A DNA stretch of 63,236 bases from the IMG/VR virus record IMGVR_UViG_3300045988_160579. The stretch is one strand, 5' to 3'. Positions 1-63,236 of this stretch are shown here, piece by piece. Below the pieces are notes generated by a model. That model did not search any database and had not been told where the DNA came from. It saw nothing but the letters and a program-made list of their open reading frames with translations. The stretch's first letter is position 1; each line of letters opens with the position of its first letter. Both the position numbers and the translations under genes were made by a program. The DNA is from a virus.

Positions 1-23
1 GTCTAGTTTAGTTTTTGTGTTGA
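1..23. repeat. 23-bp terminal direct repeat, left copy (att core, or overlap of a circular genome)
   Basis: gtctagtttagtttttgtgttga at 1..23 is identical to 63214..63236. The integrase gene lies ~250 nt inside. Confidence 0.85.
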
Positions 24-60
24 TCGGAAGCCTGCGAGCGAGCATGAGCTTCCGATTTTT
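23..60 (+). terminator. hairpin plus T-run just inside the left repeat
   Basis: atcggaagc (23-31) pairs with gcttccgat (48-56), followed by tttt. Confidence 0.45.
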
Positions 61-65
61 ATTTT

Positions 66-82
66 ATTGATATACAGCATAT
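66..82 (+). promoter_or_regulatory. att-flanking repeat ATTGATATACAG(C/A)ATAT, left copy
   Basis: attgatatacag (66-77) is repeated exactly at 63175-63186. Both copies have the same orientation, one on each side of the 23-bp core. Confidence 0.4.
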
Positions 83-162
83 TAAAAGCACAATCGAACT
101 ATTTTTCCTATCAATTAGTAGTCTATAATAGAGAGCAAAAACGTCACTTTTGACGCTATAAA

Positions 163-248
163 ATGGTCGGATTATGGTCGGAAAATTCCCGGATTAGAAT
201 CTGATTATAAGTAAATTACAATAGGATGTTAAAAAAATAATGGTCGAA
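163..248 (+). promoter_or_regulatory. three direct ATGGTCGRA repeats, candidate integrase arm-type sites (left arm)
   Basis: atggtcgga at 163-171 and 174-182 (11-bp phasing); atggtcgaa at 240-248. Confidence 0.45.
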
Positions 249-278
249 AACGCCATTTTTACCCTAAAAACACAAATT

Positions 279-1463
279 ATGGCTACATTAACATTGGTAA
301 TAGTTCCCGCAAAAAGGTTATCAGACGGGACACACAAAATAAGAATTCGAGTCGCACACAACTCTGAAACGAGATTCATCACCACGGATATAGTGGTAAG
401 GGAAAACGAGTTTAAGAACGGTAAAATAGTACACCGTCCAGACAAGGATTTTCTCAATACAAAATTACAACAGCTATACAACCTTTATTTCAAGCGATAC
501 ATGGAACTGGACTACCCTGATTCGCTCACGTGCACGCAATTAGTCAAAATGATAACTAACCCGTTAAACGGAGAAAAGCATCGTAAGTTCGAGGATATCG
601 TGGATGAATATCTGTCCCAAATAGATGAAGAAGAACGTACCAAGACATACAAGCTCTATCGGCTGGCCACAAACAAGTTTATGCAATTCATCGGGAACGG
701 TTCTCTCATGGAACATATTACCCCTATCAGAATGAACCAGTACATATCATGGCTCAAAAAGACAAAGCTGTCAAGCACCACAATCAACATCTACATAACC
801 CTGTTAAAGGTTATCATTAACTATGCTATAAAGATGAGATACGTCACCTACGATATCGACCCTTTCATCACAGCCAGAATTCCATCAGCCCAAAAGAGGG
901 AAACGCAAATCACCGTCGAAGAACTCAAGACAATCAGGGACGCCAATTTAGAGCATTACAATCTCAACGTCACACGGGACATTTTCATGCTTACTTATTA
1001 TCTTGCCGGCATGAACCTAGTAGACATACTAGCATACGATTTCCGGACGGATGAAATAAACTACATCCGAAAAAAGACCAAAAACACCAAAGAGGGGGAC
1101 TCCCTGATTTCCTTTTCCATTCCCGAAGAAGCAAAGCCCATTATAAAAAAGTATATGAAAAAGAATACAGGGAAAATTATATTCGGGAAATACAAGAACT
1201 ATACCTCCTGCTATAACCTGCTGGCTAGGAAAATCAGTCAATTAGGCAAGGTGGCAGGAATCAGGCATAAATTCACCCTATATTCAGCCCGCAAATCTTT
1301 CGTCCAACATGGATATGACCTGGGAATTCCTCTTAGTACACTGGAATACTGTATCGGGCAGTCAATGAAAGAAGATAGACCAATCTTCAACTATGTCACA
1401 ATAATGAGAAAACACGCTGATAAAGCAATCAGGGAAATACTTGACAACTTGAAAAATGAATAA
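279..1463 (+). CDS. int: tyrosine recombinase / phage integrase
   Basis: ORF 240..1463; likely start is ATG 279 (MATLTLVIV...). N-terminal arm-binding-like region, SAM-like core (INIYITLLKVIINYA) and C-terminal catalytic region (LYSARKSFVQHG ... NYV). Adjacent to the att repeat. Confidence 0.85.
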   Translation: MATLTLVIVPAKRLSDGTHKIRIRVAHNSETRFITTDIVVRENEFKNGKIVHRPDKDFLNTKLQQLYNLYFKRYMELDYPDSLTCTQLVKMITNPLNGEKHRKFEDIVDEYLSQIDEEERTKTYKLYRLATNKFMQFIGNGSLMEHITPIRMNQYISWLKKTKLSSTTINIYITLLKVIINYAIKMRYVTYDIDPFITARIPSAQKRETQITVEELKTIRDANLEHYNLNVTRDIFMLTYYLAGMNLVDILAYDFRTDEINYIRKKTKNTKEGDSLISFSIPEEAKPIIKKYMKKNTGKIIFGKYKNYTSCYNLLARKISQLGKVAGIRHKFTLYSARKSFVQHGYDLGIPLSTLEYCIGQSMKEDRPIFNYVTIMRKHADKAIREILDNLKNE

Positions 1464-1489
1464 TCACATATAAAATAAATCACTAAGAA

Positions 1490-1521
1490 TTTGCATAATA
1501 ACCAAATGCTTATTATCTTTG
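1490..1521 (+). promoter_or_regulatory. Bacteroides-type promoter
   Basis: TTTG (1490-1493), N20, TATCTTTG (1514-1521). Confidence 0.55.
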
Positions 1522-1560
1522 TAGTGTCAAATAAGAGTTCTTAATTTTAATGTTTAACTG

Positions 1561-1731
1561 ATGAAAGATGAAGAAAAAAAAGAATTAGAACAAGAGTATG
1601 AGAATTTAAAACTTCTCGCTTCATTTCACGAGGCCTATGGGGTTCCTGAAAATGCCAAAGAACGGGAAGCGCTTATAAATGACATACTCGATCGGATGAA
1701 CGAAATCCAAGAGAAATTAAAAAAGTTGTAA
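1561..1731 (+). CDS. small hypothetical protein (56 aa, coiled-coil)
   Basis: ATG..TAA ORF below the track cutoff (MKDEEKKELEQEYENLK...EKLKKL). Starts 40 nt after the promoter and is followed by the tccctccc-ttcg-gggaggga hairpin at 1738..1757. Confidence 0.4.
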   Translation: MKDEEKKELEQEYENLKLLASFHEAYGVPENAKEREALINDILDRMNEIQEKLKKL

Positions 1732-1772
1732 TTAACATCCCTCCCTTCGGGGAGGGACAAACATTAAAAGCT

Positions 1773-2222
1773 ATGATAGATTGGAATGATTGCCTGCCAA
1801 CAAAAGAAATGCAGGCTGACTTTGAAAGATTCAAAGAACTAAAAACCACAGAAGAAAAAGAAGCTTTCAAAAAGGAAATGCAGGATAAATATAATAAACT
1901 ACCGGAAGCCCAAAAGGAAGCCTACAAAAAAGCATCTGAAGCTGGGCTAAAAGCAACGGTAAATGCCTGCAATGATTATATAGAAAGAGCGGAAGAAGCC
2001 ATATTACGTGATAAACTTGGAGAATTGCCCGAAGCAATCTCATTCAGTTATATTGCAAAGAAATATTTTGGTAAAAGTAGAAACTGGCTATATCAGCGTA
2101 TTAACGGGAATATAGTCAACGGGAAAAAGGCTCGCTTTACTGACAATGAACTCAAAACGTTCCTGAACGCTTTGAACGATGTTAGCGAAATGATTCATCA
2201 GACATCATTAAAAATCAGTTAA
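1773..2222 (+). CDS. hypothetical protein, DUF5053-like putative DNA-binding C-terminus
   Basis: 149 aa. ...SFSYIAKKYFGKSRNWLYQRINGNIVNGKKARFTDNELKTF resembles a Bacteroides-specific family. A strong terminator follows. Confidence 0.5.
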   Translation: MIDWNDCLPTKEMQADFERFKELKTTEEKEAFKKEMQDKYNKLPEAQKEAYKKASEAGLKATVNACNDYIERAEEAILRDKLGELPEAISFSYIAKKYFGKSRNWLYQRINGNIVNGKKARFTDNELKTFLNALNDVSEMIHQTSLKIS

Positions 2223-2238
2223 GCTCTTATTTGACACC

Positions 2239-2272
2239 ATCCCTGCATTGAGCCGATGCAGGGATTTTTATT
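2239..2272 (+). terminator. rho-independent terminator
   Basis: atccctgcat (2239-2248) pairs with atgcagggat (2256-2265), followed by ttttatt. Confidence 0.75.
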
Positions 2273-2300
2273 GTCTAATCGAAAAATAATTGTATCTTTG
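2271..2300 (+). promoter_or_regulatory. Bacteroides-type promoter
   Basis: TTG (2271-2273), N19, TATCTTTG (2293-2300). Confidence 0.45.
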
Positions 2301-2304
2301 CAAC

Positions 2305-2378
2305 ATCAAGATAATACGGACATAATTCGGATTATTTTGGTTTGACTTTGGTGAGGGGGTGGTTCCCCTCACTTTTTT
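2305..2378 (+). ncRNA. candidate ~70-nt small RNA (promoter to terminator, no ORF)
   Basis: Lies between the TATCTTTG box and the terminator gtgagggg(2351-2358)/cccctcac(2365-2372)+tttttt. Contains GGTTTGACTTT (2339-2349), the complement of the early-operon 5'-UTR box. Confidence 0.35.
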
Positions 2379-2394
2379 ATTTCTACCGAACATT

Positions 2395-3507
2395 CTATAG
2401 TATATTATTTTCTGAAAGAATCACATTGTACAATTTTTCCAACAAATCACTAGACATATATTCGTTTTTGTTTGCCTTTTGAAACAAGACTGGTGGAAAA
2501 TGTATATATTCCATTCGGCGGGATACAGATTCATCATTTATCCCCTCTTTCAATCGCACATCTTTCAACTCAAGGTTATTGAACAAATCGGCATTCAAGT
2601 ATAACCTTCGTGTCTCAATTGTTGATAATGAACTAAATGAGTTAAAAAACAACAACACAAGTTCATACTTTGACAGTTGCGCTCGAAATATATTCGAATA
2701 TTTTAGGGGCGAAGTGAATTCCGAAGTCATTTCCAAAATATAATAAGCATTCCTAAAATATGTGCCAAGTTGATTTTTATATGGGGCAAAACAATGATCA
2801 GCGGCTTTAGCACAAGCTTCAGCTATGGGCTTGAAATTATTCTGTTCAAAATAGATCTTAATCGCATTTAAACAGAGGTAATCATAAGTGTTTATATGTA
2901 CAGGATAAATATTAATCTTTCCTTTATGTATTCCAAATTCATGCTCTGAATAAATGTTGTTAATGGCAGCATTCAATTGACCATATATAAACATCCATTG
3001 CTCTTTAGACATATTTTTGGGAATAACCCTCCTTACAAATTCCTCTTTGGAAAAATTTTCAGGAATACCTCTTCTTATTTCCAAATAGAAAATATGGTAT
3101 AACTCTACATAAATCTGTCGATAAGTTTTATCTGGTGTACAAAACTCATTGTAAGGAGTTATTTTCCATTCACATTGTTTTTCATCATATACCCAATCTA
3201 TTCTTTTCACTTGCAAGGCATCCCGATATGAAATAAAAATCCTAAGCAACTCAAAAAAGACAGCTCTATCCTCGCTATTCAAGAATTGCTGTTTATTCTG
3301 TCTTAATGTAAATAAAACTCCGACGAATGCTATTAATCCTGCAATCGCTCCTAATAGACTTCCAAACTCACCCCAGTCGGTCTGTTTATCCGCAAACTTA
3401 CCTTTGGTCTGAATAAAATAGAAAGCTAAAATGACTATTATAATTAATATGAGGATGACAGTTCCCCAAACGAGCCAACCTTTTACATTTCTTTTCATTC
3501 TTATCAT
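2395..3507 (-). CDS. membrane protein, AbiC-like putative abortive-infection protein
   Basis: 370 aa. Two N-terminal TM helices followed by LRQNKQQF...AVFFELLRIF, the pattern I associate with the putative AbiC family. Isolated gene with AT-rich flanks. Confidence 0.45.
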   Translation of the reverse strand: MIRMKRNVKGWLVWGTVILILIIIVILAFYFIQTKGKFADKQTDWGEFGSLLGAIAGLIAFVGVLFTLRQNKQQFLNSEDRAVFFELLRIFISYRDALQVKRIDWVYDEKQCEWKITPYNEFCTPDKTYRQIYVELYHIFYLEIRRGIPENFSKEEFVRRVIPKNMSKEQWMFIYGQLNAAINNIYSEHEFGIHKGKINIYPVHINTYDYLCLNAIKIYFEQNNFKPIAEACAKAADHCFAPYKNQLGTYFRNAYYILEMTSEFTSPLKYSNIFRAQLSKYELVLLFFNSFSSLSTIETRRLYLNADLFNNLELKDVRLKEGINDESVSRRMEYIHFPPVLFQKANKNEYMSSDLLEKLYNVILSENNIL

Positions 3508-3802
3508 AAATCAAAATCTAATAAGTTTTAAAACAATATTATCAATTCAAATATAATCATGATTTTGATAAATAAAAAATATTTCCAGAAATAATAGATT
3601 CCAAAGGTACTAAAGTTTGTTCTTATTTATCACAGCAAACAATATAATATAAGTGCTCACCAATTATAGCTATACTTGACTTAAAAGAAAAGTGCTCACT
3701 TTTTTATATCCTTACCGAACTTTTCAATTATATATTAGTACTATCTTATGTAACCCTTCTGGAGAGTTTGTTGATTCATGTGTTGTTGATTAGAAGGATT
3801 AC

Positions 3803-3846
3803 AAAATAAAAGAGGTAGCCAAATTGTGGCTACCTCTCATTTTTTC
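3803..3846. terminator. bidirectional hairpin terminator
   Basis: agaggtagcc (3811-3820) pairs with ggctacctct (3828-3837). A-run before and T-run after. Confidence 0.6.
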
Positions 3847-3864
3847 TTGTACAATAATGAATTA

Positions 3865-4389
3865 TTAATCAGTTTCTAAAATAACCGCATCTATTAATTT
3901 TTGCATATCTTCGATAAGATACAGAGGAACACAAACTATAATATCTTTCACACCAATGTATTGGGCCATTATAGCTCGATGTCTTCCTTCTTTTATGATG
4001 AGATCGTCTTGTTTCATCTCCAAAATAGGAGGATCAACATATTCTTTATTAAGCCATCTGTTTATAGTTCTGGCAAAACGAGATTCTTCAGGCCAATATC
4101 CATCAAATGTTTTGTTAAAAACCACATCATCCAAATTACTTGAATGTTCTATCAACTTTTCAAGATTACATCGCATAAAAACACAATTTGAACCAGGATA
4201 TGCAGGATGATAAATTGGCCCTTGCATTTTTTCAATATTAGTTGTCCAAACAGGAACTATGTTTTTAAGTTCCTCATCACTCATTTCTCGACATTTATTC
4301 CTTAATAAAATATCTTCTTCATCTAAATCTTCATCATCATTTTTTTTCCAATCTTCCATAGTTATCACATTAGTTATAAAAAATAGCAA
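3865..4389 (-). CDS. ParB/sulfiredoxin-fold nuclease-like protein
   Basis: 174 aa. C-terminal IIKEGRHRAIMAQYIG matches the (D/E)GxHR ParB N-domain motif. Acidic N-terminus. Confidence 0.45.
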   Translation of the reverse strand: MLFFITNVITMEDWKKNDDEDLDEEDILLRNKCREMSDEELKNIVPVWTTNIEKMQGPIYHPAYPGSNCVFMRCNLEKLIEHSSNLDDVVFNKTFDGYWPEESRFARTINRWLNKEYVDPPILEMKQDDLIIKEGRHRAIMAQYIGVKDIIVCVPLYLIEDMQKLIDAVILETD

Positions 4390-4423
4390 TATTATGCTAT
4401 GTTACAAAATACAACTACAAATT

Positions 4424-4452
4424 TAGAAAGCCCCGTATCCTTGAACGGGGCT
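4424..4452 (-). terminator. hairpin terminator after the 63-aa ORF
   Basis: agccccg (4429-4435) pairs with cggggct (4446-4452). T-rich tail on the minus strand. Confidence 0.45.
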
Positions 4453-4461
4453 AAATTCTAA

Positions 4462-4653
4462 CTAATCATTTTCAGCTAATTTCCGAATAGCTTTTAGTCT
4501 TTCTTTTATAGCTAAAATTCTTTGTTTATCATCCGAAGAAGATAAGGATTTTAGCTCATCTTTAAGTAAATCGGCTTGTTGCCTTTCAAGTTCCCGAGCA
4601 TCTTCCTGACTTATCGCTCCAAAGCCAGTAATTCTACAATTGTCATGTTCCAT
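4462..4653 (-). CDS. hypothetical protein (63 aa)
   Basis: ORF track. Bracketed by terminator-like hairpins on both sides. Confidence 0.4.
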   Translation of the reverse strand: MEHDNCRITGFGAISQEDARELERQQADLLKDELKSLSSSDDKQRILAIKERLKAIRKLAEND

Positions 4654-4691
4654 ACAAATAATTATTTAAGTTAAACATTTGTATTCCGAGC

Positions 4692-4730
4692 AAAAAAATA
4701 TGCCGGAACACATTTTCTTTGTATTCCGGC
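4692..4730 (-). terminator. terminator of the lysis cassette
   Basis: gccggaa (4702-4708) pairs with ttccggc (4724-4730). On the minus strand a T-run follows (plus-strand aaaaaaa at 4692-4698). Confidence 0.5.
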
Positions 4731-4822
4731 ACGAAGGCACTTGTTTATACAGTTGCAAATATATATATTATTTCTCAAATATTGTATTTTTAACCATATA
4801 TTTTTAATCAAGAATTGTATTC

Positions 4823-5341
4823 TCAACAAAATGGCTTCTTTCTTAATCCATACGCTAGCCAACAGATAATAATCAAAATAATTACTCCTATATAAACTTT
4901 ATCTTTATGTAAATCCCACCAAGATAACTCGACTACCTTCTCTCTTTGATTTAGTAAAGCATTCACCTTGTTACTTATAGTATCAAGTCGATTCGAGAAC
5001 TGCTGCAAAGTAATGGATAATGTTTCATCAACTTCACTCCGTTCTTGCTCCTGTTTGGAAGCGGTGGTAGTACTTTCTTTGACTAGATACTGTTTTCCGG
5101 TTGAATCCGGAAGCGACAAGTAAACTGTTTTATTCTCAATTTTCAGATCACTCAACTTGTCAGTAGTAACTTTCGTTTGCTTATTCACATCCAGCTGTAA
5201 TGATTCAATTAAGTTTCGCAAATACAAAAAATCCCCTGAATAGTCAATCTGCTTTTGTGACTCAATGTTATGAGAAGTTTTGCAGGAAGTAAACCATATT
5301 CCTGACATCAGGAACATGGTTATATAGATTAGCATTTTCAT
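4823..5341 (-). CDS. candidate unimolecular spanin (lipoprotein with C-terminal TM anchor)
   Basis: 172 aa. Signal plus lipobox MKMLIYITMFLMSGIWFTSC, coiled-coil middle, C-terminal TM VYIGVIILIIICWLAYGL. 4-nt overlap with the amidase gene. Confidence 0.5.
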   Translation of the reverse strand: MKMLIYITMFLMSGIWFTSCKTSHNIESQKQIDYSGDFLYLRNLIESLQLDVNKQTKVTTDKLSDLKIENKTVYLSLPDSTGKQYLVKESTTTASKQEQERSEVDETLSITLQQFSNRLDTISNKVNALLNQREKVVELSWWDLHKDKVYIGVIILIIICWLAYGLRKKPFC

Positions 5342-5916
5342 ACTTTCAGATATTTACAAATACCTTTCACATGAAGAGAGACAATAGTCCGTTTCCCCTC
5401 CTCTGACAGCAGGAAATCCACATCTTCTTTGTTATCCTGAAACAGATTCTCCGTCAGAACAGCCGGACACTTCGTATGTTTCAAGATATAAAAACTACTC
5501 TCCTTATCTGGATCACCGTCTGCCATATCCTTCCGTATTTTCATTCCAAACAAACATTCTTCAGCAGTAGCATACAGACAGTCAGCCAGCTTATCGGCTT
5601 TTGTCTGTCCCACACTGGTCCATGCTTCCCAACCACGTGCTTGCATCCAATTTGAACCATTACCGGCTGCATTGCAATGGATAGAAATAAGAATTGCTTC
5701 AGAAGTTTTATATTCATTCACTCGCCTACAACGTTCTGACAAAGGAACATCTATTTCCTCTTTCACGACCAATTCCGCATCAATACCTAATTTACGCAAT
5801 TCAAATACTACACGCCCAGCAATTTCACGGGTATAGGAGTATTCCCTTAACCTGCCATCTGGAGAACACTTACCCGGAGTATTACTACCGTGACCGTTAT
5901 CAATCAATATTTTCAT
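5338..5916 (-). CDS. N-acetylmuramoyl-L-alanine amidase (endolysin)
   Basis: 192 aa. Amidase_3-like motifs: IDNGHGSNTPGK, ILISIHCNAAGNG, VLTENLFQDN. Confidence 0.85.
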   Translation of the reverse strand: MKILIDNGHGSNTPGKCSPDGRLREYSYTREIAGRVVFELRKLGIDAELVVKEEIDVPLSERCRRVNEYKTSEAILISIHCNAAGNGSNWMQARGWEAWTSVGQTKADKLADCLYATAEECLFGMKIRKDMADGDPDKESSFYILKHTKCPAVLTENLFQDNKEDVDFLLSEEGKRTIVSLHVKGICKYLKV

Positions 5917-6427
5917 ATCTTTCCTCTTTATCTAGTTCGTTTTCGATTCTATCAATAATTCCTTGTACATGTGTAGGCGTAGCCCGCTTAAATTCAAAAC
6001 GTATTACATGGTAAATTATACGAAACCCTTTGTTTCTAGGATAAGCAATAATCAGATTCTTAAATGCGTTCTGAAGATATACATAAGAAAATACATACGT
6101 AATAGTCTTAATAACTAACAATGAGTTCTCACCATCTCCTATCAAGCTCATAAAGGAGAAGACTACTTCAATGATTATAAGATAGAGGAGAAGTTCGACC
6201 AAGGCATTTTTAAACTTATCCCACTTAAAGTTTTTACAACGTATAATTGAAACACCATCAGCCCTCATTCCGCACCAAATATTAAATCCAAACATTACAA
6301 CTAATGCTATAAGAAAACCTTTAGTCGGCGTTAAATAAGCAAGAAGAGAACTGAACATCGAAACGAAAATAATTCGTATCTGGTCTACATTAAATAACTC
6401 ATATAACCATCTCATAATATTAATCAT
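5900..6427 (-). CDS. holin-like multi-pass membrane protein
   Basis: 175 aa with several hydrophobic helices. Overlaps the amidase start and the upstream membrane-protein stop. Confidence 0.5.
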   Translation of the reverse strand: MINIMRWLYELFNVDQIRIIFVSMFSSLLAYLTPTKGFLIALVVMFGFNIWCGMRADGVSIIRCKNFKWDKFKNALVELLLYLIIIEVVFSFMSLIGDGENSLLVIKTITYVFSYVYLQNAFKNLIIAYPRNKGFRIIYHVIRFEFKRATPTHVQGIIDRIENELDKEERYENID

Positions 6428-6717
6428 AAAGTTACTACCAATATTGAAAACACAGTAATCAGCCCAGGAAGCAAAACAGTAGCTAATGCGTCAAGCCAAT
6501 CAAAGATGAACCCGCACTTTTTCTGAATGTACTCAACCACTATTGCGGCAATGGCGGTTGTCGTTAAAGAAACAATAGCAGATTTACAGAAATCAATGCC
6601 TAATAGAAGGAAACAGAAAACAAGCATTACAACAAAGACGAACATCCCGGCTTTGACGTGTGCCGGTCGGTTAGATTGCAAAAGCCAATCATACAATACT
6701 TTTATACCCATACTCAT
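6424..6717 (-). CDS. holin/antiholin-like small membrane protein
   Basis: 97 aa with three hydrophobic segments. First gene of the lysis cassette, with an ATGA-type overlap. Confidence 0.5.
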   Translation of the reverse strand: MSMGIKVLYDWLLQSNRPAHVKAGMFVFVVMLVFCFLLLGIDFCKSAIVSLTTTAIAAIVVEYIQKKCGFIFDWLDALATVLLPGLITVFSILVVTL

Positions 6718-6861
6718 AGCGTTTAATTATTAATAAAATATTCTGTATGGAACAAATGTATTGAGTATAATAACGAGTTTTACAAAAATGGAAAATCTTG
6801 GAAATCAATTCTATGATAAATATCTATAAAACAAGACATTATAATTTTCACTTTTTCCATA

Positions 6862-6891
6862 AATAAAAAAGGGATGCTTGATAAGCACCCC
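6862..6891 (-). terminator. rho-independent terminator ending the fibre/DGR operon
   Basis: gggatgctt (6871-6879) pairs with aagcacccc (6883-6891), one mismatch. The T-run on the minus strand is plus-strand aaaaaa at 6865-6870. Confidence 0.6.
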
Positions 6892-6914
6892 TAAACAACC
6901 AACAGATTGAACTA

Positions 6915-7193
6915 TTAATCCGTAAACATATACACGGAAAGATCAACCTTTTCTATTTCGTCTGAAATTGTATCTCCATACATTGTTAGACACACCCGAT
7001 AACGGTCAATACTTCTTTGAATCTGTTGCAAGGTAGGTTTCTCGGGATATTCCGAACTGGCAAAAGTTACCAGTTCTTCACCATTCTCACTGGTACCAAC
7101 CACCCGGAAGTGATGACGTACAATCCAAGTTCCGTCCGGCTGTTGCTCGATAGGCTTAGCAATCCCACGCGGTAAGATATTTTTTTGATCCAT
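6915..7193 (-). CDS. hypothetical protein (92 aa) overlapping the RT 3' end
   Basis: ORF track. Overlaps the RT ORF by 38 nt. Confidence 0.45.
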   Translation of the reverse strand: MDQKNILPRGIAKPIEQQPDGTWIVRHHFRVVGTSENGEELVTFASSEYPEKPTLQQIQRSIDRYRVCLTMYGDTISDEIEKVDLSVYMFTD

Positions 7194-8577
7194 GTTTTTT
7201 GATATGTTTAATTAGTTGTTTTCTATGGTTATATTTATTCTTCAATACAAACTTTTCAAAATGTCCTTCGATATAAACATATTCCCACCATTCAGGAAGC
7301 AACATCGCTGCAATTTTACGGCGGATATTGTACGTTGCAAAGTGTTTCATCAGGCCATAATAAGAGTTCATCGTACTCACAAACTTCTCAACATACGCTT
7401 CTGCAAATCCATTTTCAGCTATTCTATTAAATTTCCTGACAGCGTTATATGTGTTACCAACCACCCTGTTAGATACATAAATTCTACCAGGCAAAATGAA
7501 CGCCCCTACAAACAAGACTCCTTTTTTATAATGCTGAAGATACAGTTTGCGTGGATGCAACCGTAAAAGGAGTTGTTCTTTCAGGAAACCATCAAGAAGA
7601 TGGACTTTGGACAATATTTCTTCCGGTGATTTCACTACGATACAAAAGTCATCAACAAAGCGTACATAATATATGAATCCCAGTATTTCCATCACGAAAT
7701 AATCATATACAGACGCCAGAAAGTTGGCTATGAGTTGCGACGGCAGGTTCCCGATAGCCACTCCCCTGTCAGGGTCATTATGAAACAGACTTTTATTACT
7801 GGGAAGTTTGTCCCACATGGAGACGGGAGAGCGTCTGATACACTTATTTTGTGGACAATGAAAGATAGTAACGGCTAGAAGGTAAAGCAGACATTCAATA
7901 TCATCGCCTTTATAATTGTCCCTTACGAATATGTTCAGCATTTCCCATACCAACGATTTCGAGATAGACATGAAGAAACTGAACAGGTCATCTTTGAAAA
8001 TGTACGCATCGGCAGTATAATTCTCACTGACCTCGACTATCATGTTATTCAGATAGTGCACGGCAGACAGACATCCCTCACCTTTCCGGCAGTTCTTCGA
8101 GACGTTCCCTTGTTCCCGAAAACGTTCCTCTAAAATCGGCTCGATACGAAGAGCGATCCAGTGATGGACAACACGATCAATGAAAGCGGCGGCAAAAACC
8201 TCCCGATATACCGGGTAAGTCCGTATGAATACTTTTGAAAAGTCCGGTACATATTCACCGTAAATAATAGAATACCATAGCCGCACCAATGCAGACTGAT
8301 AATCATTATAAAACTCAACACAATCCGTACTCGTTCTTTTCTGTCTGGCACAATCTTCGGATGCTTCGAAAATACTGCTAAGAAGTATGTCATAGATTAT
8401 ATTACCTGTTGCGGCGAGGGGACGAACCCGGTTCGCGTTCTGGCGGTTGTTCGTGTTGACGTTGCCGTTGTTGAAGTTCACGTTCCAACTGCTGGAAGCC
8501 GTTGCATCCGCTATCTTAGTCTTTCCCGGCTCATCACCGGGGGGATGCCCAATAAATAATTCTAATTGCTCACTCAT
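7156..8577 (-). CDS. DGR reverse transcriptase (ORF includes the TR in frame at its 5' end)
   Basis: 473 aa. DGR-type motif AIGNLPSQLIANF, catalytic YYVRFVDDFCIV, and N-terminal RT motif AAAFIDRVVHHW. Only one in-frame ATG (8577) lies upstream of the RT domain. Confidence 0.9.
   Translation of the reverse strand: MSEQLELFIGHPPGDEPGKTKIADATASSSWNVNFNNGNVNTNNRQNANRVRPLAATGNIIYDILLSSIFEASEDCARQKRTSTDCVEFYNDYQSALVRLWYSIIYGEYVPDFSKVFIRTYPVYREVFAAAFIDRVVHHWIALRIEPILEERFREQGNVSKNCRKGEGCLSAVHYLNNMIVEVSENYTADAYIFKDDLFSFFMSISKSLVWEMLNIFVRDNYKGDDIECLLYLLAVTIFHCPQNKCIRRSPVSMWDKLPSNKSLFHNDPDRGVAIGNLPSQLIANFLASVYDYFVMEILGFIYYVRFVDDFCIVVKSPEEILSKVHLLDGFLKEQLLLRLHPRKLYLQHYKKGVLFVGAFILPGRIYVSNRVVGNTYNAVRKFNRIAENGFAEAYVEKFVSTMNSYYGLMKHFATYNIRRKIAAMLLPEWWEYVYIEGHFEKFVLKNKYNHRKQLIKHIKKHGSKKYLTAWDC
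8411..8499 (-). repeat. DGR template repeat (TR)
   Basis: 89-nt ungapped match to 9168..9256 with 12 differences, all at TR adenines (coding strand). Encodes Asn-rich NVNFNNGNVNTNNRQNANRV. Confidence 0.9.
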
Positions 8578-8591
8578 AATCCCCTTGGCGA

Positions 8592-8999
8592 TTATGACTC
8601 CGGCTTTGCGACTTGTTGCGATCCGTTAGCTTTTTGCCGTTGGAGATCTGCAACCGTTTTTTTGTACCAACCGGTACTTTGCTTACCGATGCTCTCTGCA
8701 AGCAGACAGATTTCGGCAGTTTGAGTCAGGCTGGTCAAATGTCGTTCTTCACACACTCTTAGCAGTAATTTCAATGCATCAAACTCACACAAAAACTTCA
8801 TCAGATAATCTGCACGATGCTCAAGGTTCATATCTGTATTTGCATAACGGATATATTCGCAACAATGAACGGCAAGCATCATCAACTCCGTACCAAATTC
8901 ATACCGGAACGCCTTGGGGAATTGTTGCCGGGCATCAATGATAAGGTTCAGAAGCTTATACATCGAATTTGATATAGGAAGGTCTTGTGTAAGTGCCAT
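8592..8999 (-). CDS. avd: Avd-like accessory variability determinant (four-helix-bundle protein)
   Basis: 135 aa. QFPKAFRYEFGTEL...IRYAN...YLMKFLCEFDALKLLLRVCEE...IGKQSTGWYKK fits the four-helix-bundle/Avd family. Located between the target gene and the TR. Confidence 0.75.
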   Translation of the reverse strand: MALTQDLPISNSMYKLLNLIIDARQQFPKAFRYEFGTELMMLAVHCCEYIRYANTDMNLEHRADYLMKFLCEFDALKLLLRVCEERHLTSLTQTAEICLLAESIGKQSTGWYKKTVADLQRQKANGSQQVAKPES

Positions 9000-9093
9000 G
9001 TTAATTTTTTAATATTTTAATGTATGTATTAGAGGGCGCAAAGTTAATAACTGTAAAGCAATTAACACAATTTTAGCTCAAAAAAGTGAAACT

Positions 9094-9117
9094 AAAAAGC
9101 CCCTACCGGGGCTTTTA
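9094..9117. terminator. symmetric hairpin between the VR gene and avd (terminator and/or DGR target-recognition hairpin)
   Basis: aaagcccc (9096-9103) pairs with ggggcttt (9108-9115) around a 4-nt loop, with an A-run and a T-run on either side. Sits 51 nt downstream of the VR end. Confidence 0.55.
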
Positions 9118-9145
9118 TTTAGCTAACTCTCTAAGGGATAAATAA

Positions 9146-9994
9146 TTAAAGGGATAAAGTGTTTATTGCGGCGAGGGGACGAACCCGGTACGCGCCCTGG
9201 CGGCTGTTCGTGCCGACGATGCCGTAGGAGAAGTACACGCTCCAACTGCTGGAAGCGTCATATTCGGTACTAGACCAATACCAGTCGTTTGTAAATATAT
9301 TTTGATTGCCAAACATAGAAGTTATGAGCTCATTGATTTCGGTTTTATACTTGGCCATAAGCATAAGTTCACCCAATGCGGGCAGGTTCCACACGGTTGT
9401 ATCTTCAATTCCGTCAGATTCAAGCGTACAGGCTTTATAGGCTCTGGCAACTTCGGCGGCAGGGGCGCCGACAGTTCCCTGGGTGTCCTTGACGCCTGCA
9501 AGGGTTTCTATTATAACATCGGTATTTTCCTTGCCGTCGAAGGTATCATAGAGTCCTTGGTTACCACTGCCGTAGTTTTTCAGGCCGCGTAGGTCGGTAC
9601 CGTAGCCACCCCATTTGAACGTTTTATTGCCGCCTGCGTCAACGCAGTCGCTTTTGGCGATAATGAACTGGTGGCATTCGGCGCGAAGTCGGATGCCGAT
9701 ACGGATATACTTGGAGCGATTATTCGCGCTCATGGAGTTCCATTCGGAAGCCGTGAAAAAGACTTGTTCACCGTCTTCAATCCGGAGCGTAGCCAAAGAA
9801 AGGTCAAGAAGCGTACCTGACCATTGCATATATTTGGCGATGTCGCTTGCGGGGGTGTTTTCATTCACGGTTGTAAAACCTATTGATTTTAAGGCTTCTA
9901 TCTGGTCTTGTTTATTCAAGCGCAGAAGCATGGCGTTGGCGATATTTTTATCCATTTTATTGTATAATATTAAGTTAATACTATTCGGAAGCAA
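9146..9994 (-). CDS. DGR target protein, fibre-tip protein with DUF1566/C-type-lectin-like C-terminus
   Basis: 282 aa. C-terminus WYWSSTEYDASSSWSVYFSYGIVGTNSRQGAYRVRPLAA carries the VR. Lies directly downstream of the giant fibre gene. Confidence 0.85.
   Translation of the reverse strand: MLPNSINLILYNKMDKNIANAMLLRLNKQDQIEALKSIGFTTVNENTPASDIAKYMQWSGTLLDLSLATLRIEDGEQVFFTASEWNSMSANNRSKYIRIGIRLRAECHQFIIAKSDCVDAGGNKTFKWGGYGTDLRGLKNYGSGNQGLYDTFDGKENTDVIIETLAGVKDTQGTVGAPAAEVARAYKACTLESDGIEDTTVWNLPALGELMLMAKYKTEINELITSMFGNQNIFTNDWYWSSTEYDASSSWSVYFSYGIVGTNSRQGAYRVRPLAAINTLSL
9168..9256 (-). repeat. DGR variable repeat (VR)
   Basis: See TR. Located in the last ~35 codons of ORF 9146..9994. The 3' 21 nt (ccgggttcgtcccctcgccgc on the coding strand) are A-free and identical to the TR (IMH-like). 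Confidence 0.9.
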
Positions 9995-10769
9995 CAGCTC
10001 TCACATGAAGAAGGGCTGAATTTTTGTTTTGATTCGTAATACGCCCGGTATTCAGTTCGAACGCCCAGGCGGAGTTAGTATCCCAAATTGTTGATGACCA
10101 GTAGTATTTATCAGTCATCAGCATACTGTCACTACTCCAAAAGGTACGCATCATCTCATTGATTTTATCGCGGTAGCGGTACATCAGAAGCATTTGGCCG
10201 GATGAAGGAAGGAACCAGTTGGATTCATCCTCGATACCGTCACTTTCCAAAGTGTAGGCACGGTATGCACGGGCGGCTTCGGCAGCCGGCGCACCGATTA
10301 CACCGCTATTGTTTTGGTCTTTCAGGCCGGTGATAATCAGGTCGGTATCTTCCTCACCCGTGAAGCAGCCGTACATGGCACCCAGTCCTTTTTGGTTCAG
10401 GCCGTCTATGGCTTTACCCTGACCGCCCCAATAGAAGGTAGTAGTCATATCGGCATTATAGCACTCCTGGGCGGCGATTACGAAGGAGTGTCCATGGGCA
10501 CGGATACGAAGCCCGCGTTTGATATACAGTTGCTTATTAGCGAGCGTAAGGGAGTTCCATTCGGCAGCAGTAAAGTATGCCTTGGAGTTATCCGAAATAC
10601 GATTACAGGCAAGATGCAGATCAAGCAGACCGGCGGCCCACTTGATACGTTGTCCAAATTCAGATGCGCGGGAATTCTCGGTGACATCCGAGAAGCCCAC
10701 GGCGTTCAGTGCTGCCACTTGTGCCTGTTTATTCAAGCGAAGCAGCGTTGCGCTTTGTTCATTCGTCAT
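9981..10769 (-). CDS. paralogous fibre-tip protein (DUF1566-like) without a recognisable VR
   Basis: 262 aa, collinear with the target protein (LLRLNKQ.Q..AL...GF ... APAAE.ARAY.A.TLESDGIED). C-terminus YYWSSTIWDTNSAWAFELNTGRITNQNKNSALLHVRAV has no nucleotide match to the TR. Confidence 0.8.
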   Translation of the reverse strand: MTNEQSATLLRLNKQAQVAALNAVGFSDVTENSRASEFGQRIKWAAGLLDLHLACNRISDNSKAYFTAAEWNSLTLANKQLYIKRGLRIRAHGHSFVIAAQECYNADMTTTFYWGGQGKAIDGLNQKGLGAMYGCFTGEEDTDLIITGLKDQNNSGVIGAPAAEAARAYRAYTLESDGIEDESNWFLPSSGQMLLMYRYRDKINEMMRTFWSSDSMLMTDKYYWSSTIWDTNSAWAFELNTGRITNQNKNSALLHVRAVASE

Positions 10770-10771
10770 AG

Positions 10772-13700
10772 TTACTTGTTGATTAAATCATTAATATCCA
10801 TATTGTCTTCAGCGAAGCGTTCGAGATATTCTTCGTAGGTTTCGCCGTTATAATATTCAAGGACTTCATTGATGTTGTCCAGCGTTACGTTATCGTAGTA
10901 CGGTTCTCCGCCATAAGACTCATTATTGAACCAGTTGATCAGGTCGATGTAGGCATCTATGACGGTAAGGATGACAAGGCCGTCGATACCGGATTCAAGG
11001 GATTCGATTTCATCCGTTTCACGGATAACTGTCAGTTCATACGTGCCGTTGACTACCGGTTTATCCTGTCTGTTGCCGTCCTCATCCATTCCGGCAACTC
11101 CATATTCGAGAATGGCAAGAAGCTCGGAGCCGTCAGCCTTCAGTGTCATGTTCGAGATACGGAGCATGGAAAGTTTACGGGATGCCGTTTGTGAAGCGAG
11201 GACGTCACGGAGCATCTGAATGGCGTCAAGTTTAGGCGACGTTTCAAGACGCAGGCGTTGGACGTTCGGCATGGATTCTATTTGCAGGCCGGACGGGGCG
11301 GAAAGACCTGTATAGGTCAGTTCAGGAAGACCGACAAAACGGAGGCTTGTCATTGTTGGTGGAAGAGAGATGTCATTAATCGGAGAAGTCTCTGCAAGAG
11401 TGATGTTCTCCAGTTTGCTACCGGACGCATTGATATGGGCGATACGTGGGCATTTGTCGGTGACGAGCGTAGCGATTTGTGTGTTCCGGATATCGAGTGA
11501 TACGAGGAAGGGCATTTCGCCGCAGTTCAGCGAGGTAAGCGGTGCGTAAGAACCGATGGATTGTTCTGTATGGGTGTCAGAGCCCAAGATAAGGGTTTCC
11601 ACAAGTTGCATGGCGGAGAAGCTCACCGTACTTGCCAGGGAGATTTCAGACAGGTCGAGCAGCTTCATGCGGTCAGCCTGATAGATATACAGCAAGGCGC
11701 CTTCCTCATGTGAGAAGTTGGTGAATACATATTCTTCGCCCGCTTCAAGGAAACAGCTTTCGGAAAGGTTGCCGCTAGCGTCATTGCCGACACCGAAGTA
11801 ACCGTTTTTAGCAGCGACAATCCGGATGGTGGCGTTTGATTTGGAAGATACGCGCCCGGAAATTACACCGCTGAAAAAATCACCGGTTTGGAAATAGCCG
11901 TCACGAATACGCCAACGTCTTTCGATGAAAGACGGAAGGGCGGTAAGTCCAAGACCTTGCAGGGCATAGAAGTAAATAGCATCAGAGGTGGCGGTATAGG
12001 AGATGTATTTCCGTTCACCGTCGTAAGAACTAACCAGTTTCTGCCATTTTTTGAGCCGTTTGTCAATGAAGAAATGCGTAGCTCCTTCGGGTGAGAACGG
12101 GTGCAGGGTGACGCCGTCAATGGTCGCCTGAACGTTACGCATGGCGGCGGCAACGGTACGCAGGGAGAGTTCCGTACCGGATGAGTCAGTCCACACTACT
12201 TGCTGGAGATAGATGTTATTAAACAGAACGGAGCCGTAGCCAGCATAAGGGTTAGTGAATGTTTCATCGCTCGTCCGGTTGGGGTCCACCTCGGCGTCAA
12301 CCGTGCAACCACCGTCGTTGTCCTTGCTATTGAGCGTATCGCAGTCATAGATTTTATTCAGGTACATGCGCATGGCATCCTCGGAGCTGTACACACCGTC
12401 TGTTACGGAAGCATACTCTTCCAAGAACCACATCGGCTGCATATTCTTGGCGCGTTGGTCAGTGGCGGCAAGGTAGTCGGTGAAGATGTCATAACTCAAG
12501 ACACTTTCTGGGCAGGCGAATTTATACAGGTTTTCCTTCCATGTTCTTTGCCAGTTCCCGCCTTTGGAGTAATCGCAGGAATCACAGAAGCGCAACCATC
12601 GGTAGAGGTTATAGGGCACTTTCTTACCCAAAGCGTAATCAATGGCGAGCTGGTCATCATCGACAAGCGATTCAAAGTAGTAAGTCCATGCCGGGAAGGT
12701 ATCAGCAGAGATAGTTCCGTTATCCACGAGTTTTTGAACCCATGAGGACTTGTCCGTTTTCATGGCCATCATATCCTGAACAGAACCGACGCCCTGAAAC
12801 CAGTCCATACCTTGGTAGTTAAGAAGTTCGAAACCTTCAACCGGATTCAGGACGTCACCGGTGACATTCCATTTGCCGTTTTCATACTTCATGGAACCGG
12901 ACTGCTTTTTCCATGAGCTGTCCTGATACCTCATTATCCGGTACGAACTACCGCAATACAGGGAAAGCAGGTACACGCTGTCCGTATCGAGTCCGTCAGT
13001 CTGTTTGAAGCGTATCTCAATTGCGTCTAAAGTTTCGTCAGGAGTACCGAAGAACTCTATGAAGTCACCATAATTCAGGCAACCTTTGTTATAGCCGGGG
13101 GTATCTTTGAAGCCGAGGGCGAACTGTTCCCCTTTGTCTTCTTTCCAGTTGCCTTTGGCATGGAAATAGACGTTTTGCAGGCTGTCATCCTTACACCGAT
13201 AGGTGGCTACCGGGTGATTGGCGGTAGAGTGGTTCATCTGCAAGTCTTCGATATGCAAGTCACCGCTGTCAAATGTTCCGTCAAATGCACGTTGGACAGG
13301 TGTCATATAGTTACCACCTAAGGCACGGTATGTAACGTTCATCATTTCACAGGCGCCGCAGTCGTTCGCATTGCCGGAATCGGAGTAATCGACTTTTACG
13401 GTAATGACATCGACCGGGATTGTATTATCACCGACCTGTACTTTGTTGATGGCAGCCAAGGCTATTGCACGGCGTCCTTCCTCCGTCGTATCGTCTGGAT
13501 TAAGTAGTATGATTCGAGTGTCCTTGTTTTTGCCTTTGCTCTTGGCGAGGTAGTAGCGTTTATTCTTTACCGGGCGTTTGGCAGAGGTGGTTCCCTGGTT
13601 GCGGGTTTGGACACTCACGGCCTTGAAGTTACGCCACGGGTGTTCGGGGTCAAAGTAATAGAGCGTGATGTATATCTTCGTACTGGTGGAAGTGGTGCCG

Positions 13701-16700
13701 TCCAGTGCTTCTATATCGGAGCCTTCATAGGGGCATTCGACAATGTAAGGCATACCGCGTGAATAGATTTCGGCAGCCGACGGGCGGCTTTGGGTACTAC
13801 CCTCGGCTGTCTGGCTTTTAAGGATGTCCTCAAAGGCGTATTCCTTCACCATTACCTCTGTATCGGTCAGACGGACAAGGTAGTTCTTGAACGCCTGTGC
13901 CCATTCCATATAGGAGTTCCAGGCCATCATGTAATAAAGATACAAATCACCCAGTTTGCCGTCCATCGTTATATACTTGGTCTGAATCAGGGAGCCGCCG
14001 CCCGGAACATAACCAAGGCAGGCGACTTCCTCACCGTTGAGGAAGAGTTTCATCATGGAATACCGTGTGCCGTCACGTTCAACGTAGTTGCTTGCAGGTT
14101 CAACAACCACGGCTACGGTTATCTTTTCACCCTGTCGATAGGCGCGTTCTTCACGACGGGAAACGCCATTGTTACAGAAGATGCCGACCACCCGGCCGGT
14201 GACATAGAAGCCGGCACCGGACGTTTCGTCATAGCAGCTAAGGAGCAGGGCATCATCATCGGTCACGTTCTTGGAAGCGAAAGCGAACTGGATGGCGGCA
14301 CCGTTGGATTCGATGGACGAGCCGGCAAACGGGGCATGGTTTAATGACACGCCCACATTCTCGGCTACGCGAAGGCAGTTCTCACCCAAGAATGTGCCAA
14401 AACCGTTGGTAGTCCAGTTGGCACCGTCCACTTTCATTTCATAATTACCGCTGACAATGCTATGGTCAGTTTCCTGATTGGTACGGGATGAGAAGTCAAA
14501 GTTATAGATGGCGCCTTCTTTTATGGCGGCGTCAATGGCGGAACCGCTAACTGTCACCCGGACAGGTTCGCTAGTCACGTCCTTGCATACGGCAGTATAG
14601 TTGACCGTATCGGTGCCGTCAGCCTTGTAGCCCTGCAGTTGTTGTTTGACCTGATAGGTTTTGTTACGACTGGCAGCAATTTGTGTTACCTGCACGTTAT
14701 TGGCTTTCACGCTGACGGGTGAAGTCATTTCCAACGGGTCATAACAGGCAACATCAAGTTCTACGGTTTCGTACAGTCGGACTACTCCACCGTTTTTATC
14801 ATCGTATCTCAAGGCGACAAGAGGTGTGGAACTATTCGGGTCAATTACCATGACAGCCGTGTAGATGACATTTCCTTTCACTCCGGATGCGACATCCGTT
14901 CCTTGGATGCGCAAGGGATAGGTACCGTGTTCTAGGCCGAGGGAAGCAGGGCGGATTACAACGGAGTGCGAGTAGTTGTCATTTACAACGGTGGTAGACA
15001 GGGATTGCCATTCACCATTAATCTTGATGTCAACCTGGGCACTGATACCTTTATCAGAGGTGTTGTTTCCGAACTTATAGAGTGGAAGGCTGAAACTTTC
15101 AGTTGTCGGAGTAAGCAGAGTTTCAGGGGTATAGTTGAGCACCTGCACACAGGTACAGGTAATATCAACAGCTGTTACATTGACATTCTTGGAACCGGTG
15201 TTGCCGCTTTCGTCAGTGGCTATCAGCTTGAATTTCCGAGTACCAGCAGCCGTAAAGTATGTGGTGAAGTCCAGTTCAAAGGAGAAGTCCTTCATGTCAC
15301 CGGAAGATGCTTTGTTGACGGTTTCAGTCCAGACGGTAAGCCCGCTTTCACGGTCTACGAGTTCCAGTTTCTCAATCAGGTTGTCAGAGGATTCGACACC
15401 GTTCGAGGTCACGGAACGAATGGCGGCAAAGGTTCGTAGCGTGGAGCCGTAAGAGCCATAGACAGGTGTCGACTGGAAAGCAATGGCAACAATGGTACCA
15501 CCAGTTTGACCGCCGCCACCCGTGCCGATAGCGAACTGCACTTCATCGCCAAGGGTTTCACCGGCAGCGTTCTTCATCTGAAGTTTTACAATGCCTTCTG
15601 TTTCCACGTTTACGTCGAGGTTGGCCGGAACATAGGCATAGGCGCCACCAGTTGAAAAGGCGTCCTTTCCCCCTTCCGCCGGTTCATCGGAAGTTTCAAA
15701 AACGGAACTGCCACCACCATTCCCGAAGGGTTTCCAAAGAGAAGGGGTCGCAAAATCGGACACAGCACCCTGGAACTGCCGGGTTTCCATTTCATACTCG
15801 CCTGTTTTGTAAGTAATGATGAGACCCGTTCGCTCATATTTGACGCCAGATTCCTGTTGATAGGAGACAATGGCGGCAATAGCGGTTTCAAGGGTATAGT
15901 AGCCGTCTTTCAATGGGCGGATCTCATCAACAATGACGATGGGGTGTGTTACATCGTCAGCGGGCGTGCCGCTCTTCATATCCTCAAGGGCTTGCTTATC
16001 CTCGGCGGACAAAAGGCCGGCTTGTTCAAGGGTAGCAGAAGGCAAACGGAAGCTGTCATCCGTTTCTTTACCGGTTGTTTTGGACACTTTTTTGAAAGAT
16101 ACATTGAGATAGGAAGCGTCAGACAGGACAGAGAATGAATCAGGTTTGATTATGTCGGAAGGGATATTTGTCATTGCATCCTCTAAAGCCTTTCCACGGT
16201 CGCCGGGGAAGGCTTCATCTTCACTTTCCCCAAGAGACAACGGTTCAGGCAGACATTCAGAAGGAACTTTACTTTCTTCGTTCAAAGGAGCGATACCGTT
16301 CGCTTTTCCTATCCTTTCCTCAAAGTCATTTATTACAGAGGTCCATTTGCCCCATGTAACACTCTCATTGGAAACAATACCTATTCGTGAGATTGTACAA
16401 ACTGTACCTAAATATACACCTTCGGCATTGTCTGACATGGTAGCCAGTTGTATACACGAAGTGAATGATTGACAAACCTTATTAAGCTCCAACCGTTCAA
16501 TTTGTATATTTACAGGAATCTTAGACGAATCAACAGACAAAATACACCGATAATTCCCAATAGAAGAATCCCCGGAATACATTGTTTTTAATTTATCTTT
16601 AAAGCTACCAATAGTAGTAAAAGAGCCAATACTTTTAAATGGGTCAGTCAAAGGATTGGATTTATCAGACACTCCTGTTATACGTTTCAATAACTCGGCG

Positions 16701-16945
16701 TCTCCATCCGATAAATCTTTTGCAATCTTATTGACATTCTCCACTAATGCATCAAAATCACCATTCACCATTTTAGCAATGGTACTTGAAAGTAAATCAA
16801 TAGATATTTTCCGACCGCCACTAACTTCAACGTACATATCTTTGGATAGCTCTGTTGTATCAGTCAGTTGCTCTATTGTAAGACTGTTTGTCTTCAACGC
16901 TTGTAACACAAGGCTAATAATCTGTTGTTTTTCTGTTTCTGTCAT
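10772..16945 (-). CDS. giant tail fibre / host-specificity protein (2057 aa, multi-domain)
   Basis: Uninterrupted 6.2-kb ORF after the baseplate-like genes. Possible LamG-like segment (MKLFLNGEEVACLGY), CotH-like segment (RNQGTTSAKRPVKNKRYYL) and C-terminal leucine-rich repeats (LVSLDIRNTQIATL...ASGSKLENITL). Confidence 0.7.
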   Translation of the reverse strand: MTETEKQQIISLVLQALKTNSLTIEQLTDTTELSKDMYVEVSGGRKISIDLLSSTIAKMVNGDFDALVENVNKIAKDLSDGDAELLKRITGVSDKSNPLTDPFKSIGSFTTIGSFKDKLKTMYSGDSSIGNYRCILSVDSSKIPVNIQIERLELNKVCQSFTSCIQLATMSDNAEGVYLGTVCTISRIGIVSNESVTWGKWTSVINDFEERIGKANGIAPLNEESKVPSECLPEPLSLGESEDEAFPGDRGKALEDAMTNIPSDIIKPDSFSVLSDASYLNVSFKKVSKTTGKETDDSFRLPSATLEQAGLLSAEDKQALEDMKSGTPADDVTHPIVIVDEIRPLKDGYYTLETAIAAIVSYQQESGVKYERTGLIITYKTGEYEMETRQFQGAVSDFATPSLWKPFGNGGGSSVFETSDEPAEGGKDAFSTGGAYAYVPANLDVNVETEGIVKLQMKNAAGETLGDEVQFAIGTGGGGQTGGTIVAIAFQSTPVYGSYGSTLRTFAAIRSVTSNGVESSDNLIEKLELVDRESGLTVWTETVNKASSGDMKDFSFELDFTTYFTAAGTRKFKLIATDESGNTGSKNVNVTAVDITCTCVQVLNYTPETLLTPTTESFSLPLYKFGNNTSDKGISAQVDIKINGEWQSLSTTVVNDNYSHSVVIRPASLGLEHGTYPLRIQGTDVASGVKGNVIYTAVMVIDPNSSTPLVALRYDDKNGGVVRLYETVELDVACYDPLEMTSPVSVKANNVQVTQIAASRNKTYQVKQQLQGYKADGTDTVNYTAVCKDVTSEPVRVTVSGSAIDAAIKEGAIYNFDFSSRTNQETDHSIVSGNYEMKVDGANWTTNGFGTFLGENCLRVAENVGVSLNHAPFAGSSIESNGAAIQFAFASKNVTDDDALLLSCYDETSGAGFYVTGRVVGIFCNNGVSRREERAYRQGEKITVAVVVEPASNYVERDGTRYSMMKLFLNGEEVACLGYVPGGGSLIQTKYITMDGKLGDLYLYYMMAWNSYMEWAQAFKNYLVRLTDTEVMVKEYAFEDILKSQTAEGSTQSRPSAAEIYSRGMPYIVECPYEGSDIEALDGTTSTSTKIYITLYYFDPEHPWRNFKAVSVQTRNQGTTSAKRPVKNKRYYLAKSKGKNKDTRIILLNPDDTTEEGRRAIALAAINKVQVGDNTIPVDVITVKVDYSDSGNANDCGACEMMNVTYRALGGNYMTPVQRAFDGTFDSGDLHIEDLQMNHSTANHPVATYRCKDDSLQNVYFHAKGNWKEDKGEQFALGFKDTPGYNKGCLNYGDFIEFFGTPDETLDAIEIRFKQTDGLDTDSVYLLSLYCGSSYRIMRYQDSSWKKQSGSMKYENGKWNVTGDVLNPVEGFELLNYQGMDWFQGVGSVQDMMAMKTDKSSWVQKLVDNGTISADTFPAWTYYFESLVDDDQLAIDYALGKKVPYNLYRWLRFCDSCDYSKGGNWQRTWKENLYKFACPESVLSYDIFTDYLAATDQRAKNMQPMWFLEEYASVTDGVYSSEDAMRMYLNKIYDCDTLNSKDNDGGCTVDAEVDPNRTSDETFTNPYAGYGSVLFNNIYLQQVVWTDSSGTELSLRTVAAAMRNVQATIDGVTLHPFSPEGATHFFIDKRLKKWQKLVSSYDGERKYISYTATSDAIYFYALQGLGLTALPSFIERRWRIRDGYFQTGDFFSGVISGRVSSKSNATIRIVAAKNGYFGVGNDASGNLSESCFLEAGEEYVFTNFSHEEGALLYIYQADRMKLLDLSEISLASTVSFSAMQLVETLILGSDTHTEQSIGSYAPLTSLNCGEMPFLVSLDIRNTQIATLVTDKCPRIAHINASGSKLENITLAETSPINDISLPPTMTSLRFVGLPELTYTGLSAPSGLQIESMPNVQRLRLETSPKLDAIQMLRDVLASQTASRKLSMLRISNMTLKADGSELLAILEYGVAGMDEDGNRQDKPVVNGTYELTVIRETDEIESLESGIDGLVILTVIDAYIDLINWFNNESYGGEPYYDNVTLDNINEVLEYYNGETYEEYLERFAEDNMDINDLINK

Positions 16946-16956
16946 AATTCTCTTTT

Positions 16957-18270
16957 TTAATCATTTTCATATACCCATACAAGCTCAATGGTCATACCAA
17001 GATTATCTATGTCGCAATCATAGACATTATCAAGATAAAGTTGGAACTCCTTCAGAGCACCAATATCTCCACCGTTAATACCTTTCAAGACACATACACC
17101 ATCCCTACTGATTACACTCCCTTCAATGAGGTTAGTATACGAATCTCCTTTATATAGTACAGCACGCAAATTTATCGAACCGTTGTCCAAATCGTTCTTT
17201 AGTCTATCCAGTCCATTAACTGTAAGTTTACCGTAACCTCTTCTACCAATATACTTGTTATCTATGTCAGTCGTCTTGATTGCAATCAAATCCCAATATG
17301 AATTTTTATCAACACCTGGGTGATGAATACTGTTGACAGTAACCATAGTATCACTATTAATAGAAACTCCAGTATTAGGAATAGCCTTAGTCATATTGAT
17401 ATATGCTCCGACCTCTGCAACCCCACTTTCTGAACCATACTTGATACTACGCATTCCTTCATCATCTGCTATCCTATAAGCACCGCTTTGTACACACCTC
17501 ATAGCAAGCTGGTTATTCCATTCCAAAACTGGATTCATCGTTCTTACCTTCTGTAACATTTGATTGAACACAAAACTCTTCAATCCCTCTATTTGCTGGT
17601 TAAGTTCCGGAACATTACTTTCCTTTCTGGTATATCGAACACCATCAAAGTAGACGTAATTACAGCATAAGACACGATTCAATAATTCAGCAAACCACAC
17701 AGGGCATCCCATCCCATTTCCAAGCGTGAATAATACTGTTGTATATTCGTGGCTGAATAGCTCAACAATATCCTCATCAGAGGTCACGAACTGCTCATTA
17801 TCCACACCGAACGTCCATCCGTTATCTTTGAAACCACCAGGAACGCGAAAATCAAAAAAGTATTGCATCCCATCTATCCACCAGACAGCATCAAGACGCT
17901 GCTTATTATCTTTCATTGAATACTGAATAAGGCTGGTTTCTGATAACTCACATTCATCGTCCGTAACTTTAAAAATCTCACTCGTATTCCCATTAACTGT
18001 TACAGTATAGTATCCACATGGAAGCAATGAAATGTTATAGAAATAAAGAATCTTATCATCATTCATCTTCCATGAGCTTAATGATACAGGTGTAGATATA
18101 TTACTTAAAAGATTATTAATGTAAACTATAGGCTCCTGCTCTTTGGCTGTCAAAATCAATTCAACAAAAATCCTGTCTGTACGTGCGAATAATTGCACAT
18201 ATTTACTCTTCGCTCCAAATTTATCGGTAGACGGAGAAAAAAACAGTGGGGTAAACGGGCTTATAATCAT
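16957..18270 (-). CDS. tail/baseplate structural protein (assigned by position)
   Basis: 437 aa. Lies between the 663-aa protein and the fibre gene, with short gaps. Confidence 0.45.
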   Translation of the reverse strand: MIISPFTPLFFSPSTDKFGAKSKYVQLFARTDRIFVELILTAKEQEPIVYINNLLSNISTPVSLSSWKMNDDKILYFYNISLLPCGYYTVTVNGNTSEIFKVTDDECELSETSLIQYSMKDNKQRLDAVWWIDGMQYFFDFRVPGGFKDNGWTFGVDNEQFVTSDEDIVELFSHEYTTVLFTLGNGMGCPVWFAELLNRVLCCNYVYFDGVRYTRKESNVPELNQQIEGLKSFVFNQMLQKVRTMNPVLEWNNQLAMRCVQSGAYRIADDEGMRSIKYGSESGVAEVGAYINMTKAIPNTGVSINSDTMVTVNSIHHPGVDKNSYWDLIAIKTTDIDNKYIGRRGYGKLTVNGLDRLKNDLDNGSINLRAVLYKGDSYTNLIEGSVISRDGVCVLKGINGGDIGALKEFQLYLDNVYDCDIDNLGMTIELVWVYEND

Positions 18271-18274
18271 ATTT

Positions 18275-20266
18275 CTAGGCTTTTGTTATTGAACGGACAA
18301 ATAAATCATACTTCACTCCCTCGTTTCTCTCAACTGTACTACTCACCTCTTTGATGTAGCCCTCGTAAACTAGATCATCTTTTAAGATTTTAATCGTTTC
18401 ATCATCTGTTGGTGGAATATCTTCATTATAAGTTGTGAATGAAACATCTCCACAAGTTATAATACCACTTTCAACGTTAAAATCATCTTTCATTCCTATA
18501 CCATTGACAACAACATCACTATTACCGTCAGAAGAAGAATAAGATAGTTTTTTAGTGAACATACCAATATAGCCGGCATTTGCTTGCAATATGCCTCCTT
18601 GCCAATACATGGTATTAAACATCGTTTCAGGATCAAGTACACCACTTATTTCCCAACCGCTCCTTATAAGCCTATACTCTTTATATGTTTGTACTCCGCC
18701 ATTATCATGTAATGTAGTACTGGCACAAACAAAAAACACATCATTGTCACTTTCACTATCCGTTGTATCTTGGCCTCTCTTTTGCGATAAGAATTCAATT
18801 CCATAAACATCAGCACGGTAAGGGCTAATCAACTCTAATACATTATCAGTTATATCAATGCCAGTAGTATATTCAGTAGTAAATCGGAATTCGTCACGAC
18901 CATTCATACTTTCATAGTCCTGTTTATCATATCCTACCCTAACCAAAGAATATATTCTTGATGAATCAACCTTATACTCAAAACTAGAAAAGCTGCTATT
19001 TAAATCCTTTACATTGTTATCACTAAACAATTTGTCCCGGTGTTTAAAAAAAACAGTGACACCATTGATCACAGGCACAAAGCCAAAAACTGTTTCCATC
19101 CAGTTTTTAAACTTTGTATAAGAAGTATATAGCTTAGCTTGGGGGATTCCACGGATACTTTCAGCAGCTAATATCACGCAATTATCTAACCTTTCATCAA
19201 CACCTGAAGCTATTTCACCATAGATACCTTCATTTCCACCATTCATGCTTTTAAGCAATCGGTTTAATACATCAATAGGTCTTATTGCATCCACATAGAT
19301 AGGGTTAGCTCGAGAAGTAAAGCGTGTCTCAAATTTGAAATTACGAAAATAAATATTGCCAGTAGAAGCATTAACTCTGTTAAATGTTACCATCAAATCA
19401 AAAAATAAAGCCTGCCCTTTAGTCAGATGAATCTTGATGGATTCATTCAGATTACTTGGGGTAACATCCCCCTTATTATACCCCCATCTTTTCAACTCGA
19501 CTAAACGACCATCTTCGTAACGCCCGCCTAGAACTATTTCAGCTTTAGTTGTATACGCATCACTATAACTGATATAGTATTCAAAACTAAAATTCAATAC
19601 TATATCAATGTCGGACAAGGCTTTAACAAATACATTTGGATCATCTTTCGATTCCTGTGGTACATCATAAAACTCAAGAGGTGAATCCCGTGACGGAAGT
19701 TCACCACCAGAAATATATAAGGGAAGCGAATATGTTATAGCTTCTACATATATTCCTTTGTCAATTACAATATATTGCAAAGAAGCATCATTTTCTACAA
19801 TATTACCACCTAATGTATGCGGTTGACTATAATTCATACTTACAGAATCATAATAAAGCTGATATACATCTTTTATCTCATCTACCGAATATTCGTACTG
19901 CGTTCCCTTGTTAGCCTTTATGATATTAGCGACACTATCATCTATCGAATTAATAGAAACAGTATTTCCATCATAGGTCAATGAACCGAAATCCAATCGG
20001 CAACTGAAGAATTCTTCATAAGTATGAGAATTAGTTATAGTATAAACAGTGATACTAGCATTAGAAGCCAGGTATTTGCTCAAATACTCCTCCAATATGA
20101 GATCATAGGCTTCTCCCACAAACTGGAATTTTGAAGTAAAGGTTCTAGTTATTCCTTCAAGTCCGGAGCGTTTACGGGAAAACTTTATTTCATCCCAATT
20201 CTGAATACAAGATTTGGGAATATCATAGGAAATACTATCAACGGTAAGTACATATTTACAAAGCAT
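18275..20266 (-). CDS. tail/baseplate structural protein (assigned by position)
   Basis: 663 aa. First gene of the distal-tail block. TATATTTG box ~30 nt upstream. Confidence 0.45.
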   Translation of the reverse strand: MLCKYVLTVDSISYDIPKSCIQNWDEIKFSRKRSGLEGITRTFTSKFQFVGEAYDLILEEYLSKYLASNASITVYTITNSHTYEEFFSCRLDFGSLTYDGNTVSINSIDDSVANIIKANKGTQYEYSVDEIKDVYQLYYDSVSMNYSQPHTLGGNIVENDASLQYIVIDKGIYVEAITYSLPLYISGGELPSRDSPLEFYDVPQESKDDPNVFVKALSDIDIVLNFSFEYYISYSDAYTTKAEIVLGGRYEDGRLVELKRWGYNKGDVTPSNLNESIKIHLTKGQALFFDLMVTFNRVNASTGNIYFRNFKFETRFTSRANPIYVDAIRPIDVLNRLLKSMNGGNEGIYGEIASGVDERLDNCVILAAESIRGIPQAKLYTSYTKFKNWMETVFGFVPVINGVTVFFKHRDKLFSDNNVKDLNSSFSSFEYKVDSSRIYSLVRVGYDKQDYESMNGRDEFRFTTEYTTGIDITDNVLELISPYRADVYGIEFLSQKRGQDTTDSESDNDVFFVCASTTLHDNGGVQTYKEYRLIRSGWEISGVLDPETMFNTMYWQGGILQANAGYIGMFTKKLSYSSSDGNSDVVVNGIGMKDDFNVESGIITCGDVSFTTYNEDIPPTDDETIKILKDDLVYEGYIKEVSSTVERNEGVKYDLFVRSITKA

Positions 20267-20302
20267 TTTAACTCCTTTTGAACGTTCATGAGCAAATATA
20301 TA

Positions 20303-20331
20303 GAAAAAGCCAACCGGTTTTCCGATTGGCT
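20303..20331 (-). terminator. minus-strand terminator just upstream of the distal-tail block
   Basis: agccaaccgg (20308-20317) pairs with ccgattggct (20322-20331), one mismatch, loop tttt. The T-run on the minus strand is plus-strand aaaaa at 20304-20308. Confidence 0.5.
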
Positions 20332-20553
20332 AAATTCTTGAAACTCCCCCCTTATCAAATCATCATATAATCATCTATTTATCAAAGGAATACATTATAA
20401 GAGAAGAAATTCTCATTTTAAAACTCCCTATATATAGTTATTTACTTTCAAAAGAAATATCGCCATTCGCATCACAGCTTCCTTTTTATACCGATATCTA
20501 TATTAAAAAATTATCATAGCTTTCAAAAGTGAGAATATTTCATATTAGCATTC

Positions 20554-20582
20554 TTGTTTTCAATTTAATATTTATATCTTTG
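20554..20582 (+). promoter_or_regulatory. Bacteroides-type promoter of the deaminase moron
   Basis: TTG (20554-20556), N18, TATCTTTG (20575-20582), 25 nt before ATG 20607. Confidence 0.5.
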
Positions 20583-20606
20583 AAAAAAACAAATACAATA
20601 ATCAAA

Positions 20607-21410
20607 ATGGAACAGAAATTATCAAATGTCGATTTAATGAAGATTGCAATAGAAGAACAATCAAAATGTACTTCATTTCCTAAAGTTGGAGCTGTAATAG
20701 CAAAAGACGGAATCATATTGGCAAAAGCTTTTAAGGGTGAAGAGTCCTCAAAACATGCTGAAAGAATAGCGATAGAGAAACTTGATAAATCTACTCTTAA
20801 TGGAGCAACTTTAGTGACAACTCTAGAACCGTGCATAAATATAGCAAATAATCAGCCACTGCAATCCTGCACAGATTTAATCATAGAGAGTGGTATCAAA
20901 GATGTAATTATAGGAATATTAGACCCCAATGGGGCAATTTATTGCCAAGGTTATGAAAAACTACTTGAAAATAATATTAATGTTAGCTTTTTCACACCTA
21001 AACTAAGGAATAAAATTGAATCATCGACTTTTATTTATGGTGACTGTAATATTGGATATGGATCAGGTATAAGACGAGTAGCGGTAATTGGCAGTGGTAA
21101 AAATTTTGAAATAAAATTTTCTGAAAAAGATAATCGTTCCATCAAATTCAGATGGTGTACATTGCAATATGTACATGGGATCGTAGATTTAATGGGACCA
21201 AATGAATCAATTCGCAGTGCTAAAGGAGCCCAAAAATTTGAAGATATTACAGACCCTTTTGTGTTTAGAGAGCCTTCTCATTTTGCCAGAATGAAAGTTG
21301 GAGATATTGCAATTATTTCTCCAACGGATAGTACCTTTGTTATATTAATAAAGTTATTAGAGATGACTGAAACTGATATAACTTTTCAATGGCAAGTTAG
21401 AAACAGATAA
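20607..21410 (+). CDS. cytidine/deoxycytidylate (RibD-like) deaminase domain fused to an unknown C-terminal domain
   Basis: The track ORF starts at GTG 20529; likely start is ATG 20607 (MEQKLSN). Zinc motifs SKHAERIAI and TLEPC...C, then GIKDVIIGILDPNG. The C-terminal ~140 aa are unassigned. Confidence 0.7.
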   Translation: MEQKLSNVDLMKIAIEEQSKCTSFPKVGAVIAKDGIILAKAFKGEESSKHAERIAIEKLDKSTLNGATLVTTLEPCINIANNQPLQSCTDLIIESGIKDVIIGILDPNGAIYCQGYEKLLENNINVSFFTPKLRNKIESSTFIYGDCNIGYGSGIRRVAVIGSGKNFEIKFSEKDNRSIKFRWCTLQYVHGIVDLMGPNESIRSAKGAQKFEDITDPFVFREPSHFARMKVGDIAIISPTDSTFVILIKLLEMTETDITFQWQVRNR

Positions 21411-21422
21411 TAATTTAATAAA

Positions 21423-21473
21423 TTACTGACAATCGGAAAAAATTATATAATATTTCTTTTCGATTGCCAGTAA
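21423..21473. terminator. long inverted repeat between convergent genes
   Basis: ttactgacaatcg (21423-21435) pairs with cgattgccagtaa (21461-21473), 12 of 13 positions. Confidence 0.45.
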
Positions 21474-21494
21474 TCACTACAATAACATATAAAA

Positions 21495-21968
21495 TTAATA
21501 TTTAAGTTCTTGACATAATTGTTTTCGTCCAGAAGAAATACGACTTCTTACAGTTCCGACAGGAATGTTCAGGATTTCACTTATCTCATCATAAGAATAC
21601 CCACTAGCATAATATATCACACTATCAATACAACGGGATTTTTTAGCACACCGTTGTATTGTGGAAACCAAATCATCAAACAGTATTGAATGAGCTGTAC
21701 AGTTAGAAATGGCACTTCCGTCTACCATATCAAGCCCTGTAAAATGTATAAGGGAATTTCTATTGTATCTTATTATATAAGTATTCCTCATTATAATAAG
21801 GCACCACGGTTGAAGTGGTTTAGAACAATCAAATTTATCACGATTCACAAGTAGCTTATAAACTGTATCACCGGCTAAGTCTTCAGCATCTTGCATGGAA
21901 CAGCAGAATTTTCTTGCCACCTTTAATATCCAAGGATATATTTCTGATAATTCCTTTTCAAAGTCCAT
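21495..21968 (-). CDS. sigma-70 family (ECF-like) RNA polymerase sigma factor
   Basis: 157 aa. Region 2-like DAEDLAGDTVYKLL and a classic region 4.2, YSYDEISEILNIPVGTVRSRISSGRKQL. Confidence 0.75.
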   Translation of the reverse strand: MDFEKELSEIYPWILKVARKFCCSMQDAEDLAGDTVYKLLVNRDKFDCSKPLQPWCLIIMRNTYIIRYNRNSLIHFTGLDMVDGSAISNCTAHSILFDDLVSTIQRCAKKSRCIDSVIYYASGYSYDEISEILNIPVGTVRSRISSGRKQLCQELKY

Positions 21969-22281
21969 TGTCAGCCCTCCTTATTAGGTGTATCTTCGGT
22001 TCGCCATTAATGCACCTTTCCACATATTTCCGGTGCATGATACTTTGTTCGTGCATTTCCTTAGCAGAACGCTCGATTGAACTAATAAGAGTGCCTATAT
22101 CGGGGGGCAATAAGGCAATCATTTTTTTTACCTCGGACACTTCTGCTGTTATCCGATTACACTTCGTCTCTAATGTACGTAATTCTGACAATAAAACATT
22201 GTATAAATGCCTATTTATACAATGGATGCTGTTTTTTCTATTCATAAAAAAGTCGTTTGTGATTCTAAAGGAGATGTACAA
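21958..22281 (-). CDS. hypothetical protein upstream of the sigma factor, overlapping it
   Basis: 107 aa. 11-nt overlap with the sigma gene start. Confidence 0.45.
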   Translation of the reverse strand: MYISFRITNDFFMNRKNSIHCINRHLYNVLLSELRTLETKCNRITAEVSEVKKMIALLPPDIGTLISSIERSAKEMHEQSIMHRKYVERCINGEPKIHLIRRADNGL

Positions 22282-22352
22282 ACGACTGTATGAAATAATT
22301 CGCTTTAATTAAAAATTAATCGAATTACAGCATATATGTAGTACCAATATTA

Positions 22353-22934
22353 TCATGTGCTTCTTTTTCTGATCGATATTTCAACATCAGCTTGATGAAC
22401 GATATTCGCATAAACAGCAGCATTAATTACGCGGGAATCAATACTCATTTTAAAGAATGTCATTAGAAAAGCAATCTCTGCATCAAAAGAAGAACGAATT
22501 TGTTCAGGAGTAGCCTTACTTCCTTTATGTTCCTCACTGCGTCTCTCCTCATTCCGTTTTTGCTCAAAAATTGCAGAATGAAGTAAATAATCAAGCTTCG
22601 ATATAACTTGCTCATCACTCATATTTCGGGTATCTACATTTAGTTGACCCAATACCTGACGAACATCATCATAAAAGCCAAGAGAAACAAGAGCCTGACA
22701 AATATGAAGACTCAATAGTTTGGCACGTTCTTTCAGCATATCCTCTTTGTCCATTACCATAGCCTTCATATTTGAAGGGTTAACAATACTTCTGTATTCG
22801 ACAAGTAATTTAGACGCTATTTCTTTAAGCGTGCTTTCGGACATAGATTTGCAGTCCGAAAGCAAACAAGCATAGTTTCCGCATGAAAGTTCAATGAAAT
22901 CACTCAATGTTATCTGATTTAATCTTTCAATCAT
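22353..22934 (-). CDS. hypothetical protein following the tape measure gene
   Basis: 193 aa, helical. 2-nt gap after the tape measure stop. Confidence 0.5.
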   Translation of the reverse strand: MIERLNQITLSDFIELSCGNYACLLSDCKSMSESTLKEIASKLLVEYRSIVNPSNMKAMVMDKEDMLKERAKLLSLHICQALVSLGFYDDVRQVLGQLNVDTRNMSDEQVISKLDYLLHSAIFEQKRNEERRSEEHKGSKATPEQIRSSFDAEIAFLMTFFKMSIDSRVINAAVYANIVHQADVEISIRKRST

Positions 22935-22936
22935 AG

Positions 22937-25900
22937 TTATTTCAGTTTAGATAACTTATACAGTTCAAATTCACGGTTAGAAGCATCTTGGCGTTGCATT
23001 TTTAGACTCTTCATCAAAAGGAAATTTGTTCTATCAACCCTTTTTTCTAATCGGGAATAATCATTGAAAACAATGGTGTCACCGGAAGAAGATGCAAAAT
23101 ATGTCGGTGAAAATGTGGGAAAGTCCCAATCCGGTATATCAAAATTAGAGATATCTACCTTATCAACATCAGGAAAGACTTGCGCACCTTTAGGAATATC
23201 AACTAAAGTTGGAGTATCAGGAGTAATCCATGCTTTTCCAGAATACATGATAACTTCATGTTTACCGGCATCACCAACTAAAGCGGCACCGCCGGGATGC
23301 CTATCATTACCTTGAGTACCGTCTGCATAGGAAGGAATAGGAGTTGCAAGAATAGTTGCAACCTGAATTGCTCCCATGGCACCAATAACAATAGATAAAG
23401 GAATATTCGGTAAAGCTTCAGTTATTGCCAGTGCAGTGGCTATTCCAGCTTGAGCGACACTAGTCGCCTTTTCCCAAATGGCTTGTTTACGTGCCATTTC
23501 TTGTTTTTGTTTTTCAAGTTCAGCATTCTTAGCTTCAGTTCTTTCCTTGGCCGCACGCTTACGAGCTTCTGCTTCTTCTTCGGAGATTGCTCCCGAATCA
23601 GCTAGATTCTGTATTCGTTCTACATCCTTATCATATTTCTCATCATTAGCTTCCTGCTCTTCTTCTATTTTCTGAATCTGACCATCATAAATAGTAGAGA
23701 CTAGATCACCAATAGCACCCACTGCTTGAGATGCAGTTTGAAGCCATTTTTTCAGATTCCTCTGACGTTCTTTCTGTGCTTTCTCATCCGCTTTAGTAAC
23801 TTTATTGATAGCATCTATTTCCGCTTCTGCTTCTTGCTGGGAAAGGTCCGCTTTCAATTTCCGTAACTGCTCTGCAATCTTTGCCCTATCCTCTGCACTC
23901 AAATTTTCGTTTCGAAGTTCCAACTCCAACGCATCAATTGCAGCTTCGGTTGTTTTACGTACATAATCTAATTTTAACTGATACTCAAGTTCTGCATACT
24001 CTTGCTGGGTTATTTCCTTAGAAGCTAACTGTTTTTTAAGAGCAAGCGTATCCATAACATATGCAGCATCCCGGATTTCCTGCTCATGCGCTGCATTCTC
24101 TGCTATTAATTGCACCTGATCGGATGCATGTCTTTCGTAAAGTTCTTGTTTCTTTTTTGCATATTTGTCGTCAATGAGAAAAACATCTTCACCTGTTTTC
24201 TCTGCTGCATCAATTTCTGCTTCACGTTGCAATTCCAACTGGTGCAATTTCAAATCAAGTTCTTCCTGGGACCCCTTTTTTACAACAGCAAGAGCGTTCT
24301 CAACATCCTTCTTCTCACGATCAGAATTATACTTAATAGTAAACTCATCTAGCTTTTCCTGCATTTCCTTAGCTAAATTCTGACGTGTAGCAATTTCCTC
24401 TTTGCTATTACCCTTGACGGCAGCAATCTTCTTCGAGTAAGCAACACCAATTTTAGCAAGTTCTTTCTCCAGTCCCTCATCCATAAGAGCTAGTTCTGAC
24501 TCCTGATAAGTTTCATGAATTTTCAGCTTCTCTTTGAGAGCTTTTTCCTGTTCACGTTTTTCTTTATCAGTAAGTACCTTTACTGAATTCCCCTTTGTAC
24601 CACCATTCTCTTTCAAATCAATGGTATCAAGTTGTTCAATAAGAGATTCTGTTATTGATGAAATAGCCTTCTTACCTGCAGCAGCTTTAGTTGCAACATC
24701 GATCTCATCTTTAATGACATTATTTGTGCGTCTCCATGAGGTCAGAATTGTAAAGAATCCCCTGTCTTTCAATTCTCCTTCCAATTTCTTACGATTATCT
24801 ATAGCTAATTGATAATCACTATTTTCATATTCCAAACGAGACTTCAATGTTTCAATATAATCTTCTTTAGCCTTTTTGGCCGCCTCATCAGCAGACATTC
24901 CTGAATTTATATATTCTTTATACAACCTCTGCATATTTCTAGCATTCTTCTCCAAAATATCAGATTTCATCATCTCTTTCTGTGCAAAGGCAACAGCCTT
25001 ATTGTCTGCTTCATCTTGTAATTCAGAATACCCCTTCAGCTGTGTAGCAACATTCCTCAACCCTCTTGCCAGAAAATCCAGGACATCCTTCATTATACCC
25101 TTGGAATCATAGAAGGATAACATAAATGCTTCCCACGCAGAAGAAAGTCCCGCAATAGAACCTTTAACATTGTTACTCATGGTATCTGCCATATCTGTTA
25201 GTTCTTTATCCACGCCTGTAATTTGGTCCCTCAATGGAACAATTTTATCAGAAGCTGTAAGAAAAGCATTGAAAGCGGCGACACTCCGTTTATCTGTTAA
25301 TTCTAAAGTTGTATTTAAATCTACACCTTGTTCTTTCAGTTTCTTTAAGCCAACAACCAACTCAGGCAATGTTTTTACAGGTTCTCCAAGTGCTTTAGCT
25401 AATTTGCCATTGCCATCAGCCAAATTCAACAAAATATTACGAGTGGCTGTTGCAGACATTGAAGCATCAAAACCTGCATCTGCAAGCTTTCCTAACAATG
25501 CCAAAGTATCTTCTATTTGGAAATTGAATGCCTTTGCAACCGGACCAACAATAGGCAAGGCAGTAGCTAGGTAAGAAAAAGATAAGGCACTCTTTGATGT
25601 AGCAACAGCCATAGCAGATACATAACGTTCTGTTTCTTTAGTGCTAGCATTAAACATTCTCAATGCAGCACCAGACAATGCGGCTGCATCCGAAAGTTCA
25701 GCTCCAGTTGCTTGTGCGAATCGTAAGATGGCACCTGTCGAATCTAATATTTCACGACGTGTAAAACCTAATTTGGCTAATTCTATCTGTAGTTCAGTAG
25801 CTTGTGCAGCTGTATATTTCGTTGTTGCTCCTAATTGACGCGCATCAGTGGTTAATTCTTTAATATTGTCAGCCGTCGTACCTAAAATCGCTGCAAGTTT

Positions 25901-26842
25901 GCTATTAGCAAATTCAAATTCAACAATGGAACCAACACCTTCACGCAGTTGTGTAAACATCTTAACAATCCCTCCAGCAACAGCTTGTGCACCAATATAT
26001 CCAGCAGCCCATCCTTTCAATCCTGCACTAACTTGGCTTAGCCCAGGAGCCATCTCCGTTTTAAGCATCCTTCCTGCATTCCGGGCAATAATACCCATAT
26101 TCTGCATGGACTTATTACCGTTCTGTATCTCAACCCATGCAGCCTTCACTTCTTCCCGGTATGCACCAATTGTCATTTTCTGTTGACTATATCGATCGGA
26201 ATTTCGCTTTATGTAATCAGTGTTGATTCCAATAGTAGAATTAAGACGGGCAAGTGTACGAATATAGTTTTCATCCGTATCTTTCAAAACATCAACAGCC
26301 TTTTGCAGCTGCTTATTCATTTCCTTTGCTTGTGAACGGCTATGTACTTCCTGATTAGTCAAGGTAATAGCAGTTCTGATAAGTTTTAAACGTTCTTCTT
26401 CAGATAAAACAGCTTTCTTACGAGTAGTATTACCGGCATTCTGCGCTTTTGTCAAGTTAGCTTCCGCTTTAGCAGCCTTTTCCAAGGACGCAGCATTATC
26501 CGAGTTTGCCTTGGTTAGTTTCTTCAATTCAGCAGCAGATAATTTCTCTACATTTAGCTTTTCCTCTATCTTCTTACTGACAGTTTGAGTTATTTCAGAC
26601 TGTTTTCTAAGAGCCTCGGTTAATTCAGCAGATGCAGAACCAGCCGTTTTTGCTTGAGTATTATAAAGATTACTCAACTTTTCAAGATCAGCAACGCCTT
26701 CTACATTTAGTTTCAAACCTTTTGCTAATTCTTTGGCCGCATTAACATAATCAGCCCTCACACGCTCAATAGTATTATCAAGCTCCACCAATTTCTGCAA
26801 ATCGTTCTCATCAACGAAATCTTTTAATTTTAAATCTGCCAT
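22937..26842 (-). CDS. tail tape measure protein
   Basis: 1301 aa with long coiled coils. TP901-type core: LAAILGTTADNIKELTTDARQLGATTKYTAAQATELQIELAKLGF. Confidence 0.9.
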   Translation of the reverse strand: MADLKLKDFVDENDLQKLVELDNTIERVRADYVNAAKELAKGLKLNVEGVADLEKLSNLYNTQAKTAGSASAELTEALRKQSEITQTVSKKIEEKLNVEKLSAAELKKLTKANSDNAASLEKAAKAEANLTKAQNAGNTTRKKAVLSEEERLKLIRTAITLTNQEVHSRSQAKEMNKQLQKAVDVLKDTDENYIRTLARLNSTIGINTDYIKRNSDRYSQQKMTIGAYREEVKAAWVEIQNGNKSMQNMGIIARNAGRMLKTEMAPGLSQVSAGLKGWAAGYIGAQAVAGGIVKMFTQLREGVGSIVEFEFANSKLAAILGTTADNIKELTTDARQLGATTKYTAAQATELQIELAKLGFTRREILDSTGAILRFAQATGAELSDAAALSGAALRMFNASTKETERYVSAMAVATSKSALSFSYLATALPIVGPVAKAFNFQIEDTLALLGKLADAGFDASMSATATRNILLNLADGNGKLAKALGEPVKTLPELVVGLKKLKEQGVDLNTTLELTDKRSVAAFNAFLTASDKIVPLRDQITGVDKELTDMADTMSNNVKGSIAGLSSAWEAFMLSFYDSKGIMKDVLDFLARGLRNVATQLKGYSELQDEADNKAVAFAQKEMMKSDILEKNARNMQRLYKEYINSGMSADEAAKKAKEDYIETLKSRLEYENSDYQLAIDNRKKLEGELKDRGFFTILTSWRRTNNVIKDEIDVATKAAAGKKAISSITESLIEQLDTIDLKENGGTKGNSVKVLTDKEKREQEKALKEKLKIHETYQESELALMDEGLEKELAKIGVAYSKKIAAVKGNSKEEIATRQNLAKEMQEKLDEFTIKYNSDREKKDVENALAVVKKGSQEELDLKLHQLELQREAEIDAAEKTGEDVFLIDDKYAKKKQELYERHASDQVQLIAENAAHEQEIRDAAYVMDTLALKKQLASKEITQQEYAELEYQLKLDYVRKTTEAAIDALELELRNENLSAEDRAKIAEQLRKLKADLSQQEAEAEIDAINKVTKADEKAQKERQRNLKKWLQTASQAVGAIGDLVSTIYDGQIQKIEEEQEANDEKYDKDVERIQNLADSGAISEEEAEARKRAAKERTEAKNAELEKQKQEMARKQAIWEKATSVAQAGIATALAITEALPNIPLSIVIGAMGAIQVATILATPIPSYADGTQGNDRHPGGAALVGDAGKHEVIMYSGKAWITPDTPTLVDIPKGAQVFPDVDKVDISNFDIPDWDFPTFSPTYFASSSGDTIVFNDYSRLEKRVDRTNFLLMKSLKMQRQDASNREFELYKLSKLK

Positions 26843-26844
26843 AA

Positions 26845-27033
26845 TTACAGGTAATGTCTATATTCAACAATCTTTCCTTTTATCTCAACTCCTAGTTTAT
26901 CAAAAGCATAGGTACCATCTTCTTTCTGATAAACGACATACATGCAACCATCCAAGACAGCTGCTTTCTTTGCAAGATCACTGATACGTTCCAGTTCACT
27001 CTGCATCTTTTTTATTTCGCAACTACAAGCCAT
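26845..27033 (-). CDS. hypothetical protein (possible tail assembly chaperone part)
   Basis: 62 aa. Immediately upstream of the tape measure gene. Confidence 0.4.
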   Translation of the reverse strand: MACSCEIKKMQSELERISDLAKKAAVLDGCMYVVYQKEDGTYAFDKLGVEIKGKIVEYRHYL

Positions 27034-27036
27034 TTT

Positions 27037-27558
27037 CTACCGATATCCACATTCTGAAAAGAAACGTTCCATCCAGGGACGGAGATACATAATATTAAAG
27101 TACTCTTTAGCTGTATCACCAATGCCTAAAATCTGCTCACCGTATTTCTTCTCAATAGAACTACCGTCCGTAAATCCTTTCGTTGAGAATCGAAGCCCGG
27201 AATCAATTCTATCGGCAGTTATGCTATCATAGAAAGTACCAGTAATAAAGAGGTTAGGTACCTCAACCGGACGCGGTGGCAAATAAAGCATCTCACTTCT
27301 AAGAGGTGGAGTTATCCTCTCCTTCCATCGTTTATATTGTTCCGCACGGTTCTGCCAGGGACCGGGCTCGTTAAAATAGGTGTCAGTATCATAATCAGGA
27401 TTCAATAGATGTTCAGTACCGTCCAGACCGGAATATAATTGCTCCTGAATGCAATCAACGAGCACATTCTTATGTTCTTCCATACACCTAATACATTCCT
27501 CTTCAAACCCGGATGCAATGGAATGAATAACTCTATGTAATTCATCAAAATCTGCCAT
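27037..27558 (-). CDS. hypothetical virion/tail assembly protein
   Basis: 173 aa. Lies between the tail tube candidate and the tape measure gene. Confidence 0.45.
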   Translation of the reverse strand: MADFDELHRVIHSIASGFEEECIRCMEEHKNVLVDCIQEQLYSGLDGTEHLLNPDYDTDTYFNEPGPWQNRAEQYKRWKERITPPLRSEMLYLPPRPVEVPNLFITGTFYDSITADRIDSGLRFSTKGFTDGSSIEKKYGEQILGIGDTAKEYFNIMYLRPWMERFFSECGYR

Positions 27559-27607
27559 ACAGTAAAAATATAACGGGCCGGGCTGTAATCACACCCCAGC
27601 CCGTCGG

Positions 27608-27763
27608 TTACTTAGTTATCGCATCGTACACTTCCGAGAGCTTCTTCTTGCGGTCAGCTTCCTTCAGTTCCTGCCACACGACTTTAATGTGTGCATTAAT
27701 AAACTCTTCCTTCGTCATGCCCTTCACAGCAACCTCGACGAACGTAACATTATCTACCTTCAT
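27608..27763 (-). CDS. small hypothetical protein (51 aa)
   Basis: ORF below the track cutoff (MKVDNVTFVEVAVKGMTKEEF...VYDAITK). ATGA overlap with the stop of 27760..28599. Confidence 0.4.
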   Translation of the reverse strand: MKVDNVTFVEVAVKGMTKEEFINAHIKVVWQELKEADRKKKLSEVYDAITK

Positions 27764-28599
27764 GACACCTGCTCGATACCTCTGATTCCTTTTTCATACA
27801 ATACAGAAGGAGCTTTCAACGAAGGAACCGCCCCGGCTTTAGGAACAATGGTAATGATACCATCCGAATATGTAGCAGAAGTTACGTTATTCATAACTTC
27901 AGCAGCACCATCAGCAATAAGACTGCCAAATTCTTCTGTACGGTCATAACCACCAACAACTTCAACTATTTTGTAAGTATTTTCGGCCTCCAACTTTTGA
28001 AACACAACATCAACCAAGCCTTTAACGAAATTCTTGGGATTGAAGTCTAACTGCACGTAGTCAAAGTGCAACTGGCTGTCTTCCACATCTTCATGTGAAA
28101 AACTAACAGTCATCGCAGATTTAGCACTACTGGTCGGGTACTGTGTCACGGTCGGGTAAACAGTAGACATCGGAATACCGGCAAGGATATCAGTGTCATC
28201 ATTATAACCGATCAACATATTATCCTGATTCCAAAAGTAAACGTCCCATCCTTTATTGGCACATTTCAGAAGCTGGGCATTCAAAACCTCATCAAATTTC
28301 TTCAAAGTGAAGGTGTCTGTTTGAGCGCTAAGCCCGTTGTATTCACTTGCACCGTACCCTACAGCATTAACTTGGGGCTCTCCACCATTCTTGGCATACT
28401 CCAGAAATGGCAAAATAGGGTAAATACGCCCGGGACGGTCTGCATGGCACAATTCGAGCAACTTCTCACCTGTTATATCAGCAGGGAGTTTGACACCATG
28501 TTCTGTCAAGATAGCACCTTTGACTTTTTTCCAGTCAATGCTACAAGCAGAACTACCAGTGTTCATCCGGGAACCCTTACACGTTCTAATCTTTCTCAT
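27760..28599 (-). CDS. candidate major tail (tube) protein
   Basis: 279 aa. Positioned after the head-tail connector genes and before the chaperone and tape measure genes. Confidence 0.4.
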   Translation of the reverse strand: MRKIRTCKGSRMNTGSSACSIDWKKVKGAILTEHGVKLPADITGEKLLELCHADRPGRIYPILPFLEYAKNGGEPQVNAVGYGASEYNGLSAQTDTFTLKKFDEVLNAQLLKCANKGWDVYFWNQDNMLIGYNDDTDILAGIPMSTVYPTVTQYPTSSAKSAMTVSFSHEDVEDSQLHFDYVQLDFNPKNFVKGLVDVVFQKLEAENTYKIVEVVGGYDRTEEFGSLIADGAAEVMNNVTSATYSDGIITIVPKAGAVPSLKAPSVLYEKGIRGIEQVS

Positions 28600-29168
28600 T
28601 TTCTTCTACAATTAAGATTATTAATTTTTATTTCCATCGAGCGTATATTTATGGCATCAATCGGCTCGCTCACAGCCTCACCGGAATCTGTATAGGCTCC
28701 GTATCTGCCATATGAATAGTTTTCTGAATAACTATGTTTCACTTTTTCGTCATAGTCGCAGTCGAACCGAGAATCTTCATATAATACTTCCAATAAACGT
28801 TTATAAATTGGCCGAAGGATATTTTTAAAAGATGTGGTTCTGCGCATCTCATTGCTCCACTCTTTACAAGAAGAACATGCTATAATTAACGAAACCTTTG
28901 CTTTTGAAAAATAATCCGCGTCACCTCTATCCTCACTAATTGGAGTGAATAGTGCAACCAATGGAAACTTCCTTTCAGACTGGGCAGAAGACTTACTGTA
29001 TTCATCTAAAATATCTTTGATATATTGACTGCTACCGAAGATGTAATTCAACCTTGGGGACTTCACAACTTTAGTTCCCCCTTTCCCATTTGGATAGAGG
29101 ATTTCAAGCCCTTCTGGAAGTTCCTTTACAATCTCCTCAAACAGTTCTGTTATATCTAAATCTATCAT
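28596..29168 (-). CDS. head-tail joining protein (assigned by position)
   Basis: 190 aa with 4-nt overlaps on both sides. Confidence 0.4.
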   Translation of the reverse strand: MIDLDITELFEEIVKELPEGLEILYPNGKGGTKVVKSPRLNYIFGSSQYIKDILDEYSKSSAQSERKFPLVALFTPISEDRGDADYFSKAKVSLIIACSSCKEWSNEMRRTTSFKNILRPIYKRLLEVLYEDSRFDCDYDEKVKHSYSENYSYGRYGAYTDSGEAVSEPIDAINIRSMEIKINNLNCRRK

Positions 29169-29707
29169 AAATTGAAAGCATTAATTGGGGTCAAAAGATC
29201 CTTGGTTATTTTCACATCGAAAGGACAATCATTCGACATAGCCCATTCAACAAACTGTTTATTCTTCTCTACCATGCTATTCCATGTGCTTACTTGTCTC
29301 TTCAAAGGAGCTACATATTCATTAGCACATTTCAAACGGACAAGCCCGGTTATTGTAGCCTGGGTGTTTGCGTCACGAAGAATATGATAAAAGACATAGT
29401 CAGCGAACGGTTCACACAGCTTCTCGCATAATACTGCATATCCGGACTGGGGGGCTTCCTTCTCTTCTGAAATATCAACTTCATCTGAAGAATCTTCCTT
29501 TTCCCGTTCAATAAGCTCCAAATAATCTGTGATAGCTTGGGAAAGAGTCACACCAACAACATTCCGGAGAAATTCGGGCTGAAATACCTTAATATACCCA
29601 TTTATCACCTCATTCACAGCAAGAGATTGGGGCGAAGGCATTTCAGCGACCGAAACATTCTCAATATGCCTGGGACCTGACATAAAATATGAAACATCAA
29701 TCAACAT
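29165..29707 (-). CDS. head-tail connector/adaptor protein (assigned by position)
   Basis: 180 aa. Downstream of the capsid genes. Confidence 0.4.
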   Translation of the reverse strand: MLIDVSYFMSGPRHIENVSVAEMPSPQSLAVNEVINGYIKVFQPEFLRNVVGVTLSQAITDYLELIEREKEDSSDEVDISEEKEAPQSGYAVLCEKLCEPFADYVFYHILRDANTQATITGLVRLKCANEYVAPLKRQVSTWNSMVEKNKQFVEWAMSNDCPFDVKITKDLLTPINAFNL

Positions 29708-29715
29708 AGCGATAG

Positions 29716-30138
29716 TTATTTAGAAGTCTTGCCTTTCCCGGTTTTCTTTTCATCTTCCACGGAAACGGCTTTATCATCTGTAACAGTTACCTCCTTGGCA
29801 TCTTCCTCTTGCAAATCTTTTGAATCGGCAACCGGAAGATTCTTTTCATCAGAAGGCACCTGTACTTCAAGTTCTGCAATGCGAGCTTTCATTGTTTCAC
29901 GCTCTTCTGTCAGTTCAACAATTGTCTTATCTTTCTCTACAATGGATGCAGTAAGCCTGCCAATCTCTTCATTTTTCTCTGCAAGCATACATTCCAATGT
30001 CTTTCGGGCATCTTCTTCTGTAACAAGACCACATTCGGAAATAGGGATGAGTTGAATCATCCCTCTATTAATCCGAATGCGTTGCTCTTTAAGCACATTG
30101 GTTACATCCTTATCGTTACCTCTAAGTATGTAATCCAT
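29716..30138 (-). CDS. hypothetical coiled-coil protein after the capsid gene
   Basis: 140 aa with an acidic, Lys-rich tail. Confidence 0.45.
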   Translation of the reverse strand: MDYILRGNDKDVTNVLKEQRIRINRGMIQLIPISECGLVTEEDARKTLECMLAEKNEEIGRLTASIVEKDKTIVELTEERETMKARIAELEVQVPSDEKNLPVADSKDLQEEDAKEVTVTDDKAVSVEDEKKTGKGKTSK

Positions 30139-30142
30139 AATC

Positions 30143-31720
30143 CTACGCTTTAGTTATTGCAGTCTTCAATGCGGCCAAATCCCCATAAGCGAAAGCCCAC
30201 GGCATATAAATCGGGAAGATAACTTCTTCTTGTGCCATCAGCACAACTTCATTGCAAAGCTTGGTCTCCACATCTTCAGCCCATTCAAGTGTCAAAGTGG
30301 TATAATCAACCAAATTTGCAGCTTGGTTAAAGTCACCTAAAAGATACTTACCTGGAAGAATACCACCATACTCGATAATCGGACGACCGGCAATATATTT
30401 CACCCCATCAACCATTTTAACGATACCAAGATTACGTCCTGTCGTATCTTTCTCTGATTCCATACCGTTAACAGTCATTGGATTAAGAATAATAGCATTC
30501 GGAAAATACTGGGCATATGTCATTGCGGCGAAAGCTGTTTTCACTACATCTTCAGAGTTGGGTTCCTCAATGTTCTTAAAGCCGGCTTCATGAACACTGA
30601 ATGTCATTTTATCCGTAGCCGTTTCAGCACCGGAGAACGCGACACCAGGAATAAGGATACGACCATCTTCCATTTTCACAAGAGCGTGTGTTTTGTTCAG
30701 TTCTGTAAGAACAGCGGCGCCAGCGAACGTGATACTCATTCCATCAAGAATCAAATCCTGTGGTTCTGCAAACTCTACAATCACATCCTTATCACCGTTA
30801 TATCCGGTAATAGCTTTTACAGCACCGGCGGCACCTGTAACAATGGCTGTACTAATAATCTTCTCTACAGAAGTCACCCCAGTATTATTAATAATACCAA
30901 GCAAATTCTCACCATTACCGTCACCAAACAAGATGTTCCAGTCTTCTGCCATCCAAACAGCTTCAGGAAGCATGTTCAAGATGTAGGAACGAATGTACAC
31001 TCTTGATTTCAACATACGTTTTGAAATACGGATATGAGTACCAAGGCGCTTAGTTCCTGTCTGTATCTCTTTTACCTTGATGCTTGATTCAGGCAAACGC
31101 CCATTCTCTGTTACAAAACGGGCATTGCGGTTGAAAGCATATACTTGTGCATAGGCAAGTTGAGGGTATGCAGGATCAGCAGTCAACGTCGTTAATACAT
31201 CACGCATATGCAACTTTTTGTTGGCAACCTGAGTCACAACACGTTTCTGTTGTTGAGTAATCAACAAATCACCGGTGTAATTGTCAGTCATGGAAACGAC
31301 ATCTTTCAAGGAGAAGCCGTCAAACTCTCCTGATTTGCGTGTTTTTCCTTCTGCGAAATCTCTGAATTTTTCAGAATCAAGCATCTCGTTCAACTTCTCA
31401 TCGAACTTGTTGATAGCATTCATAGACAAGCCCTTTTGTTTCATTTTCTCAATACTTTCTCCAAGGGTCTTTACCTGGGCAACGAGTTCTTCATTGTCTT
31501 TAACCAATTGCTGGAACTTCTCATTGTCATAGGATTTCAGCAATTTATTAATATCGTCAAACTGTTTTGATACCTCATCCGGTGATGCAATTCCTTCAAG
31601 GGACTTGTTTACTACTTCACACATCATGCCGACGATGTTTTCCATAAACGCCTTCTGTTCTGCCGGCAAGCCGTCCGTTTTCAGATTAAAATCTGATACT
31701 GTAAATTTTCTAATTGGCAT
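30143..31720 (-). CDS. major capsid protein (HK97-fold type with N-terminal coiled-coil delta region)
   Basis: 525 aa. Follows the prohead protease. N-terminal coiled coil (QQLVKDNEELVAQVKTLGESIEKMKQKG), then a large beta-rich domain. Confidence 0.75.
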   Translation of the reverse strand: MPIRKFTVSDFNLKTDGLPAEQKAFMENIVGMMCEVVNKSLEGIASPDEVSKQFDDINKLLKSYDNEKFQQLVKDNEELVAQVKTLGESIEKMKQKGLSMNAINKFDEKLNEMLDSEKFRDFAEGKTRKSGEFDGFSLKDVVSMTDNYTGDLLITQQQKRVVTQVANKKLHMRDVLTTLTADPAYPQLAYAQVYAFNRNARFVTENGRLPESSIKVKEIQTGTKRLGTHIRISKRMLKSRVYIRSYILNMLPEAVWMAEDWNILFGDGNGENLLGIINNTGVTSVEKIISTAIVTGAAGAVKAITGYNGDKDVIVEFAEPQDLILDGMSITFAGAAVLTELNKTHALVKMEDGRILIPGVAFSGAETATDKMTFSVHEAGFKNIEEPNSEDVVKTAFAAMTYAQYFPNAIILNPMTVNGMESEKDTTGRNLGIVKMVDGVKYIAGRPIIEYGGILPGKYLLGDFNQAANLVDYTTLTLEWAEDVETKLCNEVVLMAQEEVIFPIYMPWAFAYGDLAALKTAITKA

Positions 31721-31737
31721 AAAATTTAAATTTTAAG

Positions 31738-32814
31738 TTATTTATTCTCGAAACAGCTATTCAAACTCTTAAAATCGAGTAAAGTGCCATTATCAGCGGC
31801 TTTAATCGTCACTTCATCGTTCCCATTTTCCCCGTCATTCTTTTCTTGAGTGTCAACAGACGGCTCATTTTTTCCGGTGGTATCTTCAGAAGTGTTTTGC
31901 AGAATAGCATTCGAACGATATACTTTTCCCCAACAGTGGGGACATCTTACATAATTCATAAGGTCTTGTAGACCCTTTTGAGAAAATTCTTTCTTTTCTG
32001 ATTTGACAGAATCAATAAGAGAAATTACTTGGGTTCTAATCTCCGGAGTGAGCTTCTCCATTTCTTCCCTTACAATGTCCTGTGTTATCCATCTCTGATA
32101 ATCAGCAGCATAATCTAATACCTGTTGGGCAAAGGTATGCTCTGTTTCTGCATCATAATCAAATTGATGACCACAATGAGGACATGAGACAACGGCACCA
32201 CCGTTGAGGCTCTTCAGTAATAAACTTAATTCCATATCGTATCCTTTTAAACGTTCATCACTATATCCATGCTGCAAGAACGCTTTCCGAACGAAATCAA
32301 CAGCCTCCTTTACCTGGTCGGCAGTAGCAGACTTAATATTCACAAGGAAAGTCTGGGGATTACTCCCCCAACTTGTCAATGTTGAATATTCCATCATACG
32401 CCATTCAAGCACTTTACAGGGATCAACAGAATCTCTTTTAATGGCCTTGACCCCAATAGAATGTTCAAGTGTTCTGCCATTCTCTGCAAACAGTTTATAA
32501 TCAGCTAACGTATCACGGCCAATCTGTTTTTCAAGATTTAACTGACCGACCATAACCAAATTACCTTCTGTTTCCTTACCACTCAACGGAACACCTAACA
32601 ACTGGTCTGTACGATGATTCAGGAACCAACGCATCCGACCAATATTTTCTTTCAATGTCTTATTGAATGAGCCGGGCATAGATATGTCATTTTGTGAGTC
32701 CTTCACACCGATACCATTCACCGCAACGGTAACGATACCCTTCTCATCAACATCATTTGCCTTTGTCTTGTACTGAAGGCTTTTGATTTTCTCTTCCATC
32801 TTTTTCATCTCCAC
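31738..32814 (-). CDS. prohead protease (HK97 family-like) with a Cys-containing C-terminal extension
   Basis: 358 aa. N-terminal VNGIGVKDSQNDISMPGSFNKTLKEN..RMRWFLNHRTDQLLGVP. C-terminal half contains SCPHCGHQF and RCPHCWGKV. Confidence 0.65.
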   Translation of the reverse strand: MEMKKMEEKIKSLQYKTKANDVDEKGIVTVAVNGIGVKDSQNDISMPGSFNKTLKENIGRMRWFLNHRTDQLLGVPLSGKETEGNLVMVGQLNLEKQIGRDTLADYKLFAENGRTLEHSIGVKAIKRDSVDPCKVLEWRMMEYSTLTSWGSNPQTFLVNIKSATADQVKEAVDFVRKAFLQHGYSDERLKGYDMELSLLLKSLNGGAVVSCPHCGHQFDYDAETEHTFAQQVLDYAADYQRWITQDIVREEMEKLTPEIRTQVISLIDSVKSEKKEFSQKGLQDLMNYVRCPHCWGKVYRSNAILQNTSEDTTGKNEPSVDTQEKNDGENGNDEVTIKAADNGTLLDFKSLNSCFENK

Positions 32815-34198
32815 TTTTAGTGTTAAAAACTCGATTTACTTTATCCAGTTCCTCATCTGACATATCAAATTTCAATTTGTCAAACAAGGGATTTTCTATC
32901 ATACTTTCACCTATTTGGGCACGCCAGTCATTGAGCGTTATAAGTCCACATGAGAATTGTTCACGACAACGTTTATTTATATTTGTCTTTACGTCCTCGG
33001 ATTCTTTCAATCCTTCCTGCAAACAATCAACATCAGAGAAATCACAATCCAAATAATATCCCCCTCCTTCAAGACCAAGGAAAGCTGTAAAATCCTTGCA
33101 GAATTGTTTGGCCATAGGAATAACAGTTGAACAATATACGCTCTTTTCAGCAGTAGCCTGATTGCTAAATGTGGACTGGTCTTTTCGCGGAACAAGAACG
33201 GCAGGGATGCCGTATGCCCCTGCAATATTTATTGCATCAGCCAAAGTCTCTTCAAACGGCTGTAACTCTGCAATAGAAAGATTAGTACGAACAAAGTCAA
33301 TATCTGCATCTGAAATACCATAAGGTACCTGACCCTTCCTTACACCATACTTCTCAAAATTTTGCTTCAAAAGCTGTTCCTTTTCATCGTCAGTCAACGC
33401 TATTGAACCGGTAGCATCAGTTTTCTTACTTACAATAAAGCCCAATCCACCCCGCTTTACATAAATCACATTTCTAGCTTCATATACAGCTATTAGATTT
33501 GACATTGGCTTATTTTGGGAAGCAAGACGACTTTTGGACTTCAAGAACATAGCCCCTGAATAGAACTCTGCACTTCCGTCTCTATCATGCCATATTTGGT
33601 ATGGAGGAATTTCCAAACTACCATTCCAACCATACTCCAAACGATAGCTACGAATAATATCTTCTGTTTGGGCAATACCAAACAATGGCATATTCCCGTA
33701 AACAGGTTCTACAATAGTCTTATCAGAAGGTAGCACCCAATAATTATCGCAATATCTCCATTTTTCAGCTGTAGAAAAGACATCAGGCATAGCGGCACGA
33801 ATAAAGCTATTCCCTGTACACAATTTATAAATATGGTGCTGATAAATCAATTCTTTCCAACGCATCAAACAATTAGGACGACTAAGTATGCCATTCATTC
33901 GTTTATTCGCCCATACTATACTGTCATCCTTAGTTTTCTTCAATTGAAAATTAGCACCTGCAATTCGCGATGCAATATAATCGATCGGGAAAAAGACTTC
34001 AGGTATCGTACTGAATAGCGTTAGATAGTTACTGCCCGCTACAATAGGACTAGTAAGGTCCTCAATGTATGCAACTGACCATTTTTCAGCCTTGCCACTT
34101 TGAGTATCTATATCCTTATTTTCAGATGAAGTAACTATTTCAACTTCACCTTTAGTCTTAGATTTCTTTCCAAATAGATTATCAAAAAAAATATTCAT
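32753..34198 (-). CDS. portal protein
   Basis: 481 aa. Lies between the large terminase and the protease. Acidic C-terminus. Confidence 0.7.
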   Translation of the reverse strand: MNIFFDNLFGKKSKTKGEVEIVTSSENKDIDTQSGKAEKWSVAYIEDLTSPIVAGSNYLTLFSTIPEVFFPIDYIASRIAGANFQLKKTKDDSIVWANKRMNGILSRPNCLMRWKELIYQHHIYKLCTGNSFIRAAMPDVFSTAEKWRYCDNYWVLPSDKTIVEPVYGNMPLFGIAQTEDIIRSYRLEYGWNGSLEIPPYQIWHDRDGSAEFYSGAMFLKSKSRLASQNKPMSNLIAVYEARNVIYVKRGGLGFIVSKKTDATGSIALTDDEKEQLLKQNFEKYGVRKGQVPYGISDADIDFVRTNLSIAELQPFEETLADAINIAGAYGIPAVLVPRKDQSTFSNQATAEKSVYCSTVIPMAKQFCKDFTAFLGLEGGGYYLDCDFSDVDCLQEGLKESEDVKTNINKRCREQFSCGLITLNDWRAQIGESMIENPLFDKLKFDMSDEELDKVNRVFNTKSGDEKDGRENQKPSVQDKGK

Positions 34199-34324
34199 TG
34201 GGTTCCTTTTTGAGCAAAACTAAGTAAAAAGGAAAACCGTTTTCCAAAACACTAAAATCTTGAAATTACGAAAACATAACACCAACAATATAACATCCTT
34301 ATTTTCAATCACATATAACGTAAT

Positions 34325-36340
34325 TCAATTCAAACCTAATTTTACAACGAACTGTACTAGCCCACTCAAAACAGCACTGGCCTCTTTTGTTTCACTATCT
34401 TTATTATAGTCCATCAGGTTATTCATGAAGGCAACATATTCCGTATCAGATTCTACTTTTGATGCAGAAAAAAGAATACTATTTTTCACATAATCAGATG
34501 TTGCAGCAATACGCTTATCTACATCCGGAAACTCTTTCATTACACGAATCTCCTTGTTTGTACTAGAACGGAGTTCCCGAATAAAAGGGAAATAAGCATC
34601 CGTACATTCAATTACACATGAATCAGATTCATGGGACAAAATAGAAGAACGTATATCTTCTGTTGAAGTAGTATCCATAAATACGACATCAACAACATGC
34701 CATTTATTTCCACATCTAAACGCTTGTATAAGAACAAATTTCCCATTAACATTCGGCATCACATATAGAATCTTCTTAGTGTATTTACATTCGGTATCTG
34801 GATTGAAGAAATTAATAGTGCCATTACAAGCATACAAGTTTCTTTTTCGCCGGTTACTAAACTCTATATACTGCTCACTACACAAATCCACAACGACATA
34901 TCGGAACGTATCAGACAGGTGCCCGTGCTCCTCATAAGTCTGCAAGGTAGTTTTATTCTTGACCTTAGTTTTAAGAATGGCACCGTTAGCATCTTTCTGT
35001 ACGCTCATGTAGTCCTCAATAGATACCGAACATGATTCGTCAATGTATATCTCTATACCGGGAACAGTACAATCAAAAATGGCATTAACAAACTCACCGG
35101 TCATGGCAACACTCGGATTCTTGTTGCCTACCTTATCTTCAATCTCGAATCCTTCTTTCTGCAATGTATCTATGAATAAGTCCATCCAGGAACGCTTCTC
35201 ATCGTCAATGCTGTTTGCCGCTTTCGTTGATGCATCACCATGTACATATAACCTATCAGAATATTGGATAGATTTTAGATACTTTGCAACAAGTTTGGAG
35301 GCTTTCTTTACTGTATTGTTTGGGCTTTCAGCGCACGTTTCATGGAATTGCCAAACCTTGGTACCAGTTGTGAAATCGACCTGCCAATATGATACACTGA
35401 TATACGGAAGCACGTTGTTATCGACAGAGATATGAATAGGTAAGTCCGGAACATACTTATGTTCACCGGAATGTTTGCCACGATTGAAGGAACCGAAGAA
35501 CTCACTACCGGTACGAATGACACCCCATTCTCCCAATGCGTACACATTGTAATAGTCCGGGTCGTGAACTCTATCATACTCAAAATCGGCAACACATTGC
35601 TCATCATAGAAACCATACGTACCGTCAGGACTACCAACAACCCAAAAATTATTCAAATAGGTAGATTGGATAATAACTGTATTAGGGGCCTGTTCCTCGA
35701 TTTGCTTAGTACGAAGATTAAGTATTTGCCTGGGTGCGTTCTTTTTTACGGATTTGACTTTGGTAAGTTCTTCCGGCAACTCTTTGCCGGCAATGGTAAC
35801 AGTCATCGGTACATCATGCCATTTATCTTTATCAATAAACTCTTTCTTTATCCAATGGCTTTCACTGATCGGGTTAAAGGTACAAATAATCTGCTGCCCT
35901 TTCTTACCACGCAAACGTTTACGTAGCTGCTTGAAATCCGGATGCTCGAACTCTGACCATTCCTCTAACTGAACTCGCTTATAGTTAGAGATACCTTTTA
36001 TCTTCTCCGGATCGTCAAGACCGGAGAAATCTATCTTCGCACCATTTACCAGACATTTAATAGTATTCTGTTGGAGTTTGAACAAATGGGATATCCCAAG
36101 ACCGATCGCAGCGACCTTATAATCTTCATAAATGGTTTTGAGAATAGAAGCTCCTACCTTACGCATGACAAGAGTGTTCTCACCATCCTGTAATGTCTGT
36201 ATCAGTATTGTTTGTGCCACACTATACGACTTACCGGAAGATGAACCTCCATAGAGAATGATAAAACGGATAGTCTCATCATTCAAGTACTTCAATAGAT
36301 AGAATCCGTTAGGATTTAGCTTCTTATAATTTATAACCAT
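34325..36340 (-). CDS. terL: terminase large subunit
   Basis: 671 aa. Walker A at IILYGGSSSGKSYSVAQ, with a C-terminal nuclease-size domain. Confidence 0.85.
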   Translation of the reverse strand: MVINYKKLNPNGFYLLKYLNDETIRFIILYGGSSSGKSYSVAQTILIQTLQDGENTLVMRKVGASILKTIYEDYKVAAIGLGISHLFKLQQNTIKCLVNGAKIDFSGLDDPEKIKGISNYKRVQLEEWSEFEHPDFKQLRKRLRGKKGQQIICTFNPISESHWIKKEFIDKDKWHDVPMTVTIAGKELPEELTKVKSVKKNAPRQILNLRTKQIEEQAPNTVIIQSTYLNNFWVVGSPDGTYGFYDEQCVADFEYDRVHDPDYYNVYALGEWGVIRTGSEFFGSFNRGKHSGEHKYVPDLPIHISVDNNVLPYISVSYWQVDFTTGTKVWQFHETCAESPNNTVKKASKLVAKYLKSIQYSDRLYVHGDASTKAANSIDDEKRSWMDLFIDTLQKEGFEIEDKVGNKNPSVAMTGEFVNAIFDCTVPGIEIYIDESCSVSIEDYMSVQKDANGAILKTKVKNKTTLQTYEEHGHLSDTFRYVVVDLCSEQYIEFSNRRKRNLYACNGTINFFNPDTECKYTKKILYVMPNVNGKFVLIQAFRCGNKWHVVDVVFMDTTSTEDIRSSILSHESDSCVIECTDAYFPFIRELRSSTNKEIRVMKEFPDVDKRIAATSDYVKNSILFSASKVESDTEYVAFMNNLMDYNKDSETKEASAVLSGLVQFVVKLGLN

Positions 36341-36401
36341 ATTGTTCTAAAAGTAAGGTTTCTCCGTAAGATGAATACCGGATTTTGTAGTTCAAATTGT
36401 T

Positions 36402-36947
36402 CTATTCTTCCGAATTCTCATTATCTTCAAATCCGATACGAAGTTCACCGACTTTATTTCCGTCTCCACCTTTGATGTTGACATTCTTATCGGCTTCCCA
36501 TCCATTCCAGGCACCAAGAATCCGGGCGGCTTCTGTCTTGCCGTTGAACTCATAATTAACCACTCCTCTATTATTCTGAATCTTCTTCAACGCATTACGG
36601 GCGCGCTTTGGAAGTTGGGACGGACTTCTCATCTTTGTTTTCCCGGTAACAGGGTCTACATAATGTAAATCATCGGGATCAGCGAGTACAATATCCATTA
36701 ATACCTTCTCGACCGTTTTCCTCTCTACTTCAGTCTCTTTCGCCCTCTGTTGCTTAATCTCACTTATCCTTGCACTAACCTTGCTATTGGCTAACAATCT
36801 GCTAGCAGCACTCCAAATCGTTTCAGGTTTCATCTTTGACGCATCATAAGACATCCTATATGCTTCACTAGCATTACCTTCTGTATCAACGTAGTATTTA
36901 CAGAATTTCTCTTGCTTGAATGTTAATGGTTTCTCTTGCTTTCCCAT
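36402..36947 (-). CDS. terS: terminase small subunit
   Basis: 181 aa. LTFKQEKFCKYYVDTEGNASEAYRMSYDASKMKPETIWSAASRLLANSKV matches the Terminase_2/P27-type small subunit pattern. Confidence 0.8.
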   Translation of the reverse strand: MGKQEKPLTFKQEKFCKYYVDTEGNASEAYRMSYDASKMKPETIWSAASRLLANSKVSARISEIKQQRAKETEVERKTVEKVLMDIVLADPDDLHYVDPVTGKTKMRSPSQLPKRARNALKKIQNNRGVVNYEFNGKTEAARILGAWNGWEADKNVNIKGGDGNKVGELRIGFEDNENSEE

Positions 36948-36948
36948 A

Positions 36949-37515
36949 TCAATTGTTATTTATTCCTACGAGAAAAAGAAGCTGCCCTCTATCCTTTAAA
37001 AGCTCATAGGTGGCAAGCAGTGTGCTGCCAGTTGTTAATATGTCATCATACACTATTATTTTCTTTTCCTTTATCGGACGAAGAAGAAAGAATTCTGGAT
37101 TCAATCTATCTTTAGTTAGGCACTGAATTGCATTCTCATAGAATGGTATTTTCACCGCCCCAGCTATTTTCGTGCAGATAGAGGTTGCAAAATGAAAGCC
37201 CTCGTTGTGTCTCCGTCGCGGTGTGGTGACTATACACCATCCTTCATATCCCCCTACTATGAAGCGGTGGAGAAACTCACACGCTCTCTCTGCAAAGAAT
37301 GATGCAAGTTCCTCCGACTGTTTAATTTCTGAAAAGCTGGTACCAGTCTTGGAACGAGTGAACTGGGAGATGTAATAGATATCACCCTTTTTATGAAGTG
37401 ATACCTTTTCTTTCAGATCACATAACCGTTCCTGATGAGACCAGCTCTTACATTTCACCGCTTCCGGCTTATCCCAGTCATCAATACGACATATCTTTCC
37501 CTTTCTTTTCATCAA
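36949..37515 (-). CDS. ComF-like phosphoribosyltransferase-domain protein
   Basis: 188 aa. PRPP-binding motif KKIIVYDDILTTGSTLLATYELLKD. Confidence 0.65.
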   Translation of the reverse strand: MMKRKGKICRIDDWDKPEAVKCKSWSHQERLCDLKEKVSLHKKGDIYYISQFTRSKTGTSFSEIKQSEELASFFAERACEFLHRFIVGGYEGWCIVTTPRRRHNEGFHFATSICTKIAGAVKIPFYENAIQCLTKDRLNPEFFLLRPIKEKKIIVYDDILTTGSTLLATYELLKDRGQLLFLVGINNN

Positions 37516-38272
37516 AAATCTTCTTTACTCCATCCTCGACAGATGTATAAGACAAAGGTACTAAATAGATATCCCGGTTCACCGACTGCTCTAAATTGTC
37601 AAAATCCCGTTTTTCATTAATTAGCTCAATTTCAAGCGGTTTGTAGTATTTTACTAAAGAAGCAAAATACATAGTAGTCACAGGTTGGACGTTACAAATA
37701 TTGATAAGCTGCCGGTTACAGCCCACCGCATAAATAAGCCCTTCGACGACATCATCTATGTAAGTGAAGCACCGGATATTCTGACCACAGTTGTATAATG
37801 ACACGTTTTCCTTTTCCATCAGGAACCAGAGAAGAGTTCTTTTTCGCGGATTAGGTCCATATACATTATGCAGCCGACACCCGGTCGCAGCCTTACAATA
37901 GATAGATGCATACTGTTCATCAAAGTACTTACTTATACCATAGAGACTTGTTGTGTTCTCCGGGTTCGCGGTCGATGAACTGGCATATACTAATTTTACA
38001 TGGTATTGGTTACATGCATCGGCTATGCACATAAAGGTATCAATATTATCTTTCCGGATCTGTTCCAGATTTCCATTGAATACACTTGTTTGTGCTGCCA
38101 GGTGAAATACACAGTCGATATCACCGTACTTTAGAAGTTCACATACTTTTGAAGCTTCAGTACCGTTCTTTCGATCGATACCTATCACTTCAACATTTCT
38201 TTTCGCTAATTCTTGGCAGAGGGCTTTACCTATGAAGCCTTCACTGCCGGTTACAATCATTTTTCTCATCAT
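37481..38272 (-). CDS. NAD-dependent epimerase/dehydratase (short-chain dehydrogenase fold)
   Basis: Track ORF extends to 38335; likely start is MMRKMIVTG. Rossmann motif VTGSEGFIGKAL and catalytic YGISK. Confidence 0.7.
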   Translation of the reverse strand: MMRKMIVTGSEGFIGKALCQELAKRNVEVIGIDRKNGTEASKVCELLKYGDIDCVFHLAAQTSVFNGNLEQIRKDNIDTFMCIADACNQYHVKLVYASSSTANPENTTSLYGISKYFDEQYASIYCKAATGCRLHNVYGPNPRKRTLLWFLMEKENVSLYNCGQNIRCFTYIDDVVEGLIYAVGCNRQLINICNVQPVTTMYFASLVKYYKPLEIELINEKRDFDNLEQSVNRDIYLVPLSYTSVEDGVKKIFDEKKGKDMSY

Positions 38273-38377
38273 CACAAAATATAAAAGGGTGCATCTTTTC
38301 AGATACACCCAAGTCAACAACATAAAAAAGGTCACTGATATAAACCAACAACCTTACTCAATATTAAAATACATCTA

Positions 38378-39337
38378 TTACTTCATAAATATTTTTCTTG
38401 TTCCATGGCACTTAAAACATATCCCGTTTTGCACATGGTTATATTGTGGCAGAAAGCCAATTCCGTTACAACGATCACACGTTTCTAACTCATCATTAAT
38501 TTTACGCATATCAACATCATAAATAGGAACTTCTTGTTTCTCATGTAAATGGCGATGACAATCTTCACAAAGCGTTACAAGATCTTTCCAATAATACCCC
38601 CACGGCAAAGTATTTCCATAATAATAAAACGTATGATGAACATTTAGTTTAGGAAAAAACTTATTCTGCCCATCACACATTAAATCTATAAATATACAAA
38701 ACTCATTGGTTGTAATCTTAACCGATTGATGATTATTTTCGTGATCTATCACTTGAATATACCCACCTTCATCACTACCTGTCTTATTGAAATGATCTAT
38801 TATAAAACCAACACCATAAAAACTATTACTACCATTTTTTTCCTCAAGTGGCTGTTCTCGTACATTATTTTTTCGTTCTATAAAAGTTTTTATTGTCTGA
38901 ATATCAGAATCTTTATGTGCCATTAATTTATAATGTAATGGCTTATGAGAAAAAAGTATTTTATCTTTGGGAATATGATCACAATAAAGTCGAATATCTT
39001 TATAATTAAAAATTTCCACCGCATATTGATAATCTGTTTGACCATCTTTCTGGTTAATCAACGGGCGATAATAATTATTCCATTTGGTAGGCTTAAAGAA
39101 ATATTCTTTACTGATACAATTTTCTTTATCAATAATAATTTCTTGTATTGTTTTTCCATCAAATCTATAATCTGAAAAAAAATCCAGCGCTTCAGTTAGT
39201 GAGGTGATTGGTACAAATAGATGATTCTGAAACCCTTTCTTATGGCATATTTGGCACGTATAGTTATCACGCTTTAGTATCTCACCCTTAAATTTTTTCC
39301 ACTCTTCAGCATTTAGCAACTCTTGGTAGTTATACAT
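38378..39337 (-). CDS. HNH endonuclease with extra zinc-ribbon motifs
   Basis: 319 aa. N-terminal YTCQICHKKG, then NVHHTFYY...LVTLCEDCHRHLHEK, and C-terminal CDRCNGIGF...CFKCHGTRK. Confidence 0.55.
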   Translation of the reverse strand: MYNYQELLNAEEWKKFKGEILKRDNYTCQICHKKGFQNHLFVPITSLTEALDFFSDYRFDGKTIQEIIIDKENCISKEYFFKPTKWNNYYRPLINQKDGQTDYQYAVEIFNYKDIRLYCDHIPKDKILFSHKPLHYKLMAHKDSDIQTIKTFIERKNNVREQPLEEKNGSNSFYGVGFIIDHFNKTGSDEGGYIQVIDHENNHQSVKITTNEFCIFIDLMCDGQNKFFPKLNVHHTFYYYGNTLPWGYYWKDLVTLCEDCHRHLHEKQEVPIYDVDMRKINDELETCDRCNGIGFLPQYNHVQNGICFKCHGTRKIFMK

Positions 39338-39458
39338 AATATCATAAAATAAATTATACCTGCAAATATATATATATTCATATTATGACATAAACTCATG
39401 CTTTTAATTTAGAATTATTTACCACAGTATCGGCACCTGAATTCCCCATATAATTACA

Positions 39459-39944
39459 TCACTTGAATTTCTTTTTTGGAAGAGATAACACATAGACAAG
39501 TGTCTTCCCTGAATTAATATTTTCATATTCCCAAAATGACAATTTCCCTTTAGTCGGTATCGGTTCTGGAAATAATATAGGATTGGCTAACACCCAATTA
39601 TAAATAGGATTTTCATAATGGCCTTTACTATTATCTGTTTTCTCCGCCCATTTAGAAGGATGATTGATAGAGCATCCAATTTTTTCTACACTTCCAATGA
39701 TAGCAGAATTGACAATGCCCTCTGCGCATATTATTTTTCGTTGAAACTCAACAGGCAGACTATCCCATTGAGCCTTTGTAAATACACTATTGGGATTTCT
39801 CATTTATACAGTTTTTCCACTTGCATGGATTAACACTTTATGCCCGATGTATTTCCATGGACACGCCCAAGTACGATTTTCGACATCCTTGATACCGTGG
39901 ACTATCAAAGAGGCCCACGGTTGTTTTATTGTTATTGCTTTCAT
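39459..39944 (-). pseudogene. ASCH-like gene split by an in-frame TAA (46-aa N-fragment plus 114-aa ORF)
   Basis: 39944..39807 encodes MKAITIKQPWASLIVHGIKDVENRTWACPWKYIGHKVLIHASGKTV. TAA (39806-39804) is followed directly by ATG (39803-39801) of ORF 39459..39803, in the same frame. Confidence 0.5.
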
Positions 39945-39945
39945 T

Positions 39946-39976
39946 TTTGTTTTATACAATTAATTTTATACTTTTG
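39946..39976 (+). promoter_or_regulatory. Bacteroides-type promoter of the plus-strand island
   Basis: TTTG (39946-39949), N19, TACTTTTG (39969-39976), 26 nt before ATG 40003. Confidence 0.55.
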
Positions 39977-40002
39977 CTGCCAAATAATTAAACTCTAATA
40001 TT

Positions 40003-40518
40003 ATGACTGATTTAAATGATTTTTTAAGCTATAACGATCCTTGGAATAATGATCCTTTTTATTTGTTTGAAAATGATAGTGAACGAATTGCATTTAAAGA
40101 GTGGTTTCTTAAAGAAGCAAAGAAATACAATTACCATACTCACTATAAATATAGCCAAGAATTATTAGAAAGTATCATTCCTGCGGGTTGTTATGGTAAT
40201 GGACAGTATCTAGCAATTAAAAATAAAAATAAATACGTCGAAGGTTTAGTATCTCCAAATGGAACCTATGTTAATGATGAATATATTCCTCATGGGTTTA
40301 ACCTCGCACAAAAAAGAGTTGTTGATTTTACATATAAAAAAATAGTAAATGAAACTCCTAAATATCTATCAAAACTTCCAACGGAATATTGGGGAATTGA
40401 AATTCCATATGATTATATTTTACAAGAGAGTAAAAAAAACGAAAAGATATCTCCTTACTTTCTACACAAACCTTTGCTACTTCAATATTGGAGAGACCAG
40501 ATTAAATCAAATGAATAA
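40003..40518 (+). CDS. hypothetical protein (171 aa), first gene of the plus-strand island
   Basis: ORF track. Own promoter; opposite strand to the flanking phage genes. Confidence 0.55.
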   Translation: MTDLNDFLSYNDPWNNDPFYLFENDSERIAFKEWFLKEAKKYNYHTHYKYSQELLESIIPAGCYGNGQYLAIKNKNKYVEGLVSPNGTYVNDEYIPHGFNLAQKRVVDFTYKKIVNETPKYLSKLPTEYWGIEIPYDYILQESKKNEKISPYFLHKPLLLQYWRDQIKSNE

Positions 40519-40674
40519 AATTATTCAAGTTTACTCTAAAATTTTATTTCTTTTTCATCAAGATTTGAATTATTATATTTGCAAAATTCTATACTGTTTT
40601 TAATGCAGAATATTTAATTCGCCCCCTCATACTATCCATAGAATTATTTACAATATATTTTAATAACTATAAAT

Positions 40675-41718
40675 ATGAAACATCTTGTAGAACAAATATA
40701 TAATTTTTTTAAACAAAACATTGAATTGGAGAAGAAAGTCACATTATATGATTTCTTAAAAACAATTCCTGGATTTGAGATTCAAACGCCTGACAGTTCT
40801 AGTATGGTTAGTATGAATATGGATATAGCAAACAATATTTCTTCTCTATGCAAGAAGATGGCGTCACAAGATATGCTATTAATACCCATTAAGACCAATC
40901 CAACAATATTTCTAAACGATGAATATCTTTCTATTGGAGAAGTAAATTATACAGACCCTATAGAATTTATACGCGATCTTAAATATGGTACTTATGATTT
41001 TAAATATCAAGGATTCGTATACACACGAAGCTGGTTTAAGCATTCTGTCTTGCCGATAAGTGGAATCAACGCAAAAGGAGATGAAGACATGGGAACTGCC
41101 TATTACATAGGTGACAACATGTTTGTAACTGCGGCTCATTGTATTAATGGACTAGAACGATTTAATCTTTTATTAAATGATACGATTCCAATTAAGCTTC
41201 GTGAAGTATGGTTTGCTGCAGGAGAGGATTCTAACGATTATGATCTAGCAATTATAATGGCGGATGAAACTATTAAAGTACCAGCTTTTATGCTTGATAA
41301 ACCTTCTGTTCTAGATCCTGTACTTACTATAGGATATCCTCTAATACCTGGTATGTTTACTATACAAACGTCAGAAACAGCCTCTGTCGGAGCTTATATC
41401 AGATCTGACCAGAAAGCAGCAGTTGGCCAAGTTGTTACACCTGTAAATAGCTATTTATCCAAACTGGATTTCTTTATTATCAATGCAAGAGTGAAGGGTG
41501 GTAATAGTGGTGGCCCTGTCATCAATGAATCTGGAAAAGTCATAGGAACAGTAGTACAAATTCCGTTTGATAACCAAGGAGGATCAGATGGTGGCCGTTA
41601 TGACATTATGGGATATGGTGTATGTTTACCTTCAGAATATATCAAAATCTTAATAAATAATCGCGACACAAAATCATTGGTTGCCAAAGATGGATATTAT
41701 AGTATAAAGCATGGCTGA
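40675..41718 (+). CDS. trypsin-like (S1 family) serine protease with a ~130-aa unknown N-terminal domain
   Basis: Catalytic triad context: FVTAAHCING (His), DYDLAIIMAD (Asp), KGGNSGGPVINESGKVIG (Ser). Confidence 0.75.
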   Translation: MKHLVEQIYNFFKQNIELEKKVTLYDFLKTIPGFEIQTPDSSSMVSMNMDIANNISSLCKKMASQDMLLIPIKTNPTIFLNDEYLSIGEVNYTDPIEFIRDLKYGTYDFKYQGFVYTRSWFKHSVLPISGINAKGDEDMGTAYYIGDNMFVTAAHCINGLERFNLLLNDTIPIKLREVWFAAGEDSNDYDLAIIMADETIKVPAFMLDKPSVLDPVLTIGYPLIPGMFTIQTSETASVGAYIRSDQKAAVGQVVTPVNSYLSKLDFFIINARVKGGNSGGPVINESGKVIGTVVQIPFDNQGGSDGGRYDIMGYGVCLPSEYIKILINNRDTKSLVAKDGYYSIKHG

Positions 41719-42013
41719 AACAAGAAGAAAGTATATCATAACCCTTATAAATAGAAAATCACCCTCGTCACTTCATATTCCATGGCGAGGGTAACTTCAT
41801 TGAAAGGAGAATTATTTATTCGAAATTTCAGTTTTGATAGGATTCATTCCATCATTAAAGATAATCTCTGAACTTTTTTTCAGCAAGCTTTTCCATTTTC
41901 TCACCATTCATTCTTGCCATTCGTTCTATTTTAAGAAAATATGCTTCATCCACAACATAGGCGTTTGAATCAAATTTATATCTAAACTTTATTTCACTCA
42001 TTTTTTCTTGTAA

Positions 42014-42241
42014 TTAAAAAATAATCTCTGTAAACTCATATGAACTAAGTGCATTTTCCAAACTATCGAAAGAGTCAAATTCTCTTTTAATGCGTCCAAA
42101 CTGATATGAATACACTTCTTCACCTCGTTTACGCTCCATGCTAATAATATATCTGAAACCATCTTCCCGTGTAACTGTAACAGGATAACCTTCTGTTATA
42201 TTATCAATTATCTTTTGTTCGTTTAAAATCACTTTATTCAT
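42014..42241 (-). CDS. hypothetical protein (75 aa)
   Basis: ORF track. First gene after promoter cassette copy 1. Confidence 0.5.
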   Translation of the reverse strand: MNKVILNEQKIIDNITEGYPVTVTREDGFRYIISMERKRGEEVYSYQFGRIKREFDSFDSLENALSSYEFTEIIF

Positions 42242-42351
42242 AGTTCTATTTGTTATTTACATGTTTGACTTTTAATTATTTACTCCTATAAAGGTAATCA
42301 TTATTGACAAGTTTAACAAACAGAAACTTCGCCATTTTAACGCCATTTTCA
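42242..42351 (-). promoter_or_regulatory. repeated promoter/operator cassette, copy 1
   Basis: Minus-strand reading: AAAATGGCG x2 (42349-42341, 42338-42330), TTTG-N20-TACCTTTA, then the AAAAGTCAAAC box (42273-42263), 20 nt before the ATG. Confidence 0.55.
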
Positions 42352-42669
42352 TTCGGTCTTTTTCTTCAGCAATTCAAGTACAATTCTTTCCCCTTCTTTC
42401 ATTCCATCAAGATAGCCTTTTGCATGTTCACCGACATTATACACTATAAAAGAGAGGATCAACAAAAACAGTCCGAGCGAACGATGCCAGTATGGAAGTT
42501 GGACTGTAAACGGCTTGACTGTTATAGAAAAGTGTCCTACATATAGCAGGAACACAAACAAAATCACACATGAAATAATTGTTGTTTTCATATTACTCTG
42601 TAAATAAATTAAGTTGAGTTGTAAACTCGGGTTTATAAATTCTAAATTTACGGTTAAAGAAAGTCTCAA
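42349..42669 (-). CDS. small membrane protein
   Basis: 106 aa with two hydrophobic helices. Confidence 0.4.
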   Translation of the reverse strand: MRLSLTVNLEFINPSLQLNLIYLQSNMKTTIISCVILFVFLLYVGHFSITVKPFTVQLPYWHRSLGLFLLILSFIVYNVGEHAKGYLDGMKEGERIVLELLKKKTE

Positions 42670-43066
42670 AGGCTGTTACAATTTCAGAGATGGTATTATC
42701 CGCAATTCCTAATAATTTATCATCGGCAACTATAAGAGATAAAGCCTTGTCAAGAGTCATTTTCTTCTCAATAAACAGGGAATACACTAAATGTCTACGG
42801 GTATATTCCCCAGCCTTGAGTGACTCAACTTCTTCAGGAGTGGCCTTTCTCTTGTACAATACTTTATACCAATGTGTTTCAGCAGTACGAGCACGCTTTT
42901 GTCTCGGTAACAAGTCATAAAACACGGCAATTTCATTCTTTTGGATACACTTATGTTTTTTACGAACACCATACATCACATAAGGAGTGTTCCAATCAGG
43001 ATGAGTCTTTCGATATTCAAGCTCGAGCTCTCGATCAATAAGATCTTGCTCAAAGTCTTGTTTCAT
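42593..43066 (-). CDS. hypothetical protein (157 aa)
   Basis: ORF track. Confidence 0.5.
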   Translation of the reverse strand: MKQDFEQDLIDRELELEYRKTHPDWNTPYVMYGVRKKHKCIQKNEIAVFYDLLPRQKRARTAETHWYKVLYKRKATPEEVESLKAGEYTRRHLVYSLFIEKKMTLDKALSLIVADDKLLGIADNTISEIVTAFETFFNRKFRIYKPEFTTQLNLFTE

Positions 43067-43149
43067 TAATCATTCCTCGAACCAGGCAGCAAGTGCTTCT
43101 TCTCGATCATAATAATCTTTTCCATTTATACATAAGGGAATCATAATAA

Positions 43150-43863
43150 CTATTTTTGTTGCATTTCACGTTTAAATCTTTCCTCTAAATCAAAAATGGT
43201 TTCTCCACTATTACGCCGATAGGGCCTATCGGTATTTAACTGAAGTTCTTTCAGCTTTTTCCAATACCATGGAAGGTACAAATACATATTCTTCAACTCC
43301 TTCAAGTTCTTATTTCCACAACACCAGCAACTCACACGATCAAGTAGCTCATATAGCCTTACTCCATCCTCATGCCAAACAAAGCCTTTTGTGTAACAAT
43401 ACTGGAGTGCATCTGCTTCAGTAATGCCCCAATCACGAAGTGGTAAAACCCGATTTGGTCGTTTTTCCTTTTCAAAGCGATGGGTCTCATCGGCAGCAAT
43501 ACCGACATAATCAATTCCGTCTTTTGTGTGAGCTTTCAATGTACGAAGTTTTTCACTCGTTCCCCACCGGCATGTTCCCCCACACCAACTATATCCTTTT
43601 TTATGGATAATATTGGTCCCTCTTTTCTTAACCGGCCTTTCAAACATTGTCCAAAGAAAAGGTTGCTCCGGATGCAGTTCTGTATATTTAATGCCAAGTT
43701 TTTTAAGAATTGGAAGAACAGCATCACGAGTGTTATAGATTGCCTGAAATTCCATACCTGTATCATAGAAAACGACTTCATCCAACTGATATCCTTTATC
43801 TATTAGCATGAAAAGCATTGCCAAGGAATCCTTTCCAAAGCTGACTGAAGCATAATATTTCAT
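43150..43863 (-). CDS. PAPS reductase-family / PP-loop ATPase protein
   Basis: 237 aa. N-terminal PP-loop ASVSFGKDSLAML, with Cys-rich SWCGGTCRWGT and VSCWCC motifs. Confidence 0.7.
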   Translation of the reverse strand: MKYYASVSFGKDSLAMLFMLIDKGYQLDEVVFYDTGMEFQAIYNTRDAVLPILKKLGIKYTELHPEQPFLWTMFERPVKKRGTNIIHKKGYSWCGGTCRWGTSEKLRTLKAHTKDGIDYVGIAADETHRFEKEKRPNRVLPLRDWGITEADALQYCYTKGFVWHEDGVRLYELLDRVSCWCCGNKNLKELKNMYLYLPWYWKKLKELQLNTDRPYRRNSGETIFDLEERFKREMQQK

Positions 43864-44000
43864 ACAAAAAATTTAATAGACAAGTCACTTTTTCTTCTTT
43901 GCCCTCTGATTATTAATCTGTGACATACACATACGGCACCAGGAAGTCAACAAATGATATTCCTTACCTTTTCTCACCACTATACGATTGTAGAACCGGT

Positions 44001-44210
44001 TCAAGTAGAAGTAATTCCGCAATGGGTACATTTTTTCATTTCACGTCCTGAATCATCTATAATCCGATTACGCGGCTTACGACGAATTAGAGTACAACTT
44101 TTACACTTCTCATCAGTTTCGCGGTGCCGCCGGCAATGTGGTAAGGATTTTGCTCCACATTTAGCAAACACTTTACAATCTCTACGAGGTATTGATTGAC
44201 ACACATTCAT
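44001..44210 (-). CDS. small Cys-rich hypothetical protein
   Basis: 69 aa with several CxxC-like pairs. 4-nt overlap with the upstream gene. Confidence 0.4.
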   Translation of the reverse strand: MNVCQSIPRRDCKVFAKCGAKSLPHCRRHRETDEKCKSCTLIRRKPRNRIIDDSGREMKKCTHCGITST

Positions 44211-44671
44211 GGCTTCCTCGCATTCAAGAATTTATTTACTACACGAGAAAGTACATCCTCATTCTCCGGCATCAGCCATTCTTTTGCAACGTTCCAAGCA
44301 ATACTCATAGCAGGATTGAAGTTATCCTTCCTGACTGTGTGATGAGACAAACGTCCTTCAGTGGGCTTCAAACCCTTATCATGTAAGATACACAGTCCAT
44401 TCTCGAAAAAAGCACAATACCCCTTACCAGCAACGGGCTGAATCATCGGAATAGCAATATTAATAACCCCTAAGAATATACCAGCAGCCCAGTTCGTCAG
44501 CGCTAACCTGTCGGCATAACCTGCATCAATAATTCGTTCAATATCATCAGGAGTACCTAAACATGGCGTATGACATTGTTGTTTACAAACACTGCATGAG
44601 CATTGTACAGGTACACGACCTGAAGCCCTCATTACCCTTTGTAATGAGGTTTCTTTTGATAATTCTCTCAT
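44207..44671 (-). CDS. cysteine-cluster protein (YkgJ/CxxCxxCC-like)
   Basis: 154 aa. CSCSVCKQQCHTPC and GYCAFFENGLCILHDKGLKP. Confidence 0.4.
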   Translation of the reverse strand: MRELSKETSLQRVMRASGRVPVQCSCSVCKQQCHTPCLGTPDDIERIIDAGYADRLALTNWAAGIFLGVINIAIPMIQPVAGKGYCAFFENGLCILHDKGLKPTEGRLSHHTVRKDNFNPAMSIAWNVAKEWLMPENEDVLSRVVNKFLNARKP

Positions 44672-44699
44672 AGTAAATTATTTGAGATACTACAAATTA

Positions 44700-45347
44700 T
44701 TAAACATCGCCCCACAGCTTTACTGCAAGGTCATAATTTTTTTTAGCCTCTTTTACTGCTTTATTGGCATAAGCCATAGCGTATGTATGCTCGCGTCGGT
44801 ACTTACCGGACTTCAATCCTTCGTGATATTCTTTTGCTTGTTCCAACTTATGTTCGTAGAAATCTATACTTTCCGGCATGGACAAGTTTATCGTATTAGC
44901 CCTTTTTTCCCAATACTTCGCAACTCTTTCATGTTCGGCAGCCTTATCGCTAAACTCAACGCTTTTCCCCATATTGTTCCACGCATCATCTATCGCTTTT
45001 CTGTGTCGCTTCTCGCTATGATGTCCCACTTTGATAGGCTCACCTAGAGAAAGAAAATCCTTATCTTTATTGGACTTGTTGTAATATTCACAGCTTTTCT
45101 GTACAGCAGATGTAGCCCATTCATGACGACGTTCAGCTCTTTGTTTGGCCCACTCTTGCACATTAAAGCCATCAGCCCGTACGATTGAGTAGTAATAGAA
45201 TCCATCACGTTCGTAAATGAGGTTGAAAACAATACATTCATTTTCTTTTCCATACTTGGTGGTAACTTCAATAGTTTCACCTTTTTCGTGCTTCTCATCA
45301 CACTTTGCCAAAAATACATTTGGCGCAAATTTGTAATACGTGTTCAT
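44700..45347 (-). CDS. DUF3560-like protein
   Basis: 215 aa. GEPIKVGHHSEKRHRKAIDDAWNNMGKSVEFSDKAAEHERVAKYWEKRA. Confidence 0.5.
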   Translation of the reverse strand: MNTYYKFAPNVFLAKCDEKHEKGETIEVTTKYGKENECIVFNLIYERDGFYYYSIVRADGFNVQEWAKQRAERRHEWATSAVQKSCEYYNKSNKDKDFLSLGEPIKVGHHSEKRHRKAIDDAWNNMGKSVEFSDKAAEHERVAKYWEKRANTINLSMPESIDFYEHKLEQAKEYHEGLKSGKYRREHTYAMAYANKAVKEAKKNYDLAVKLWGDV

Positions 45348-45395
45348 TTTTTTAATTAAATTGGTTTGACTTATATGAAAAATGAGAAACCACAG

Positions 45396-45971
45396 CTACT
45401 TAGCCGTGGTTTCATCATTAAATAACTTTGGTTGACTGGGTTGAACCAAATCATCGAATAAACCAGGAACACGAGGTTGTAACGCCTTGTATTCTTCCTG
45501 AAAGAATTCTTCTTTGGTTCTCCCATGTTTTTTACCCTTTCGTGTATGTACATCGAAAGTGTAATCTGGAATAGGAATAGGATAACGCCTGACATCATTT
45601 ATCCACTTTTCTATATCAATATCCTTTCTATCATAGATGAAGTTTTGCAAATGATCCGCATCACGATTCTTTCTACATTCACAAAGGAGAATGACAGCTT
45701 TACTCACAAATATCCTCCCTTTGGGTTCAGTAGCAACCTTGTTTACCAGCTCATGTCCCTGCCATAATGCTTCTATCTCTTTCGTAATGATTCCAAAACA
45801 GTCTTCAGCACTAATGGTAAACAAACGCTTCCACACATAGTCGCGGTACCCACTCGCCCAAAGTTCCAATGCAAAAAAGCCGGCTACCCCGGTGTCGGCT
45901 CGTCTAATGGCTTTCTGCATTGCAGAACTCACCTCAAAGAAATCATATCCGCAAATTGTTCTAATAATCAT
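45396..45971 (-). CDS. hypothetical protein with MgsA C-terminal-like helical motif
   Basis: 191 aa. FFEVSSAMQKAIRRADTGVAGFFALELWASGY. Confidence 0.4.
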   Translation of the reverse strand: MIIRTICGYDFFEVSSAMQKAIRRADTGVAGFFALELWASGYRDYVWKRLFTISAEDCFGIITKEIEALWQGHELVNKVATEPKGRIFVSKAVILLCECRKNRDADHLQNFIYDRKDIDIEKWINDVRRYPIPIPDYTFDVHTRKGKKHGRTKEEFFQEEYKALQPRVPGLFDDLVQPSQPKLFNDETTAK

Positions 45972-46075
45972 AATTCTAATTTAATGGTTTGACTTTTAAT
46001 TGATTACATCAGTAAAATTAGCTAAAAAAGACGAATATGGCAAACAGAATGGACACCATTTAAGCGCCTTTTTTA
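45972..46075 (-). promoter_or_regulatory. repeated promoter/operator cassette, copy 2 (degenerate upstream half)
   Basis: aattctaatttaatGGTTTGACTTTTAAT..ATTACATCAGTAAA is identical or near-identical to copy 4. TTTG-N20-TAATTTTA. The AAAATGGCG repeats are degenerate. Confidence 0.5.
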
Positions 46076-46082
46076 CAGACTA

Positions 46083-46835
46083 TTAGAATTTGAATTTGCA
46101 TGATATATTATATTGAACGAGCTGCTTTGTTTTGTCTTTCCCATTAGTGGTTGCACTCTTTAGCAAAATACTATCACCAAAATTCTTTTTGATAAAGAGG
46201 ATAGATTTACGTTCCTCTTCCTGATTCCTTATAGAAGCAAGCCCGCCAGCATTTACAAAAGTGTTCTTTTGCTCAAAATTATACCGCAAATCGGTTAAAA
46301 CCTTACGCTCTTTGTACTTCATATAACAAGAAATCCAAAAATCTTCCTTCAAACGTATTTCCTCGTTCCACCAGGTGTTTTTGTTATAGATTACTCCATA
46401 GCTACAACCGGTTATCATTTTCGAAAGAGAAAGAAAAGCAGATTCATCATACATTACCGGCGATATCCGAGCGGTGAAGCCAAACAGATGAACATCCATC
46501 ATACTGGCCATTTCATATAATGACTGAATGATGTTAGTTATCTTATCTTTATCCTTTATCCGGCTAGGTTCTCCTTTTTCCGCATAAATAGGTTTACAGG
46601 CATGGACATCATCATCGAGCATGAAGAGCTCACCAAAATGTTTCGCCATCCAATTACGTTTAGGGATGAGGCCGATTACATCGTCCGGATGAGTAACTAT
46701 TTCACATTCCGGGTTAAACTGCTGGTACAAGTCAGCTTGACTTTCGGCAACGCAAATGATAGGATCGTTCACCAACTTTTTAGCGAACACCCGGTCATGG
46801 CGTTTATGACTTGGTATTACTATCTTGCAGGGCAT
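46083..46835 (-). CDS. hypothetical protein, possible GT-A-like glycosyltransferase
   Basis: 250 aa. KIVIPSHKRHDRV near the N-terminus and FMLDDDVH (DxD-like). Weak assignment. Confidence 0.35.
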   Translation of the reverse strand: MPCKIVIPSHKRHDRVFAKKLVNDPIICVAESQADLYQQFNPECEIVTHPDDVIGLIPKRNWMAKHFGELFMLDDDVHACKPIYAEKGEPSRIKDKDKITNIIQSLYEMASMMDVHLFGFTARISPVMYDESAFLSLSKMITGCSYGVIYNKNTWWNEEIRLKEDFWISCYMKYKERKVLTDLRYNFEQKNTFVNAGGLASIRNQEEERKSILFIKKNFGDSILLKSATTNGKDKTKQLVQYNISCKFKF

Positions 46836-47460
46836 GGCGAACGTCTTTTATATCAATTACATTGGATTTACTTATTTTCCCGGTCTTGTACGACTTCATG
46901 TGCTGCATATCCAGCCTTTCACGAAGCCAGTTGCTATCTACCTCATTACTTGATGTGATGATAAACAACTCATGTTTTTCGTCATACTTTGGAATGAGAG
47001 GATAAATGGCTGTATCATCCGTAATGGTATCGAAGCGCTCTTTAAATTCATCCTCTTTCTTCTCTGGGGCAAATTCGATACCCCAGTCTTGGAGTTCCGC
47101 CTTATTCCACTCGTTTTCCATAACGTCCAAATCATTCTCACCAAAATTGACATTATCTTTAGTGGCATATTCCCTCAACTTCTTAACGGGGGTATCAGGT
47201 GCCAGGATTTTACAGGATAGTTCTTTATAACCTAACTCCTTGCAAGCTCGCAAACGTAAATTACCACAAACAACAATATATCTGCCATCATTGTAGGGAA
47301 AAACTATAAGTTCTCGAAGCTCAAGCATCTCTGGCGAATCCTGAATGCTTTTCTTCATCGCTTCAAAGCGGTAATCACGAAAAAAACGTGGATTTTTCGG
47401 CAATCCCGTGAGCTGCCCCTTATTAAAATCAAGTAGGCAGACTTGAATAATCTCTGTCAT
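46804..47460 (-). CDS. ParB N-terminal domain (nuclease-like) protein
   Basis: 218 aa. IVVCGNLRLRACKELGYKE matches the GxRRxRA ParB box. Confidence 0.6.
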   Translation of the reverse strand: MTEIIQVCLLDFNKGQLTGLPKNPRFFRDYRFEAMKKSIQDSPEMLELRELIVFPYNDGRYIVVCGNLRLRACKELGYKELSCKILAPDTPVKKLREYATKDNVNFGENDLDVMENEWNKAELQDWGIEFAPEKKEDEFKERFDTITDDTAIYPLIPKYDEKHELFIITSSNEVDSNWLRERLDMQHMKSYKTGKISKSNVIDIKDVRHALQDSNTKS

Positions 47461-47520
47461 AACTAACTATATTAAAATCAACAACACAAAATCAACAACA
47501 CAAACAGTCAGTAACAACAC

Positions 47521-47814
47521 CTAATCATTTTTTCTATCATCGAACTCTATCTTATCTTTGATAAGCTGTTCAATGTCCTCACAACCAAATCTTTTTAAAT
47601 AGGCAACAAGGTAAATTATCATCTCGGCTGCCAATTCTTCATCTTCCGAATATTTAGGAAGATTATCACTCCTATATTTAGAAGCAATATCGAATTTTCT
47701 CCAAACAGCTTCAATTCTTATGCTAAACGCTTTTCTTGAGCTATGCTCATTCATCTTAAAGCGCTTCTTCATGATATTCAAGCATCTTTGGGCAAACCTA
47801 TTCAATGTTATCAT
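47521..47814 (-). CDS. small hypothetical protein, possibly MazG-like NTP pyrophosphohydrolase
   Basis: 97 aa. EELAAEMIIYLVAYLKRFGCEDIEQLIKDKIEF. Confidence 0.35.
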   Translation of the reverse strand: MITLNRFAQRCLNIMKKRFKMNEHSSRKAFSIRIEAVWRKFDIASKYRSDNLPKYSEDEELAAEMIIYLVAYLKRFGCEDIEQLIKDKIEFDDRKND

Positions 47815-47919
47815 ATCGATCGGGTTAAATTGTTAGACTATGAATAATCTCACATGATTCTTTTAGGCTGGTCCCTGATGCGAAACCAATAAACATATTC
47901 TTTATCTATCAGCATACTA

Positions 47920-48360
47920 TTATTTATTTTGAGGATCTGTTGTATCCAAATACTTCCTGTATTCCAATTCTGTTTTGGCAAGATTGATTACGGTATTAAC
48001 CCCTTGGAAAACTTGTTTTGCTTGGCTCACTTTACTAGGATCTTCTTTCACATCCTTAATTTGTTGAAGAACCAAATTCCTCAAATCTTGTAAAATGGTA
48101 GGGTTCACTGTAGACACCTTATTCAACCGTTCATTAGCCAACACGACAACTGTGTTTGTTATTGGCCGGAAACGATTCAATTTGGAAGCCAAATCAAACA
48201 TACTAAATACCAATACTTTGCCATTATTCAAGTATATTTCAACTTCGGTACCATCATCACCAGTACCGTCACAGTAATTGAGAATTACAACTTCTTCATT
48301 CTGATAAAGGAATGGTTTATTAACCATTTCTTTCAATCTATCTATTGCTCCATCAGTCAT
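47920..48360 (-). CDS. hypothetical protein (146 aa)
   Basis: ORF track. 4-nt overlap with the upstream HNH gene. Confidence 0.5.
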   Translation of the reverse strand: MTDGAIDRLKEMVNKPFLYQNEEVVILNYCDGTGDDGTEVEIYLNNGKVLVFSMFDLASKLNRFRPITNTVVVLANERLNKVSTVNPTILQDLRNLVLQQIKDVKEDPSKVSQAKQVFQGVNTVINLAKTELEYRKYLDTTDPQNK

Positions 48361-49121
48361 GATTCATTCTTTTTTGTTGCTTTATTAATTTGTCTATTCA
48401 AAGCTCCTTTTAGCTTGATTAGGTATTGAACATCTTCCGGATATCGGGCATACAAAGAATTCTCTTTTTTTAATTGTTCAGGACGACTAATCATGTAAAG
48501 GTTCTCAATGGAAACGTTTTGCCTGTTGCCATCCTTAAACTGAATATTATAACCAGGGGGGGATTCTCCATTATGCTCAATCCATACAAGCCGATGTTTA
48601 AGTTCAAAGACATTCGGTTCGGCAGTTTTCACTTCAATGTAACCGTCACGAGTTATGCGTTCATAACCGACTGGTTTATGATTTTTGGGGATATGTCCTT
48701 TCTTAAATCGAGTAGCTTTCGTTTTTGCCAATTGTTCCTCTGACATATATTCCGTTTGCTTACGTCCCTTGTTCATCGGTTGGTGGCCTTTGGGAAAGAA
48801 GCTTTTAGAAGCGCATTGAAATTTAAATTCTTTAGATTTAAAGAGCCGTAATTTAAATGCAATTCCATTTACAGCAGAATAAGTGGTACCTAATATCTGT
48901 GCTATTTCCTCATTAGTATGATTGGGATACAACTTTTTCAATTTATCAAGTCTCTCACTATTCCAAAACGAGATTCTCGGAGAGCGCCTAAGTTTTCGAA
49001 TCAAGGCCTTTGTTTTAACAGCACTAAGTGTTTTATCAAGACGCCTAGCAAGTTCTTTTAAATCAGCAGTCGGGTACTCACTGTCAAGTATAGCAAGTTG
49101 TTCGCCAGTCCACGTTTTCAT
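48357..49121 (-). CDS. HNH (HNH_3-type) homing-endonuclease-like protein with N-terminal HTH repeats
   Basis: 254 aa. LKHRLVWIEHNGESPPGYNIQFKDGNRQNVSIENLYMISR. Confidence 0.65.
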   Translation of the reverse strand: MKTWTGEQLAILDSEYPTADLKELARRLDKTLSAVKTKALIRKLRRSPRISFWNSERLDKLKKLYPNHTNEEIAQILGTTYSAVNGIAFKLRLFKSKEFKFQCASKSFFPKGHQPMNKGRKQTEYMSEEQLAKTKATRFKKGHIPKNHKPVGYERITRDGYIEVKTAEPNVFELKHRLVWIEHNGESPPGYNIQFKDGNRQNVSIENLYMISRPEQLKKENSLYARYPEDVQYLIKLKGALNRQINKATKKNES

Positions 49122-49148
49122 AAGTGCGTCAATAAAGAGAGGAAACCA

Positions 49149-50867
49149 CTAGGCTTCCTCTGTGTTATCGTTATTTAGCTCTTTCAGTCTTTCTTTGAGC
49201 TTCTTTTCTTTCTTATCATATGAATCCGCAAGTTTCTTAGAGAGCGCTTTGAAATCATCCGGATATTGTTCTGCAAAAAGGATTTTCTGACACTTTTGCA
49301 AATAGGAGTAGAAATTCACATTATTCGATGATAAGCATTCAGCAATAAAGGCTCTATACCATTGGTGTCGGTCAGCTTGGTTGTTTTTGACATAATTTAC
49401 AAAATCACTCTCACCATTCCATTTTTTCAAATTCAGTTTTTCAAGATAAGTACTGCTACAACCGCTAAGAACCAGCACATCAAAAACAAGTTGTTCATTT
49501 TCAGAGAATTCTTTTGTTCTCTGATAATATGTTTTCTCTTGCGCCCACTTACGCATTTCTTCAGCAGACTTCTCCTTGACTATATCCTTCGCTCTTTTTA
49601 ATTGGGCGTTTATTTTTTCCCTTTCTATCTCTTTTAGATCGGCAACGGCGGAAGTAGAGGAAGCCGTTTCTTTTCTAACATAATAGAAACTAACGTTAAA
49701 TTCGGGAGAATAATGTCCAAAAAATGAAAGACAACGATAAACTTCTCCATCTTCAAGCATTTTCAAAGTGCGTTCATCATCTTCTGAATACCAGCACTTA
49801 CATCTAAAGATTTCATCAGGATCAACTATTTCAAATCCAAGTTGTTTAACAGCTTCCAAAGTTTTTTCATAGAAAACCTTTCTATCTTCTCCCCAATATG
49901 TATCAGGACGTCTAGCGATAATTACTGTTTTTCCAAATGAAAGAGGTTCGCCAACTTTAACAAGATGTTCATATTCTAGTTGAATTTTCCGCGTCACATA
50001 AGCAATTTGTTTTTTCTCATAGCAAGCAGCATTGATACATCTAGCATCCTTACTATTCATTTCATAGAACAAACAACCATGATTACACGTATTATTCTCA
50101 CATTGAGAACATGATTTAATATCAGTATTTTCCCAATTATCGGAATCATCTTTAATCCAAGGTGCGTTACCAAGCTCCATGAAAGAATTACTCACAAATT
50201 CTCGAATCATAGCAGTAGTACATTGTTCTTCCTCCTCCTCATGAAACTCTTTTTGAGTATCTTCATCCAATTTAGAAAGAATCATAGCACCGGACAATGG
50301 TATATCTCCATTTCTTACCCGCTCTTTTAGTTCAGGAATAAGAGAATTCAATTTAATACGGTCAAATACAAACCGGGTAGACTTTCCTATTTTAAGAGCG
50401 ATATCTTCCAAAGTTCGTCCTTTTTCAGCCAACTGCGCAAAGGCAAAAGCTTCTTCGATGGGATCAACATCTTTTCTTTGAAGATTCTCGGTAATCATCG
50501 CTTCAAAAGCCTCATCATCTGTCATTTCTCTGACAATGCAGGAAATCGCTTGGAATTGTTCTGATTTCTTGCGATGTGCCTTGATTTTAGCAACATTCTC
50601 TTTATCTTCCTTCTCTTTCAATAGTGATACAGCACGGAAGCGGCGCTCACCACATACAATTTCATACGAACAGGGAATTGTTGTCACATCACCAGTCTCC
50701 AAGTTGGTCACATCCTCGGATTTGGCAACTCGAACAGTGATAGGCTGTAATAAGCCTTGTTTCTCAATATTACTTGCAAGCTCTTGAAGAGCTACTTCAT
50801 CAAAAGTCTTTCTCGGATTCAAAGGAGAAGGACTGATAAGGTCAATTCTAATGTTTTGTACTTCCAT
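49149..50867 (-). CDS. large ParB-family protein
   Basis: 572 aa. N-terminal IDLISPSPLNPRK...GLLQPITVR...VCGERRFRAV. Cys-rich middle region. Confidence 0.7.
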   Translation of the reverse strand: MEVQNIRIDLISPSPLNPRKTFDEVALQELASNIEKQGLLQPITVRVAKSEDVTNLETGDVTTIPCSYEIVCGERRFRAVSLLKEKEDKENVAKIKAHRKKSEQFQAISCIVREMTDDEAFEAMITENLQRKDVDPIEEAFAFAQLAEKGRTLEDIALKIGKSTRFVFDRIKLNSLIPELKERVRNGDIPLSGAMILSKLDEDTQKEFHEEEEEQCTTAMIREFVSNSFMELGNAPWIKDDSDNWENTDIKSCSQCENNTCNHGCLFYEMNSKDARCINAACYEKKQIAYVTRKIQLEYEHLVKVGEPLSFGKTVIIARRPDTYWGEDRKVFYEKTLEAVKQLGFEIVDPDEIFRCKCWYSEDDERTLKMLEDGEVYRCLSFFGHYSPEFNVSFYYVRKETASSTSAVADLKEIEREKINAQLKRAKDIVKEKSAEEMRKWAQEKTYYQRTKEFSENEQLVFDVLVLSGCSSTYLEKLNLKKWNGESDFVNYVKNNQADRHQWYRAFIAECLSSNNVNFYSYLQKCQKILFAEQYPDDFKALSKKLADSYDKKEKKLKERLKELNNDNTEEA

Positions 50868-50971
50868 AATTTAATTATATTGGTTTGACTTTTAATTCAT
50901 TACATCAGTAAAGTTATCGTAAAATAACAAGTTATGCAAACAGAAACTTCGCCATTTTAACGCCATTTTCA
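50868..50971 (-). promoter_or_regulatory. repeated promoter/operator cassette, copy 3
   Basis: AAAATGGCG x2 (50969-50961, 50958-50950), TTTG-N20-TAACTTTA, and the AAAAGTCAAACC box (50893-50882), 14 nt before the ATG. Confidence 0.55.
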
Positions 50972-51190
50972 TGCGGGCTTATTACGTATTTGAATGAAGC
51001 CACGTTTTTCCGTTTCCCGAAGCAATTCCATATCTTCCTCACGGATATAACAATCCGTTTCACCATTAACAGTTGTGTGATTAGGAATACCAAAACGCTC
51101 CCGTATTCTTCTTTTCACTTCAGGAATATCTTCAAGTTTGATATGCCTAGTGTTCCAGTAAATTGTCACCTTCTGCTTCTTGTTTGCCAT
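50969..51190 (-). CDS. hypothetical protein (73 aa)
   Basis: ORF track. Confidence 0.45.
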   Translation of the reverse strand: MANKKQKVTIYWNTRHIKLEDIPEVKRRIRERFGIPNHTTVNGETDCYIREEDMELLRETEKRGFIQIRNKPA

Positions 51191-51794
51191 TTTCTCTTTT
51201 GTTTAGATAAGAGATTATTTCATTTGAGAGACTTAACGCTTTAGCAGCTTCTTCATCTCCTTGCTCAACTCTAAGTTTGAGTTCGTTCCGGTATTCTTCA
51301 TACGACAAGCCACTTGTAAAACTCGTTTCCCCTGACAATTTAGCCTTATGAGTATTCCATGACTGATTATCAGCAACAGCACAACGTTCTTTGTTGTATT
51401 CACGAAGCCATCCCATAATGATAGAACCATCAATACGATTGTAATTTTCACCATATTTCATTTTCATTGCATTCTTGAAACACAGTTTAAAATCATCAGT
51501 TTTCATATAGGGATATTCTTCAATGATTAAATCTACTGTAGTAGCAACTTGGGTAGCAGACATTGTATTACTAACATTGAAAAACTCCAAGGCATCAGCT
51601 ATCAATATGACCAGCACTGCTCTAGCCTGTGGTTCACCAAACTTTCTTATGATAGTGCCAATAGAAGGTTCATCACTTTGAAATACATCTTCAACCTTCT
51701 TTGGGCATAGAGCTTTGCAGTAGTTCTTCGGCGAGGTCCGTAAGACTGCTAACCGATTCTCTTCTTGTGGCCGCAGTATCAGTTCGTTTTCCAT
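51147..51794 (-). CDS. hypothetical protein (215 aa)
   Basis: ORF track. The 5' end overlaps the upstream ORF by ~100 nt, so the true start is uncertain. Confidence 0.45.
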   Translation of the reverse strand: MENELILRPQEENRLAVLRTSPKNYCKALCPKKVEDVFQSDEPSIGTIIRKFGEPQARAVLVILIADALEFFNVSNTMSATQVATTVDLIIEEYPYMKTDDFKLCFKNAMKMKYGENYNRIDGSIIMGWLREYNKERCAVADNQSWNTHKAKLSGETSFTSGLSYEEYRNELKLRVEQGDEEAAKALSLSNEIISYLNKRENGKQEAEGDNLLEH

Positions 51795-52503
51795 TATAAT
51801 TACCTTCTAAAATATTTGTAAATTTTGTAGGCAAGAATATCCAGTCAAAAGTGCACCTCCAATTTTTATCGTTTTGTCCAAGCAAGAAAGGACTGTCTAA
51901 AACCAATTGGAACACATCGAATATAGCTTGCTTCCCGTATTGTGCGACACGTGCTTTAATAGCTTTCTTTCGTTTTGCATCTATGGACTTTATAGCAGGA
52001 AGTTTACCTTTAAACGTGGAATTAAAATAATCCATTAGCCCACCCCAATCAATCTTTTCCTCGGGGAACAAAGAAAGCTCGTCTTTCTTTGATTCTCCTT
52101 TAGGAGAAGTTTCTTTCTTTTTTAAATGAGAATCATTATCATCTACATAATCATTATCATATTCATTATCATTATCGGGTTTTGTGGGTTCTTTTGGGTT
52201 TCCAAATAACCCAGTGGGTTTTGTGGGTTCTTTGGGTTCTTTTGGGTTTTCACTTTTCGGACGTCCCCCCTTAGAACCATTGCTCTTATTCCTTTCCACA
52301 ATAGACATATACTTTTCAGTATCCCTGTCTATATCTATCTTTATAAAGTTGAAAGCAATATTTGCCATAGGTTTCAACCCCCGAAGATTTCCCGTTGTCG
52401 CATACTCAATTATGCTTTCGTAAATCTCCAGCCTGACATCATCCGGCAAATCCTTGATTGCTTCTCTCCACCCTTTATAAAAGATGAATGAATTTCTTTC
52501 CAT
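51691..52503 (-). CDS. replisome-organizer-like protein (conserved phage C-terminus)
   Basis: 270 aa. N-terminal FIFYKGWREAIKDLPDDVRLEIYESIIEY, C-terminal FLLGQNDKNWRCTFDWIFLPTKFTNILEGNY. Internal PKEPTKP repeats. Confidence 0.5.
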   Translation of the reverse strand: MERNSFIFYKGWREAIKDLPDDVRLEIYESIIEYATTGNLRGLKPMANIAFNFIKIDIDRDTEKYMSIVERNKSNGSKGGRPKSENPKEPKEPTKPTGLFGNPKEPTKPDNDNEYDNDYVDDNDSHLKKKETSPKGESKKDELSLFPEEKIDWGGLMDYFNSTFKGKLPAIKSIDAKRKKAIKARVAQYGKQAIFDVFQLVLDSPFLLGQNDKNWRCTFDWIFLPTKFTNILEGNYNGKRTDTAATRRESVSSLTDLAEELLQSSMPKEG

Positions 52504-52538
52504 ATTTTAAGGGATTATACTCCGATTAGTAATAAAAC

Positions 52539-53003
52539 TCACAGACCTTTTGCTTCCTTCAGTTTTTTCGCTTCTTCCTTGTAATGAGTAATCAGCTTTT
52601 CTAATTGAAAGTCACTAAATTGCTTAGTAACATTTTTCTTGGCTTCCAGGATCAGCACATTTCGTTCACCATACTTGGCAACTAGACGTCTGCGATAATC
52701 CTGAATATTTCCTTCCATGAAGCGGTTACAATGTGAACATTGAGCATTGCAGTTCATTTCATCAAAGCGAGTACTCATGTGTTGGCGGTTGATGTAATGA
52801 CCGCAATCTGCTTTATTGAAAGGCTTTATTTTACCACATGAAATACACTGAAAATATCCATTAGGCATCGTATCACGATAACGGATGAATAAACTAAATA
52901 TTCTGTCTAGTTTATCGACAAGATCAGGTTTCTTCTTGACCTTAACACCTTCTACCTCGAAAAGAGGCTTTTTCTTTTCTTTCTTCTTGTAATTTCTCCA
53001 CAT
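52539..53003 (-). CDS. ninG: NinG/Rap-like recombination protein
   Basis: Track ORF extends to 53057; likely start is MWRNYKK. FSLFIRYRDT...CISCG...CGHYINR...RFDEMNCNAQCSHCNRFMEGN. Confidence 0.7.
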   Translation of the reverse strand: MWRNYKKKEKKKPLFEVEGVKVKKKPDLVDKLDRIFSLFIRYRDTMPNGYFQCISCGKIKPFNKADCGHYINRQHMSTRFDEMNCNAQCSHCNRFMEGNIQDYRRRLVAKYGERNVLILEAKKNVTKQFSDFQLEKLITHYKEEAKKLKEAKGL

Positions 53004-53008
53004 GATAA

Positions 53009-54166
53009 TTAAAATACTACATTGGTTAATTGACGGCCACGACTCATTATACACCATTTTCCCTTTTCAGGCTGTTCTATGCGTAACTCTTCAACACGCC
53101 CAAAACGCCGGAAATTCCCACTCAAATCAACAACCCAACCCTCTTTACCTTGGCAGGGACGAATAACACGACCGACCATTTGATAATAGAGGGAAAGGGA
53201 TTTGGTTGGACGTGCAAGAACAATCGTATCAAGCTCCGGGTAATCGAATCCGGTTGTAAGTACTCCGACATTAGCAACAACTTTTATTCTTCCATCTTTA
53301 AAACCTTTCAGAATTCGTGCCCTTTCCTCCTTTGGAGTAGAACCGCTAACGATCGCACAATTAGGAATTTCGGAAGCCAGTTTTTCAGCTTCACGAATAA
53401 ACCTCGTGAATATTAAAATACCTTTGCGTGGTATGCCCGATTTGGGGTTCAACAGACGTTTTGTCCATCCAACTATATCTTTGTATATGTCCACACGTTC
53501 AAACTCTTGCAGAAGACTTTTTTCATCGTAATCTGCACCAGTAGAATTAGTCCTGACTCTACTTAAATCCAACTTTGTAATATCATAGTATTTCAAACTT
53601 GCGAGAAATCCTTTAGCAAGCAGTTCACTCACCTGACAGTGATAAATAACATCAGTGAAAACCTTTGGCCGGGTACGAGTTATAAATTTAAGCATAGCAC
53701 CACCTCTTCCTGAACATAATCTGTAAGGAGTCGCTGTCAGCCCAATAACTTTCCTTTGCTCATCTTCAAAGAATTCCTTATACATTCCTTTCTCCGGATT
53801 CACTAAATGACATTCATCAATCAGAACGTGCTTGAAATGTTTGAAGAAACTCATGTGTTTCATCACACTACCAATCATAGCAAACGTAATACGATTGATA
53901 TCCTTTCTTCCGGCAGAAGCTGAATAAACTCCACAATCGAATATGCCGTATGATTGAAGTTTCGCAAAATTTTGTTCGAGTATTTCCTTGCTAGGCTGGA
54001 ACACTATCAGCGGCCCGTCTATCCGTGCAGCTATATTGGCAATGACAAGGGACTTCCCGGCACCAGTGGGAAGAACTATCACGTAGTTTTTCTTTTCCTT
54101 GGATTTAAAAACGCTGACCGCTGCATCACTAGCACTTTTTTGGTAGTCTCTTAACTGGTATGTCAT
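53009..54166 (-). CDS. SF2 DEAD/DEAH-box helicase
   Basis: 385 aa. Walker A at LPTGAGKSLV, motif II at LIDECH, and helicase C-terminal motifs (VLTTGFDYPELD, QMVGRVIR). Confidence 0.85.
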   Translation of the reverse strand: MTYQLRDYQKSASDAAVSVFKSKEKKNYVIVLPTGAGKSLVIANIAARIDGPLIVFQPSKEILEQNFAKLQSYGIFDCGVYSASAGRKDINRITFAMIGSVMKHMSFFKHFKHVLIDECHLVNPEKGMYKEFFEDEQRKVIGLTATPYRLCSGRGGAMLKFITRTRPKVFTDVIYHCQVSELLAKGFLASLKYYDITKLDLSRVRTNSTGADYDEKSLLQEFERVDIYKDIVGWTKRLLNPKSGIPRKGILIFTRFIREAEKLASEIPNCAIVSGSTPKEERARILKGFKDGRIKVVANVGVLTTGFDYPELDTIVLARPTKSLSLYYQMVGRVIRPCQGKEGWVVDLSGNFRRFGRVEELRIEQPEKGKWCIMSRGRQLTNVVF

Positions 54167-54438
54167 AATTTGATGTGATATTTATGAACTTTCGAATGAC
54201 AGTCACCACAAAGGGTAACGAGACAATCAAGATGTTCAAGCTCATGACCAACGATTGATTTTCCGTTAACCCTGTATGTTTTGTGGTGAATCTCTAAATT
54301 AAAGTCTTTACCGCACATCTGGCATTTATGTCCGTCCCTAATACGAACTTTACGCTTGGCTTCTTCCCAATCTGGATTATTCACAAGCCGCTTCACATAG
54401 TTGGACTTCCTGCCTTTTTTGTGCTGCAATCTACTCAT
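54163..54438 (-). CDS. HNH endonuclease
   Basis: Track ORF extends to 54516; likely start is MSRLQHKK. RDGHKCQMCGK...EIHHKTY...LVTLCGDCHSKVH. Confidence 0.7.
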   Translation of the reverse strand: MSRLQHKKGRKSNYVKRLVNNPDWEEAKRKVRIRDGHKCQMCGKDFNLEIHHKTYRVNGKSIVGHELEHLDCLVTLCGDCHSKVHKYHIKL

Positions 54439-55099
54439 CGTCTTCCGGTTCTTCTTCAGGAAGTTTATCAGACAGGTCTTCTTCGAACTTGTCCCCATAA
54501 TCTTCTGTATCATCAATAGGACGTTCTACTTCAGGATATTCAATACCAAACAAATCAAGCATCGCTTTTCTGTTTCGATCTTCCTGTGCCCAAAGAGAAC
54601 GTTTGTCCCAATCAGGAATTTTTTCAGCTTTCACAAGCTTAAACTCACCGTTCACCCATGAATAATACAGGAAATATCCATCAAGAGCAAACCGGATCGT
54701 ATTCTTACTTGAAAGATGATACTCCCTCGTCCCCTTTTTGACCTCGGCAGCCAGGTCTTTAATTTCAGTCTTAATAGAAGCTAACCTGTCTTGTGCATCA
54801 CTCTTAATTTTCTTTGCACGTTCAATGGCTTCCAACAGTTCACGTTCGCGTTTGGGGACCTCATTCTCTTGCTTGATGCAATACTCTTCACGAATTTCGG
54901 AAATCTCAAATTCATCCAGTAAACGTTGTGTCACCTCACTTTCAGGGAATGTAGCATTGAAATGCTCATTCACCAACTTTATCAATTCATCTACATTCGT
55001 AGAACCCTGAAATAAAACAGGGGGAAATTTTTCCCGAATAGAATCGGGAACTACAAACTCGATTGTCTCGGGTTCGTAGTTTCTCAAATTTGCAATCAT
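54431..55099 (-). CDS. hypothetical acidic coiled-coil protein
   Basis: 222 aa; ORF track. Confidence 0.5.
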   Translation of the reverse strand: MIANLRNYEPETIEFVVPDSIREKFPPVLFQGSTNVDELIKLVNEHFNATFPESEVTQRLLDEFEISEIREEYCIKQENEVPKRERELLEAIERAKKIKSDAQDRLASIKTEIKDLAAEVKKGTREYHLSSKNTIRFALDGYFLYYSWVNGEFKLVKAEKIPDWDKRSLWAQEDRNRKAMLDLFGIEYPEVERPIDDTEDYGDKFEEDLSDKLPEEEPEDDE

Positions 55100-55117
55100 A
55101 AATTATAAAAGGATTAA

Positions 55118-55570
55118 TTAGTACCGGTTTTGGTACTCATGAATAAAATCTAAGTAATGCTGGTCTTCAGGCAATGGAAGTGTAATACCAAACTCGGTGG
55201 CCGCATCTATTTTCACGCTTTCCATGAAATTATGCATCTCTAAAGTATTAAGTTTACTTGTTCCTCGCACAATAGTTTCCACCTTACCATTCACATGAAC
55301 CTGTTTCACAAGAAACTTCTTACAATACAAGTCATGTATATCCTGAACTCCAGCAGCAGTGCTCCAATACTCTTCACCTGTGTATTCACGCAAACAGGCA
55401 CCAATACACTGAAACCATTTCCACATGAGAGCATTTTGATTTAATGTTCTCGGCTGTGTTTTTTTCTTAATGGTTACAGTGTATTCTCCATTACGAAGTG
55501 TGCTGCACATGAACTCGAAAGACTTATCCATTTGGATTTTGCCATCTTTCTTCGTCAATGTTGCTTCCAT
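55118..55570 (-). CDS. ninB: NinB/Orf-like recombination mediator
   Basis: 150 aa. TIKKKTQPRTLNQNALMWKWFQCIG and RGTSKLNTLEMHNFMESV match the lambda NinB pattern. Confidence 0.65.
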   Translation of the reverse strand: MEATLTKKDGKIQMDKSFEFMCSTLRNGEYTVTIKKKTQPRTLNQNALMWKWFQCIGACLREYTGEEYWSTAAGVQDIHDLYCKKFLVKQVHVNGKVETIVRGTSKLNTLEMHNFMESVKIDAATEFGITLPLPEDQHYLDFIHEYQNRY

Positions 55571-55576
55571 AACCTA

Positions 55577-56026
55577 TCAGAATGGCAAATCGTCCTTGGT
55601 CGGTGGTGGCGGTGGCGGGCACTCATTCACCGCACTTCGAGTCTGATTATTGGTGTGTTCCGGAAGAGGTGGCGGTGGTGGCGCTTGTTGAGGCTTAACA
55701 GAAAGCATCTCCATATTATCAACAAAAAGTTCTGTAATATACCGTTTAATTCCTCTGCTATCATCATAACTCCGAGTTCTTATCTTTCCTTCCAGATACA
55801 ACTTGTCTCCCTTATGGACATACTTCTCAACAACATCGGCAAGACCACGCCAAACAACAATATTATGCCATTCAGTTCTTTCAGGAACCTGTGTTCCATT
55901 GGCAAGGGTATAACCTTTTTCAGTGGTGGCAAAGGAGAAAGTGGCCACTTTAGAACCAGCTTCCAAAATTCTAATATCGGGGTCTTTGCCAACATGCCCG
56001 ATAAGCATCAATTTATTTAAACTCAT
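55577..56026 (-). CDS. ssb: single-stranded DNA-binding protein
   Basis: 149 aa. OB-fold LNKLMLIGHVGKDPDIR...TEWHNIVVWRGLA, Pro-rich linker and DDLPF tail. Confidence 0.9.
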   Translation of the reverse strand: MSLNKLMLIGHVGKDPDIRILEAGSKVATFSFATTEKGYTLANGTQVPERTEWHNIVVWRGLADVVEKYVHKGDKLYLEGKIRTRSYDDSRGIKRYITELFVDNMEMLSVKPQQAPPPPPLPEHTNNQTRSAVNECPPPPPPTKDDLPF

Positions 56027-56946
56027 GATTTATCCTCCCTTATTGTTACACGGATACTATCAGCTTTAGGAACTGTTTTGATATACTTAGAATATAATTC
56101 CGGATAGTCAGCCTGAAACTTTTTAGTATCAAAATTGTCACTCGTAGAAGCGGGTGTATAACTAACTCGCAATCTTCCGGCATCCCATGACTTGACACCA
56201 TTCTCACGCATAGCAGTTTTCAATTTTGCCTTATAATCTTTCTGAATCTTGGTTAGACCTGCAAGTTCTTCCTCAATCCCGATTATAGTATTTACAAGCT
56301 GCACTGGAATAAGTAACTTGTCATCATCAGGGGTAGGAACGGGAAGATTGGATAGATATTGCTCACCCTTCTTCTCGCATTCCATTAACTTCTTGACTTC
56401 TTTATCAGGCTTACGAGGAATTTCAACCAATTCATGTTTATCACCACGTACCCAAATGCCGAACAATTTATCAACTTTGAGTAATGGATTTTGAAGTTCA
56501 AAGAAATAAGCATAGATTGACAACTGCCAACTTAAATACTCCTTATCAAGATGAAGGGTAGTTTTGATGTCAACAAGACTAATCCTACCGGCTTTCTCCC
56601 AAACACAATCTATATTCGATGCAAAGTATTCGTTATCAGAAACGGTATATTCATTGGCAAGCGCCTTATATCCGGCATTTACCCTCATTCTGATATAATT
56701 CTCTGCTTCAATACTTTCAGGAGGTAAGCCTGTTACATCAGCAAACTGGCATTGAGCATGAATAAGGCTACCCTTCTCTGCAGCTCTCTTCAATACAAAA
56801 TCGGGGACATCTTTATATTTGTCAGGGAACAACTGCCGGCTAATCATACCGGTTATACCTTGCAACTGTTTTTCACCGAGCATATAAGTGTGGTTTTCCT
56901 CATTGAAAACCACACTGGATTTCACTAATTCTATCATTATTATCAA
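56023..56946 (-). CDS. PD-(D/E)XK family exonuclease (recombination exonuclease)
   Basis: 307 aa. NIDCVWEK...ISLVDIKT (D...DxK). Coupled to the upstream annealing-protein gene by a 4-nt overlap. Confidence 0.6.
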   Translation of the reverse strand: MIIMIELVKSSVVFNEENHTYMLGEKQLQGITGMISRQLFPDKYKDVPDFVLKRAAEKGSLIHAQCQFADVTGLPPESIEAENYIRMRVNAGYKALANEYTVSDNEYFASNIDCVWEKAGRISLVDIKTTLHLDKEYLSWQLSIYAYFFELQNPLLKVDKLFGIWVRGDKHELVEIPRKPDKEVKKLMECEKKGEQYLSNLPVPTPDDDKLLIPVQLVNTIIGIEEELAGLTKIQKDYKAKLKTAMRENGVKSWDAGRLRVSYTPASTSDNFDTKKFQADYPELYSKYIKTVPKADSIRVTIREDKS

Positions 56947-57725
56947 TTTCTAGGAGGATACGTTTTCTGCATGTCAATAGTTATGTTTCTGAACTCCTTA
57001 TTATTGTGAAGTTCGGGATGTTCAGTCCAAACTCTCTCAAGCTCTTCGCGGCTTTTAACACCAGTCATTTGTTTAATTGCACGATCCAGGTCTACACCAG
57101 TATATACTTTGCCCGAAGCGTTTGAAGCAGAAACATTGGGAGCATATACTTTTTCCTTTGTATTACCATAAGCAAAACGAACGCGGTTTTTATTGTCCAC
57201 AATAACAAGTAAAATAATCTCCTTTTGCTCGTTATAACCAATCTCTTTTACACTGAATTTGGTGTATAGAGCAGGAGAACCTGTTTTGCTCTGATATATT
57301 TCATTTTTCTCAAGTGGAATCCAAATGAAAGGACCCGTATAAAGTTCACGCCCAATTCCCCAGTTAAATCCTGCACGTTTAAAGGCGTCCGAAGCCTGCC
57401 CTTTCTCTTTTTCTGTGCTAGATTCTGTCCCAACATCCTGTTTACTCACCCATTCCTTCTTTTCATTATCCCAAATGGACAACGTACAGAATAGATTCCC
57501 ATTAACGACATCATGGTGCCGTTTCCAGTTCATTTCTCCGAACACTTCATCAAGTATTCTCATGTCTACTCGAGCATCCTTGTATAATAGCAAGGAGCAG
57601 CCCGAACCGTCCGGTTTCATAGTACCAACCCTACATTCAATTTCAGAAGCTAGAAGCGGTCTGATAGAATTTTTCTTCTTCTCTTCATTCTGAACCGTTG
57701 ATACAGTGTTTTTTCTCGCTGTCAT
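56943..57725 (-). CDS. Rad52/Sak-like single-strand annealing protein
   Basis: 260 aa. MRILDEVFGEMNWKRHHD...GQASDAFKRAGFNWGIGRELY. Confidence 0.6.
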   Translation of the reverse strand: MTARKNTVSTVQNEEKKKNSIRPLLASEIECRVGTMKPDGSGCSLLLYKDARVDMRILDEVFGEMNWKRHHDVVNGNLFCTLSIWDNEKKEWVSKQDVGTESSTEKEKGQASDAFKRAGFNWGIGRELYTGPFIWIPLEKNEIYQSKTGSPALYTKFSVKEIGYNEQKEIILLVIVDNKNRVRFAYGNTKEKVYAPNVSASNASGKVYTGVDLDRAIKQMTGVKSREELERVWTEHPELHNNKEFRNITIDMQKTYPPRN

Positions 57726-57829
57726 AATTCTAATTTAATGGTTTGACTTTTAGCTCATTACATCAGTAAAGGTAATCGTTATTGACAAGTTTAGCAAACA
57801 GAAACTTCGCCATTTTAACGCCATTTTCA
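57726..57829 (-). promoter_or_regulatory. repeated promoter/operator cassette, copy 4
   Basis: AAAATGGCG x2 (57827-57819, 57816-57808), TTTG (57798-57795), N20, TACCTTTA (57774-57767), and the AAAAGTCAAACC box (57751-57740), 14 nt before the ATG. Confidence 0.55.
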
Positions 57830-57835
57830 GGTAGT

Positions 57836-57871
57836 AAAAACTGCCTGTACGATATTGTACAGGCAGAAAAA
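57836..57871 (-). terminator. strong terminator ending the tRNA-like RNA block
   Basis: ctgcctgtac (57841-57850) pairs with gtacaggcag (57857-57866), a 10-bp stem. The T-run on the minus strand is plus-strand aaaaa at 57836-57840. Confidence 0.7.
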
Positions 57872-57961
57872 TAAGAAAATGAATAATCCAATGTACCTTA
57901 TGGAACGGCTACGCTTTGAAGGGTGTACGGCTCCCTGATTTATACATAATGTAAATGCTAG

Positions 57962-58044
57962 TGGACGGAACCGGAGTCGAACCGGTCTCACGGAATATTG
58001 GTGCACCTCACCGCAGTTTCAACCAACGATATACATATCCGCCC
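57962..58044 (-). tRNA. tRNA-like RNA T1 (83 nt) without a canonical D or anticodon arm
   Basis: Acceptor GGGCGGA/TCCGTCC with G3-U70 and A73; T arm ACCGG-TTCGACT-CCGGT. The 49 nt in between contain GTTGGTT, but I found no 5-bp stem with a 7-nt loop. Confidence 0.4.
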
Positions 58045-58145
58045 GATTAATTAAAAAGGTGCACTATCTTCACAGACCATACACCCCAATCACAAACACA
58101 AAACAAAACTCATGAACTACTATAATTTAATTAGGATCAGAAGGG

Positions 58146-58212
58146 TGAATGGCGTGGGGATCGACCCCACATCACGCATATCTGCGTATGCTGCCAATTA
58201 CACCAGCCATCC
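58146..58212 (-). tRNA. tRNA-like RNA T2 (67 nt) with a tetraloop in place of the anticodon loop
   Basis: Acceptor GGATGGC/GCCATTC; D arm GTGT-AATTGGCA-GCAT; T arm GTGGG-GTCGATC-CCCAC. The anticodon position is occupied by ACGCA-GATA-TGCGT. Confidence 0.4.
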
Positions 58213-58439
58213 GTTTTAAGTGAACTATTCTCACGAACCATTCACCTAGAACACAAACACAAAATAAAACACGACATTAACTATTAAATAGCACTCTCAC
58301 GAGCTTCTTGCTTCCGGATAGCCGTTCAAAGCACACCGGAATAGTATAGAACAATTAAAACTCAAATAACAGGGGCTTTAACCCTACAGCGTCCTTTTCG
58401 CTGGCAACATTAGTTAAACATAAAAAGAAAAATTCTCTG

Positions 58440-58537
58440 TGAAGGAACCCGGACTCGAACCGGGATGATAGATTACCTATGTATGACTTTCTTCAATCTA
58501 TCTGCATACTTGCGTTTACCAATTCCGCCATTCCTTC
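58440..58537 (-). tRNA. class II (Leu-like) tRNA-like RNA T3 (98 nt) with a 19-nt anticodon loop
   Basis: Acceptor GAAGGAA/TTCCTTC; D arm TGGCGGAATTGGTAAACGC; variable arm ATAG-GTAAT-CTAT; T arm CCCGG-TTCGAGT-CCGGG. The GTATG/CATAC stem encloses CAGATAGATTGAAGAAAGT. Confidence 0.4.
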
Positions 58538-58629
58538 AGGTCGTAGCCAGACGCTTCCGGCTACATTGATTGTATATATAATGCAAATATATTTTCACCC
58601 TCACGGGTTACTTAACTCTGATTGAGTTG

Positions 58630-58700
58630 AGCCGGGAAACGGATTCGAACCGCTGACCTCATGTAGAAACATGCGCTCTGACCAACTGGGCTATCCCGGC
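58630..58700 (-). tRNA. tRNA-like RNA T4 (71 nt; Arg-UCU-like) with an anticodon arm 3 nt too short
   Basis: Acceptor GCCGGGA/TCCCGGC; D arm GCCC-AGTTGGTCA-GAGC; variable loop AGGTC; T arm AGCGG-TTCGAAT-CCGTT. The anticodon arm is only 14 nt (CATGT-TTCT-ACATG, or CATG-TTTCTA-CATG). Confidence 0.45.
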
Positions 58701-58762
58701 AGATGCCCGGCGAACCGGGCTAAATAAACATGACAAATACTAAAATTAAGCAATGCAGACCT

Positions 58763-58954
58763 TCACAGGCTATCTTTATTTTGTTTCCTATCTTCGTAGT
58801 ATCGAAAACAGATATAATTCACTGATACGACAGTCACCAATACAAAAGCAGCAATAAATTCTTTCTTGCTAACTTCAATGCTATCTATAAGATACAGTGT
58901 TGTCCATAAGGCAATGAACATCATGGCATACTGTATCACTTTAATCTTTTTCAT
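58763..58954 (-). CDS. small membrane protein (63 aa)
   Basis: Two hydrophobic helices. Followed by the gcccgg-cgaa-ccgggc hairpin (58704-58719). Confidence 0.4.
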   Translation of the reverse strand: MKKIKVIQYAMMFIALWTTLYLIDSIEVSKKEFIAAFVLVTVVSVNYICFRYYEDRKQNKDSL

Positions 58955-59208
58955 TTCTTCCGTTTTTTAGATTTAACTTTCCTTCCCGCACATCGGCAAT
59001 GAAGTAATACTTGAGCAGCATTACAATGCCACTTGCCGTTTTGGACATTAGTGGGCTTATCACTTTCAATCTTACCCGCTTCTATAAGATTCATCAATTT
59101 CTTTTCCCCACCCACATAATACGCAGACTTATCTTTTCCAAACGTTTCTGTAGAAAACAGACGGAGAATATTATCTAGCAATATTTCAGCCATTTCACCT
59201 CTGATCAT
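58951..59208 (-). CDS. hypothetical basic protein
   Basis: Track ORF extends to 59283; an internal start (MIRGEMAEILL) avoids overlap with the upstream ORF. Lys/Arg-rich tail. Confidence 0.4.
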   Translation of the reverse strand: MIRGEMAEILLDNILRLFSTETFGKDKSAYYVGGEKKLMNLIEAGKIESDKPTNVQNGKWHCNAAQVLLHCRCAGRKVKSKKRKK

Positions 59209-59225
59209 CTCAACAAGCAAGGTAG

Positions 59226-59456
59226 TTATGCAATTCTGGTTACTATAAACTGCATATTTTTTACATCTGACTTTGTTTTCCAAGCCATTCCTTCAGCTTT
59301 TTCTTTATAAAGCCGAGCATTCAATGTATTAGTTACAGACGGTTTCTGAACGATAGGAAATACTTCTATTGCACCAACATCCATACTCCGTAATACATCA
59401 ATTACGTTACGTCTCTGAATATCCTTTTCCATACAATCTAATTTTAAATTAAACAT
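59226..59456 (-). CDS. hypothetical protein (76 aa)
   Basis: ORF track. Starts 3 nt after the 3' end of the tRNA-shaped RNA T5. Confidence 0.4.
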   Translation of the reverse strand: MFNLKLDCMEKDIQRRNVIDVLRSMDVGAIEVFPIVQKPSVTNTLNARLYKEKAEGMAWKTKSDVKNMQFIVTRIA

Positions 59457-59458
59457 TG

Positions 59459-59592
59459 AAGCGATGAGCGGATTCGAACCGCCGACCTCTGCTTGTGGTG
59501 CTCTTCCGTTAAGCTAAGAGTATTTCTTGAGAGACTCGAACTCTCAACCATCCACCACACACAGCGCTCTAACCTGCCTGAGCTACATCACC
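59459..59592 (-). ncRNA. 134-nt tRNA-shaped RNA T5 with a 12-bp helix plus two hairpins replacing the anticodon loop
   Basis: GGTGATG-TA-GCTC-AGGCAGGTTA-GAGC-G-CTGTGTGTGGTG-[GATGG TTGAGAG-TTCGAGT-CTCTCAA GAAATA CTCTT-AGCTTAACGG-AAGAG]-CACCACAAGCAG-AGGTC-GGCGG-TTCGAAT-CCGCT-CATCGCT-T. Confidence 0.45.
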
Positions 59593-59866
59593 TTTATATA
59601 CATAAAGCAAATACCTCGATTTGCCGACAAACGTCTAACTGATTTAGTTTTACAACGATACGGCTTGACCATTAACCACAGCATTATATCGTTGAGAAGC
59701 CCGCCTACGTCAGTAATCCCTTTCGGCACGTGTCGGCTTCCAAAACACCATTTTACCAATATGTCAAAGAACTCTTCTCTGTTGTTCCCAGTCTCCCTTC
59801 AAGGGCAGGCTCAAAGACCGGACTGGGTACCGGATAACCGGCGGTTTGGTTTGACTTTAATGAGGG
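59593..59866 (-). ncRNA. ~270-nt structured non-coding leader upstream of T5
   Basis: No credible ORF. Multiple helices on the minus strand: CCCAGTC/GACTGGG, GAAGCC/GGCTTC, AACGATA/TATCGTT, GCAAAT/ATTTGC, GCCGACA/TGTCGGC. Starts with AAAGTCAAACC. Confidence 0.35.
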
Positions 59867-60103
59867 TTAGAGAATACTTTGGTTGTTCTTCAAAACTATG
59901 TCCATTAAGTTTCGTTGCGATTCAATAAATTTCTTCAAATCATCACATTGGGAAACTTTCTCTCTATAAAATCCACGTTCTGATTCTAAATCTCGTTTGA
60001 GTTTTTCATTTTCACCTCTCAAAGAGCTGATCAACGCGTCTCGTTCTTCAATCACAGCTTCATATTTGTCTCGCTGTATTTCTAGTTCGGTTCTTTTATC
60101 CAT
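59867..60103 (-). CDS. hypothetical coiled-coil protein (78 aa)
   Basis: ORF track; early leftward operon. Confidence 0.45.
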   Translation of the reverse strand: MDKRTELEIQRDKYEAVIEERDALISSLRGENEKLKRDLESERGFYREKVSQCDDLKKFIESQRNLMDIVLKNNQSIL

Positions 60104-60118
60104 TGTTGTATAATTTGA

Positions 60119-60412
60119 TTAATCTCCGACGTAATGTGCACCGTAATGAGTACTATTTGGGTTGTAGTAAGCGGAAGCGGGAATATTAAGGTTATTATAT
60201 TCCTTGCTAGGTGTATCTTTGGCAGTCTTGCTCATAGCTTCATGTCTTTCAGCTAAAAATTTATCAGTTCTTGATTTCACTGCTTCCGGTGAGAAACTTT
60301 CTTGGAGTTTTGCGAAGCTCCATGCAGATTTTAAACACTCTGAAAATGTTTTTCCACCCTTCTTGTAATTGCGGTGTGCAGACTTCATTATTTGTGATAA
60401 ATTGTAGCTCAT
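60119..60412 (-). CDS. first early (leftward) gene, hypothetical (97 aa)
   Basis: Divergent from the repressor gene across the 60413..60565 switch region. Confidence 0.5.
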   Translation of the reverse strand: MSYNLSQIMKSAHRNYKKGGKTFSECLKSAWSFAKLQESFSPEAVKSRTDKFLAERHEAMSKTAKDTPSKEYNNLNIPASAYYNPNSTHYGAHYVGD

Positions 60413-60484
60413 AATCGTTATTTTTTAATTGGTTTTATCAATCATTTTTTGTATGTTTGTATGATTGATTGATTTATGATGCAA

Positions 60485-60549
60485 ATATATCCTCAAATGT
60501 GGATATATAAAAATTAAAAACCTATTTTATATCACCATTTGTGGATATT
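60485..60549. promoter_or_regulatory. operator-like inverted repeats in the immunity switch region
   Basis: ATATATCC-N8-GGATATAT (60485-60508) and TATATCACC-N6-GGATAT (60526-60548). The TGTGGATAT half-site recurs at 60498 and 60540, 42 bp apart. Confidence 0.5.
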
Positions 60550-60565
60550 TAACTTTTGATTGATT

Positions 60566-60946
60566 ATGATAAACAGAATTAAAGAAGTAATAACCTATTC
60601 AGGGCTATCAGAGAGGGGATTTGCTATTAAGTGTGGATTAAAGCCCACAACTATTAATAATCAACTGATAGGAAAAAGAGAAATTAGCCTTGCAACAATA
60701 ATAGCAATTTCATCCTCATTTGAGGAAATTTCCGCTGAATGGTTGTTAAGAGGAACTGGTTCCATGCTCATTCAAAAAGAAGAAACAGAACCAGGAATGG
60801 ACAAATTGAAAAGTATTGTATATACCATAGCCAATTTGCAGGATGAAATCAATGAAAAGACAGTACTTACTCAACGCCTTTTGGAAGAAAACCAGAAATT
60901 AAAGGGTGAACTGGCTATGTTGAAGAACGAACGAAATATAGGATAA
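60566..60946 (+). CDS. HTH (XRE/CI-like) repressor with C-terminal leucine-zipper-like coiled coil
   Basis: Track ORF starts at TTG 60560; ATG is at 60566. IKEVITYSGLSERGFAIKCGLKPTTINNQLIGKREISLATIIAISSSF, then LLEENQKLKGELAMLKNE. Confidence 0.7.
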   Translation: MINRIKEVITYSGLSERGFAIKCGLKPTTINNQLIGKREISLATIIAISSSFEEISAEWLLRGTGSMLIQKEETEPGMDKLKSIVYTIANLQDEINEKTVLTQRLLEENQKLKGELAMLKNERNIG

Positions 60947-61045
60947 GCCGTGAAAAGGACATATCATAGCATTTTAAGTATGCGCCAAATTGAAACAGTA
61001 GAGCCTAATTATTATATAGCTAACACTATAATTTAATTCATACAT

Positions 61046-61624
61046 ATGGCAAAAATAAAACAAGATAGAGAGCTTTTAAAAATTATAGATGACTATAAAA
61101 CTTTCATTAATGCTGAAAAGAGAATTAATGCACCAATCATTGTTTCTGAACCTAAAGGAAATCATGGTACATCTCTTTATACTAAAAAACATCTTCACTC
61201 AGAGTTCCACTTCGGAAATACCTTCATGACTTGTGAAGTACGAAATGGAGATAAAACAGATTGTTCATTCCAGATAGTTTCGGATAAATTCAAAAAAGGA
61301 GTAGTTATCCGCTATGACAGTGGTGGAGGTACTCATAAAAACGAAGTTCCGTTTATACCTTTAGCTGAGCAAAGTGTTACAACTCCTCATTTTCACAAAT
61401 ATGATGATAATGGATATTTCTTAGCCTATAAAACAGACTTATTGAATAATCCCAAACAAGCTGAGCATTTATTTGACATTGACTTTGGTTTTCCTTACTT
61501 TTGCCAAGAAAGTGTGATCTACACTAATGATGAGCATGAATTACCTGAAATACAAGTATTTCGAGAAGGCTATCTTCCTTTCGAAAGAGAAGACAAAGAC
61601 CCACTTGAAGGAATAAATTTTTAA
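61046..61624 (+). CDS. hypothetical protein (192 aa), co-oriented with the repressor
   Basis: ORF track. His-rich motifs RYDSGGGTHKN...TPHFHKYDD. No family recognised. Confidence 0.55.
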   Translation: MAKIKQDRELLKIIDDYKTFINAEKRINAPIIVSEPKGNHGTSLYTKKHLHSEFHFGNTFMTCEVRNGDKTDCSFQIVSDKFKKGVVIRYDSGGGTHKNEVPFIPLAEQSVTTPHFHKYDDNGYFLAYKTDLLNNPKQAEHLFDIDFGFPYFCQESVIYTNDEHELPEIQVFREGYLPFEREDKDPLEGINF

Positions 61625-61627
61625 GAG

Positions 61628-62434
61628 ATGGAAAAACTTATTGAATATATCATCAAATCCTACAATTCTTTATGGAAAATAAAGAAACATGGAAATACTT
61701 TTGAGATCATAACACCGATAGCAACAACAAGTAATATCTTTGTTTCCGTCTTTTTAACTCGAAGAGGAGATGATTTTATTGTTACTGATGGTGGTTGGAT
61801 AGACAGTGGTATGTATGAATGTGAAGCTAATTCTGATGACATATACTATTTCAAACTATTCCAGTATTATTTAGAAGATTATGAAATAGATATTTTAGAA
61901 CATGCTGGCTATCATTACTATTATAAAAAAATAGAGAAAGCAGAGCTAGTACCAAATATAGTATACGACTTGTCCAGTTTCATTAATGCCGTAGTTAGTG
62001 CATCTTTTATCTCTTTTGAAGAAAAAAAGGAAAAAGAACAAATTGGTAGATTTAAAAGGAATGCCACTAATTTCATACATAACCTTGTAGATAAGGAACA
62101 CTTAAAAACCAACTACTCTATACATGAAGGATTAGCAATTAAATTCAATGCTGTTGTTCTTCGAAATAATAGAATGACGCTTATTAATTACGTTACAGGT
62201 TCTAATGATACAAATTTCATATTAAGTTTAGGGCGTTCTAATTTGAATTATGATGCAGTAGATGCACATGCCATCAATAGCCGTATCAATCATAAAATAA
62301 CTCTAATAGATGATACTACAAAATCTATTCAATCTCCTAAAATTGCTCCTTACTTAAAGTCTATTGAAACCAAATCAGGGCGTACGTATTTAAAATGGCA
62401 TGAAAAATCCCATTTAAAAGAATTAGTGGAATAA
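61628..62434 (+). CDS. DUF1828/DUF1829-like protein
   Basis: 268 aa. N-terminal FEIITPIATTSNIFVSVFLTRRGDDFIVTDGGWIDSG resembles DUF1828. 3-nt gap after the previous gene. Confidence 0.45.
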   Translation: MEKLIEYIIKSYNSLWKIKKHGNTFEIITPIATTSNIFVSVFLTRRGDDFIVTDGGWIDSGMYECEANSDDIYYFKLFQYYLEDYEIDILEHAGYHYYYKKIEKAELVPNIVYDLSSFINAVVSASFISFEEKKEKEQIGRFKRNATNFIHNLVDKEHLKTNYSIHEGLAIKFNAVVLRNNRMTLINYVTGSNDTNFILSLGRSNLNYDAVDAHAINSRINHKITLIDDTTKSIQSPKIAPYLKSIETKSGRTYLKWHEKSHLKELVE

Positions 62435-62498
62435 ATTACGCTTTATAAATAAAATATGATTCTTAAACAATGATACAAACTAGAAGTAAACACTATAT

Positions 62499-62843
62499 AT
62501 GGAACTAAAAGAATTTATAAAAGACACAGTTACTCAAATAGCAGATGCAGTAACAGAGTTAAATGGTGGAACATCAAAATATCCACTAACCATTAATCCT
62601 ATTGGTGATATAGGGAAACAGGATTCAAATTACATAGAGATAGCGTCAAAACATTGTTATATCACAAATATTGAATTTAATCTGTCATTGACAACATCTG
62701 ACAATAAAGGAAACAATACAAAAGTTGGTGTGTTTGCAAGCATTATAGGAGTAGGTGTATCTTCTAATGAAGATGCACAAAATGAATCTGTAAGCAGAAT
62801 AAAGTTCTCCTTACCCATGCTTTTACCAAACAAGGAAGTTTAA
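62499..62843 (+). CDS. small protein resembling trypsin-co-occurring domain 2 (Trypco2-like)
   Basis: 114 aa. LKEFIKDTVTQIADAVTEL...ITNIEFNLSLTT...KVGVFASIIGVGVSS...SRIKFSLPM. Confidence 0.4.
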   Translation: MELKEFIKDTVTQIADAVTELNGGTSKYPLTINPIGDIGKQDSNYIEIASKHCYITNIEFNLSLTTSDNKGNNTKVGVFASIIGVGVSSNEDAQNESVSRIKFSLPMLLPNKEV

Positions 62844-62848
62844 AATTA

Positions 62849-63034
62849 TTAAGGCAATTTTCCTTCTTTGATATATTTATATGTATAATCAGCCACATTA
62901 ATGAAAGAACTGGTTCCATTCACTTTTGTGACATAACCAATGCAGCGTTCTCTTAAAGCTTGATCTTTTTTAAGTTCTCTACGAACTTTACGCACTCTCA
63001 TCCATTTTTGGATGCTTCTAAAAAACATTTTCAT
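62849..63034 (-). CDS. small basic hypothetical protein (61 aa)
   Basis: ORF track. Convergent with the plus-strand cluster. Confidence 0.35.
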   Translation of the reverse strand: MKMFFRSIQKWMRVRKVRRELKKDQALRERCIGYVTKVNGTSSFINVADYTYKYIKEGKLP

Positions 63035-63129
63035 AAACGCACTATTTTAGTTTGACAATGCGCAAATATAATATTTAAAGTAATATAAAACATGAAACTC
63101 AAAAATCTTGATAGTACATAAAACAGCAA

Positions 63130-63149
63130 ATGGTCGAATTATGGTCGAA
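63130..63149 (+). promoter_or_regulatory. two direct ATGGTCGAA repeats, candidate integrase arm-type sites (right arm)
   Basis: atggtcgaa at 63130-63138 and 63141-63149 (11-bp phasing), the same motif and orientation as 163..248. Confidence 0.45.
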
Positions 63150-63174
63150 CCATAAAAAAAAGCAGGACTATATA

Positions 63175-63191
63175 ATTGATATACAGAATAT
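63175..63191 (+). promoter_or_regulatory. att-flanking repeat ATTGATATACAG(C/A)ATAT, right copy
   Basis: attgatatacag (63175-63186) equals 66-77. Confidence 0.4.
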
Positions 63192-63213
63192 ACAACTAGA
63201 TTTCCAAAAATGT

Positions 63214-63236
63214 GTCTAGTTTAGTTTTTGTGTTGA
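63214..63236. repeat. 23-bp terminal direct repeat, right copy
   Basis: Identical to 1..23. Confidence 0.85.

Follow-up and report, generated by a model that had tools for sequence, protein, structure and literature searches.

A complete and very probably active diversity-generating retroelement directed at a lectin-like tail-module protein of a temperate Bacteroides siphophage

The window analyzed here, that is, the whole 63,236-nucleotide stretch of IMG/VR record IMGVR_UViG_3300045988_160579, is the complete 63.2-kb genome of a temperate siphophage, in which integrase, amidase, tape measure, capsid, portal and terminase genes were all found and whose ends share a terminal overlap of 23 nt. 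Prophage copies of the same phage are present in B. xylanisolvens XB1A, B. acidifaciens DSM 15896, B. bouchesdurhonensis and B. congonensis, and the phage is common and prevalent in the human gut, with Bacteroides as its host genus. We compared it by megablast with 50,697 phage records: the cassette described below gave no match, and 19 kb of structural genes matched only a 4.6-kb unannotated faecal fragment. The phage is therefore without an isolated close relative. We found no paper mentioning both XB1A and diversity-generating retroelements (DGRs).

The cassette comprises a target gene, an accessory gene (avd), a template repeat (TR) and a reverse transcriptase (RT) gene, arranged in this order on the minus strand, and the positions of these and of the neighboring features are detailed in Table 1. 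The original prediction had proposed the same order, and each of its parts is present; its separation of the TR from the RT gene did not hold, as the TR sits in frame in the N-terminal extension of the RT open reading frame (ORF).

Table 1. Coordinates of the retroelement, its repeats and adjoining features within the window.
Feature	Position	Strand	Description
Reverse transcriptase ORF, 473 aa	7156..8577	-	RT homology from ~residue 66 (~8380)
Template repeat (TR), 91 nt	8409..8499	-	26 adenines, 10 AAC codons; identical in 136/146 related loci
Small hairpin CCCGG-TGATGAG-CCGGG	8525..8541	-	Within ~40-nt nucleotide-conserved block just 5' of TR
avd (accessory variability determinant), 135 aa	8592..8999	-	Pfam bAvd PF22296
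Hairpin AAAAGCCCC-GGTA-GGGGCTTTT	9095..9116	-	49 nt after VR; DNA fold z = -2.06
DGR target gene (variable protein, 269 aa)	9146..9955	-	N-terminal helical/beta domain and C-terminal Lcl_C (DUF1566) lectin-like domain
Variable repeat (VR), 91 nt	9166..9256	-	Codes for the last ~30 residues of the target; 12 TR mismatches, all at adenines
IMH-like constant 3' block of VR, CCGGGTTCGTCCCCTCGCCGC + AA	9166..9188	-	Same as TR copy 8409-8431 (23 nt)
Non-diversified target paralog, 262 aa	9981..10769	-	Lcl_C-like C-terminus; between 2057-aa protein and target
2057-aa tail-module protein	10772..16945	-	Downstream of tape measure gene (22937-26842)

The RT contains both the hallmark motif IGNLPSQLIANF and the FVDD catalytic box reported for it, so that IGNLPSQ and FVDD occupy the places of the [I/L]GxxxSQ signature and the YxDD-type box of DGR reverse transcriptases. 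It matches the PHROG reverse transcriptase family (2.8e-58), falls under the curated cut-off of Pfam RVT_1, and has as its top PDB match the Bordetella phage bRT (8ub7, 6.4e-11), in which IGSLTSQ and YMDD are the counterparts of these two motifs. Its nearest annotated relatives are DGR reverse transcriptases of Bacteroides phages, and it is 40-42% identical to those of phages F1, F2 and F4. The Avd protein, an accessory factor of the kind (Avd or HRDC-type) that accompanies the RT in DGRs, scores 40.8 bits in Pfam against a cut-off of 40, matches the PHROG family named Avd protein of DGR (2.6e-35), and reaches 2e-8 with NCBIfam DivGenRetAVD, under the curated cut-off of that model.

Re-alignment of 8411-8499 with 9168-9256 reproduced the 89-nt gapless TR/VR match exactly, including the 12 mismatches at the positions first listed, all 12 of which correspond to adenines of the coding (minus) strand and together affect 12 of the 24 adenines in that interval. 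Base composition alone would place 12 of 12 mismatches on adenines with a probability of ~1e-8. The repeat in fact extends 2 nt past the earlier limits, to 8409 and 9166, which gives the length and adenine count of Table 1. The translations were also correct as quoted, with NVNFNNGNVNTNNRQNANRV in the TR and SVYFSYGIVGTNSRQGAYRV in the VR, and the strongly variable adenines fall without exception (22/22) at codon position 1 or 2. When the TR was used as an adenine-masked pattern, two copies only, the TR and the VR themselves, were recovered across the window, where 0 were expected by chance; the genome has a single VR, and no second, remote VR of the kind known from the Bacuni phages occurs within the window. 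The A-free 21-mer CCGGGTTCGTCCCCTCGCCGC, described as identical in both repeats, is so, and the 23-nt GC-rich block that includes it is the same in the IMH and IMH* copies, TR and VR diverging only beyond it. Among 67 relatives the block is invariant save for position 9168, with one deviating copy. In DGRs, a difference between the IMH that ends the VR and the IMH* that ends the TR sets the direction of transfer. Identical IMH and IMH* sequences are reported for some DGRs (Wu et al. 2018, PMC5758913).

The C-terminal domain of the target matches Pfam PF07603 above the cut-off (4.8e-10), over residues 185-273 of the 282-aa ORF, the VR included. That ORF begins at TTG 9994, which had been taken as the start of the gene; the more likely start is ATG 9955, because the closest homologs, at 100% query coverage, are also 269 aa long. 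An AF2 model of the target (pLDDT 91.8) has as its top Foldseek matches the C-terminal domain of Lcl (8q4e) and BACOVA_04982 (4eps), further C-type-lectin matches being weak (E ~1), and a profile of the target family likewise matches 8q4e and 4eps in the PDB. Domain match and fold search agree with the prediction that the VR forms the C-terminal end of a lectin-like domain of the DUF1566/Lcl_C type. The target was said to follow directly on the 2057-aa ORF; a non-diversified paralog intervenes, which is 43% identical to it and belongs with it to PHROG 4245. The paralog scores 27.6 bits with Pfam Lcl_C (3.8e-6), under the 34.9-bit cut-off, contains no match to the adenine-masked TR pattern, and showed no hypervariability among relatives. 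The 2057-aa protein gave no match to Pfam, NCBIfam or PDB sequences, and its gene position is what suggests a fibre.

Location in the tail module is likewise the sole basis on which the target may be called a tail-fibre tip. By analogy with BPP-1 and the Bacuni phages, its ligand would be a Bacteroides surface receptor, and its diversification would alter host range. The main alternative is that the DGR works while its variable protein is something other than a receptor-binding tail tip, and instead binds capsular polysaccharide as a first reversible contact, binds mucin or other gut glycans, or is not a virion protein at all. Several observations are in keeping with it: no Pfam, PHROG or NCBIfam domain ties the target to tail structure, its nearest structural relatives are bacterial adhesin domains (Legionella Lcl and the Bacteroides fimbrial tip protein 4eps), and the fixed paralog adjoins it, so the phage may hold one constant and one adaptable binder. 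We nevertheless consider this alternative unlikely, given that the gene lies within the tail module, after a large tail protein and before lysis, that the N-terminus (MDKNIANAMLLRLNKQ...) has, judging from its sequence, neither signal peptide nor lipobox, and that homologous VR differences track different hosts in the Bacuni phages (PMC8143477).

To follow the variation in natural populations, we used ~165 loci of this lineage in public assemblies, and compared TR with VR on the 88 contigs that carry both repeats. Confinement of the variation to A-templated positions, which had been put forward as a check, is what these pairs display: 905 differences lie at A sites (A>G 487, A>T 304, A>C 114) and 10 elsewhere. 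The mean minor-allele frequency in relatives is 0.40 in A-templated VR columns, compared with 0.009 in non-A VR columns and 0.006 in the TR. Among full-length VRs, 98 of 99 are distinct and none of the 99 contains a stop codon, and single 90%-identity clusters hold up to 29,189 distinct target-protein sequences. Tyr and Gly occur in the VR more often, and Cys and Asp less often, than per-position base frequencies would give; the residues displayed (Tyr, Gly, Ser, Asn) have a composition that points to selection for binding. Odd-length VRs were out of frame in 10 of 14 cases, so assemblies of the repeat are error-prone.

These between-assembly differences show that natural populations continue to diversify against the background of a constant TR. 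The 12 A-site differences of the window alone cannot separate old events from recent ones, and could by themselves belong to a relic cassette whose diversification is over. This reading is highly improbable in view of the relatives: in the 29 contig pairs with no more than 2 differences in 1,200 nt of flank, the VRs still differ at 10-18 positions, VR divergence is uncorrelated with flank divergence (r = -0.06), and ~70 relatives carry RT, avd and TR in intact form and with hardly any variation. That VR diversity arose without reverse transcription, through mutation under the strong diversifying selection frequent on receptor-binding tips or through recombination with the paralog, whose similar C-terminus lies 800 nt away, is a practically negligible possibility, as 905 of the 915 differences fall on TR adenines with the adjacent non-A bases of the same codons invariant, the TR copy is invariant, and the paralog does not resemble the VR at the DNA level.

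We conclude, with high confidence, that the locus is a complete, active DGR in a 63.2-kb temperate Bacteroides siphophage, diversifying a lectin-like protein of the tail module. The cassette parts and the adenine specificity are established directly here, and the original claim of a complete element stands, with a DGR-type RT, Avd, adenine-specific TR/VR pair and C-terminal VR all present and intact. The biochemical steps would follow those of the homologous Bordetella phage BPP-1. The avd-TR-RT unit would be transcribed, and RT and Avd would copy the TR RNA into cDNA, misincorporating opposite template adenines; the cDNA would then take the place of the VR in the 3'-terminal part of the target gene, with the common GC-rich 3' block as its guide. 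Recoding of ten AAC codons, one ACG and one weakly variable CAG could yield ~1e13 protein variants, with the recoded residues placed on the C-terminal Lcl_C/DUF1566 domain of this small protein encoded in the tail module. A constant TR beside differing VRs in near-identical genomes lends indirect support to unidirectional, RT-dependent mutagenic retrohoming.

Non-canonical TRs were found in 10 of the 146 copies in public assemblies, 8 of them with multi-base A-to-N tracts, confined to the 3' half in 7 of these 8, and 2 with single-base changes. In all 7 cases where a tract-bearing TR has a VR on the same contig, the VR has the same bases. A separate feature concerns the ORF itself, which contains no ordinary start codon between the TR and the RT core and is conserved as the same 473-aa ORF in MT835523, at 64% identity; the N-terminus of the RT may therefore be extended by TR-encoded residues, and the enzyme may act on the mRNA that encodes it. 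That both proposals hold together, a leaky separation of donor and recipient (through VR-to-TR back-conversion or cDNA self-homing) and a translated TR, seems to us rather improbable. If the variant TRs are real, they would be natural instances of such back-conversion or self-homing, in which TR adenines would erode and the positions would then be fixed in the VR, a built-in route of DGR decay. Self-homing of cDNA is disfavored as the source of the mutated TRs: only ~2 of the ~15 adenines remaining in the shared tracts are mutated in the VR, where ~45% would be expected (binomial P ~0.01, from a manual count). Gene conversion or an assembly artefact is the more likely origin.

Several candidate cis elements surround the repeats. 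The hairpin at 9095-9116, with its A/T-extended stem and T run, is the sole inverted repeat found after the VR and looks like the intrinsic terminator of the structural operon; alternatively, it could be a DGR cruciform element. A GC-rich inverted repeat just downstream of the IMH is present in 34% of DGRs and is thus not universal. The block just 5' of the TR differs from MT835523 at 2 of 39 nt, even though the RT protein is only 64% identical, and the hairpin at 8525-8541 within this block may be a cis-acting part of the DGR RNA. A scan of positions 6500-10500 against Rfam (E <= 1) returned no match, and folding the RNA across the avd-TR-RT junction (8230-8620) gave a stability that did not exceed that of shuffled sequences (z = -0.30), so no global structure of the DGR RNA can be claimed. 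Upstream of avd, position 9046 bears a TAnnTTTG (-7 type) motif, noted as a lead only; a sigma-70 promoter scan was uninformative for Bacteroides.

In common with the Bordetella BPP-1 cassette (mtd-avd-TR-brt), the element has the order target-avd-TR-RT, mutagenesis specific to adenines, a VR that forms the C-terminal end of a lectin-fold tail-module protein, and a GC-rich constant 3' block, in addition to the RT that finds its top solved-structure match in bRT. It differs in that its target belongs to the Lcl_C/DUF1566 type, with no detectable similarity to Mtd, that IMH and IMH* do not differ within the repeat and no GC-rich inverted repeat directly follows the IMH, and that almost no spacer separates the TR from the RT-homologous sequence, whereas the TR-RT spacer of BPP-1 is ~140 nt.

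The closest characterized relative is Bacteroides phage Bacuni_F1, one of the phages Bacuni_F1/F2/F4 (MT635598; Hedzet et al. 2021, PMC8143477), which share the host genus. The gene order of Bacuni_F1 is also alike (DUF1566 target, Avd, TR, RT, small ORF, amidase, integrase/recombinase), as are the VR over the last ~35 residues, the AAC-rich TR and a target that models onto 4EPS. The RTs, in contrast, are just ~40-42% identical, and the 63-kb genome has no nucleotide similarity to the 40-kb Bacuni genomes. Bacuni phages have a second, remote VR, whereas the phage described here has one; their TR lies in a separate small ORF overlapping the RT start, whereas in the present phage it forms a single reading frame with the RT; and the tandem, non-diversified target paralog is peculiar to the present phage in this comparison. 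In the Bacuni phages, VR differences accompany different hosts (PMC8143477).

The overlap of the VR with the DUF1566/Lcl_C motif also places the target among the CLec2 or category d variable proteins (DUF1566, DUF823, Fib_succ_major; Wu et al. 2018, PMC5758913), such as Legionella LdtA, and its structural match to 4EPS and Lcl, together with its human gut origin, likens it to the 4EPS-like DGR targets of gut Bacteroides (Ye 2014, PMC4159848; Macadangdang et al. 2024, bioRxiv 10.1101/2024.11.15.621889), this structural match being the one by which both groups are defined. It differs from them in being short and phage-encoded, with neither a lipoprotein signal nor pilin domains. Such DGRs are frequent in gut Bacteroides phages and have already been described in detail. 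More than 1,100 Bacteroides DGRs have been catalogued, DUF1566-type targets are the commonest class in human microbiomes (PMC4159848), and 43% of inducible Bacteroidota prophage species have a DGR whose target is a known or predicted tail protein (PMC12629997). The element leaves the general picture of DGRs unchanged, and offers a very clean natural case of DGR activity, in which hundreds of independent public assemblies vary, nearly without exception, only at templated adenines. Since lysogens are held in culture collections (B. xylanisolvens XB1A and B. acidifaciens DSM 15896), host-range experiments are feasible.

The template repeat (TR) and the variable repeat (VR) of the diversity-generating retroelement (DGR) were realigned over 89 nt with zero gaps, and the 12 mismatches fall exactly at the positions listed in the original prediction, each at an A of the TR on the coding strand (12 of the 24 TR adenines; P ~1e-8 for 12/12 mismatches on A, from base composition). 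The repeat reaches two bases (AA) further, to 8409 and 9166, giving 91 nt with 26 adenines, and the sequences diverge beyond. Our reading also confirms the peptides and RT motifs quoted there, as well as the A-free 21-mer that both copies share. The adenine-masked repeat pattern has two matches in the window, the TR and the VR, against 0 expected by chance, which indicates a single VR. The GC-rich constant 3' block of the VR (IMH) and its TR counterpart (IMH*) are identical over 23 nt, as is known in some DGRs (Wu et al., PMC5758913).

Coordinates of the cassette and of other features of the phage genome
Feature	Coordinates	Strand	Position or remark
2057-aa ORF	16945-10772	minus	first in gene order
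262-aa ORF	10769-9981	minus	between 2057-aa ORF and target
Target ORF	to 9146	minus	after 262-aa ORF
VR	9168-9256	minus	3' end of target
Hairpin with T run	9095-9116		49 nt after VR
135-aa ORF (Avd)	8999-8592	minus	after target
473-aa ORF (RT)	8577-7156	minus	last in cassette order
Hairpin CCCGG-TGATGAG-CCGGG	8525-8541	minus	within ~40-nt block 5' of TR
TR	8411-8499	minus	in frame within RT ORF
92-aa ORF	6915-7193	minus	38-nt overlap with RT gene 3' end
~105-nt direct repeat, four copies	42247-42351, 45971-46075, 50867-50971, 57725-57829		across early/replication half
tRNA-like gene	58629-58700	minus	anticodon undetermined (ARAGORN)
tRNA T-arm-like fragment	59456-59489		829 nt from tRNA-like gene
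AbiC-like abortive-infection gene	2395-3507	minus	adjoins integrase
DUF5053 gene	1773-2222	plus	adjoins integrase
Integrase	240-1463	plus	

Across public assemblies, the adenine-masked pattern was found in 77 IMG/VR stretches, 85 human-gut metagenome stretches and six stretches from genomes of named or uncultured Bacteroides. Because this search holds the non-A bases fixed by construction, unconstrained tests were also run, using blastn of the whole 3-kb region and repeats extracted by their specific flanks. Column variability was 0.40 at A-templated VR positions, 0.009 in the other VR columns and 0.006 in the TR. In the 88 contigs with both repeats, TR adenines account for 905 differences (487 A>G, 304 A>T, 114 A>C) and all other positions for 10, so the predicted confinement of VR variation to A-templated positions holds in natural populations. 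Nearly every full-length VR is distinct (98/99), and 136 of 146 TR copies are identical to that of the window. In 29 contig pairs the 1,200-nt flanks have only 0-2 differences, and yet the VRs differ at 10-18 positions; no correlation was seen between VR and flank distances. Strong variation affects 22 adenines; A7, A10 and A59 rarely vary and the last two (AA) never do, which delimits mutagenesis on the 5' and 3' sides. The residues encoded at the ten AAC codons are mainly Tyr (26%), Gly (19.5%), Asn (19%) and Ser (17%), with Cys and Asp ~15-25x rarer than per-position base frequencies predict. No stop codon occurs in any VR, and the assembled VRs are thus variants that have passed selection. 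A single 90%-identity cluster of the target protein can hold as many as 29,189 distinct sequences.

The RT matches the PHROG reverse transcriptase family (2.8e-58) and scores below the cut-off of Pfam RVT_1. Among solved structures it is closest to the Bordetella phage bRT (8ub7), in which IGSLTSQLFANV lies opposite IGNLPSQLIANF and YMDD opposite FVDD. Of the annotated phage relatives, the DGR RTs of Bacteroides phages F1/F2/F4 are the nearest (40-42% identity). Avd matches the PHROG family 'Avd protein of DGR' (2.6e-35), with a Pfam bAvd score barely over the cut-off and an NCBIfam score under it. The 92-aa ORF that overlaps the RT gene has no family match in Pfam or PHROG, and is conserved in the relative MT835523 (49% identity).

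In the target, Pfam Lcl_C (formerly DUF1566) spans the C-terminal 90 residues, VR included. The closest homologs are 269 aa long and align from MDKNI..., which most likely places the start at ATG 9955 rather than at the TTG 9994 proposed earlier. A confident AlphaFold model built from 34 homologs (pLDDT 91.8) best matches the C-terminal domain of Legionella Lcl (8q4e, E 3e-4), followed by the Bacteroides ovatus fimbrial tip protein BACOVA_04982 (4eps, 7.7e-4) and, weakly, by snake-venom C-type lectins; a sequence profile search of PDB again returned 8q4e and 4eps. The target and the 262-aa ORF upstream of it have 43% identity and a C-terminal domain in common. No TR match to this paralog was found with the adenine-masked pattern in the window, and it shows no hypervariability among relatives. 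A tandem non-diversified paralog is also present in MT835523, and the phage may carry a fixed binder beside an adaptable one.

The original prediction of a DGR, and its interpretation, are sound: the cassette parts, the adenine specificity and the ongoing diversification in relatives are all seen in the data. Judged from sequence, the element has every DGR feature that can be tested clearly; IMH and IMH* diverge only beyond their shared 23 nt, and the one hairpin seen after the VR lies 49 nt from it. It is a further, unsurprising DGR of an already known type, in the DUF1566/CLec2 target class, which accounts for 14% of DGRs (Wu et al., PMC5758913) and is the class found most often in human microbiomes (Ye 2014, PMC4159848). 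The target is similar to the 4EPS-like DGR targets of Bacteroides, a group that is 70% prophage-encoded (Macadangdang et al. 2024, bioRxiv 10.1101/2024.11.15.621889), and DGRs directed at known or predicted tail proteins occur in 43% of inducible Bacteroidota prophage species (PMC12629997). Local synteny matches that of the Bacteroides phage Bacuni_F1: DUF1566 target, Avd, TR, RT, small ORF, amidase and recombinase.

In Bacuni_F1 the TR-containing ORF is separate, whereas here the TR is an in-frame part of the RT ORF, whose ATG (8577) is 14 nt past the avd stop. No in-frame ATG, GTG or TTG was read between the TR and the conserved RT N-terminus, and MT835523, whose RT is 64% identical, has an equivalent gapless 473-aa ORF. 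TRs are not translated according to Wu et al. (PMC5758913); in the window, translation may include the TR and so extend the RT at its N-terminus. The ~40 nt just 5' of the TR differ from MT835523 at two of 39 nt, a nucleotide conservation that suggests that this block, with its hairpin, acts in cis as an element of the DGR RNA. Another hairpin occurs at a similar place upstream of the TR in the Bacuni-like clade (L244-L246, L084), with two compensatory pairs in four sequences, a sample so small that this is a lead only.

By analogy with the Bordetella phage BPP-1, the avd-TR-RT transcript would be copied by RT-Avd into adenine-mutagenised cDNA, which would then replace the VR from the shared GC-rich 3' block onwards. 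The hairpin with a T run after the VR most simply terminates the structural operon, and avd-TR-RT would then be a separate transcription unit. A cruciform stimulates homing in BPP-1, and this hairpin could act in the same way, but it is neither adjacent to the IMH nor purely GC. From gene position and from the Bacuni phages, in which VR differences accompany host differences (PMC8143477), we infer that the target protein sits on the tail and binds a host receptor.

Fourteen loci of relatives carry VRs of lengths other than 91 nt (67-122 nt; L006, L028, L050, L059, L092, L099, L103, L111, L115, L136, L138, L150, L156, L159), four with in-frame deletions and 10 out of frame; these arose either as genuine indels during homing or through misassembly of a heterogeneous repeat. 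Among the 146 TR copies, identified by TR-specific flanks, 10 are non-canonical, and eight of these have multi-base A-to-N tracts (L025, L036, L038, L052, L078, L145, L146, L165); the window's own TR is canonical. Seven of the eight tracts are confined to the TR 3' half (position 43 on), that of L038 starting at position 38, and in the seven copies other than L038 the VR is on the same contig and has identical bases. VR-to-TR gene conversion, or an assembly or polishing artefact, is the more likely origin, the 10/14 out-of-frame VRs indicating that this repeat is not reliably assembled. The subset relation of the TR tracts to the VR would also follow if cDNA had homed to its own TR and had then been copied faithfully, but this is less likely, as only ~2 of ~15 adenines left in the tracts are further mutated in the VR, by our own count, against ~45% expected.

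Nucleotides 1-23 of the window are identical to 63214-63236, as is typical of a complete assembly that is circular or terminally redundant. The window is therefore the whole genome of a phage, 63,213 bp long, with genes for an integrase, amidase, tape measure, capsid, portal and large terminase, together with a replication/recombination module. Searches of the cassette and structural genes against phage records found no nucleotide-level similarity to isolated phages. Integrated copies of the element occur in B. xylanisolvens XB1A, B. acidifaciens DSM 15896, B. bouchesdurhonensis and B. congonensis, and an annotated target homolog is present in B. ovatus. The ~105-nt direct repeat, whose copies show 67-85% identity, may represent a regulatory region present several times. 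A tRNA-like gene and a T-arm-like fragment were also detected, and the AbiC-like and DUF5053 genes are likely prophage-borne defence cargo.

Follow-up and report, generated by a model that had tools for sequence, protein, structure and literature searches.

Four copies of a conserved cassette of about 105 nt stand in front of early and middle genes of a Bacteroides prophage. They are probably activator-dependent delayed-early/middle promoters joined to a conserved, unstructured leader (rough probability 0.6 for this reading together with the whole cascade proposed below).

The window, i.e. the whole stretch of 63,236 nucleotides analysed, is a complete BV01-like (Salyersviridae) prophage; its ends are the published att repeat, and the element carries an integrase and att sites. 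Among temperate phages that infect Bacteroides and Phocaeicola in the human gut, those of the BV01 type are some of the most widespread. No known phage matched 20 kb of the window in a megablast search of 50,697 phage records, and the tblastn matches of its ParB protein were all below 60% identity. BV01 is largely transcriptionally repressed in lysogens, and the induction and lytic programme of BV01-like phages is still called enigmatic (PMC8354205). No description of promoters of BV01-like phages was found in the searchable literature, where the tandem motif described below gave chance primer-type matches only. The four cassettes are as follows.

42247..42351, minus strand: copy 1, with repeats at 42341-42349 and 42330-42338, TTTG-N20-TAccTTTA at 42289-42320, the leader motif at 42263-42273 and a longer leader
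45971..46075, minus strand: copy 2, with repeats AAAAAGGCG at 46065-46073 and TAAATGGTG at 46054-46062, TTTG-N20-TAatTTTA at 46013-46044 and the leader motif at 45987-45997
50867..50971, minus strand: copy 3, with repeats at 50961-50969 and 50950-50958, TTTG-N20-TAacTTTA at 50909-50940 and the leader motif at 50883-50893
57725..57829, minus strand: copy 4, with the distal repeat at 57819-57827, the proximal repeat at 57808-57816, the -33 TTTG at 57795-57798, the -7 box TAccTTTA at 57767-57774 and AAAAGTCAAACC at 57740-57751

These four intervals form the largest repeat family found in a repeat search of the window, with 67-85% identity to the reference copy, and they lie within 1-5 nt of where the original prediction had put them. 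A profile built from related cassettes gave exactly four matches in the window (nhmmer E = 3e-31, 7e-29, 3e-24 and 6e-16) and no fifth at E<1e-3. All four copies are co-oriented on the minus strand, each filling one intergenic gap. The first repeat of copies 1 and 3 overlaps the stop codon that closes the preceding gene (TGA-AAATGGCG); at copy 3 this is the TGA of a 73-aa gene. On the other side, as had been claimed, each copy abuts a minus-strand ATG. The genes concerned, with two neighbouring features, are listed here.

ATG 42239-42241, minus strand: 75-aa gene behind copy 1, followed by a 48-aa gene
near 41790, after the 48-aa gene: hairpin with a T-run, spotted by eye
ATG 45969-45971, minus strand: 191-aa gene behind copy 2
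46804-47460: second ParB-family protein, 218 aa
49149-50867 (ATG 50865-50867), minus strand: ParB_N+HTH_ParB gene, 572 aa, behind copy 3
ATG 57723-57725, minus strand: Rad52-like SSAP, 260 aa, behind copy 4, followed by a PD-(D/E)XK exonuclease and SSB; this array also includes a helicase

When the four copies are aligned, a check that the earlier reading had proposed, the boxes stay in register. The housekeeping promoter of Bacteroidota, reportedly described by Bayley et al. in 2000, is said to combine a -33 TTTG with a -7 TAnnTTTG. The predicted arrangement TTTG-N20-TAnnTTTA is indeed present in all four copies, and the cassettes share with the housekeeping promoter TTTG, the 20-nt spacing, T-12, A-11, H-10, H-9, T-8, T-7 and T-6 (4/4 copies and relatives). 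They differ from it in the last base of the -7 box, which is A in every cassette but G in the immediate-early promoter of these phages. In relatives the -33 TTTG is kept as TTCTGTTTGC, with a few ATTG variants. The looser pattern TTTG-N19-21-TAnnTTTR has nine matches in the window against 3.6 expected, four of the nine being the cassettes.

In Bacteroidota promoters the -7 consensus is TAHHTTTG, with T-12, A-11, T-8, T-7, T-6 and G-5 nearly invariant and H at -10/-9 (PMC6847099). The cassettes also carry H at -10/-9; TA-HH-TTT is then followed by A, never G, in 4/4 window copies and 25/25 non-redundant relatives. This invariant non-consensus A at -5 suggests a weak basal promoter. That the cassettes are active as promoters is likely.

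The cassette is shared throughout the phage family: in full, with its tandem repeat, it occurs in more than 110 IMG/VR contigs (a lower bound) and in several Bacteroides genomes (e.g. B. xylanisolvens XB1A), in the latter inside prophages only. Among the matches listed it is always co-oriented and just before an ATG, and at least 25 different gene starts are served in this way. Over 25 non-redundant copies the conserved elements are the AAAATGG(C/T)G tandem (11-bp phase), TTCTGTTTGC, TAnCTTTAC, GATGTAA and AAAAGTCAAACC; the spacer and flanks vary. The elements singled out in the window beforehand (the 9-mers, the -33 TTTG, the 20-nt spacing, TAnnTTTA and AAAAGTCAAACC) are thus those constrained in relatives. 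Constrained boxes amid a variable spacer and flanks are the pattern expected of a working promoter that has a protein site upstream, so the promoter reading is supported. In a genome-wide pattern scan, most matches outside Bacteroidales were chance matches or unrelated tandem arrays.

Many relatives match the window on one side of a cassette only. At copy 1 the upstream flank is kept and the downstream flank is unrelated in 19 loci, and copy 4 shows this pattern in 12 loci; loci in which one flank matches the window, the other does not and the break falls at the cassette number 19 + 12 + 8 + 7, among others. One recombinant locus joins the upstream flank of copy 4 to the downstream flank of copy 2, and chimeric cassettes are found as well: L019 has copy 4 flanks with the copy 3 spacer, and L056 joins a copy 4 flank to the 191-aa gene. 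By these flank comparisons, the cassettes mark mosaic junctions. The coincidence with break-points and the two chimeric cassettes would also suit a very improbable alternative, in which the similarity of the copies is mainly an evolutionary by-product, an intergenic joint spread by recombination (as a mobile regulatory cassette or by gene conversion) with no common regulator. Recombination accounts for the spread of the unit, yet a position-specific footprint, in which the spacer drifts and the repeats, -33 box, -7 box and leader stay fixed even where neighbouring genes share 52-62% protein identity, is left unexplained. Recombination is compatible with function and becomes a rival only if function is denied. 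A MITE or transposon was rejected, as the orientation is constant, the unit always sits at a gene start and, in Bacteroides genomes, it lies inside prophages only. By eye, the aligned copies have no terminal inverted repeats or target duplications.

Downstream of the boxes, GATGTAA is conserved where the transcript start is expected in such promoters, about 5 nt beyond the -7 box, and transcripts are predicted to start within it. The leader is about 40 nt long, A-rich and unstructured, contains AAAAGTCAAACC and runs into the ATG. The proposed AAAAGTCAAACC-N14-ATG arrangement holds for copies 2-4 and fails for copy 1, which has AAAAGTCAAAC and then 21 nt to the ATG. No conserved leader fold was found (z-scores -1.2 to +1.8); a structured RNA or riboswitch in the leader was rejected, with no consistent fold and no Rfam match there. 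A start-stop mini-ORF (ATG-TAA) within GATGTAA was likewise rejected, since relatives show GACGTAA or GATATAA at this place. The -3 position is A in 4/4 window copies, as expected for SD-less initiation in Bacteroidota (PMC6847099). Part of the leader also occurs separately:

45348..45374, minus strand: leader-only partial copy, ATAAGTCAAACCAATTTAATTAAAAAA-ATG before a DUF3560 gene, with neither repeats nor promoter boxes
45386-45413: strong terminator directly ahead of this leader-only copy

The block from the DUF3560 gene to a 106-aa gene behind this terminator has the leader motif only, so the cassettes do not explain all middle transcription.

Upstream of the promoter boxes, the perfect tandem AAAATGGCG-NN-AAAATGGCG is present in copies 1, 3 and 4, and copy 2 is degenerate there, both as first described. 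Copy 2 reads AAAAAGGCG-CT-TAAATGGTG in the same 11-bp register as the others. For the 18-base tandem pattern about 2e-6 occurrences are expected in 63 kb, against three found. The degenerate form of copy 2 is itself kept in 36 related loci; being degenerate yet conserved, it implies that perfect repeats are not essential. Among the matches listed, the AAAATGG(C/T)G tandem stands at a fixed 9 nt from TTTG in the four window copies and in 169 usable copies from related loci. The predicted centres of the two repeats, inferred from the -7 box, are about -61 and -50, and the pair spans about -45 to -65, upstream of -33. Replication-origin iterons were rejected, the repeats being pairs dispersed over 15 kb and each tied to a promoter.

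Every 9-mer opens with an A4 tract, and the tracts are phased at about one helical turn. This raises the question of whether any phage protein is needed: phased A-tracts (AAAA per 11 bp) could form a UP-element-like or bent-DNA enhancer, or the 9-mers could bind a host factor. The repeats do fill the interval from -45 to -65 where UP elements act, and the A4 tract heads each of them. Yet conservation is equally strong in the A-tract and in the G/C-rich half, where GGCG gives way to GGTG at most, and this suggests recognition of specific bases; in species-representative genomes the pattern stands beside a promoter-like box in prophage cassettes only, not in host promoters; and an enhancer of this kind would leave lysogen silence unexplained. 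We consider it improbable. For a phage protein acting here, the arrangement typical of an activator regulon is present: the same motif lies upstream of dispersed core promoters and is conserved independently of its flanks.

The cassettes have to be compared with the lysogeny switch of the same phages.

60413..60565, strand not assigned: switch region between the CI-like HTH_3 gene (60566-60946, plus strand) and the first early gene (60412, minus strand)

In the window, the switch region contains palindromic operators, ATATCC-N8-GGATAT, and an early promoter with a consensus -7 box, TATATTTG. The immediate-early promoter is TAnnTTTG in all 19 switch regions, as opposed to the A-ending cassette box, and the cassettes and the CI-controlled early promoter are, on sequence grounds, two promoter classes. 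The CI operators change with CI type (at least eight types) and the cassette repeats are constant. The CI-like repressor was therefore rejected as the repeat binder: its operators are different palindromes that covary with CI type, and the repeats are not copies of the immunity repressor's operator.

A second repressor deserves more weight. The four promoters could be constitutive, strong and host-type, with the repeats serving as operators at which a second lysogeny repressor or a late shut-off factor silences all four in a stoperator-like manner. The core promoter is near consensus (TTTG, 20-nt spacer, TAHHTTT), and if Bacteroides sigma-A tolerates A at -5, the promoters might be constitutive. 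A protein on the repeats could also block read-through, since they overlap the end of the preceding gene. The BV01 prophage is largely silent (PMC8354205). Against this, the sites at about -45 to -65 are clear of -33, -7 and the start, the region in which the CI operators of the same phages lie. Those operators differ in sequence from the repeats and covary with CI, which the repeats do not. No conserved candidate exists in the lysogeny module, as the genes downstream of CI (192 aa and 268 aa) have no homologues in related loci, and the invariant A at -5 suggests a weak basal promoter (PMC6847099). Repression is thus an unlikely main explanation. An activator is favoured over a repressor because the last -7 base is off-consensus in every copy and the repeats are centred near -50 and -61; that the repeats serve activation is, on these grounds, slightly the better assumption. 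Lysogen silence also counts, indirectly, for an activator: the cassette is present on a contig with a BV01-type att (L274/L061), so promoters close to consensus and free of CI operators are apparently shut in the lysogen.

The organisation of the transcription units constrains where such an activator could be made.

57841..57866, minus strand: intrinsic terminator with a 10-bp stem, 6 G-C pairs and a T-run, directly upstream of copy 4, ending the immediate-early unit

The same hairpin lies upstream of copy-4-type cassettes in relatives. Within the window copy 4 alone has it; copies 1-3 adjoin the stop codon of the preceding gene, and no hairpin intervenes. The SSAP array would hence depend on re-initiation at copy 4. 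No strong terminator was found between copies 4 and 3 or between copies 3 and 2, so the copies appear to be internal promoters of one long co-directional array. The earlier notion of a regulon of four operons under one protein is accordingly supported with a qualification: a single regulator over several units fits repeats that stay constant while CI and its operators switch among at least eight types, but the units are not four insulated operons.

Could the regulator be one of the phage's ParB-family proteins (572 aa or 218 aa), with the repeats as sites of a global regulator or as dispersed centromere-like sites, like those of RK2 KorB and N15 SopB? N15 and RK2 are known to have ParB sites scattered over promoter regions. 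A cassette directly ahead of the large ParB gene would permit autoregulation, and this placement recurs in distant relatives (e.g. L316). The sites, however, are short 9-bp direct repeats and not of the palindromic parS/OB type (about 13-16 bp), and integration through integrase and att requires no partition system. Site and HTH are not conserved together, the ParB HTH being only 54-63% identical in phages with identical proximal repeats. ParB also sits behind copies 4 and 3 and cannot start a cascade past the terminator at 57841-57866. There is little chance that ParB is the binder.

An activator read from the immediate-early transcript has a different candidate.

58951..59208, minus strand: gene of an 85-aa immediate-early protein with a predicted winged-helix/MerR-Xis-like fold and a basic tail

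The 85-aa protein and CI are the sole immediate-early products in 24/24 loci with at least 3 kb upstream of the first cassette, and across these loci the former is better conserved (64-100% versus 40-99% identity). Homologues of 52-62% identity retrieved five further loci, representing three distinct phage types (incl. Paramuribaculum), and in 5/5 of these a cassette with AAAATGG(C/T)G variants lies 0.7-1.6 kb downstream of the 85-aa gene. The AF2 model (pLDDT 84) has its best structural matches in Xis, MerR-like HTH, excisionase and PrtN-type proteins, with Foldseek probabilities of 0.82-0.99 and non-significant E-values of 0.1-0.7. The best PDB match is Pukovnik Xis 4j2n_A (probability 0.82, TM 0.66 by target length, E=0.74); the top BFVD matches are HTH, MerR-like, Excise and PrtN (probabilities 0.9-0.99, E 0.1-0.4). 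No Pfam domain was found in the protein even at E<=10, and its profile matched just one Fis-type HTH among PDB sequences (E=0.5). Among the small early proteins, Pfam and PHROGs gave no DNA-binding family besides CI (HTH_3) and an HNH/sigma-r4-like 254-aa protein that occurs in some relatives only. This circumstantial evidence makes the 85-aa protein a tentative candidate binder of the AAAATGGCG repeats; its co-occurrence with the cassette may instead reflect a shared syntenic phage backbone. A role as excisionase acting at att is not supported: outside the cassettes the exact 9-mer occurs once more (251-259, minus strand, beside the arm repeats), and relatives that carry another type of integrase lack it. 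The tandem repeats of the att arms (ATGGTCG, TTCTTGTCC, TATTGCCG, ATTGTCGGAC) change along with the integrase and are therefore taken as Int arm sites.

The activator reading can be laid out as a cascade. Each cassette would be a self-contained expression unit: two head-to-tail 9-bp protein sites one turn apart, a host sigma-A-type promoter and a leader. On loss of the CI-like repressor, the immediate-early promoter (TAnnTTTG, CI operators) would fire, and its transcript would stop at the terminator at 57841-57866. One immediate-early product would then bind the tandem repeats and recruit host RNA polymerase to the cassette promoters, which would be intrinsically weak through A at -5 instead of the near-invariant G. 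This would turn on the recombination/replication array, the ParB/DNA-modification array, the 191-aa gene and the 75-aa/48-aa pair. Because a conserved sequence is thereby placed at the borders of gene modules, the cassette may also act as a joint for module exchange between phages.

Several known systems resemble this arrangement. Activator-dependent promoters with upstream repeats include the PrtN/P-box system of Pseudomonas pyocin operons, P2 Cox with its 9-bp cox-boxes at P4 PLL, Mu Mor/C and the T4 MotA boxes. As in these, one small early DNA-binding protein, here predicted, would read a short motif at dispersed promoters to start the next temporal class. The geometry of the cassette repeats, direct and head-to-tail at a distance of about one turn, is that of the sites bound by Cox and Xis-type proteins, and PrtN, MerR and Xis proteins are the best structural matches of the 85-aa candidate. 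The differences are a Bacteroides host with -33/-7 promoters, an unrelated motif, a promoter and 5' leader kept as one 105-nt unit, and a candidate binder with no Pfam family.

PeSL (promoter-early stem-loop) cassettes are mobile regulatory cassettes of T4-type phages, reportedly described by Arbiol et al. in 2010, and consist of an early sigma-70 promoter and a stem-loop terminator. Like them, the cassettes are repeated intergenic promoter units that flank gene modules and coincide with shuffling break-points. Unlike them, they have a hairpin at copy 4 only and not one per unit, they include repeats of activator type as well as a translation leader, and they belong to a temperate phage. The SAS/ESAS of cluster K and the stoperators of cluster A mycobacteriophages are short, one-orientation intergenic motifs by start or stop codons, the stoperators being copies of the immunity repressor's operator. 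AAAAGTCAAACC-N14-ATG would similarly act as a start-associated sequence, including in the promoter-less copy at 45348-45374. In contrast to the stoperators, the CI operators here differ from the repeats and covary with CI; sequences and hosts are others, and there are 4-5 copies here versus 11-30 there.

The cassettes represent a known kind of phage regulation and no new principle. A broader proposal, which we regard as doubtful, is that all Salyersviridae, whatever their CI type, share one master middle-gene switch: the 85-aa Xis/MerR-like protein, not annotated before, on head-to-tail AAAATGG(C/T)G would activate a portable 105-nt cassette that is also a homology patch for swapping replication, recombination and DNA-modification modules. 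What follows repressor loss in BV01-like phages can now be put to the test on four defined promoters, a candidate activator site of 20 bp and one candidate gene. The cassette would also serve Bacteroides engineering as a compact, phage-inducible expression part, and it explains the location of mosaic joints in Salyersviridae phages.

GTCTAGTTTAGTTTTTGTGTTG stands at both ends of the window (1-22 and 63214-63235). The attL/attR repeat published for Bacteroides phage BV01, and for Salyersviridae as a proposed family, has these 22 bp as its conserved part (PMC8354205). Because its termini are the BV01 att repeat, the window is read as one BV01-like prophage, complete at 63.2 kb; a 20-kb megablast query found no match among 50,697 phage records. 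Apart from the integrase and the CI-like repressor (CI), nearly all genes lie on the minus strand.

Features of the prophage bearing on the cassettes
Left end of the window: tyrosine integrase
60566-60946, plus strand: CI-like HTH_3 gene
60412 down to 41800, minus strand: small immediate-early genes and tRNA-like array; Rad52-like SSAP, PD-(D/E)XK exonuclease, SSB, NinB-like protein, helicase, NinG, DUF6291; 572-aa ParB_N/HTH_ParB protein; HNH endonuclease with a regulator-like N-terminal domain; ParB-like nuclease, TET-associated glycosyltransferase; 191-aa protein, DUF3560, PAPS-reductase-like protein, small genes
57841-57866, minus strand: terminator directly before copy 4
57725-57829, minus strand: cassette copy 4 (SSAP gene)
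50867-50971, minus strand: cassette copy 3 (572-aa ParB gene)
45971-46075, minus strand: cassette copy 2 (191-aa gene)
45386-45413, minus strand: other strong terminator, 3' of the 191-aa gene
42247-42351, minus strand: cassette copy 1 (75-aa gene)

The prophage also carries a complete diversity-generating retroelement (7156-10769, minus strand): besides a reverse transcriptase (RVT_1) it encodes the accessory protein bAvd and, as targets, two C-type-lectin-like (Lcl_C) proteins. Its 91-nt TR and VR (8409-8499 and 9166-9256) differ only at positions where the template has A. On the plus strand at 39840-41718, the lytic gene array is interrupted by an insert of opposite orientation with genes for a 171-aa protein and a trypsin-like peptidase of 347 aa. 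The insert has its own predicted consensus promoter TTTG-N19-TAnnTTTG (39946-39976) and apparently splits an ASCH-like gene (about 39459-39959); it has the look of a moron that the prophage expresses. The probable DNA-modification module at 43150-47460 (minus strand), comprising the TET-associated glycosyltransferase (TAGT), a ParB-like nuclease-domain protein, DUF3560 and the PAPS-reductase-like protein, suggests that the phage DNA is hypermodified. Inside the immediate-early unit, the tRNA-like gene array (57900-59600, minus strand) has two clear tRNAs (58630-58700 and 58440-58537). A third match (59459-59592) reaches the Rfam gathering score in the whole-window scan, but the local scan recovers just fragments of it below threshold; the single tRNA found by ARAGORN is given an anticodon of two bases. 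T-arm-like sequences at ~57960-58045 and ~58130-58215, flanked by a 51-nt direct repeat (58059-58109, 58220-58270), were called by none of the tools used.

The four predicted copies of the cassette are real and form the largest repeat family of the window. They align over ~105 nt with 80% mean column identity, and a profile built from relatives' cassettes finds exactly these four (E-values 3e-31 to 6e-16). Each occupies its entire intergenic gap and terminates at the ATG it was said to abut. The other details of the original prediction were largely borne out: a perfect tandem AAAATGGCG-NN-AAAATGGCG is present in copies 1, 3 and 4, copy 2 is degenerate (AAAAAGGCG-CT-TAAATGGTG) in unchanged register, and TTTG-N20-TAnnTTTA occurs in all four. 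The N14 between AAAAGTCAAAC and the ATG needs amending for copy 1, whose longer leader has 21 nt there. Copy 4 alone has a terminator in front; since strong terminators lie only there and behind the 191-aa gene, the cassettes would be mostly internal predicted promoters within one long co-directional array.

The cassette recurs widely in related elements. Its 18-base tandem pattern matches at least 113 IMG/VR loci, and the whole cassette is present at nearly all of the matches listed. Among species-representative genomes, seven fetched loci combine the tandem pattern with a promoter-like box, the named ones all being Bacteroides (e.g. B. xylanisolvens XB1A and Bacteroides sp. KFT8), and pattern variants occur in another Bacteroides MAG and one Porphyromonadaceae MAG. 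The profile search found 175 copies in the fetched loci, and the 169 with enough flank were used. Cassettes in related loci precede at least 25 different gene starts, and alternative recombinases stand in for SSAP behind an identical copy 4 in some relatives. The conservation footprint was taken from 25 copies after reduction to <90% identity. The proximal repeat AAAATGGCG is nearly invariant and the distal one more degenerate (A-GGCG or GGTG); AAG-TTCTGTTTGC, TAnCTTTAC, GATGTAA and AAAAGTCAAACC are also conserved, and the 20-nt spacer, the inter-repeat dinucleotide and the flanks vary. A promoter that has a protein site upstream and a leader with a function, as the cassette is predicted to be, should leave such a pattern. 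Tandem AAAATGGCG units with the same 11-bp period are found in unrelated genomes too (L192, L115/L116, L137, L131, L158), including one Muribaculaceae MAG with at least four units and a Lachnospiraceae MAG with five; another Muribaculaceae MAG has a pair directly 3' of a tyrosine integrase gene. They may serve other elements as arm-type sites or iterons, or have arisen by chance.

The cassette promoters always read TA-nn-TTTA (25 non-redundant copies). Bacteroidota promoters hardly ever depart from T-12, A-11, T-8, T-7, T-6 and G-5, and they never have G at -10/-9 (PMC6847099); the cassettes match at all these positions but G-5. The A at -5 would make for a deliberately weak core promoter needing help. 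The repeat centres lie near -50 and -61 (counted from the -7 box), upstream of -33, which would be an activator position. Repeats in this place could also be an UP-element or bent DNA; the phased A4 tracts agree with that, but GGCG is equally conserved and does not.

In the switch region, which separates CI from the first early gene, lie the palindromic operators ATATCCACAAATGGTGATAT and ATATCCACATTTGAGGATAT; unlike the cassette repeats, they overlap the core of the early promoter. This promoter keeps the consensus -7 box TA-nn-TTTG in every relative compared, and the operators vary with CI type (at least 8 operator types; CI identities 40-99%). CI is excluded as binder of the cassette repeats because its operators covary with CI type and the repeats are constant. 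The immunity region is modular: each CI type (at least 8) brings its own palindromic operator pair, set on an otherwise conserved early promoter (…TAnnTTTGCATCATAAATCAATCAATCA; window 60413-60565 and L001, L011, L013, L033, L043, L058, L069, L074). BV01 lysogens are reported to be largely repressed in transcription, with the repressor as the most expressed gene (PMC8354205), and the cassette is present on a contig with a BV01-type att (…GTGTTGTAA; L274 and L061, the same contig). Silence in lysogens of promoters without CI operators fits activator dependence; a second repressor might also keep them silent.

ParB is an unlikely binder: the sites are direct repeats, its HTH is only 54-63% identical in phages with unchanged repeats, and it is produced only after copies 4 and 3. 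Action of the repeats at att, as for an Xis, found no support, as the sole extra 9-mer (251-259) is not kept in relatives. Adjoining att are 11-bp-phased tandem arm-type repeats of their own, ATGGTCG-N4-ATGGTCG (window 160-250, 63128-63150). Across L235-L313 they switch with integrase type (TTCTTGTCC, TATTGCCG, ATTCCA, ATTGTCGGAC) while the 22-bp att core stays constant; given this covariation, they are Int arm sites.

Since a terminator precedes the first cassette, an activator would have to be a product of the immediate-early unit (60412 to 57867). Early products were surveyed in the 24 related loci that extend 3 kb or more upstream of the first cassette. CI and an 85-aa protein (58951-59208) are the only two to occur in all 24, and the latter is the best conserved (64-100% identity); CI ranges over 40-99%, and the 97-, 78-, 76- and 63-aa products are 35-100% identical or absent. 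Homologues of the 85-aa protein, from Bacteroides and Paramuribaculum, are annotated only as hypothetical, and Pfam finds no domain in the family. In all five loci (three distinct phage types) fetched through homologues at 52-62% identity, a cassette lies 0.7-1.6 kb downstream of the homologue's gene, with repeat variants AAAATGGTG/AAAATGGCG, TTAAGGCG/AAAATGGTG and AAAATGGTG/AAAATGGTG; synteny alone could produce this co-occurrence. The family alignment (…SAxIVGG-KKL--LIE-GKI…QNGKW-CNAAQVL, then a basic tail) appears typical of a winged helix. The AlphaFold2 model (mean pLDDT 84) best matches, in the PDB, the mycobacteriophage Pukovnik excisionase 4j2n_A (probability 0.82, TM 0.66 by target length, rmsd 2.7 Å, non-significant E=0.74) and, in BFVD, HTH, MerR-like HTH, Excise and pyocin activator PrtN entries (probabilities 0.9-0.99, non-significant E-values 0.1-0.4). 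Direct repeats in head-to-tail order, spaced by about one turn, are what Xis/Cox-type proteins bind; some of these proteins, e.g. P2 Cox and PrtN, also activate transcription. The 85-aa protein is an attractive but circumstantial candidate for binding the cassette repeats.

The cassette leaders have no conserved fold and no Rfam match. They are rich in A, and each of the four copies in the window has A at -3, in agreement with SD-less initiation in Bacteroidota (PMC6847099). The leader motif AAGTCAAACC also occurs without a promoter at two minus-strand places, 45348-45374 and 59849-59859. The former directly follows the terminator 45386-45413, 16 nt before the DUF3560 ATG, and because of this placement the AAAAGTCAAACC block can probably be separated from the promoter, as a start-associated signal (translation or mRNA). 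The latter comes after the stop codon of the 78-aa early gene and before a non-coding, G+C-rich stretch (59600-59850).

The 300-nt flanks of all related cassettes were compared with the window. In many, similarity to the window breaks off at the cassette: one flank is nearly identical and the other is unrelated.

One-sided flank matches to the window
Copy 1 upstream only: 19 loci
Copy 4 upstream only: 12 loci
Flank from 43.3 kb fused directly to a cassette: 8 loci
Copy 3 downstream only: 7 loci

In L056 (IMGVR_UViG_3300029675_000169), a flank 99% identical to that upstream of copy 4 in the window is linked via a cassette to copy 2's 191-aa gene. This junction equals loss of the ~11.7-kb recombination/replication/ParB block, so that L056 is either a defective deletion variant from cassette-to-cassette recombination or an assembly chimera. 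The cassette of L019 is chimeric, with flanks and leader of copy 4 and spacer of copy 3. Single mosaic cases may be assembly chimeras at the repeat. As the one-sided matches break at cassettes, the cassette also acts like a module-bordering promoter cassette. It resembles the PeSLs of T4-type phages, promoter cassettes at the borders of shuffled modules, but is without the PeSL stem-loop.

No description of the cassette was found in the searchable literature; its regulation is a known kind of phage control, with no new principle. The proposal of a promoter/operator regulon under one DNA-binding protein holds, with a candidate regulator now put forward: the cassette would be an activator-type middle-promoter unit common to the family Salyersviridae.

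What the first reader, a model, noticed from the sequence alone, without database searches (positions are those of the whole stretch)
57962..58700. Array of four tRNA-derived RNAs whose acceptor, D and T arms are intact but whose anticodon arms are all non-canonical
The 0.9-kb ORF-free block between the early genes and the recombination operon lies on the minus strand and ends in a 10-bp terminator at 57841-57866. It contains four elements with perfect 7-bp acceptor stems and TTCGAnT-type T arms. I folded them by hand.

- T4 (58630..58700) is a complete cloverleaf, except that the anticodon arm is 14 nt instead of 17 (CATGT-TTCT-ACATG). Exactly three nucleotides are missing from an Arg-UCU-like loop.
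- T2 (58146..58212) has ACGCA-GATA-TGCGT at that position, a 4-nt loop.
- T3 (58440..58537) is a Leu-like class II molecule with a proper variable arm, but it has a 19-nt loop closed by GTATG/CATAC.
- T1 (57962..58044) has a G3-U70 and A73 (alanine-like) acceptor and a T arm. I could not find a 5-bp stem with a 7-nt loop in its middle 49 nt.

None of the four could decode a codon as drawn. Random pseudogenisation would be expected to damage the other arms as well, yet those are intact. That suggests selection for tRNA mimics that lack an anticodon. They could be decoys or inhibitors for anticodon nucleases and other tRNA-targeting defences. They could also serve as handles for tRNA-processing, CCA-adding or aminoacylation enzymes. 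I know of no described phage system of this kind. My hand folds may be wrong.
Basis: partly seen in the sequence, partly recalled or inferred. Interest (0 to 1): 0.8.

Follow-up and report, generated by a model that had tools for sequence, protein, structure and literature searches.

The report
Phage array of anticodon-less tRNA-shaped RNAs
A Bacteroides prophage carries a conserved operon of at least five RNAs that keep the tRNA body but have the anticodon arm replaced by a tiny loop or another folded RNA module, so they cannot decode and probably use the cell's tRNA-handling machinery for some other purpose.

Summary
The four elements are real, at the stated coordinates on the minus strand, and the terminator is real. 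Details need correction. T1 has no D stem. T2's D stem is poor, and this window's copy has a private T54-to-G change. A fifth element, T5 (59459-59592), was missed.

The window is a BV01/BX01-like ("Salyersviridae") Bacteroides prophage with no decoding tRNA. Related prophages keep the acceptor, D and T helices through compensatory changes (96-99% of cells paired). The anticodon-arm position behaves as a swap slot:
- T4 has a 3-4-nt loop or 27-94-nt inserts.
- T5 carries a second, circularly permuted tRNA-like elbow, or the same tetraloop cap as T4.
- T3 has at least five different inserts.
- T1 has two subtypes.

Units are gained and lost between genomes. Each follows a covarying hairpin, and the spacers also covary. 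These are selected, non-decoding RNAs built on a tRNA chassis, not pseudogenes.

Similar tetraloop-capped and tRNA-in-tRNA genes occur in unrelated viral contigs. No Rfam family, partner protein or paper explains them.

My best reading is that the tRNA body is a processing and stability handle and a protein-binding surface, and the slot carries interchangeable modules. A decoy role against tRNA-targeting defences is plausible but untested.

The parts
59459..59592 (-). T5: an outer tRNA-like scaffold whose anticodon stem continues into a second, circularly permuted tRNA-like elbow (a tRNA inside a tRNA).
   Evidence: Rfam tRNA 39.1 bits with a 70-nt insert. In the 23-variant alignment A4, 99.1% of cells pair; outer acceptor 6/7 and outer T stem 3/5 pairs covary. 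An allelic 71-nt 'empty' form occurs in L017, L022, L058 and L027.
59494..59559 (-). T5 inner module. It comprises a 10-bp connecting helix, a T-arm-like hairpin (GAGAG-TTCGAGT-CTCTC), a 3-bp closed mini-acceptor (AGA-AATAC-TCT) and a D-arm-like hairpin (GCTT-AACGGAA-GAGC).
   Evidence: Nearly invariant across 23 variants from several gut phage groups, although the outer scaffolds differ. Weak YrlA match of 21.7 bits, E 0.3. L145 349-503 has the same architecture with a 7-bp closed acceptor.
58763..59432 (-). Three small ORFs lying between T5 and T4 (about 68, 80 and 63 aa). The middle one is phrog_18744 and the last is predicted to be a membrane protein.
   Evidence: Sequence reading. PHROG hit at 4.9e-50. 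No Pfam domain.
58705..58720 (-). T4 leader hairpin GCCCGG-TTCG-CCGGGC, 4 nt upstream of T4.
   Evidence: Conserved in relatives; L073 has GCCCGGA-TAACAT-TCCGGGC.
58630..58700 (-). T4: a class-I tRNA-like RNA with a full set of tertiary-contact nucleotides. The anticodon arm is a 5-bp stem CATGT/ACATG capped by TTCT.
   Evidence: Rfam 54.6 bits. ARAGORN 'tRNA-???'. In scaffold alignment A3, 96.4% of cells pair and 15/21 pairs show compensatory change. Alleles at the same site carry 27-94-nt inserts.
58584..58591 (-). Bacteroides-type -7 promoter box TATATTTG (consensus TAnnTTTG), upstream of the T3 leader hairpin.
   Evidence: One of only two such matches on this strand in 57700-60300. Conserved in divergent loci. 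The promoter consensus comes from established knowledge and was not tested here.
58543..58564 (-). T3 leader hairpin GTAGCCGGA-AGCG-TCTGGCTAC, a 9-bp stem.
   Evidence: 9/9 pairs hold in all five sequence variants, with compensatory changes.
58440..58537 (-). T3: a tRNA-Leu-like class-II scaffold (A73, D arm GGCGGAATTGGTAAACGC). Its central 45 nt form either GTATG/CATAC plus a small variable arm, or a pseudoknot with GATAGATT/AATCTATC.
   Evidence: Rfam 40.8 bits. Scaffold halves are 85-100% identical to divergent loci, against 18-42% for the centre. At least five different inserts give total lengths of 98, 106, 113, 146 and 149 nt.
58246..58439 (-). S3: a structured spacer RNA that is not tRNA-like. 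It contains hairpin CAGCG-AAAAGGA-CGCTG (58387-58403), stem TTCCGG/CCGGAA (58336-58341 with 58312-58317) and hairpin GCTC-GTGA-GAGT.
   Evidence: Compensatory changes in both helices across loci. No Rfam match.
58220..58245 (-). T2 leader hairpin: 11 bp with a GTGA loop and a conserved internal G-A mismatch.
   Evidence: 21 variants. The outer stem covaries and the core YGGTYY-GYGA-RRATAG is invariant.
58146..58212 (-). T2: a 67-nt class-I tRNA-like RNA. The anticodon arm is stem ACGCA/TGCGT with loop GATA. This window's copy has a private T54-to-G change.
   Evidence: A relative's copy (L014) scores 38.6 bits for tRNA. The unit is absent from L006, L047, L064, L068, L075, L076 and L080.
58059..58084 (-). 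T1 leader hairpin (GTGTATGGTCT-GTGA-AGATAGTGCAC), followed by a T-run.
57962..58044 (-). T1: an alanine-type acceptor (G3-U70, A73) and a T arm, with no D stem. The middle holds a GGTG-AGGTG-CACC hairpin and a small GTGA hairpin.
   Evidence: For the sister subtype B (alignment A2), 91% of cells pair with compensatory changes in all three helices, and G3-U70 is kept in 11/12 variants.
57867..57961 (-). Conserved non-coding tail after T1, with possible hairpin GTAC-A-CCTT...AAGG-TAC.
   Evidence: 82-100% identical in divergent loci that keep it, and replaced by an ORF in L073 and L075. The structure was not tested.
57841..57866 (-). Intrinsic terminator that closes the RNA array, upstream of the Erf operon promoter region.
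   Evidence: 10-bp stem followed by TTTTT.

Best explanation
The block is an early-region operon of non-decoding RNAs built on a tRNA chassis.

Shown:
- Each unit keeps the acceptor/T-arm stack and, except in T1, the D-arm elbow of a tRNA.
- The anticodon-arm position is a slot. It is either capped by a 3-4-nt loop or carries an exchangeable structured module. Modules include a second tRNA-like elbow in T5, a possible pseudoknot in T3, and roughly 90-nt domains in T4 alleles.
- Units, spacers and leader hairpins all evolve under structural constraint.
- Units are shuffled between related prophages.

Inferred:
- One or two long transcripts run from the -7 boxes at 59891-59898 and 58584-58591 to the terminator at 57841-57866.
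- The host tRNA-maturation enzymes cut these transcripts: RNase P at each 5' end, and RNase Z or exonucleases plus the CCA-adding enzyme at each 3' end.
- The hairpin just upstream of each unit then becomes the protective 3' end of the preceding RNA.
- The tRNA body therefore gives each RNA defined ends, stability, and access to proteins that read tRNA shape rather than the anticodon.
- The effector activity lies in the inserted module, or in the bare body for the capped units. It most likely works by binding or titrating a host or defence factor during early lytic growth.
For: Identity and context:
- Three elements pass the Rfam tRNA threshold in a window that has no decoding tRNA.
- The window is a Bacteroides prophage of the BX01/BV01 type.
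- The array lies upstream of Erf/RecE-like/SSB/NinB genes and downstream of the divergent early region.

Selection on the tRNA body:
- T4/T5/T7 scaffolds: 96.4% of cells paired, 15/21 pairs with compensatory change.
- T1-B: 91% paired, with compensatory change in all three helices.
- T5: 99.1% paired, with the outer helices covarying and the inner module invariant.

The slot:
- Allelic capped and loaded forms occupy exactly the same site.
- T3 scaffold halves are 85-100% identical, against 18-42% for the centre.

The array:
- Units are gained and lost between genomes.
- Leader hairpins and spacers covary.
- A promoter box and a terminator bracket the array.

Beyond this phage:
- The same two designs occur in unrelated viral contigs. 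Tetraloop-capped cloverleaves are in L179, L166 and L122, and a tRNA-in-tRNA within an array is in L145.

Precedent, from established knowledge:
- Engineered tRNA scaffolds with an RNA inserted in the anticodon stem are processed and stabilised in E. coli.
- M. smegmatis YrlA is cut by RNase P and receives CCA (PMC4201824).
Against: - There is no expression, processing or binding data of any kind.
- T2 and T4 in this window carry no module, so a pure carrier role does not explain them.
- T1 lacks a D stem, and its fold was not resolved for the window subtype.
- The hairpins before T1 (and before T1-B in relatives) are followed by T-runs and could terminate transcription instead of acting as 3' caps.
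- Promoter assignment rests on one consensus motif.
- No partner protein is encoded nearby.
- Covariation counts include paralogous scaffolds, so part of the signal is what any set of tRNA-derived sequences would show.
Confidence: 0.5

Rival explanations
1. tRNA-mimic decoys or inhibitors. The bare tRNA bodies titrate a tRNA-targeting defence or toxin that reads the acceptor end, elbow or variable arm. [quoted passage not shown] This would protect host tRNAs during lytic growth.
For: - The array sits in a variable, cassette-like early region, as anti-defence loci typically do.
- The capped units T2 and T4 have no cargo, so any activity must lie in the body.
- Defences that cut tRNA outside the anticodon loop exist, and phage tRNAs have been suggested to act as decoys or supplements (PMC13096335).
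- Class-II scaffolds with variable arms are frequent in the array.
Against: - Anticodon nucleases need the loop that these RNAs lack.
- No such defence is known or was identified in Bacteroides here.
- In T5 the conserved part is the insert, not the body.
- There are no functional data.
Confidence: 0.2
2. Cis-acting punctuation only. The tRNA-like units are processing signals that cut the early transcript into separate mRNAs and RNAs and set their stability. This would resemble mitochondrial tRNA punctuation, MALAT1 mascRNA or MHV68 TMERs. The released tRNA-like pieces would have no function of their own.
For: - T5 and T4 flank a three-ORF block.
- RNase P and RNase Z ignore the anticodon arm (established knowledge), which would explain why only that arm is free to vary.
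- Each unit follows a hairpin that could cap the upstream fragment.
Against: - Four units in a row with no ORF between them are more than punctuation needs.
- Inserts are structured and conserved. The T5 inner module is nearly invariant across phage groups, and the T4 insert of about 90 nt is kept in L047, L080, L197 and L284.
- D-arm and tertiary-contact nucleotides, which RNase P needs little, are also kept.
Confidence: 0.12
3. Aminoacylated, non-decoding carriers or a mini-tmRNA. T1 would be charged by AlaRS (G3-U70, A73) and T3 by LeuRS (class II, A73), both of which ignore the anticodon. The charged RNAs would then sequester synthetases, EF-Tu or SmpB, or feed a tRNA-dependent transferase.
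For: - G3-U70 and A73 are kept in 11/12 T1-B variants while neighbouring pairs covary.
- The same acceptor is reused on some T5 scaffolds.
- Some T1-B copies encode CCA.
- T1 has a stemless D region followed by a helix, as in the tmRNA tRNA-like domain. This comparison is from memory, not a test.
- The T3 D arm matches tRNA-Leu (comparison from memory).
Against: - L064-type T1 has G3-C70.
- T4 and T5 have U73 and no clear identity set.
- ARAGORN and Rfam find no tmRNA.
- No transferase, SmpB-like or synthetase gene is in the window.
- Charging was not tested.
Confidence: 0.1
4. Decaying tRNA pseudogenes, or DNA-level elements such as recombination or attachment-site copies, with no RNA function.
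For: - The window's T2 has a damaging private T54-to-G change.
- The main T4 allele has a D-stem mismatch.
- Temperate phages often carry tRNA gene fragments at attachment sites (established knowledge).
Against: - Compensatory changes keep 91-99% of pairs.
- Loops are closed by perfect stems, and inserts are structured.
- Elements are complete, not 3' fragments, and lie about 5 kb from the prophage end, which is near 63223.
- The array is conserved in the 80 IMG/VR contigs and 5 Bacteroides genomes fetched through the adjacent Erf gene.
Confidence: 0.05

Closest known systems
YrlA / bacterial Y RNAs (Rfam RF02553)
   Same: The T5 inner module has the YrlA order: T arm, closed acceptor-like hairpin, D arm, all entered through a helix at the anticodon-stem position. 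YrlA is a tRNA mimic found in bacteria and phages. In M. smegmatis it is cut by RNase P and receives CCA (PMC4201824).
   Different: - The score is 21.7 bits against a threshold of 69.
- No Ro60/TROVE gene was found in the window.
- No Ro60-binding helix or GNCGAA motif was seen.
- The entry helix leads into a complete outer tRNA-like scaffold, not a Ro60 site.
tmRNA tRNA-like domain
   Same: T1 shares an alanine-type acceptor (G3-U70, A73), a T arm and a D region without a stem, with a helix replacing the anticodon arm. This resemblance is recalled from memory and is only a lead.
   Different: T1 is 77-83 nt long, with no pseudoknots and no tag reading frame. ARAGORN and Rfam do not call it tmRNA.
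Engineered tRNA scaffolds (Ponchon and Dardel type recombinant RNA)
   Same: An RNA of interest is inserted in the anticodon stem of a tRNA, so that the cell processes and stabilises it. T3, T5 and the loaded T4 alleles have exactly this topology (PMC3753655 and PMC3401473, listed; the principle is from established knowledge).
   Different: Those are man-made. Here the design is natural, arrayed, and includes cargo-less capped versions.
Viral and cellular tRNA-like processing handles (MHV68 TMERs, MALAT1 mascRNA)
   Same: These are non-decoding tRNA-shaped RNAs with short or abnormal anticodon arms. RNase P and RNase Z recognise them, and they define the ends of neighbouring RNAs (established knowledge; PMC11693755 listed).
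   Different: They are eukaryotic, made by pol III or cut from lncRNA 3' ends, occur singly, and have no exchangeable inserts.
Phage decoding tRNAs that counter tRNA-targeting defences (T5 tRNA-Lys versus PARIS, tRNA-Tyr versus Retron-Eco7/Septu)
   Same: They are phage-encoded tRNA-shaped RNAs expressed early, with a proposed supplement or decoy role (PMC11464382, PMC11555353, PMC13096335).
   Different: Those are functional tRNAs with anticodons that restore translation. The RNAs here cannot decode.

Membership tests
Decoding tRNA (Rfam RF00005 / ARAGORN) | Score at or above the Rfam gathering threshold of 29 bits | tested here: met
   T4 54.6, T3 40.8 and T5 39.1 bits. T2 and T1 fall below threshold in this window. 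T2 scores 38.6 bits in L014.
Decoding tRNA (Rfam RF00005 / ARAGORN) | 5-bp anticodon stem closing a 7-nt loop with a 3-nt anticodon | tested here: not met
   - T4 has a 4-nt loop, and ARAGORN reports a 2-nt anticodon.
- T3 has 39 nt and T5 has 70 nt in place of the arm.
- T2 has a 4-nt loop.
- T1 has none.
Decoding tRNA (Rfam RF00005 / ARAGORN) | Acceptor, D and T helices kept by covariation | tested here: met
   96.4% of cells paired on A3, 99.1% on A4, and 91.2% on A2 for the acceptor, T stem and central helix. T1 has no D stem.
YrlA (RF02553) | Score at or above the gathering threshold of 69 bits | tested here: not met
   21.7 bits, E 0.3, on 59476-59567.
YrlA (RF02553) | Encoded next to a Ro60/TROVE gene | tested here: not met
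   No TROVE hit among about 47 window ORFs scanned with Pfam or PHROGs. ORFs under 80 aa and a few others were not scanned.
YrlA (RF02553) | Module order of T arm, closed acceptor-like hairpin, D arm | tested here: met
   T5 inner module. L145 has a 7-bp closed acceptor.
tmRNA | Detected as tmRNA with a tag reading frame and pseudoknots | tested here: not met
   ARAGORN finds no tmRNA. There is no Rfam tmRNA match at E up to 10 in 57000-61000. T1 is only 83 nt.
tmRNA | G3-U70 alanine identity with A73 | tested here: met
   Present in the window's T1 and in 11/12 T1-B variants. Charging itself is not testable here.
tRNA pseudogene | Unconstrained decay in all arms among homologues | tested here: not met
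   Helices are kept by compensatory change, and only the anticodon-arm slot is replaced.
GOLLD / ROOL and other large phage-associated RNAs | Match to the Rfam models | tested here: not met
   Only tRNA hits appear at gathering threshold across the whole window. Nothing relevant appears at E up to 10 in 57000-61000, or at E up to 1 in five variant loci.

The most novel reading that the evidence does not exclude
Phages from unrelated groups encode a previously unrecognised class of modular RNAs built on a tRNA chassis. These are arrays of non-decoding tRNA bodies whose anticodon slot is capped or loaded with interchangeable RNA modules, including head-to-head double-tRNA dumbbells. They use host tRNA maturation to make stable effector RNAs that bind or disarm host or defence proteins which read tRNA shape.
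Probability: 0.3. Interest if true: 0.85.

Novelty: new variant of a known kind. Interest (0 to 1): 0.72.

Why it matters
- **A natural RNA-expression strategy.** If these RNAs are made and processed as predicted, phages use the same design that engineers invented as the tRNA scaffold, and they exchange the inserts like cassettes.
- **A new pool of viral non-coding RNAs.** It would open a set of effector RNAs in one of the commonest prophage families of human gut Bacteroides. It would also give a concrete way to find more, by scanning for tRNA bodies with abnormal anticodon arms. tRNA finders currently skip these or label them undetermined.
- **Testable links to current questions.** The alanine-type acceptor of T1, the Leu-type T3 and the double-elbow T5 allow direct tests of links to aminoacylation, trans-translation and tRNA-targeting immunity.

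Tried and rejected
- **GenBank phage searches.** Megablast and blastn of the region against GenBank phages found no relatives, only short tRNA-Thr similarity to T4.
- **Rfam.** Permissive scans of the window region and of five variant loci matched no known family for any insert or spacer.
- **Protein scans.** Pfam and PHROG scans of about 47 ORFs looked for Ro60, RtcB, CCA-adding enzyme, RNA ligase and tRNA transferases. None was found.
- **Neighbour-gene enrichment.** Among 89 unrelated loci carrying short-arm tRNA-likes, the analysis only recovered synteny within one other phage group. There was no shared partner protein.
- **Folding.** Minimum-free-energy folding was uninformative for T1 and T3 (z = -0.01 for T1). 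I rejected the T1 stem TTGG/CCAA because homologues vary it freely.
- **Promoters.** The sigma-70 scan does not apply to Bacteroides and was at chance level. The T/G-rich tracts before T2 and T1 do not fit the TAnnTTTG box.
- **T1 loop self-pairing.** The self-complementary T1 loop (GTGCAC, GTGTAC, GTGCGCAC) suggests kissing-loop dimers. However, two window-subtype lineages (GGTACACC) break it, so I keep this only as an idea.
- **Literature.** Nine searches found no description of this system. The CSBJ 2023 catalogue may list T1-B as a "tRNA-Cys-like" candidate, but its supplement is not held.
- **Intron reading.** I rejected introns as an explanation for the inserts. They are too short for group I introns, and the insert-free alleles have 3-4-nt loops rather than 7-nt loops.
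Full report
**1. The observation**

The minus strand of 57841-58720 contains the four elements at exactly the coordinates given.
- ARAGORN reports one gene in the whole 63-kb window. It is T4 (58629-58700), called tRNA-??? with a 2-nt anticodon.
- The Rfam tRNA model passes its 29-bit threshold three times:
  - T4: 54.6 bits, E 5e-9, with one residue where four loop positions are expected.
  - T3: 40.8 bits, with 39 nt replacing the anticodon arm.
- T1 and T2 are below threshold in this window.
- The terminator at 57841-57866 is confirmed.

- T1 has no D stem.
- T2's D stem is poor. This window's copy alone has G instead of T54, which turns the T-loop into a 6-bp/5-nt hairpin. A relative's copy (L014) scores 38.6 bits.
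- The common T4 allele has a C-A mismatch in the D stem.

**2. Context**

The window is a temperate siphovirus-type prophage. It carries an integrase at 240-1463, a DGR-type reverse transcriptase, a tape-measure protein, a terminase, and Erf/RecE-like/SSB/NinB genes just downstream of the array.
- GenBank phages hold no close relative.
- The Erf gene retrieves 80 IMG/VR contigs and 5 Bacteroides genomes. One of them is B. xylanisolvens XB1A, whose prophage BX01 belongs to the proposed Salyersviridae (BV01-like). That paper does not mention these RNAs.
- The right prophage end lies near 63223.
- From gene order, I infer that the array sits in the early leftward operon, between a divergent regulatory region near 60.4-60.6 kb and the recombination genes.

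**3. What the homologues show**

Related loci fall into groups that are about 99%, 90% and 76-80% identical to the window. Across them the tRNA body is kept and the anticodon-arm position is replaced.

- **T4.** The stem CATG/CATG closes TTCT, TTCC, TTTT, TTT, AAT or CTT, or inserts of 27, 73, 92 or 94 nt, all at the same site. The long inserts are themselves conserved and fold into extended helices.
- **T5.** It exists as the 134-nt loaded form, or as a 71-nt form capped by the same GCATGTTTCTACATG stem-loop as T4.
- **T3.** The two scaffold halves are 85-100% identical to divergent loci, while the central 45 nt are 18-42% identical, meaning the centre is non-homologous. At least five inserts exist.
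- **T1.** There are two subtypes that differ in the middle.

Pair counts on these alignments:

| Alignment | Content | Cells paired | Covariation |
|---|---|---|---|
| A3 | 33 distinct T4/T5/T7 scaffolds | 96.4% | 15/21 pairs changed on both sides |
| A2 | 12 T1-B variants | 91.2% | one compensatory pair in each of three helices |
| A4 | 23 T5 variants | 99.1% | see below |

In T5 the outer acceptor (6/7 pairs) and outer T stem (3/5 pairs) covary freely. The inner module and its connecting helix are almost invariant. The scaffold is therefore interchangeable and the insert is the conserved part. Some T5 copies even use the T1-type acceptor GGGCGGT/ACCGTCC with A73.

Caveat: these alignments mix paralogous units, and the shuffle control does not correct for relatedness. 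The counts show maintained pairing, not a formal covariation test.

**4. Anatomy of the units**

- **T4** keeps U8, A14, G18-G19, A21, G15-C48, G53-C61 and a TTCGAAT loop.
- **T3** has the D arm of a bacterial tRNA-Leu, plus A73. The few variants do not decide between these.
- **T2** is a 67-nt body with stem ACGCA/TGCGT and loop GATA or GGTA.
- **T1** has G3-U70 and A73, kept in 11/12 T1-B variants while pairs 4-69 and 7-66 change. It has a stemless D region (TC..GG.TGAAA) and then a helix.
  - In subtype B that helix is TTACN/N'GTAA, with three different Watson-Crick pairs at the variable position.
  - Its apical loop is always self-complementary: GTGCAC, GTGTAC with G-U, or GTGCGCAC/GTGCGCAT flanked by tandem G-A.
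  - The window subtype has GGTGCACC, which can also fold as GGTG-AGGTG-CACC.
- **T5** reads as an outer tRNA-like RNA whose anticodon stem continues into a 10-bp helix (with one G-A mismatch). That helix leads to a variable-loop-like GATGG(TT), a T arm, a 3-bp closed acceptor, TA, and a D arm. In other words, a circularly permuted tRNA is fused head-to-head to the outer one.

**5. Array architecture**

- Each unit is preceded, 3-14 nt upstream, by a stable hairpin:
  - T4: GCCCGG-TTCG-CCGGGC.
  - T3: a 9-bp hairpin that stays 9/9 paired in all five variants.
  - T2 and T1: an 11-bp GTGA hairpin whose outer stem covaries in 21 variants around an invariant core with a G-A mismatch.
- The spacer after T3 (S3) has two helices with compensatory changes.
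- Units are gained and lost. T2 is absent from several loci. L072 and L073 carry other class-II-like units in that slot. L014-type loci have an extra unit (T6). L207/L248-type loci have another scaffold with a 47-nt insert (T7).
- The only Bacteroides-type -7 boxes on this strand lie before the T3 leader and before the non-coding stretch upstream of T5.

**6. Beyond this prophage**

The samples do contain unrelated contigs with the same designs.
- L179, L166 and L122 fold by minimum free energy into perfect cloverleaves with a 5-bp stem and a 4-nt loop.
- ARAGORN calls tRNA-??? genes inside ordinary phage tRNA clusters.
- L145, a GC-rich contig, starts with a dense array of at least seven odd tRNA-likes. 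One of them is a tRNA-in-tRNA with a complete closed 7-bp inner acceptor.
- T5 homologues occur in several other gut phage groups, next to normal tRNA genes.

**7. Mechanism**

What is shown:
- These are non-decoding, tRNA-derived RNA genes under structural selection.
- They have a replaceable anticodon-arm slot.
- They are arranged in a shuffled array together with other structured RNAs.

What is inferred:
- The tRNA body recruits RNase P, RNase Z or exonucleases, the CCA-adding enzyme and modification enzymes. All of these ignore the anticodon arm (established knowledge).
- Each unit would then be excised from a long early transcript and stabilised, with the upstream hairpins capping the preceding fragments.
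- The effector activity would lie in the inserted module or, for capped units, in the body itself.

I rate this chassis model at about 0.5. Narrower alternatives:

| Alternative | Confidence |
|---|---|
| Decoys for tRNA-targeting defences that read the acceptor, elbow or variable arm | 0.2 |
| Pure punctuation of the transcript | 0.12 |
| Aminoacylated non-decoding carriers or a mini-tmRNA (T1 Ala, T3 Leu) | 0.1 |
| Pseudogenes or DNA-level elements | 0.05 |

Anticodon nucleases are unlikely targets because the loop they recognise is absent.

**8. Comparison with known systems**

- The T5 inner module works like YrlA but fails YrlA membership: 21.7 versus 69 bits, with no Ro60 gene and no Ro60-binding helix.
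- T1 resembles the tmRNA tRNA-like domain only in outline, and it is not detected as tmRNA.
- The loaded units have the topology of engineered tRNA scaffolds.
- mascRNA and MHV68 TMERs are the nearest functional analogues for tRNA-shaped processing handles.
- Phage tRNAs that rescue translation from PARIS, Retron-Eco7 or Septu are decoding tRNAs.
- A 2023 catalogue of viral structured-RNA candidates mentions "tRNA or tRNA-like" motifs without function. One of them, which overlaps ARAGORN tRNA-Cys calls, could be T1-B, because ARAGORN calls T1-B tRNA-Cys(gca). I could not check this.

**9. Verdict**

This is a real and unusual feature. I class it as a new variant of the known kind "tRNA-mimic non-coding RNA". 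It is distinguished by its arrayed, modular, cassette-like organisation and by the tRNA-in-tRNA unit. Its function is unproven, but every proposal above is directly testable in a cultivable lysogen.

Noticed in passing
L145 1-730 (IMGVR_UViG_3300042136_000012): A dense array of at least seven abnormal tRNA-like elements sits in an unrelated, GC-rich viral contig. It includes a tRNA-in-tRNA at 349-503 with a closed 7-bp inner acceptor, and units with 41-nt and about 70-nt inserts. Rfam gives weak YrlA hits of about 28 bits.
   Followed up: partly
L309, L313, L328, L353, L371, L375, L393, L357, L380 (match positions): A recurrent unannotated element appears in many unrelated viral contigs. Its order is: long closing stem, hairpin with a 7-nt loop, AGGTC, T arm, short closed hairpin, TA, D arm. 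It looks like a YrlA-type permuted tRNA mimic, but those scanned do not reach any Rfam gathering score.
   Followed up: partly
L023 159-324 (minus strand of the locus), beyond the prophage end: Flanking DNA outside the prophage holds a 55-nt tRNA-like element with acceptor, D and T arms but no anticodon arm at all. A 91-nt odd tRNA-like lies next to it.
   Followed up: no
L091-type loci (22 loci, e.g. L091 6675-6756): A second gut phage group carries a tRNA-like element with a short anticodon arm (CCAC-ACTTCC-GTGG) and an extended, imperfect acceptor helix. It lies immediately upstream of a conserved 106-aa ORF, which suggests a cis role.
   Followed up: partly
window 58146-58212: This window's T2 has a private T54-to-G substitution, which no other T2 variant recovered from the related loci shows. 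It converts the T-loop into a 6-bp stem with a 5-nt loop, so this copy may be defective.
   Followed up: yes
window 59593-59900: About 300 nt of ORF-free sequence upstream of T5 is preceded by a TAGTTTTG -7-like box at 59891-59898. The first 100 nt or so next to T5 are 93-97% conserved even in loci that are about 76% identical elsewhere. This may be another structured RNA or a leader.
   Followed up: no
window 20529-21410 (+): A 293-aa ORF with a cytidine/dCMP deaminase domain (MafB19-like hit) lies on the opposite strand inside the tail gene block. It could be a moron, a toxin or a defence gene.
   Followed up: no
window 2395-3507 (-), 7156-8577 (-), 43150-50867 (-): Other accessory genes are present: an AbiC-like abortive-infection protein next to the integrase, a DGR-type reverse transcriptase, and a likely DNA-hypermodification set (TET-associated glycosyltransferase 46083-46835, ParB-like 49149-50867, PAPS-reductase-like 43150-43863).
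   Followed up: no
L047 325-441 (minus strand): A sub-threshold match to Bacteroides sRNA BTnc049 (55.5 bits versus 81.9) lies near the prophage end or host flank.
   Followed up: no
window 57726-57840: The stretch between the array terminator and the Erf start codon is unusually conserved (78-99% across all groups). It contains repeated GAAAATGGCG/TAAAATGGCG motifs and is probably the operator/promoter of the recombination operon.
   Followed up: no
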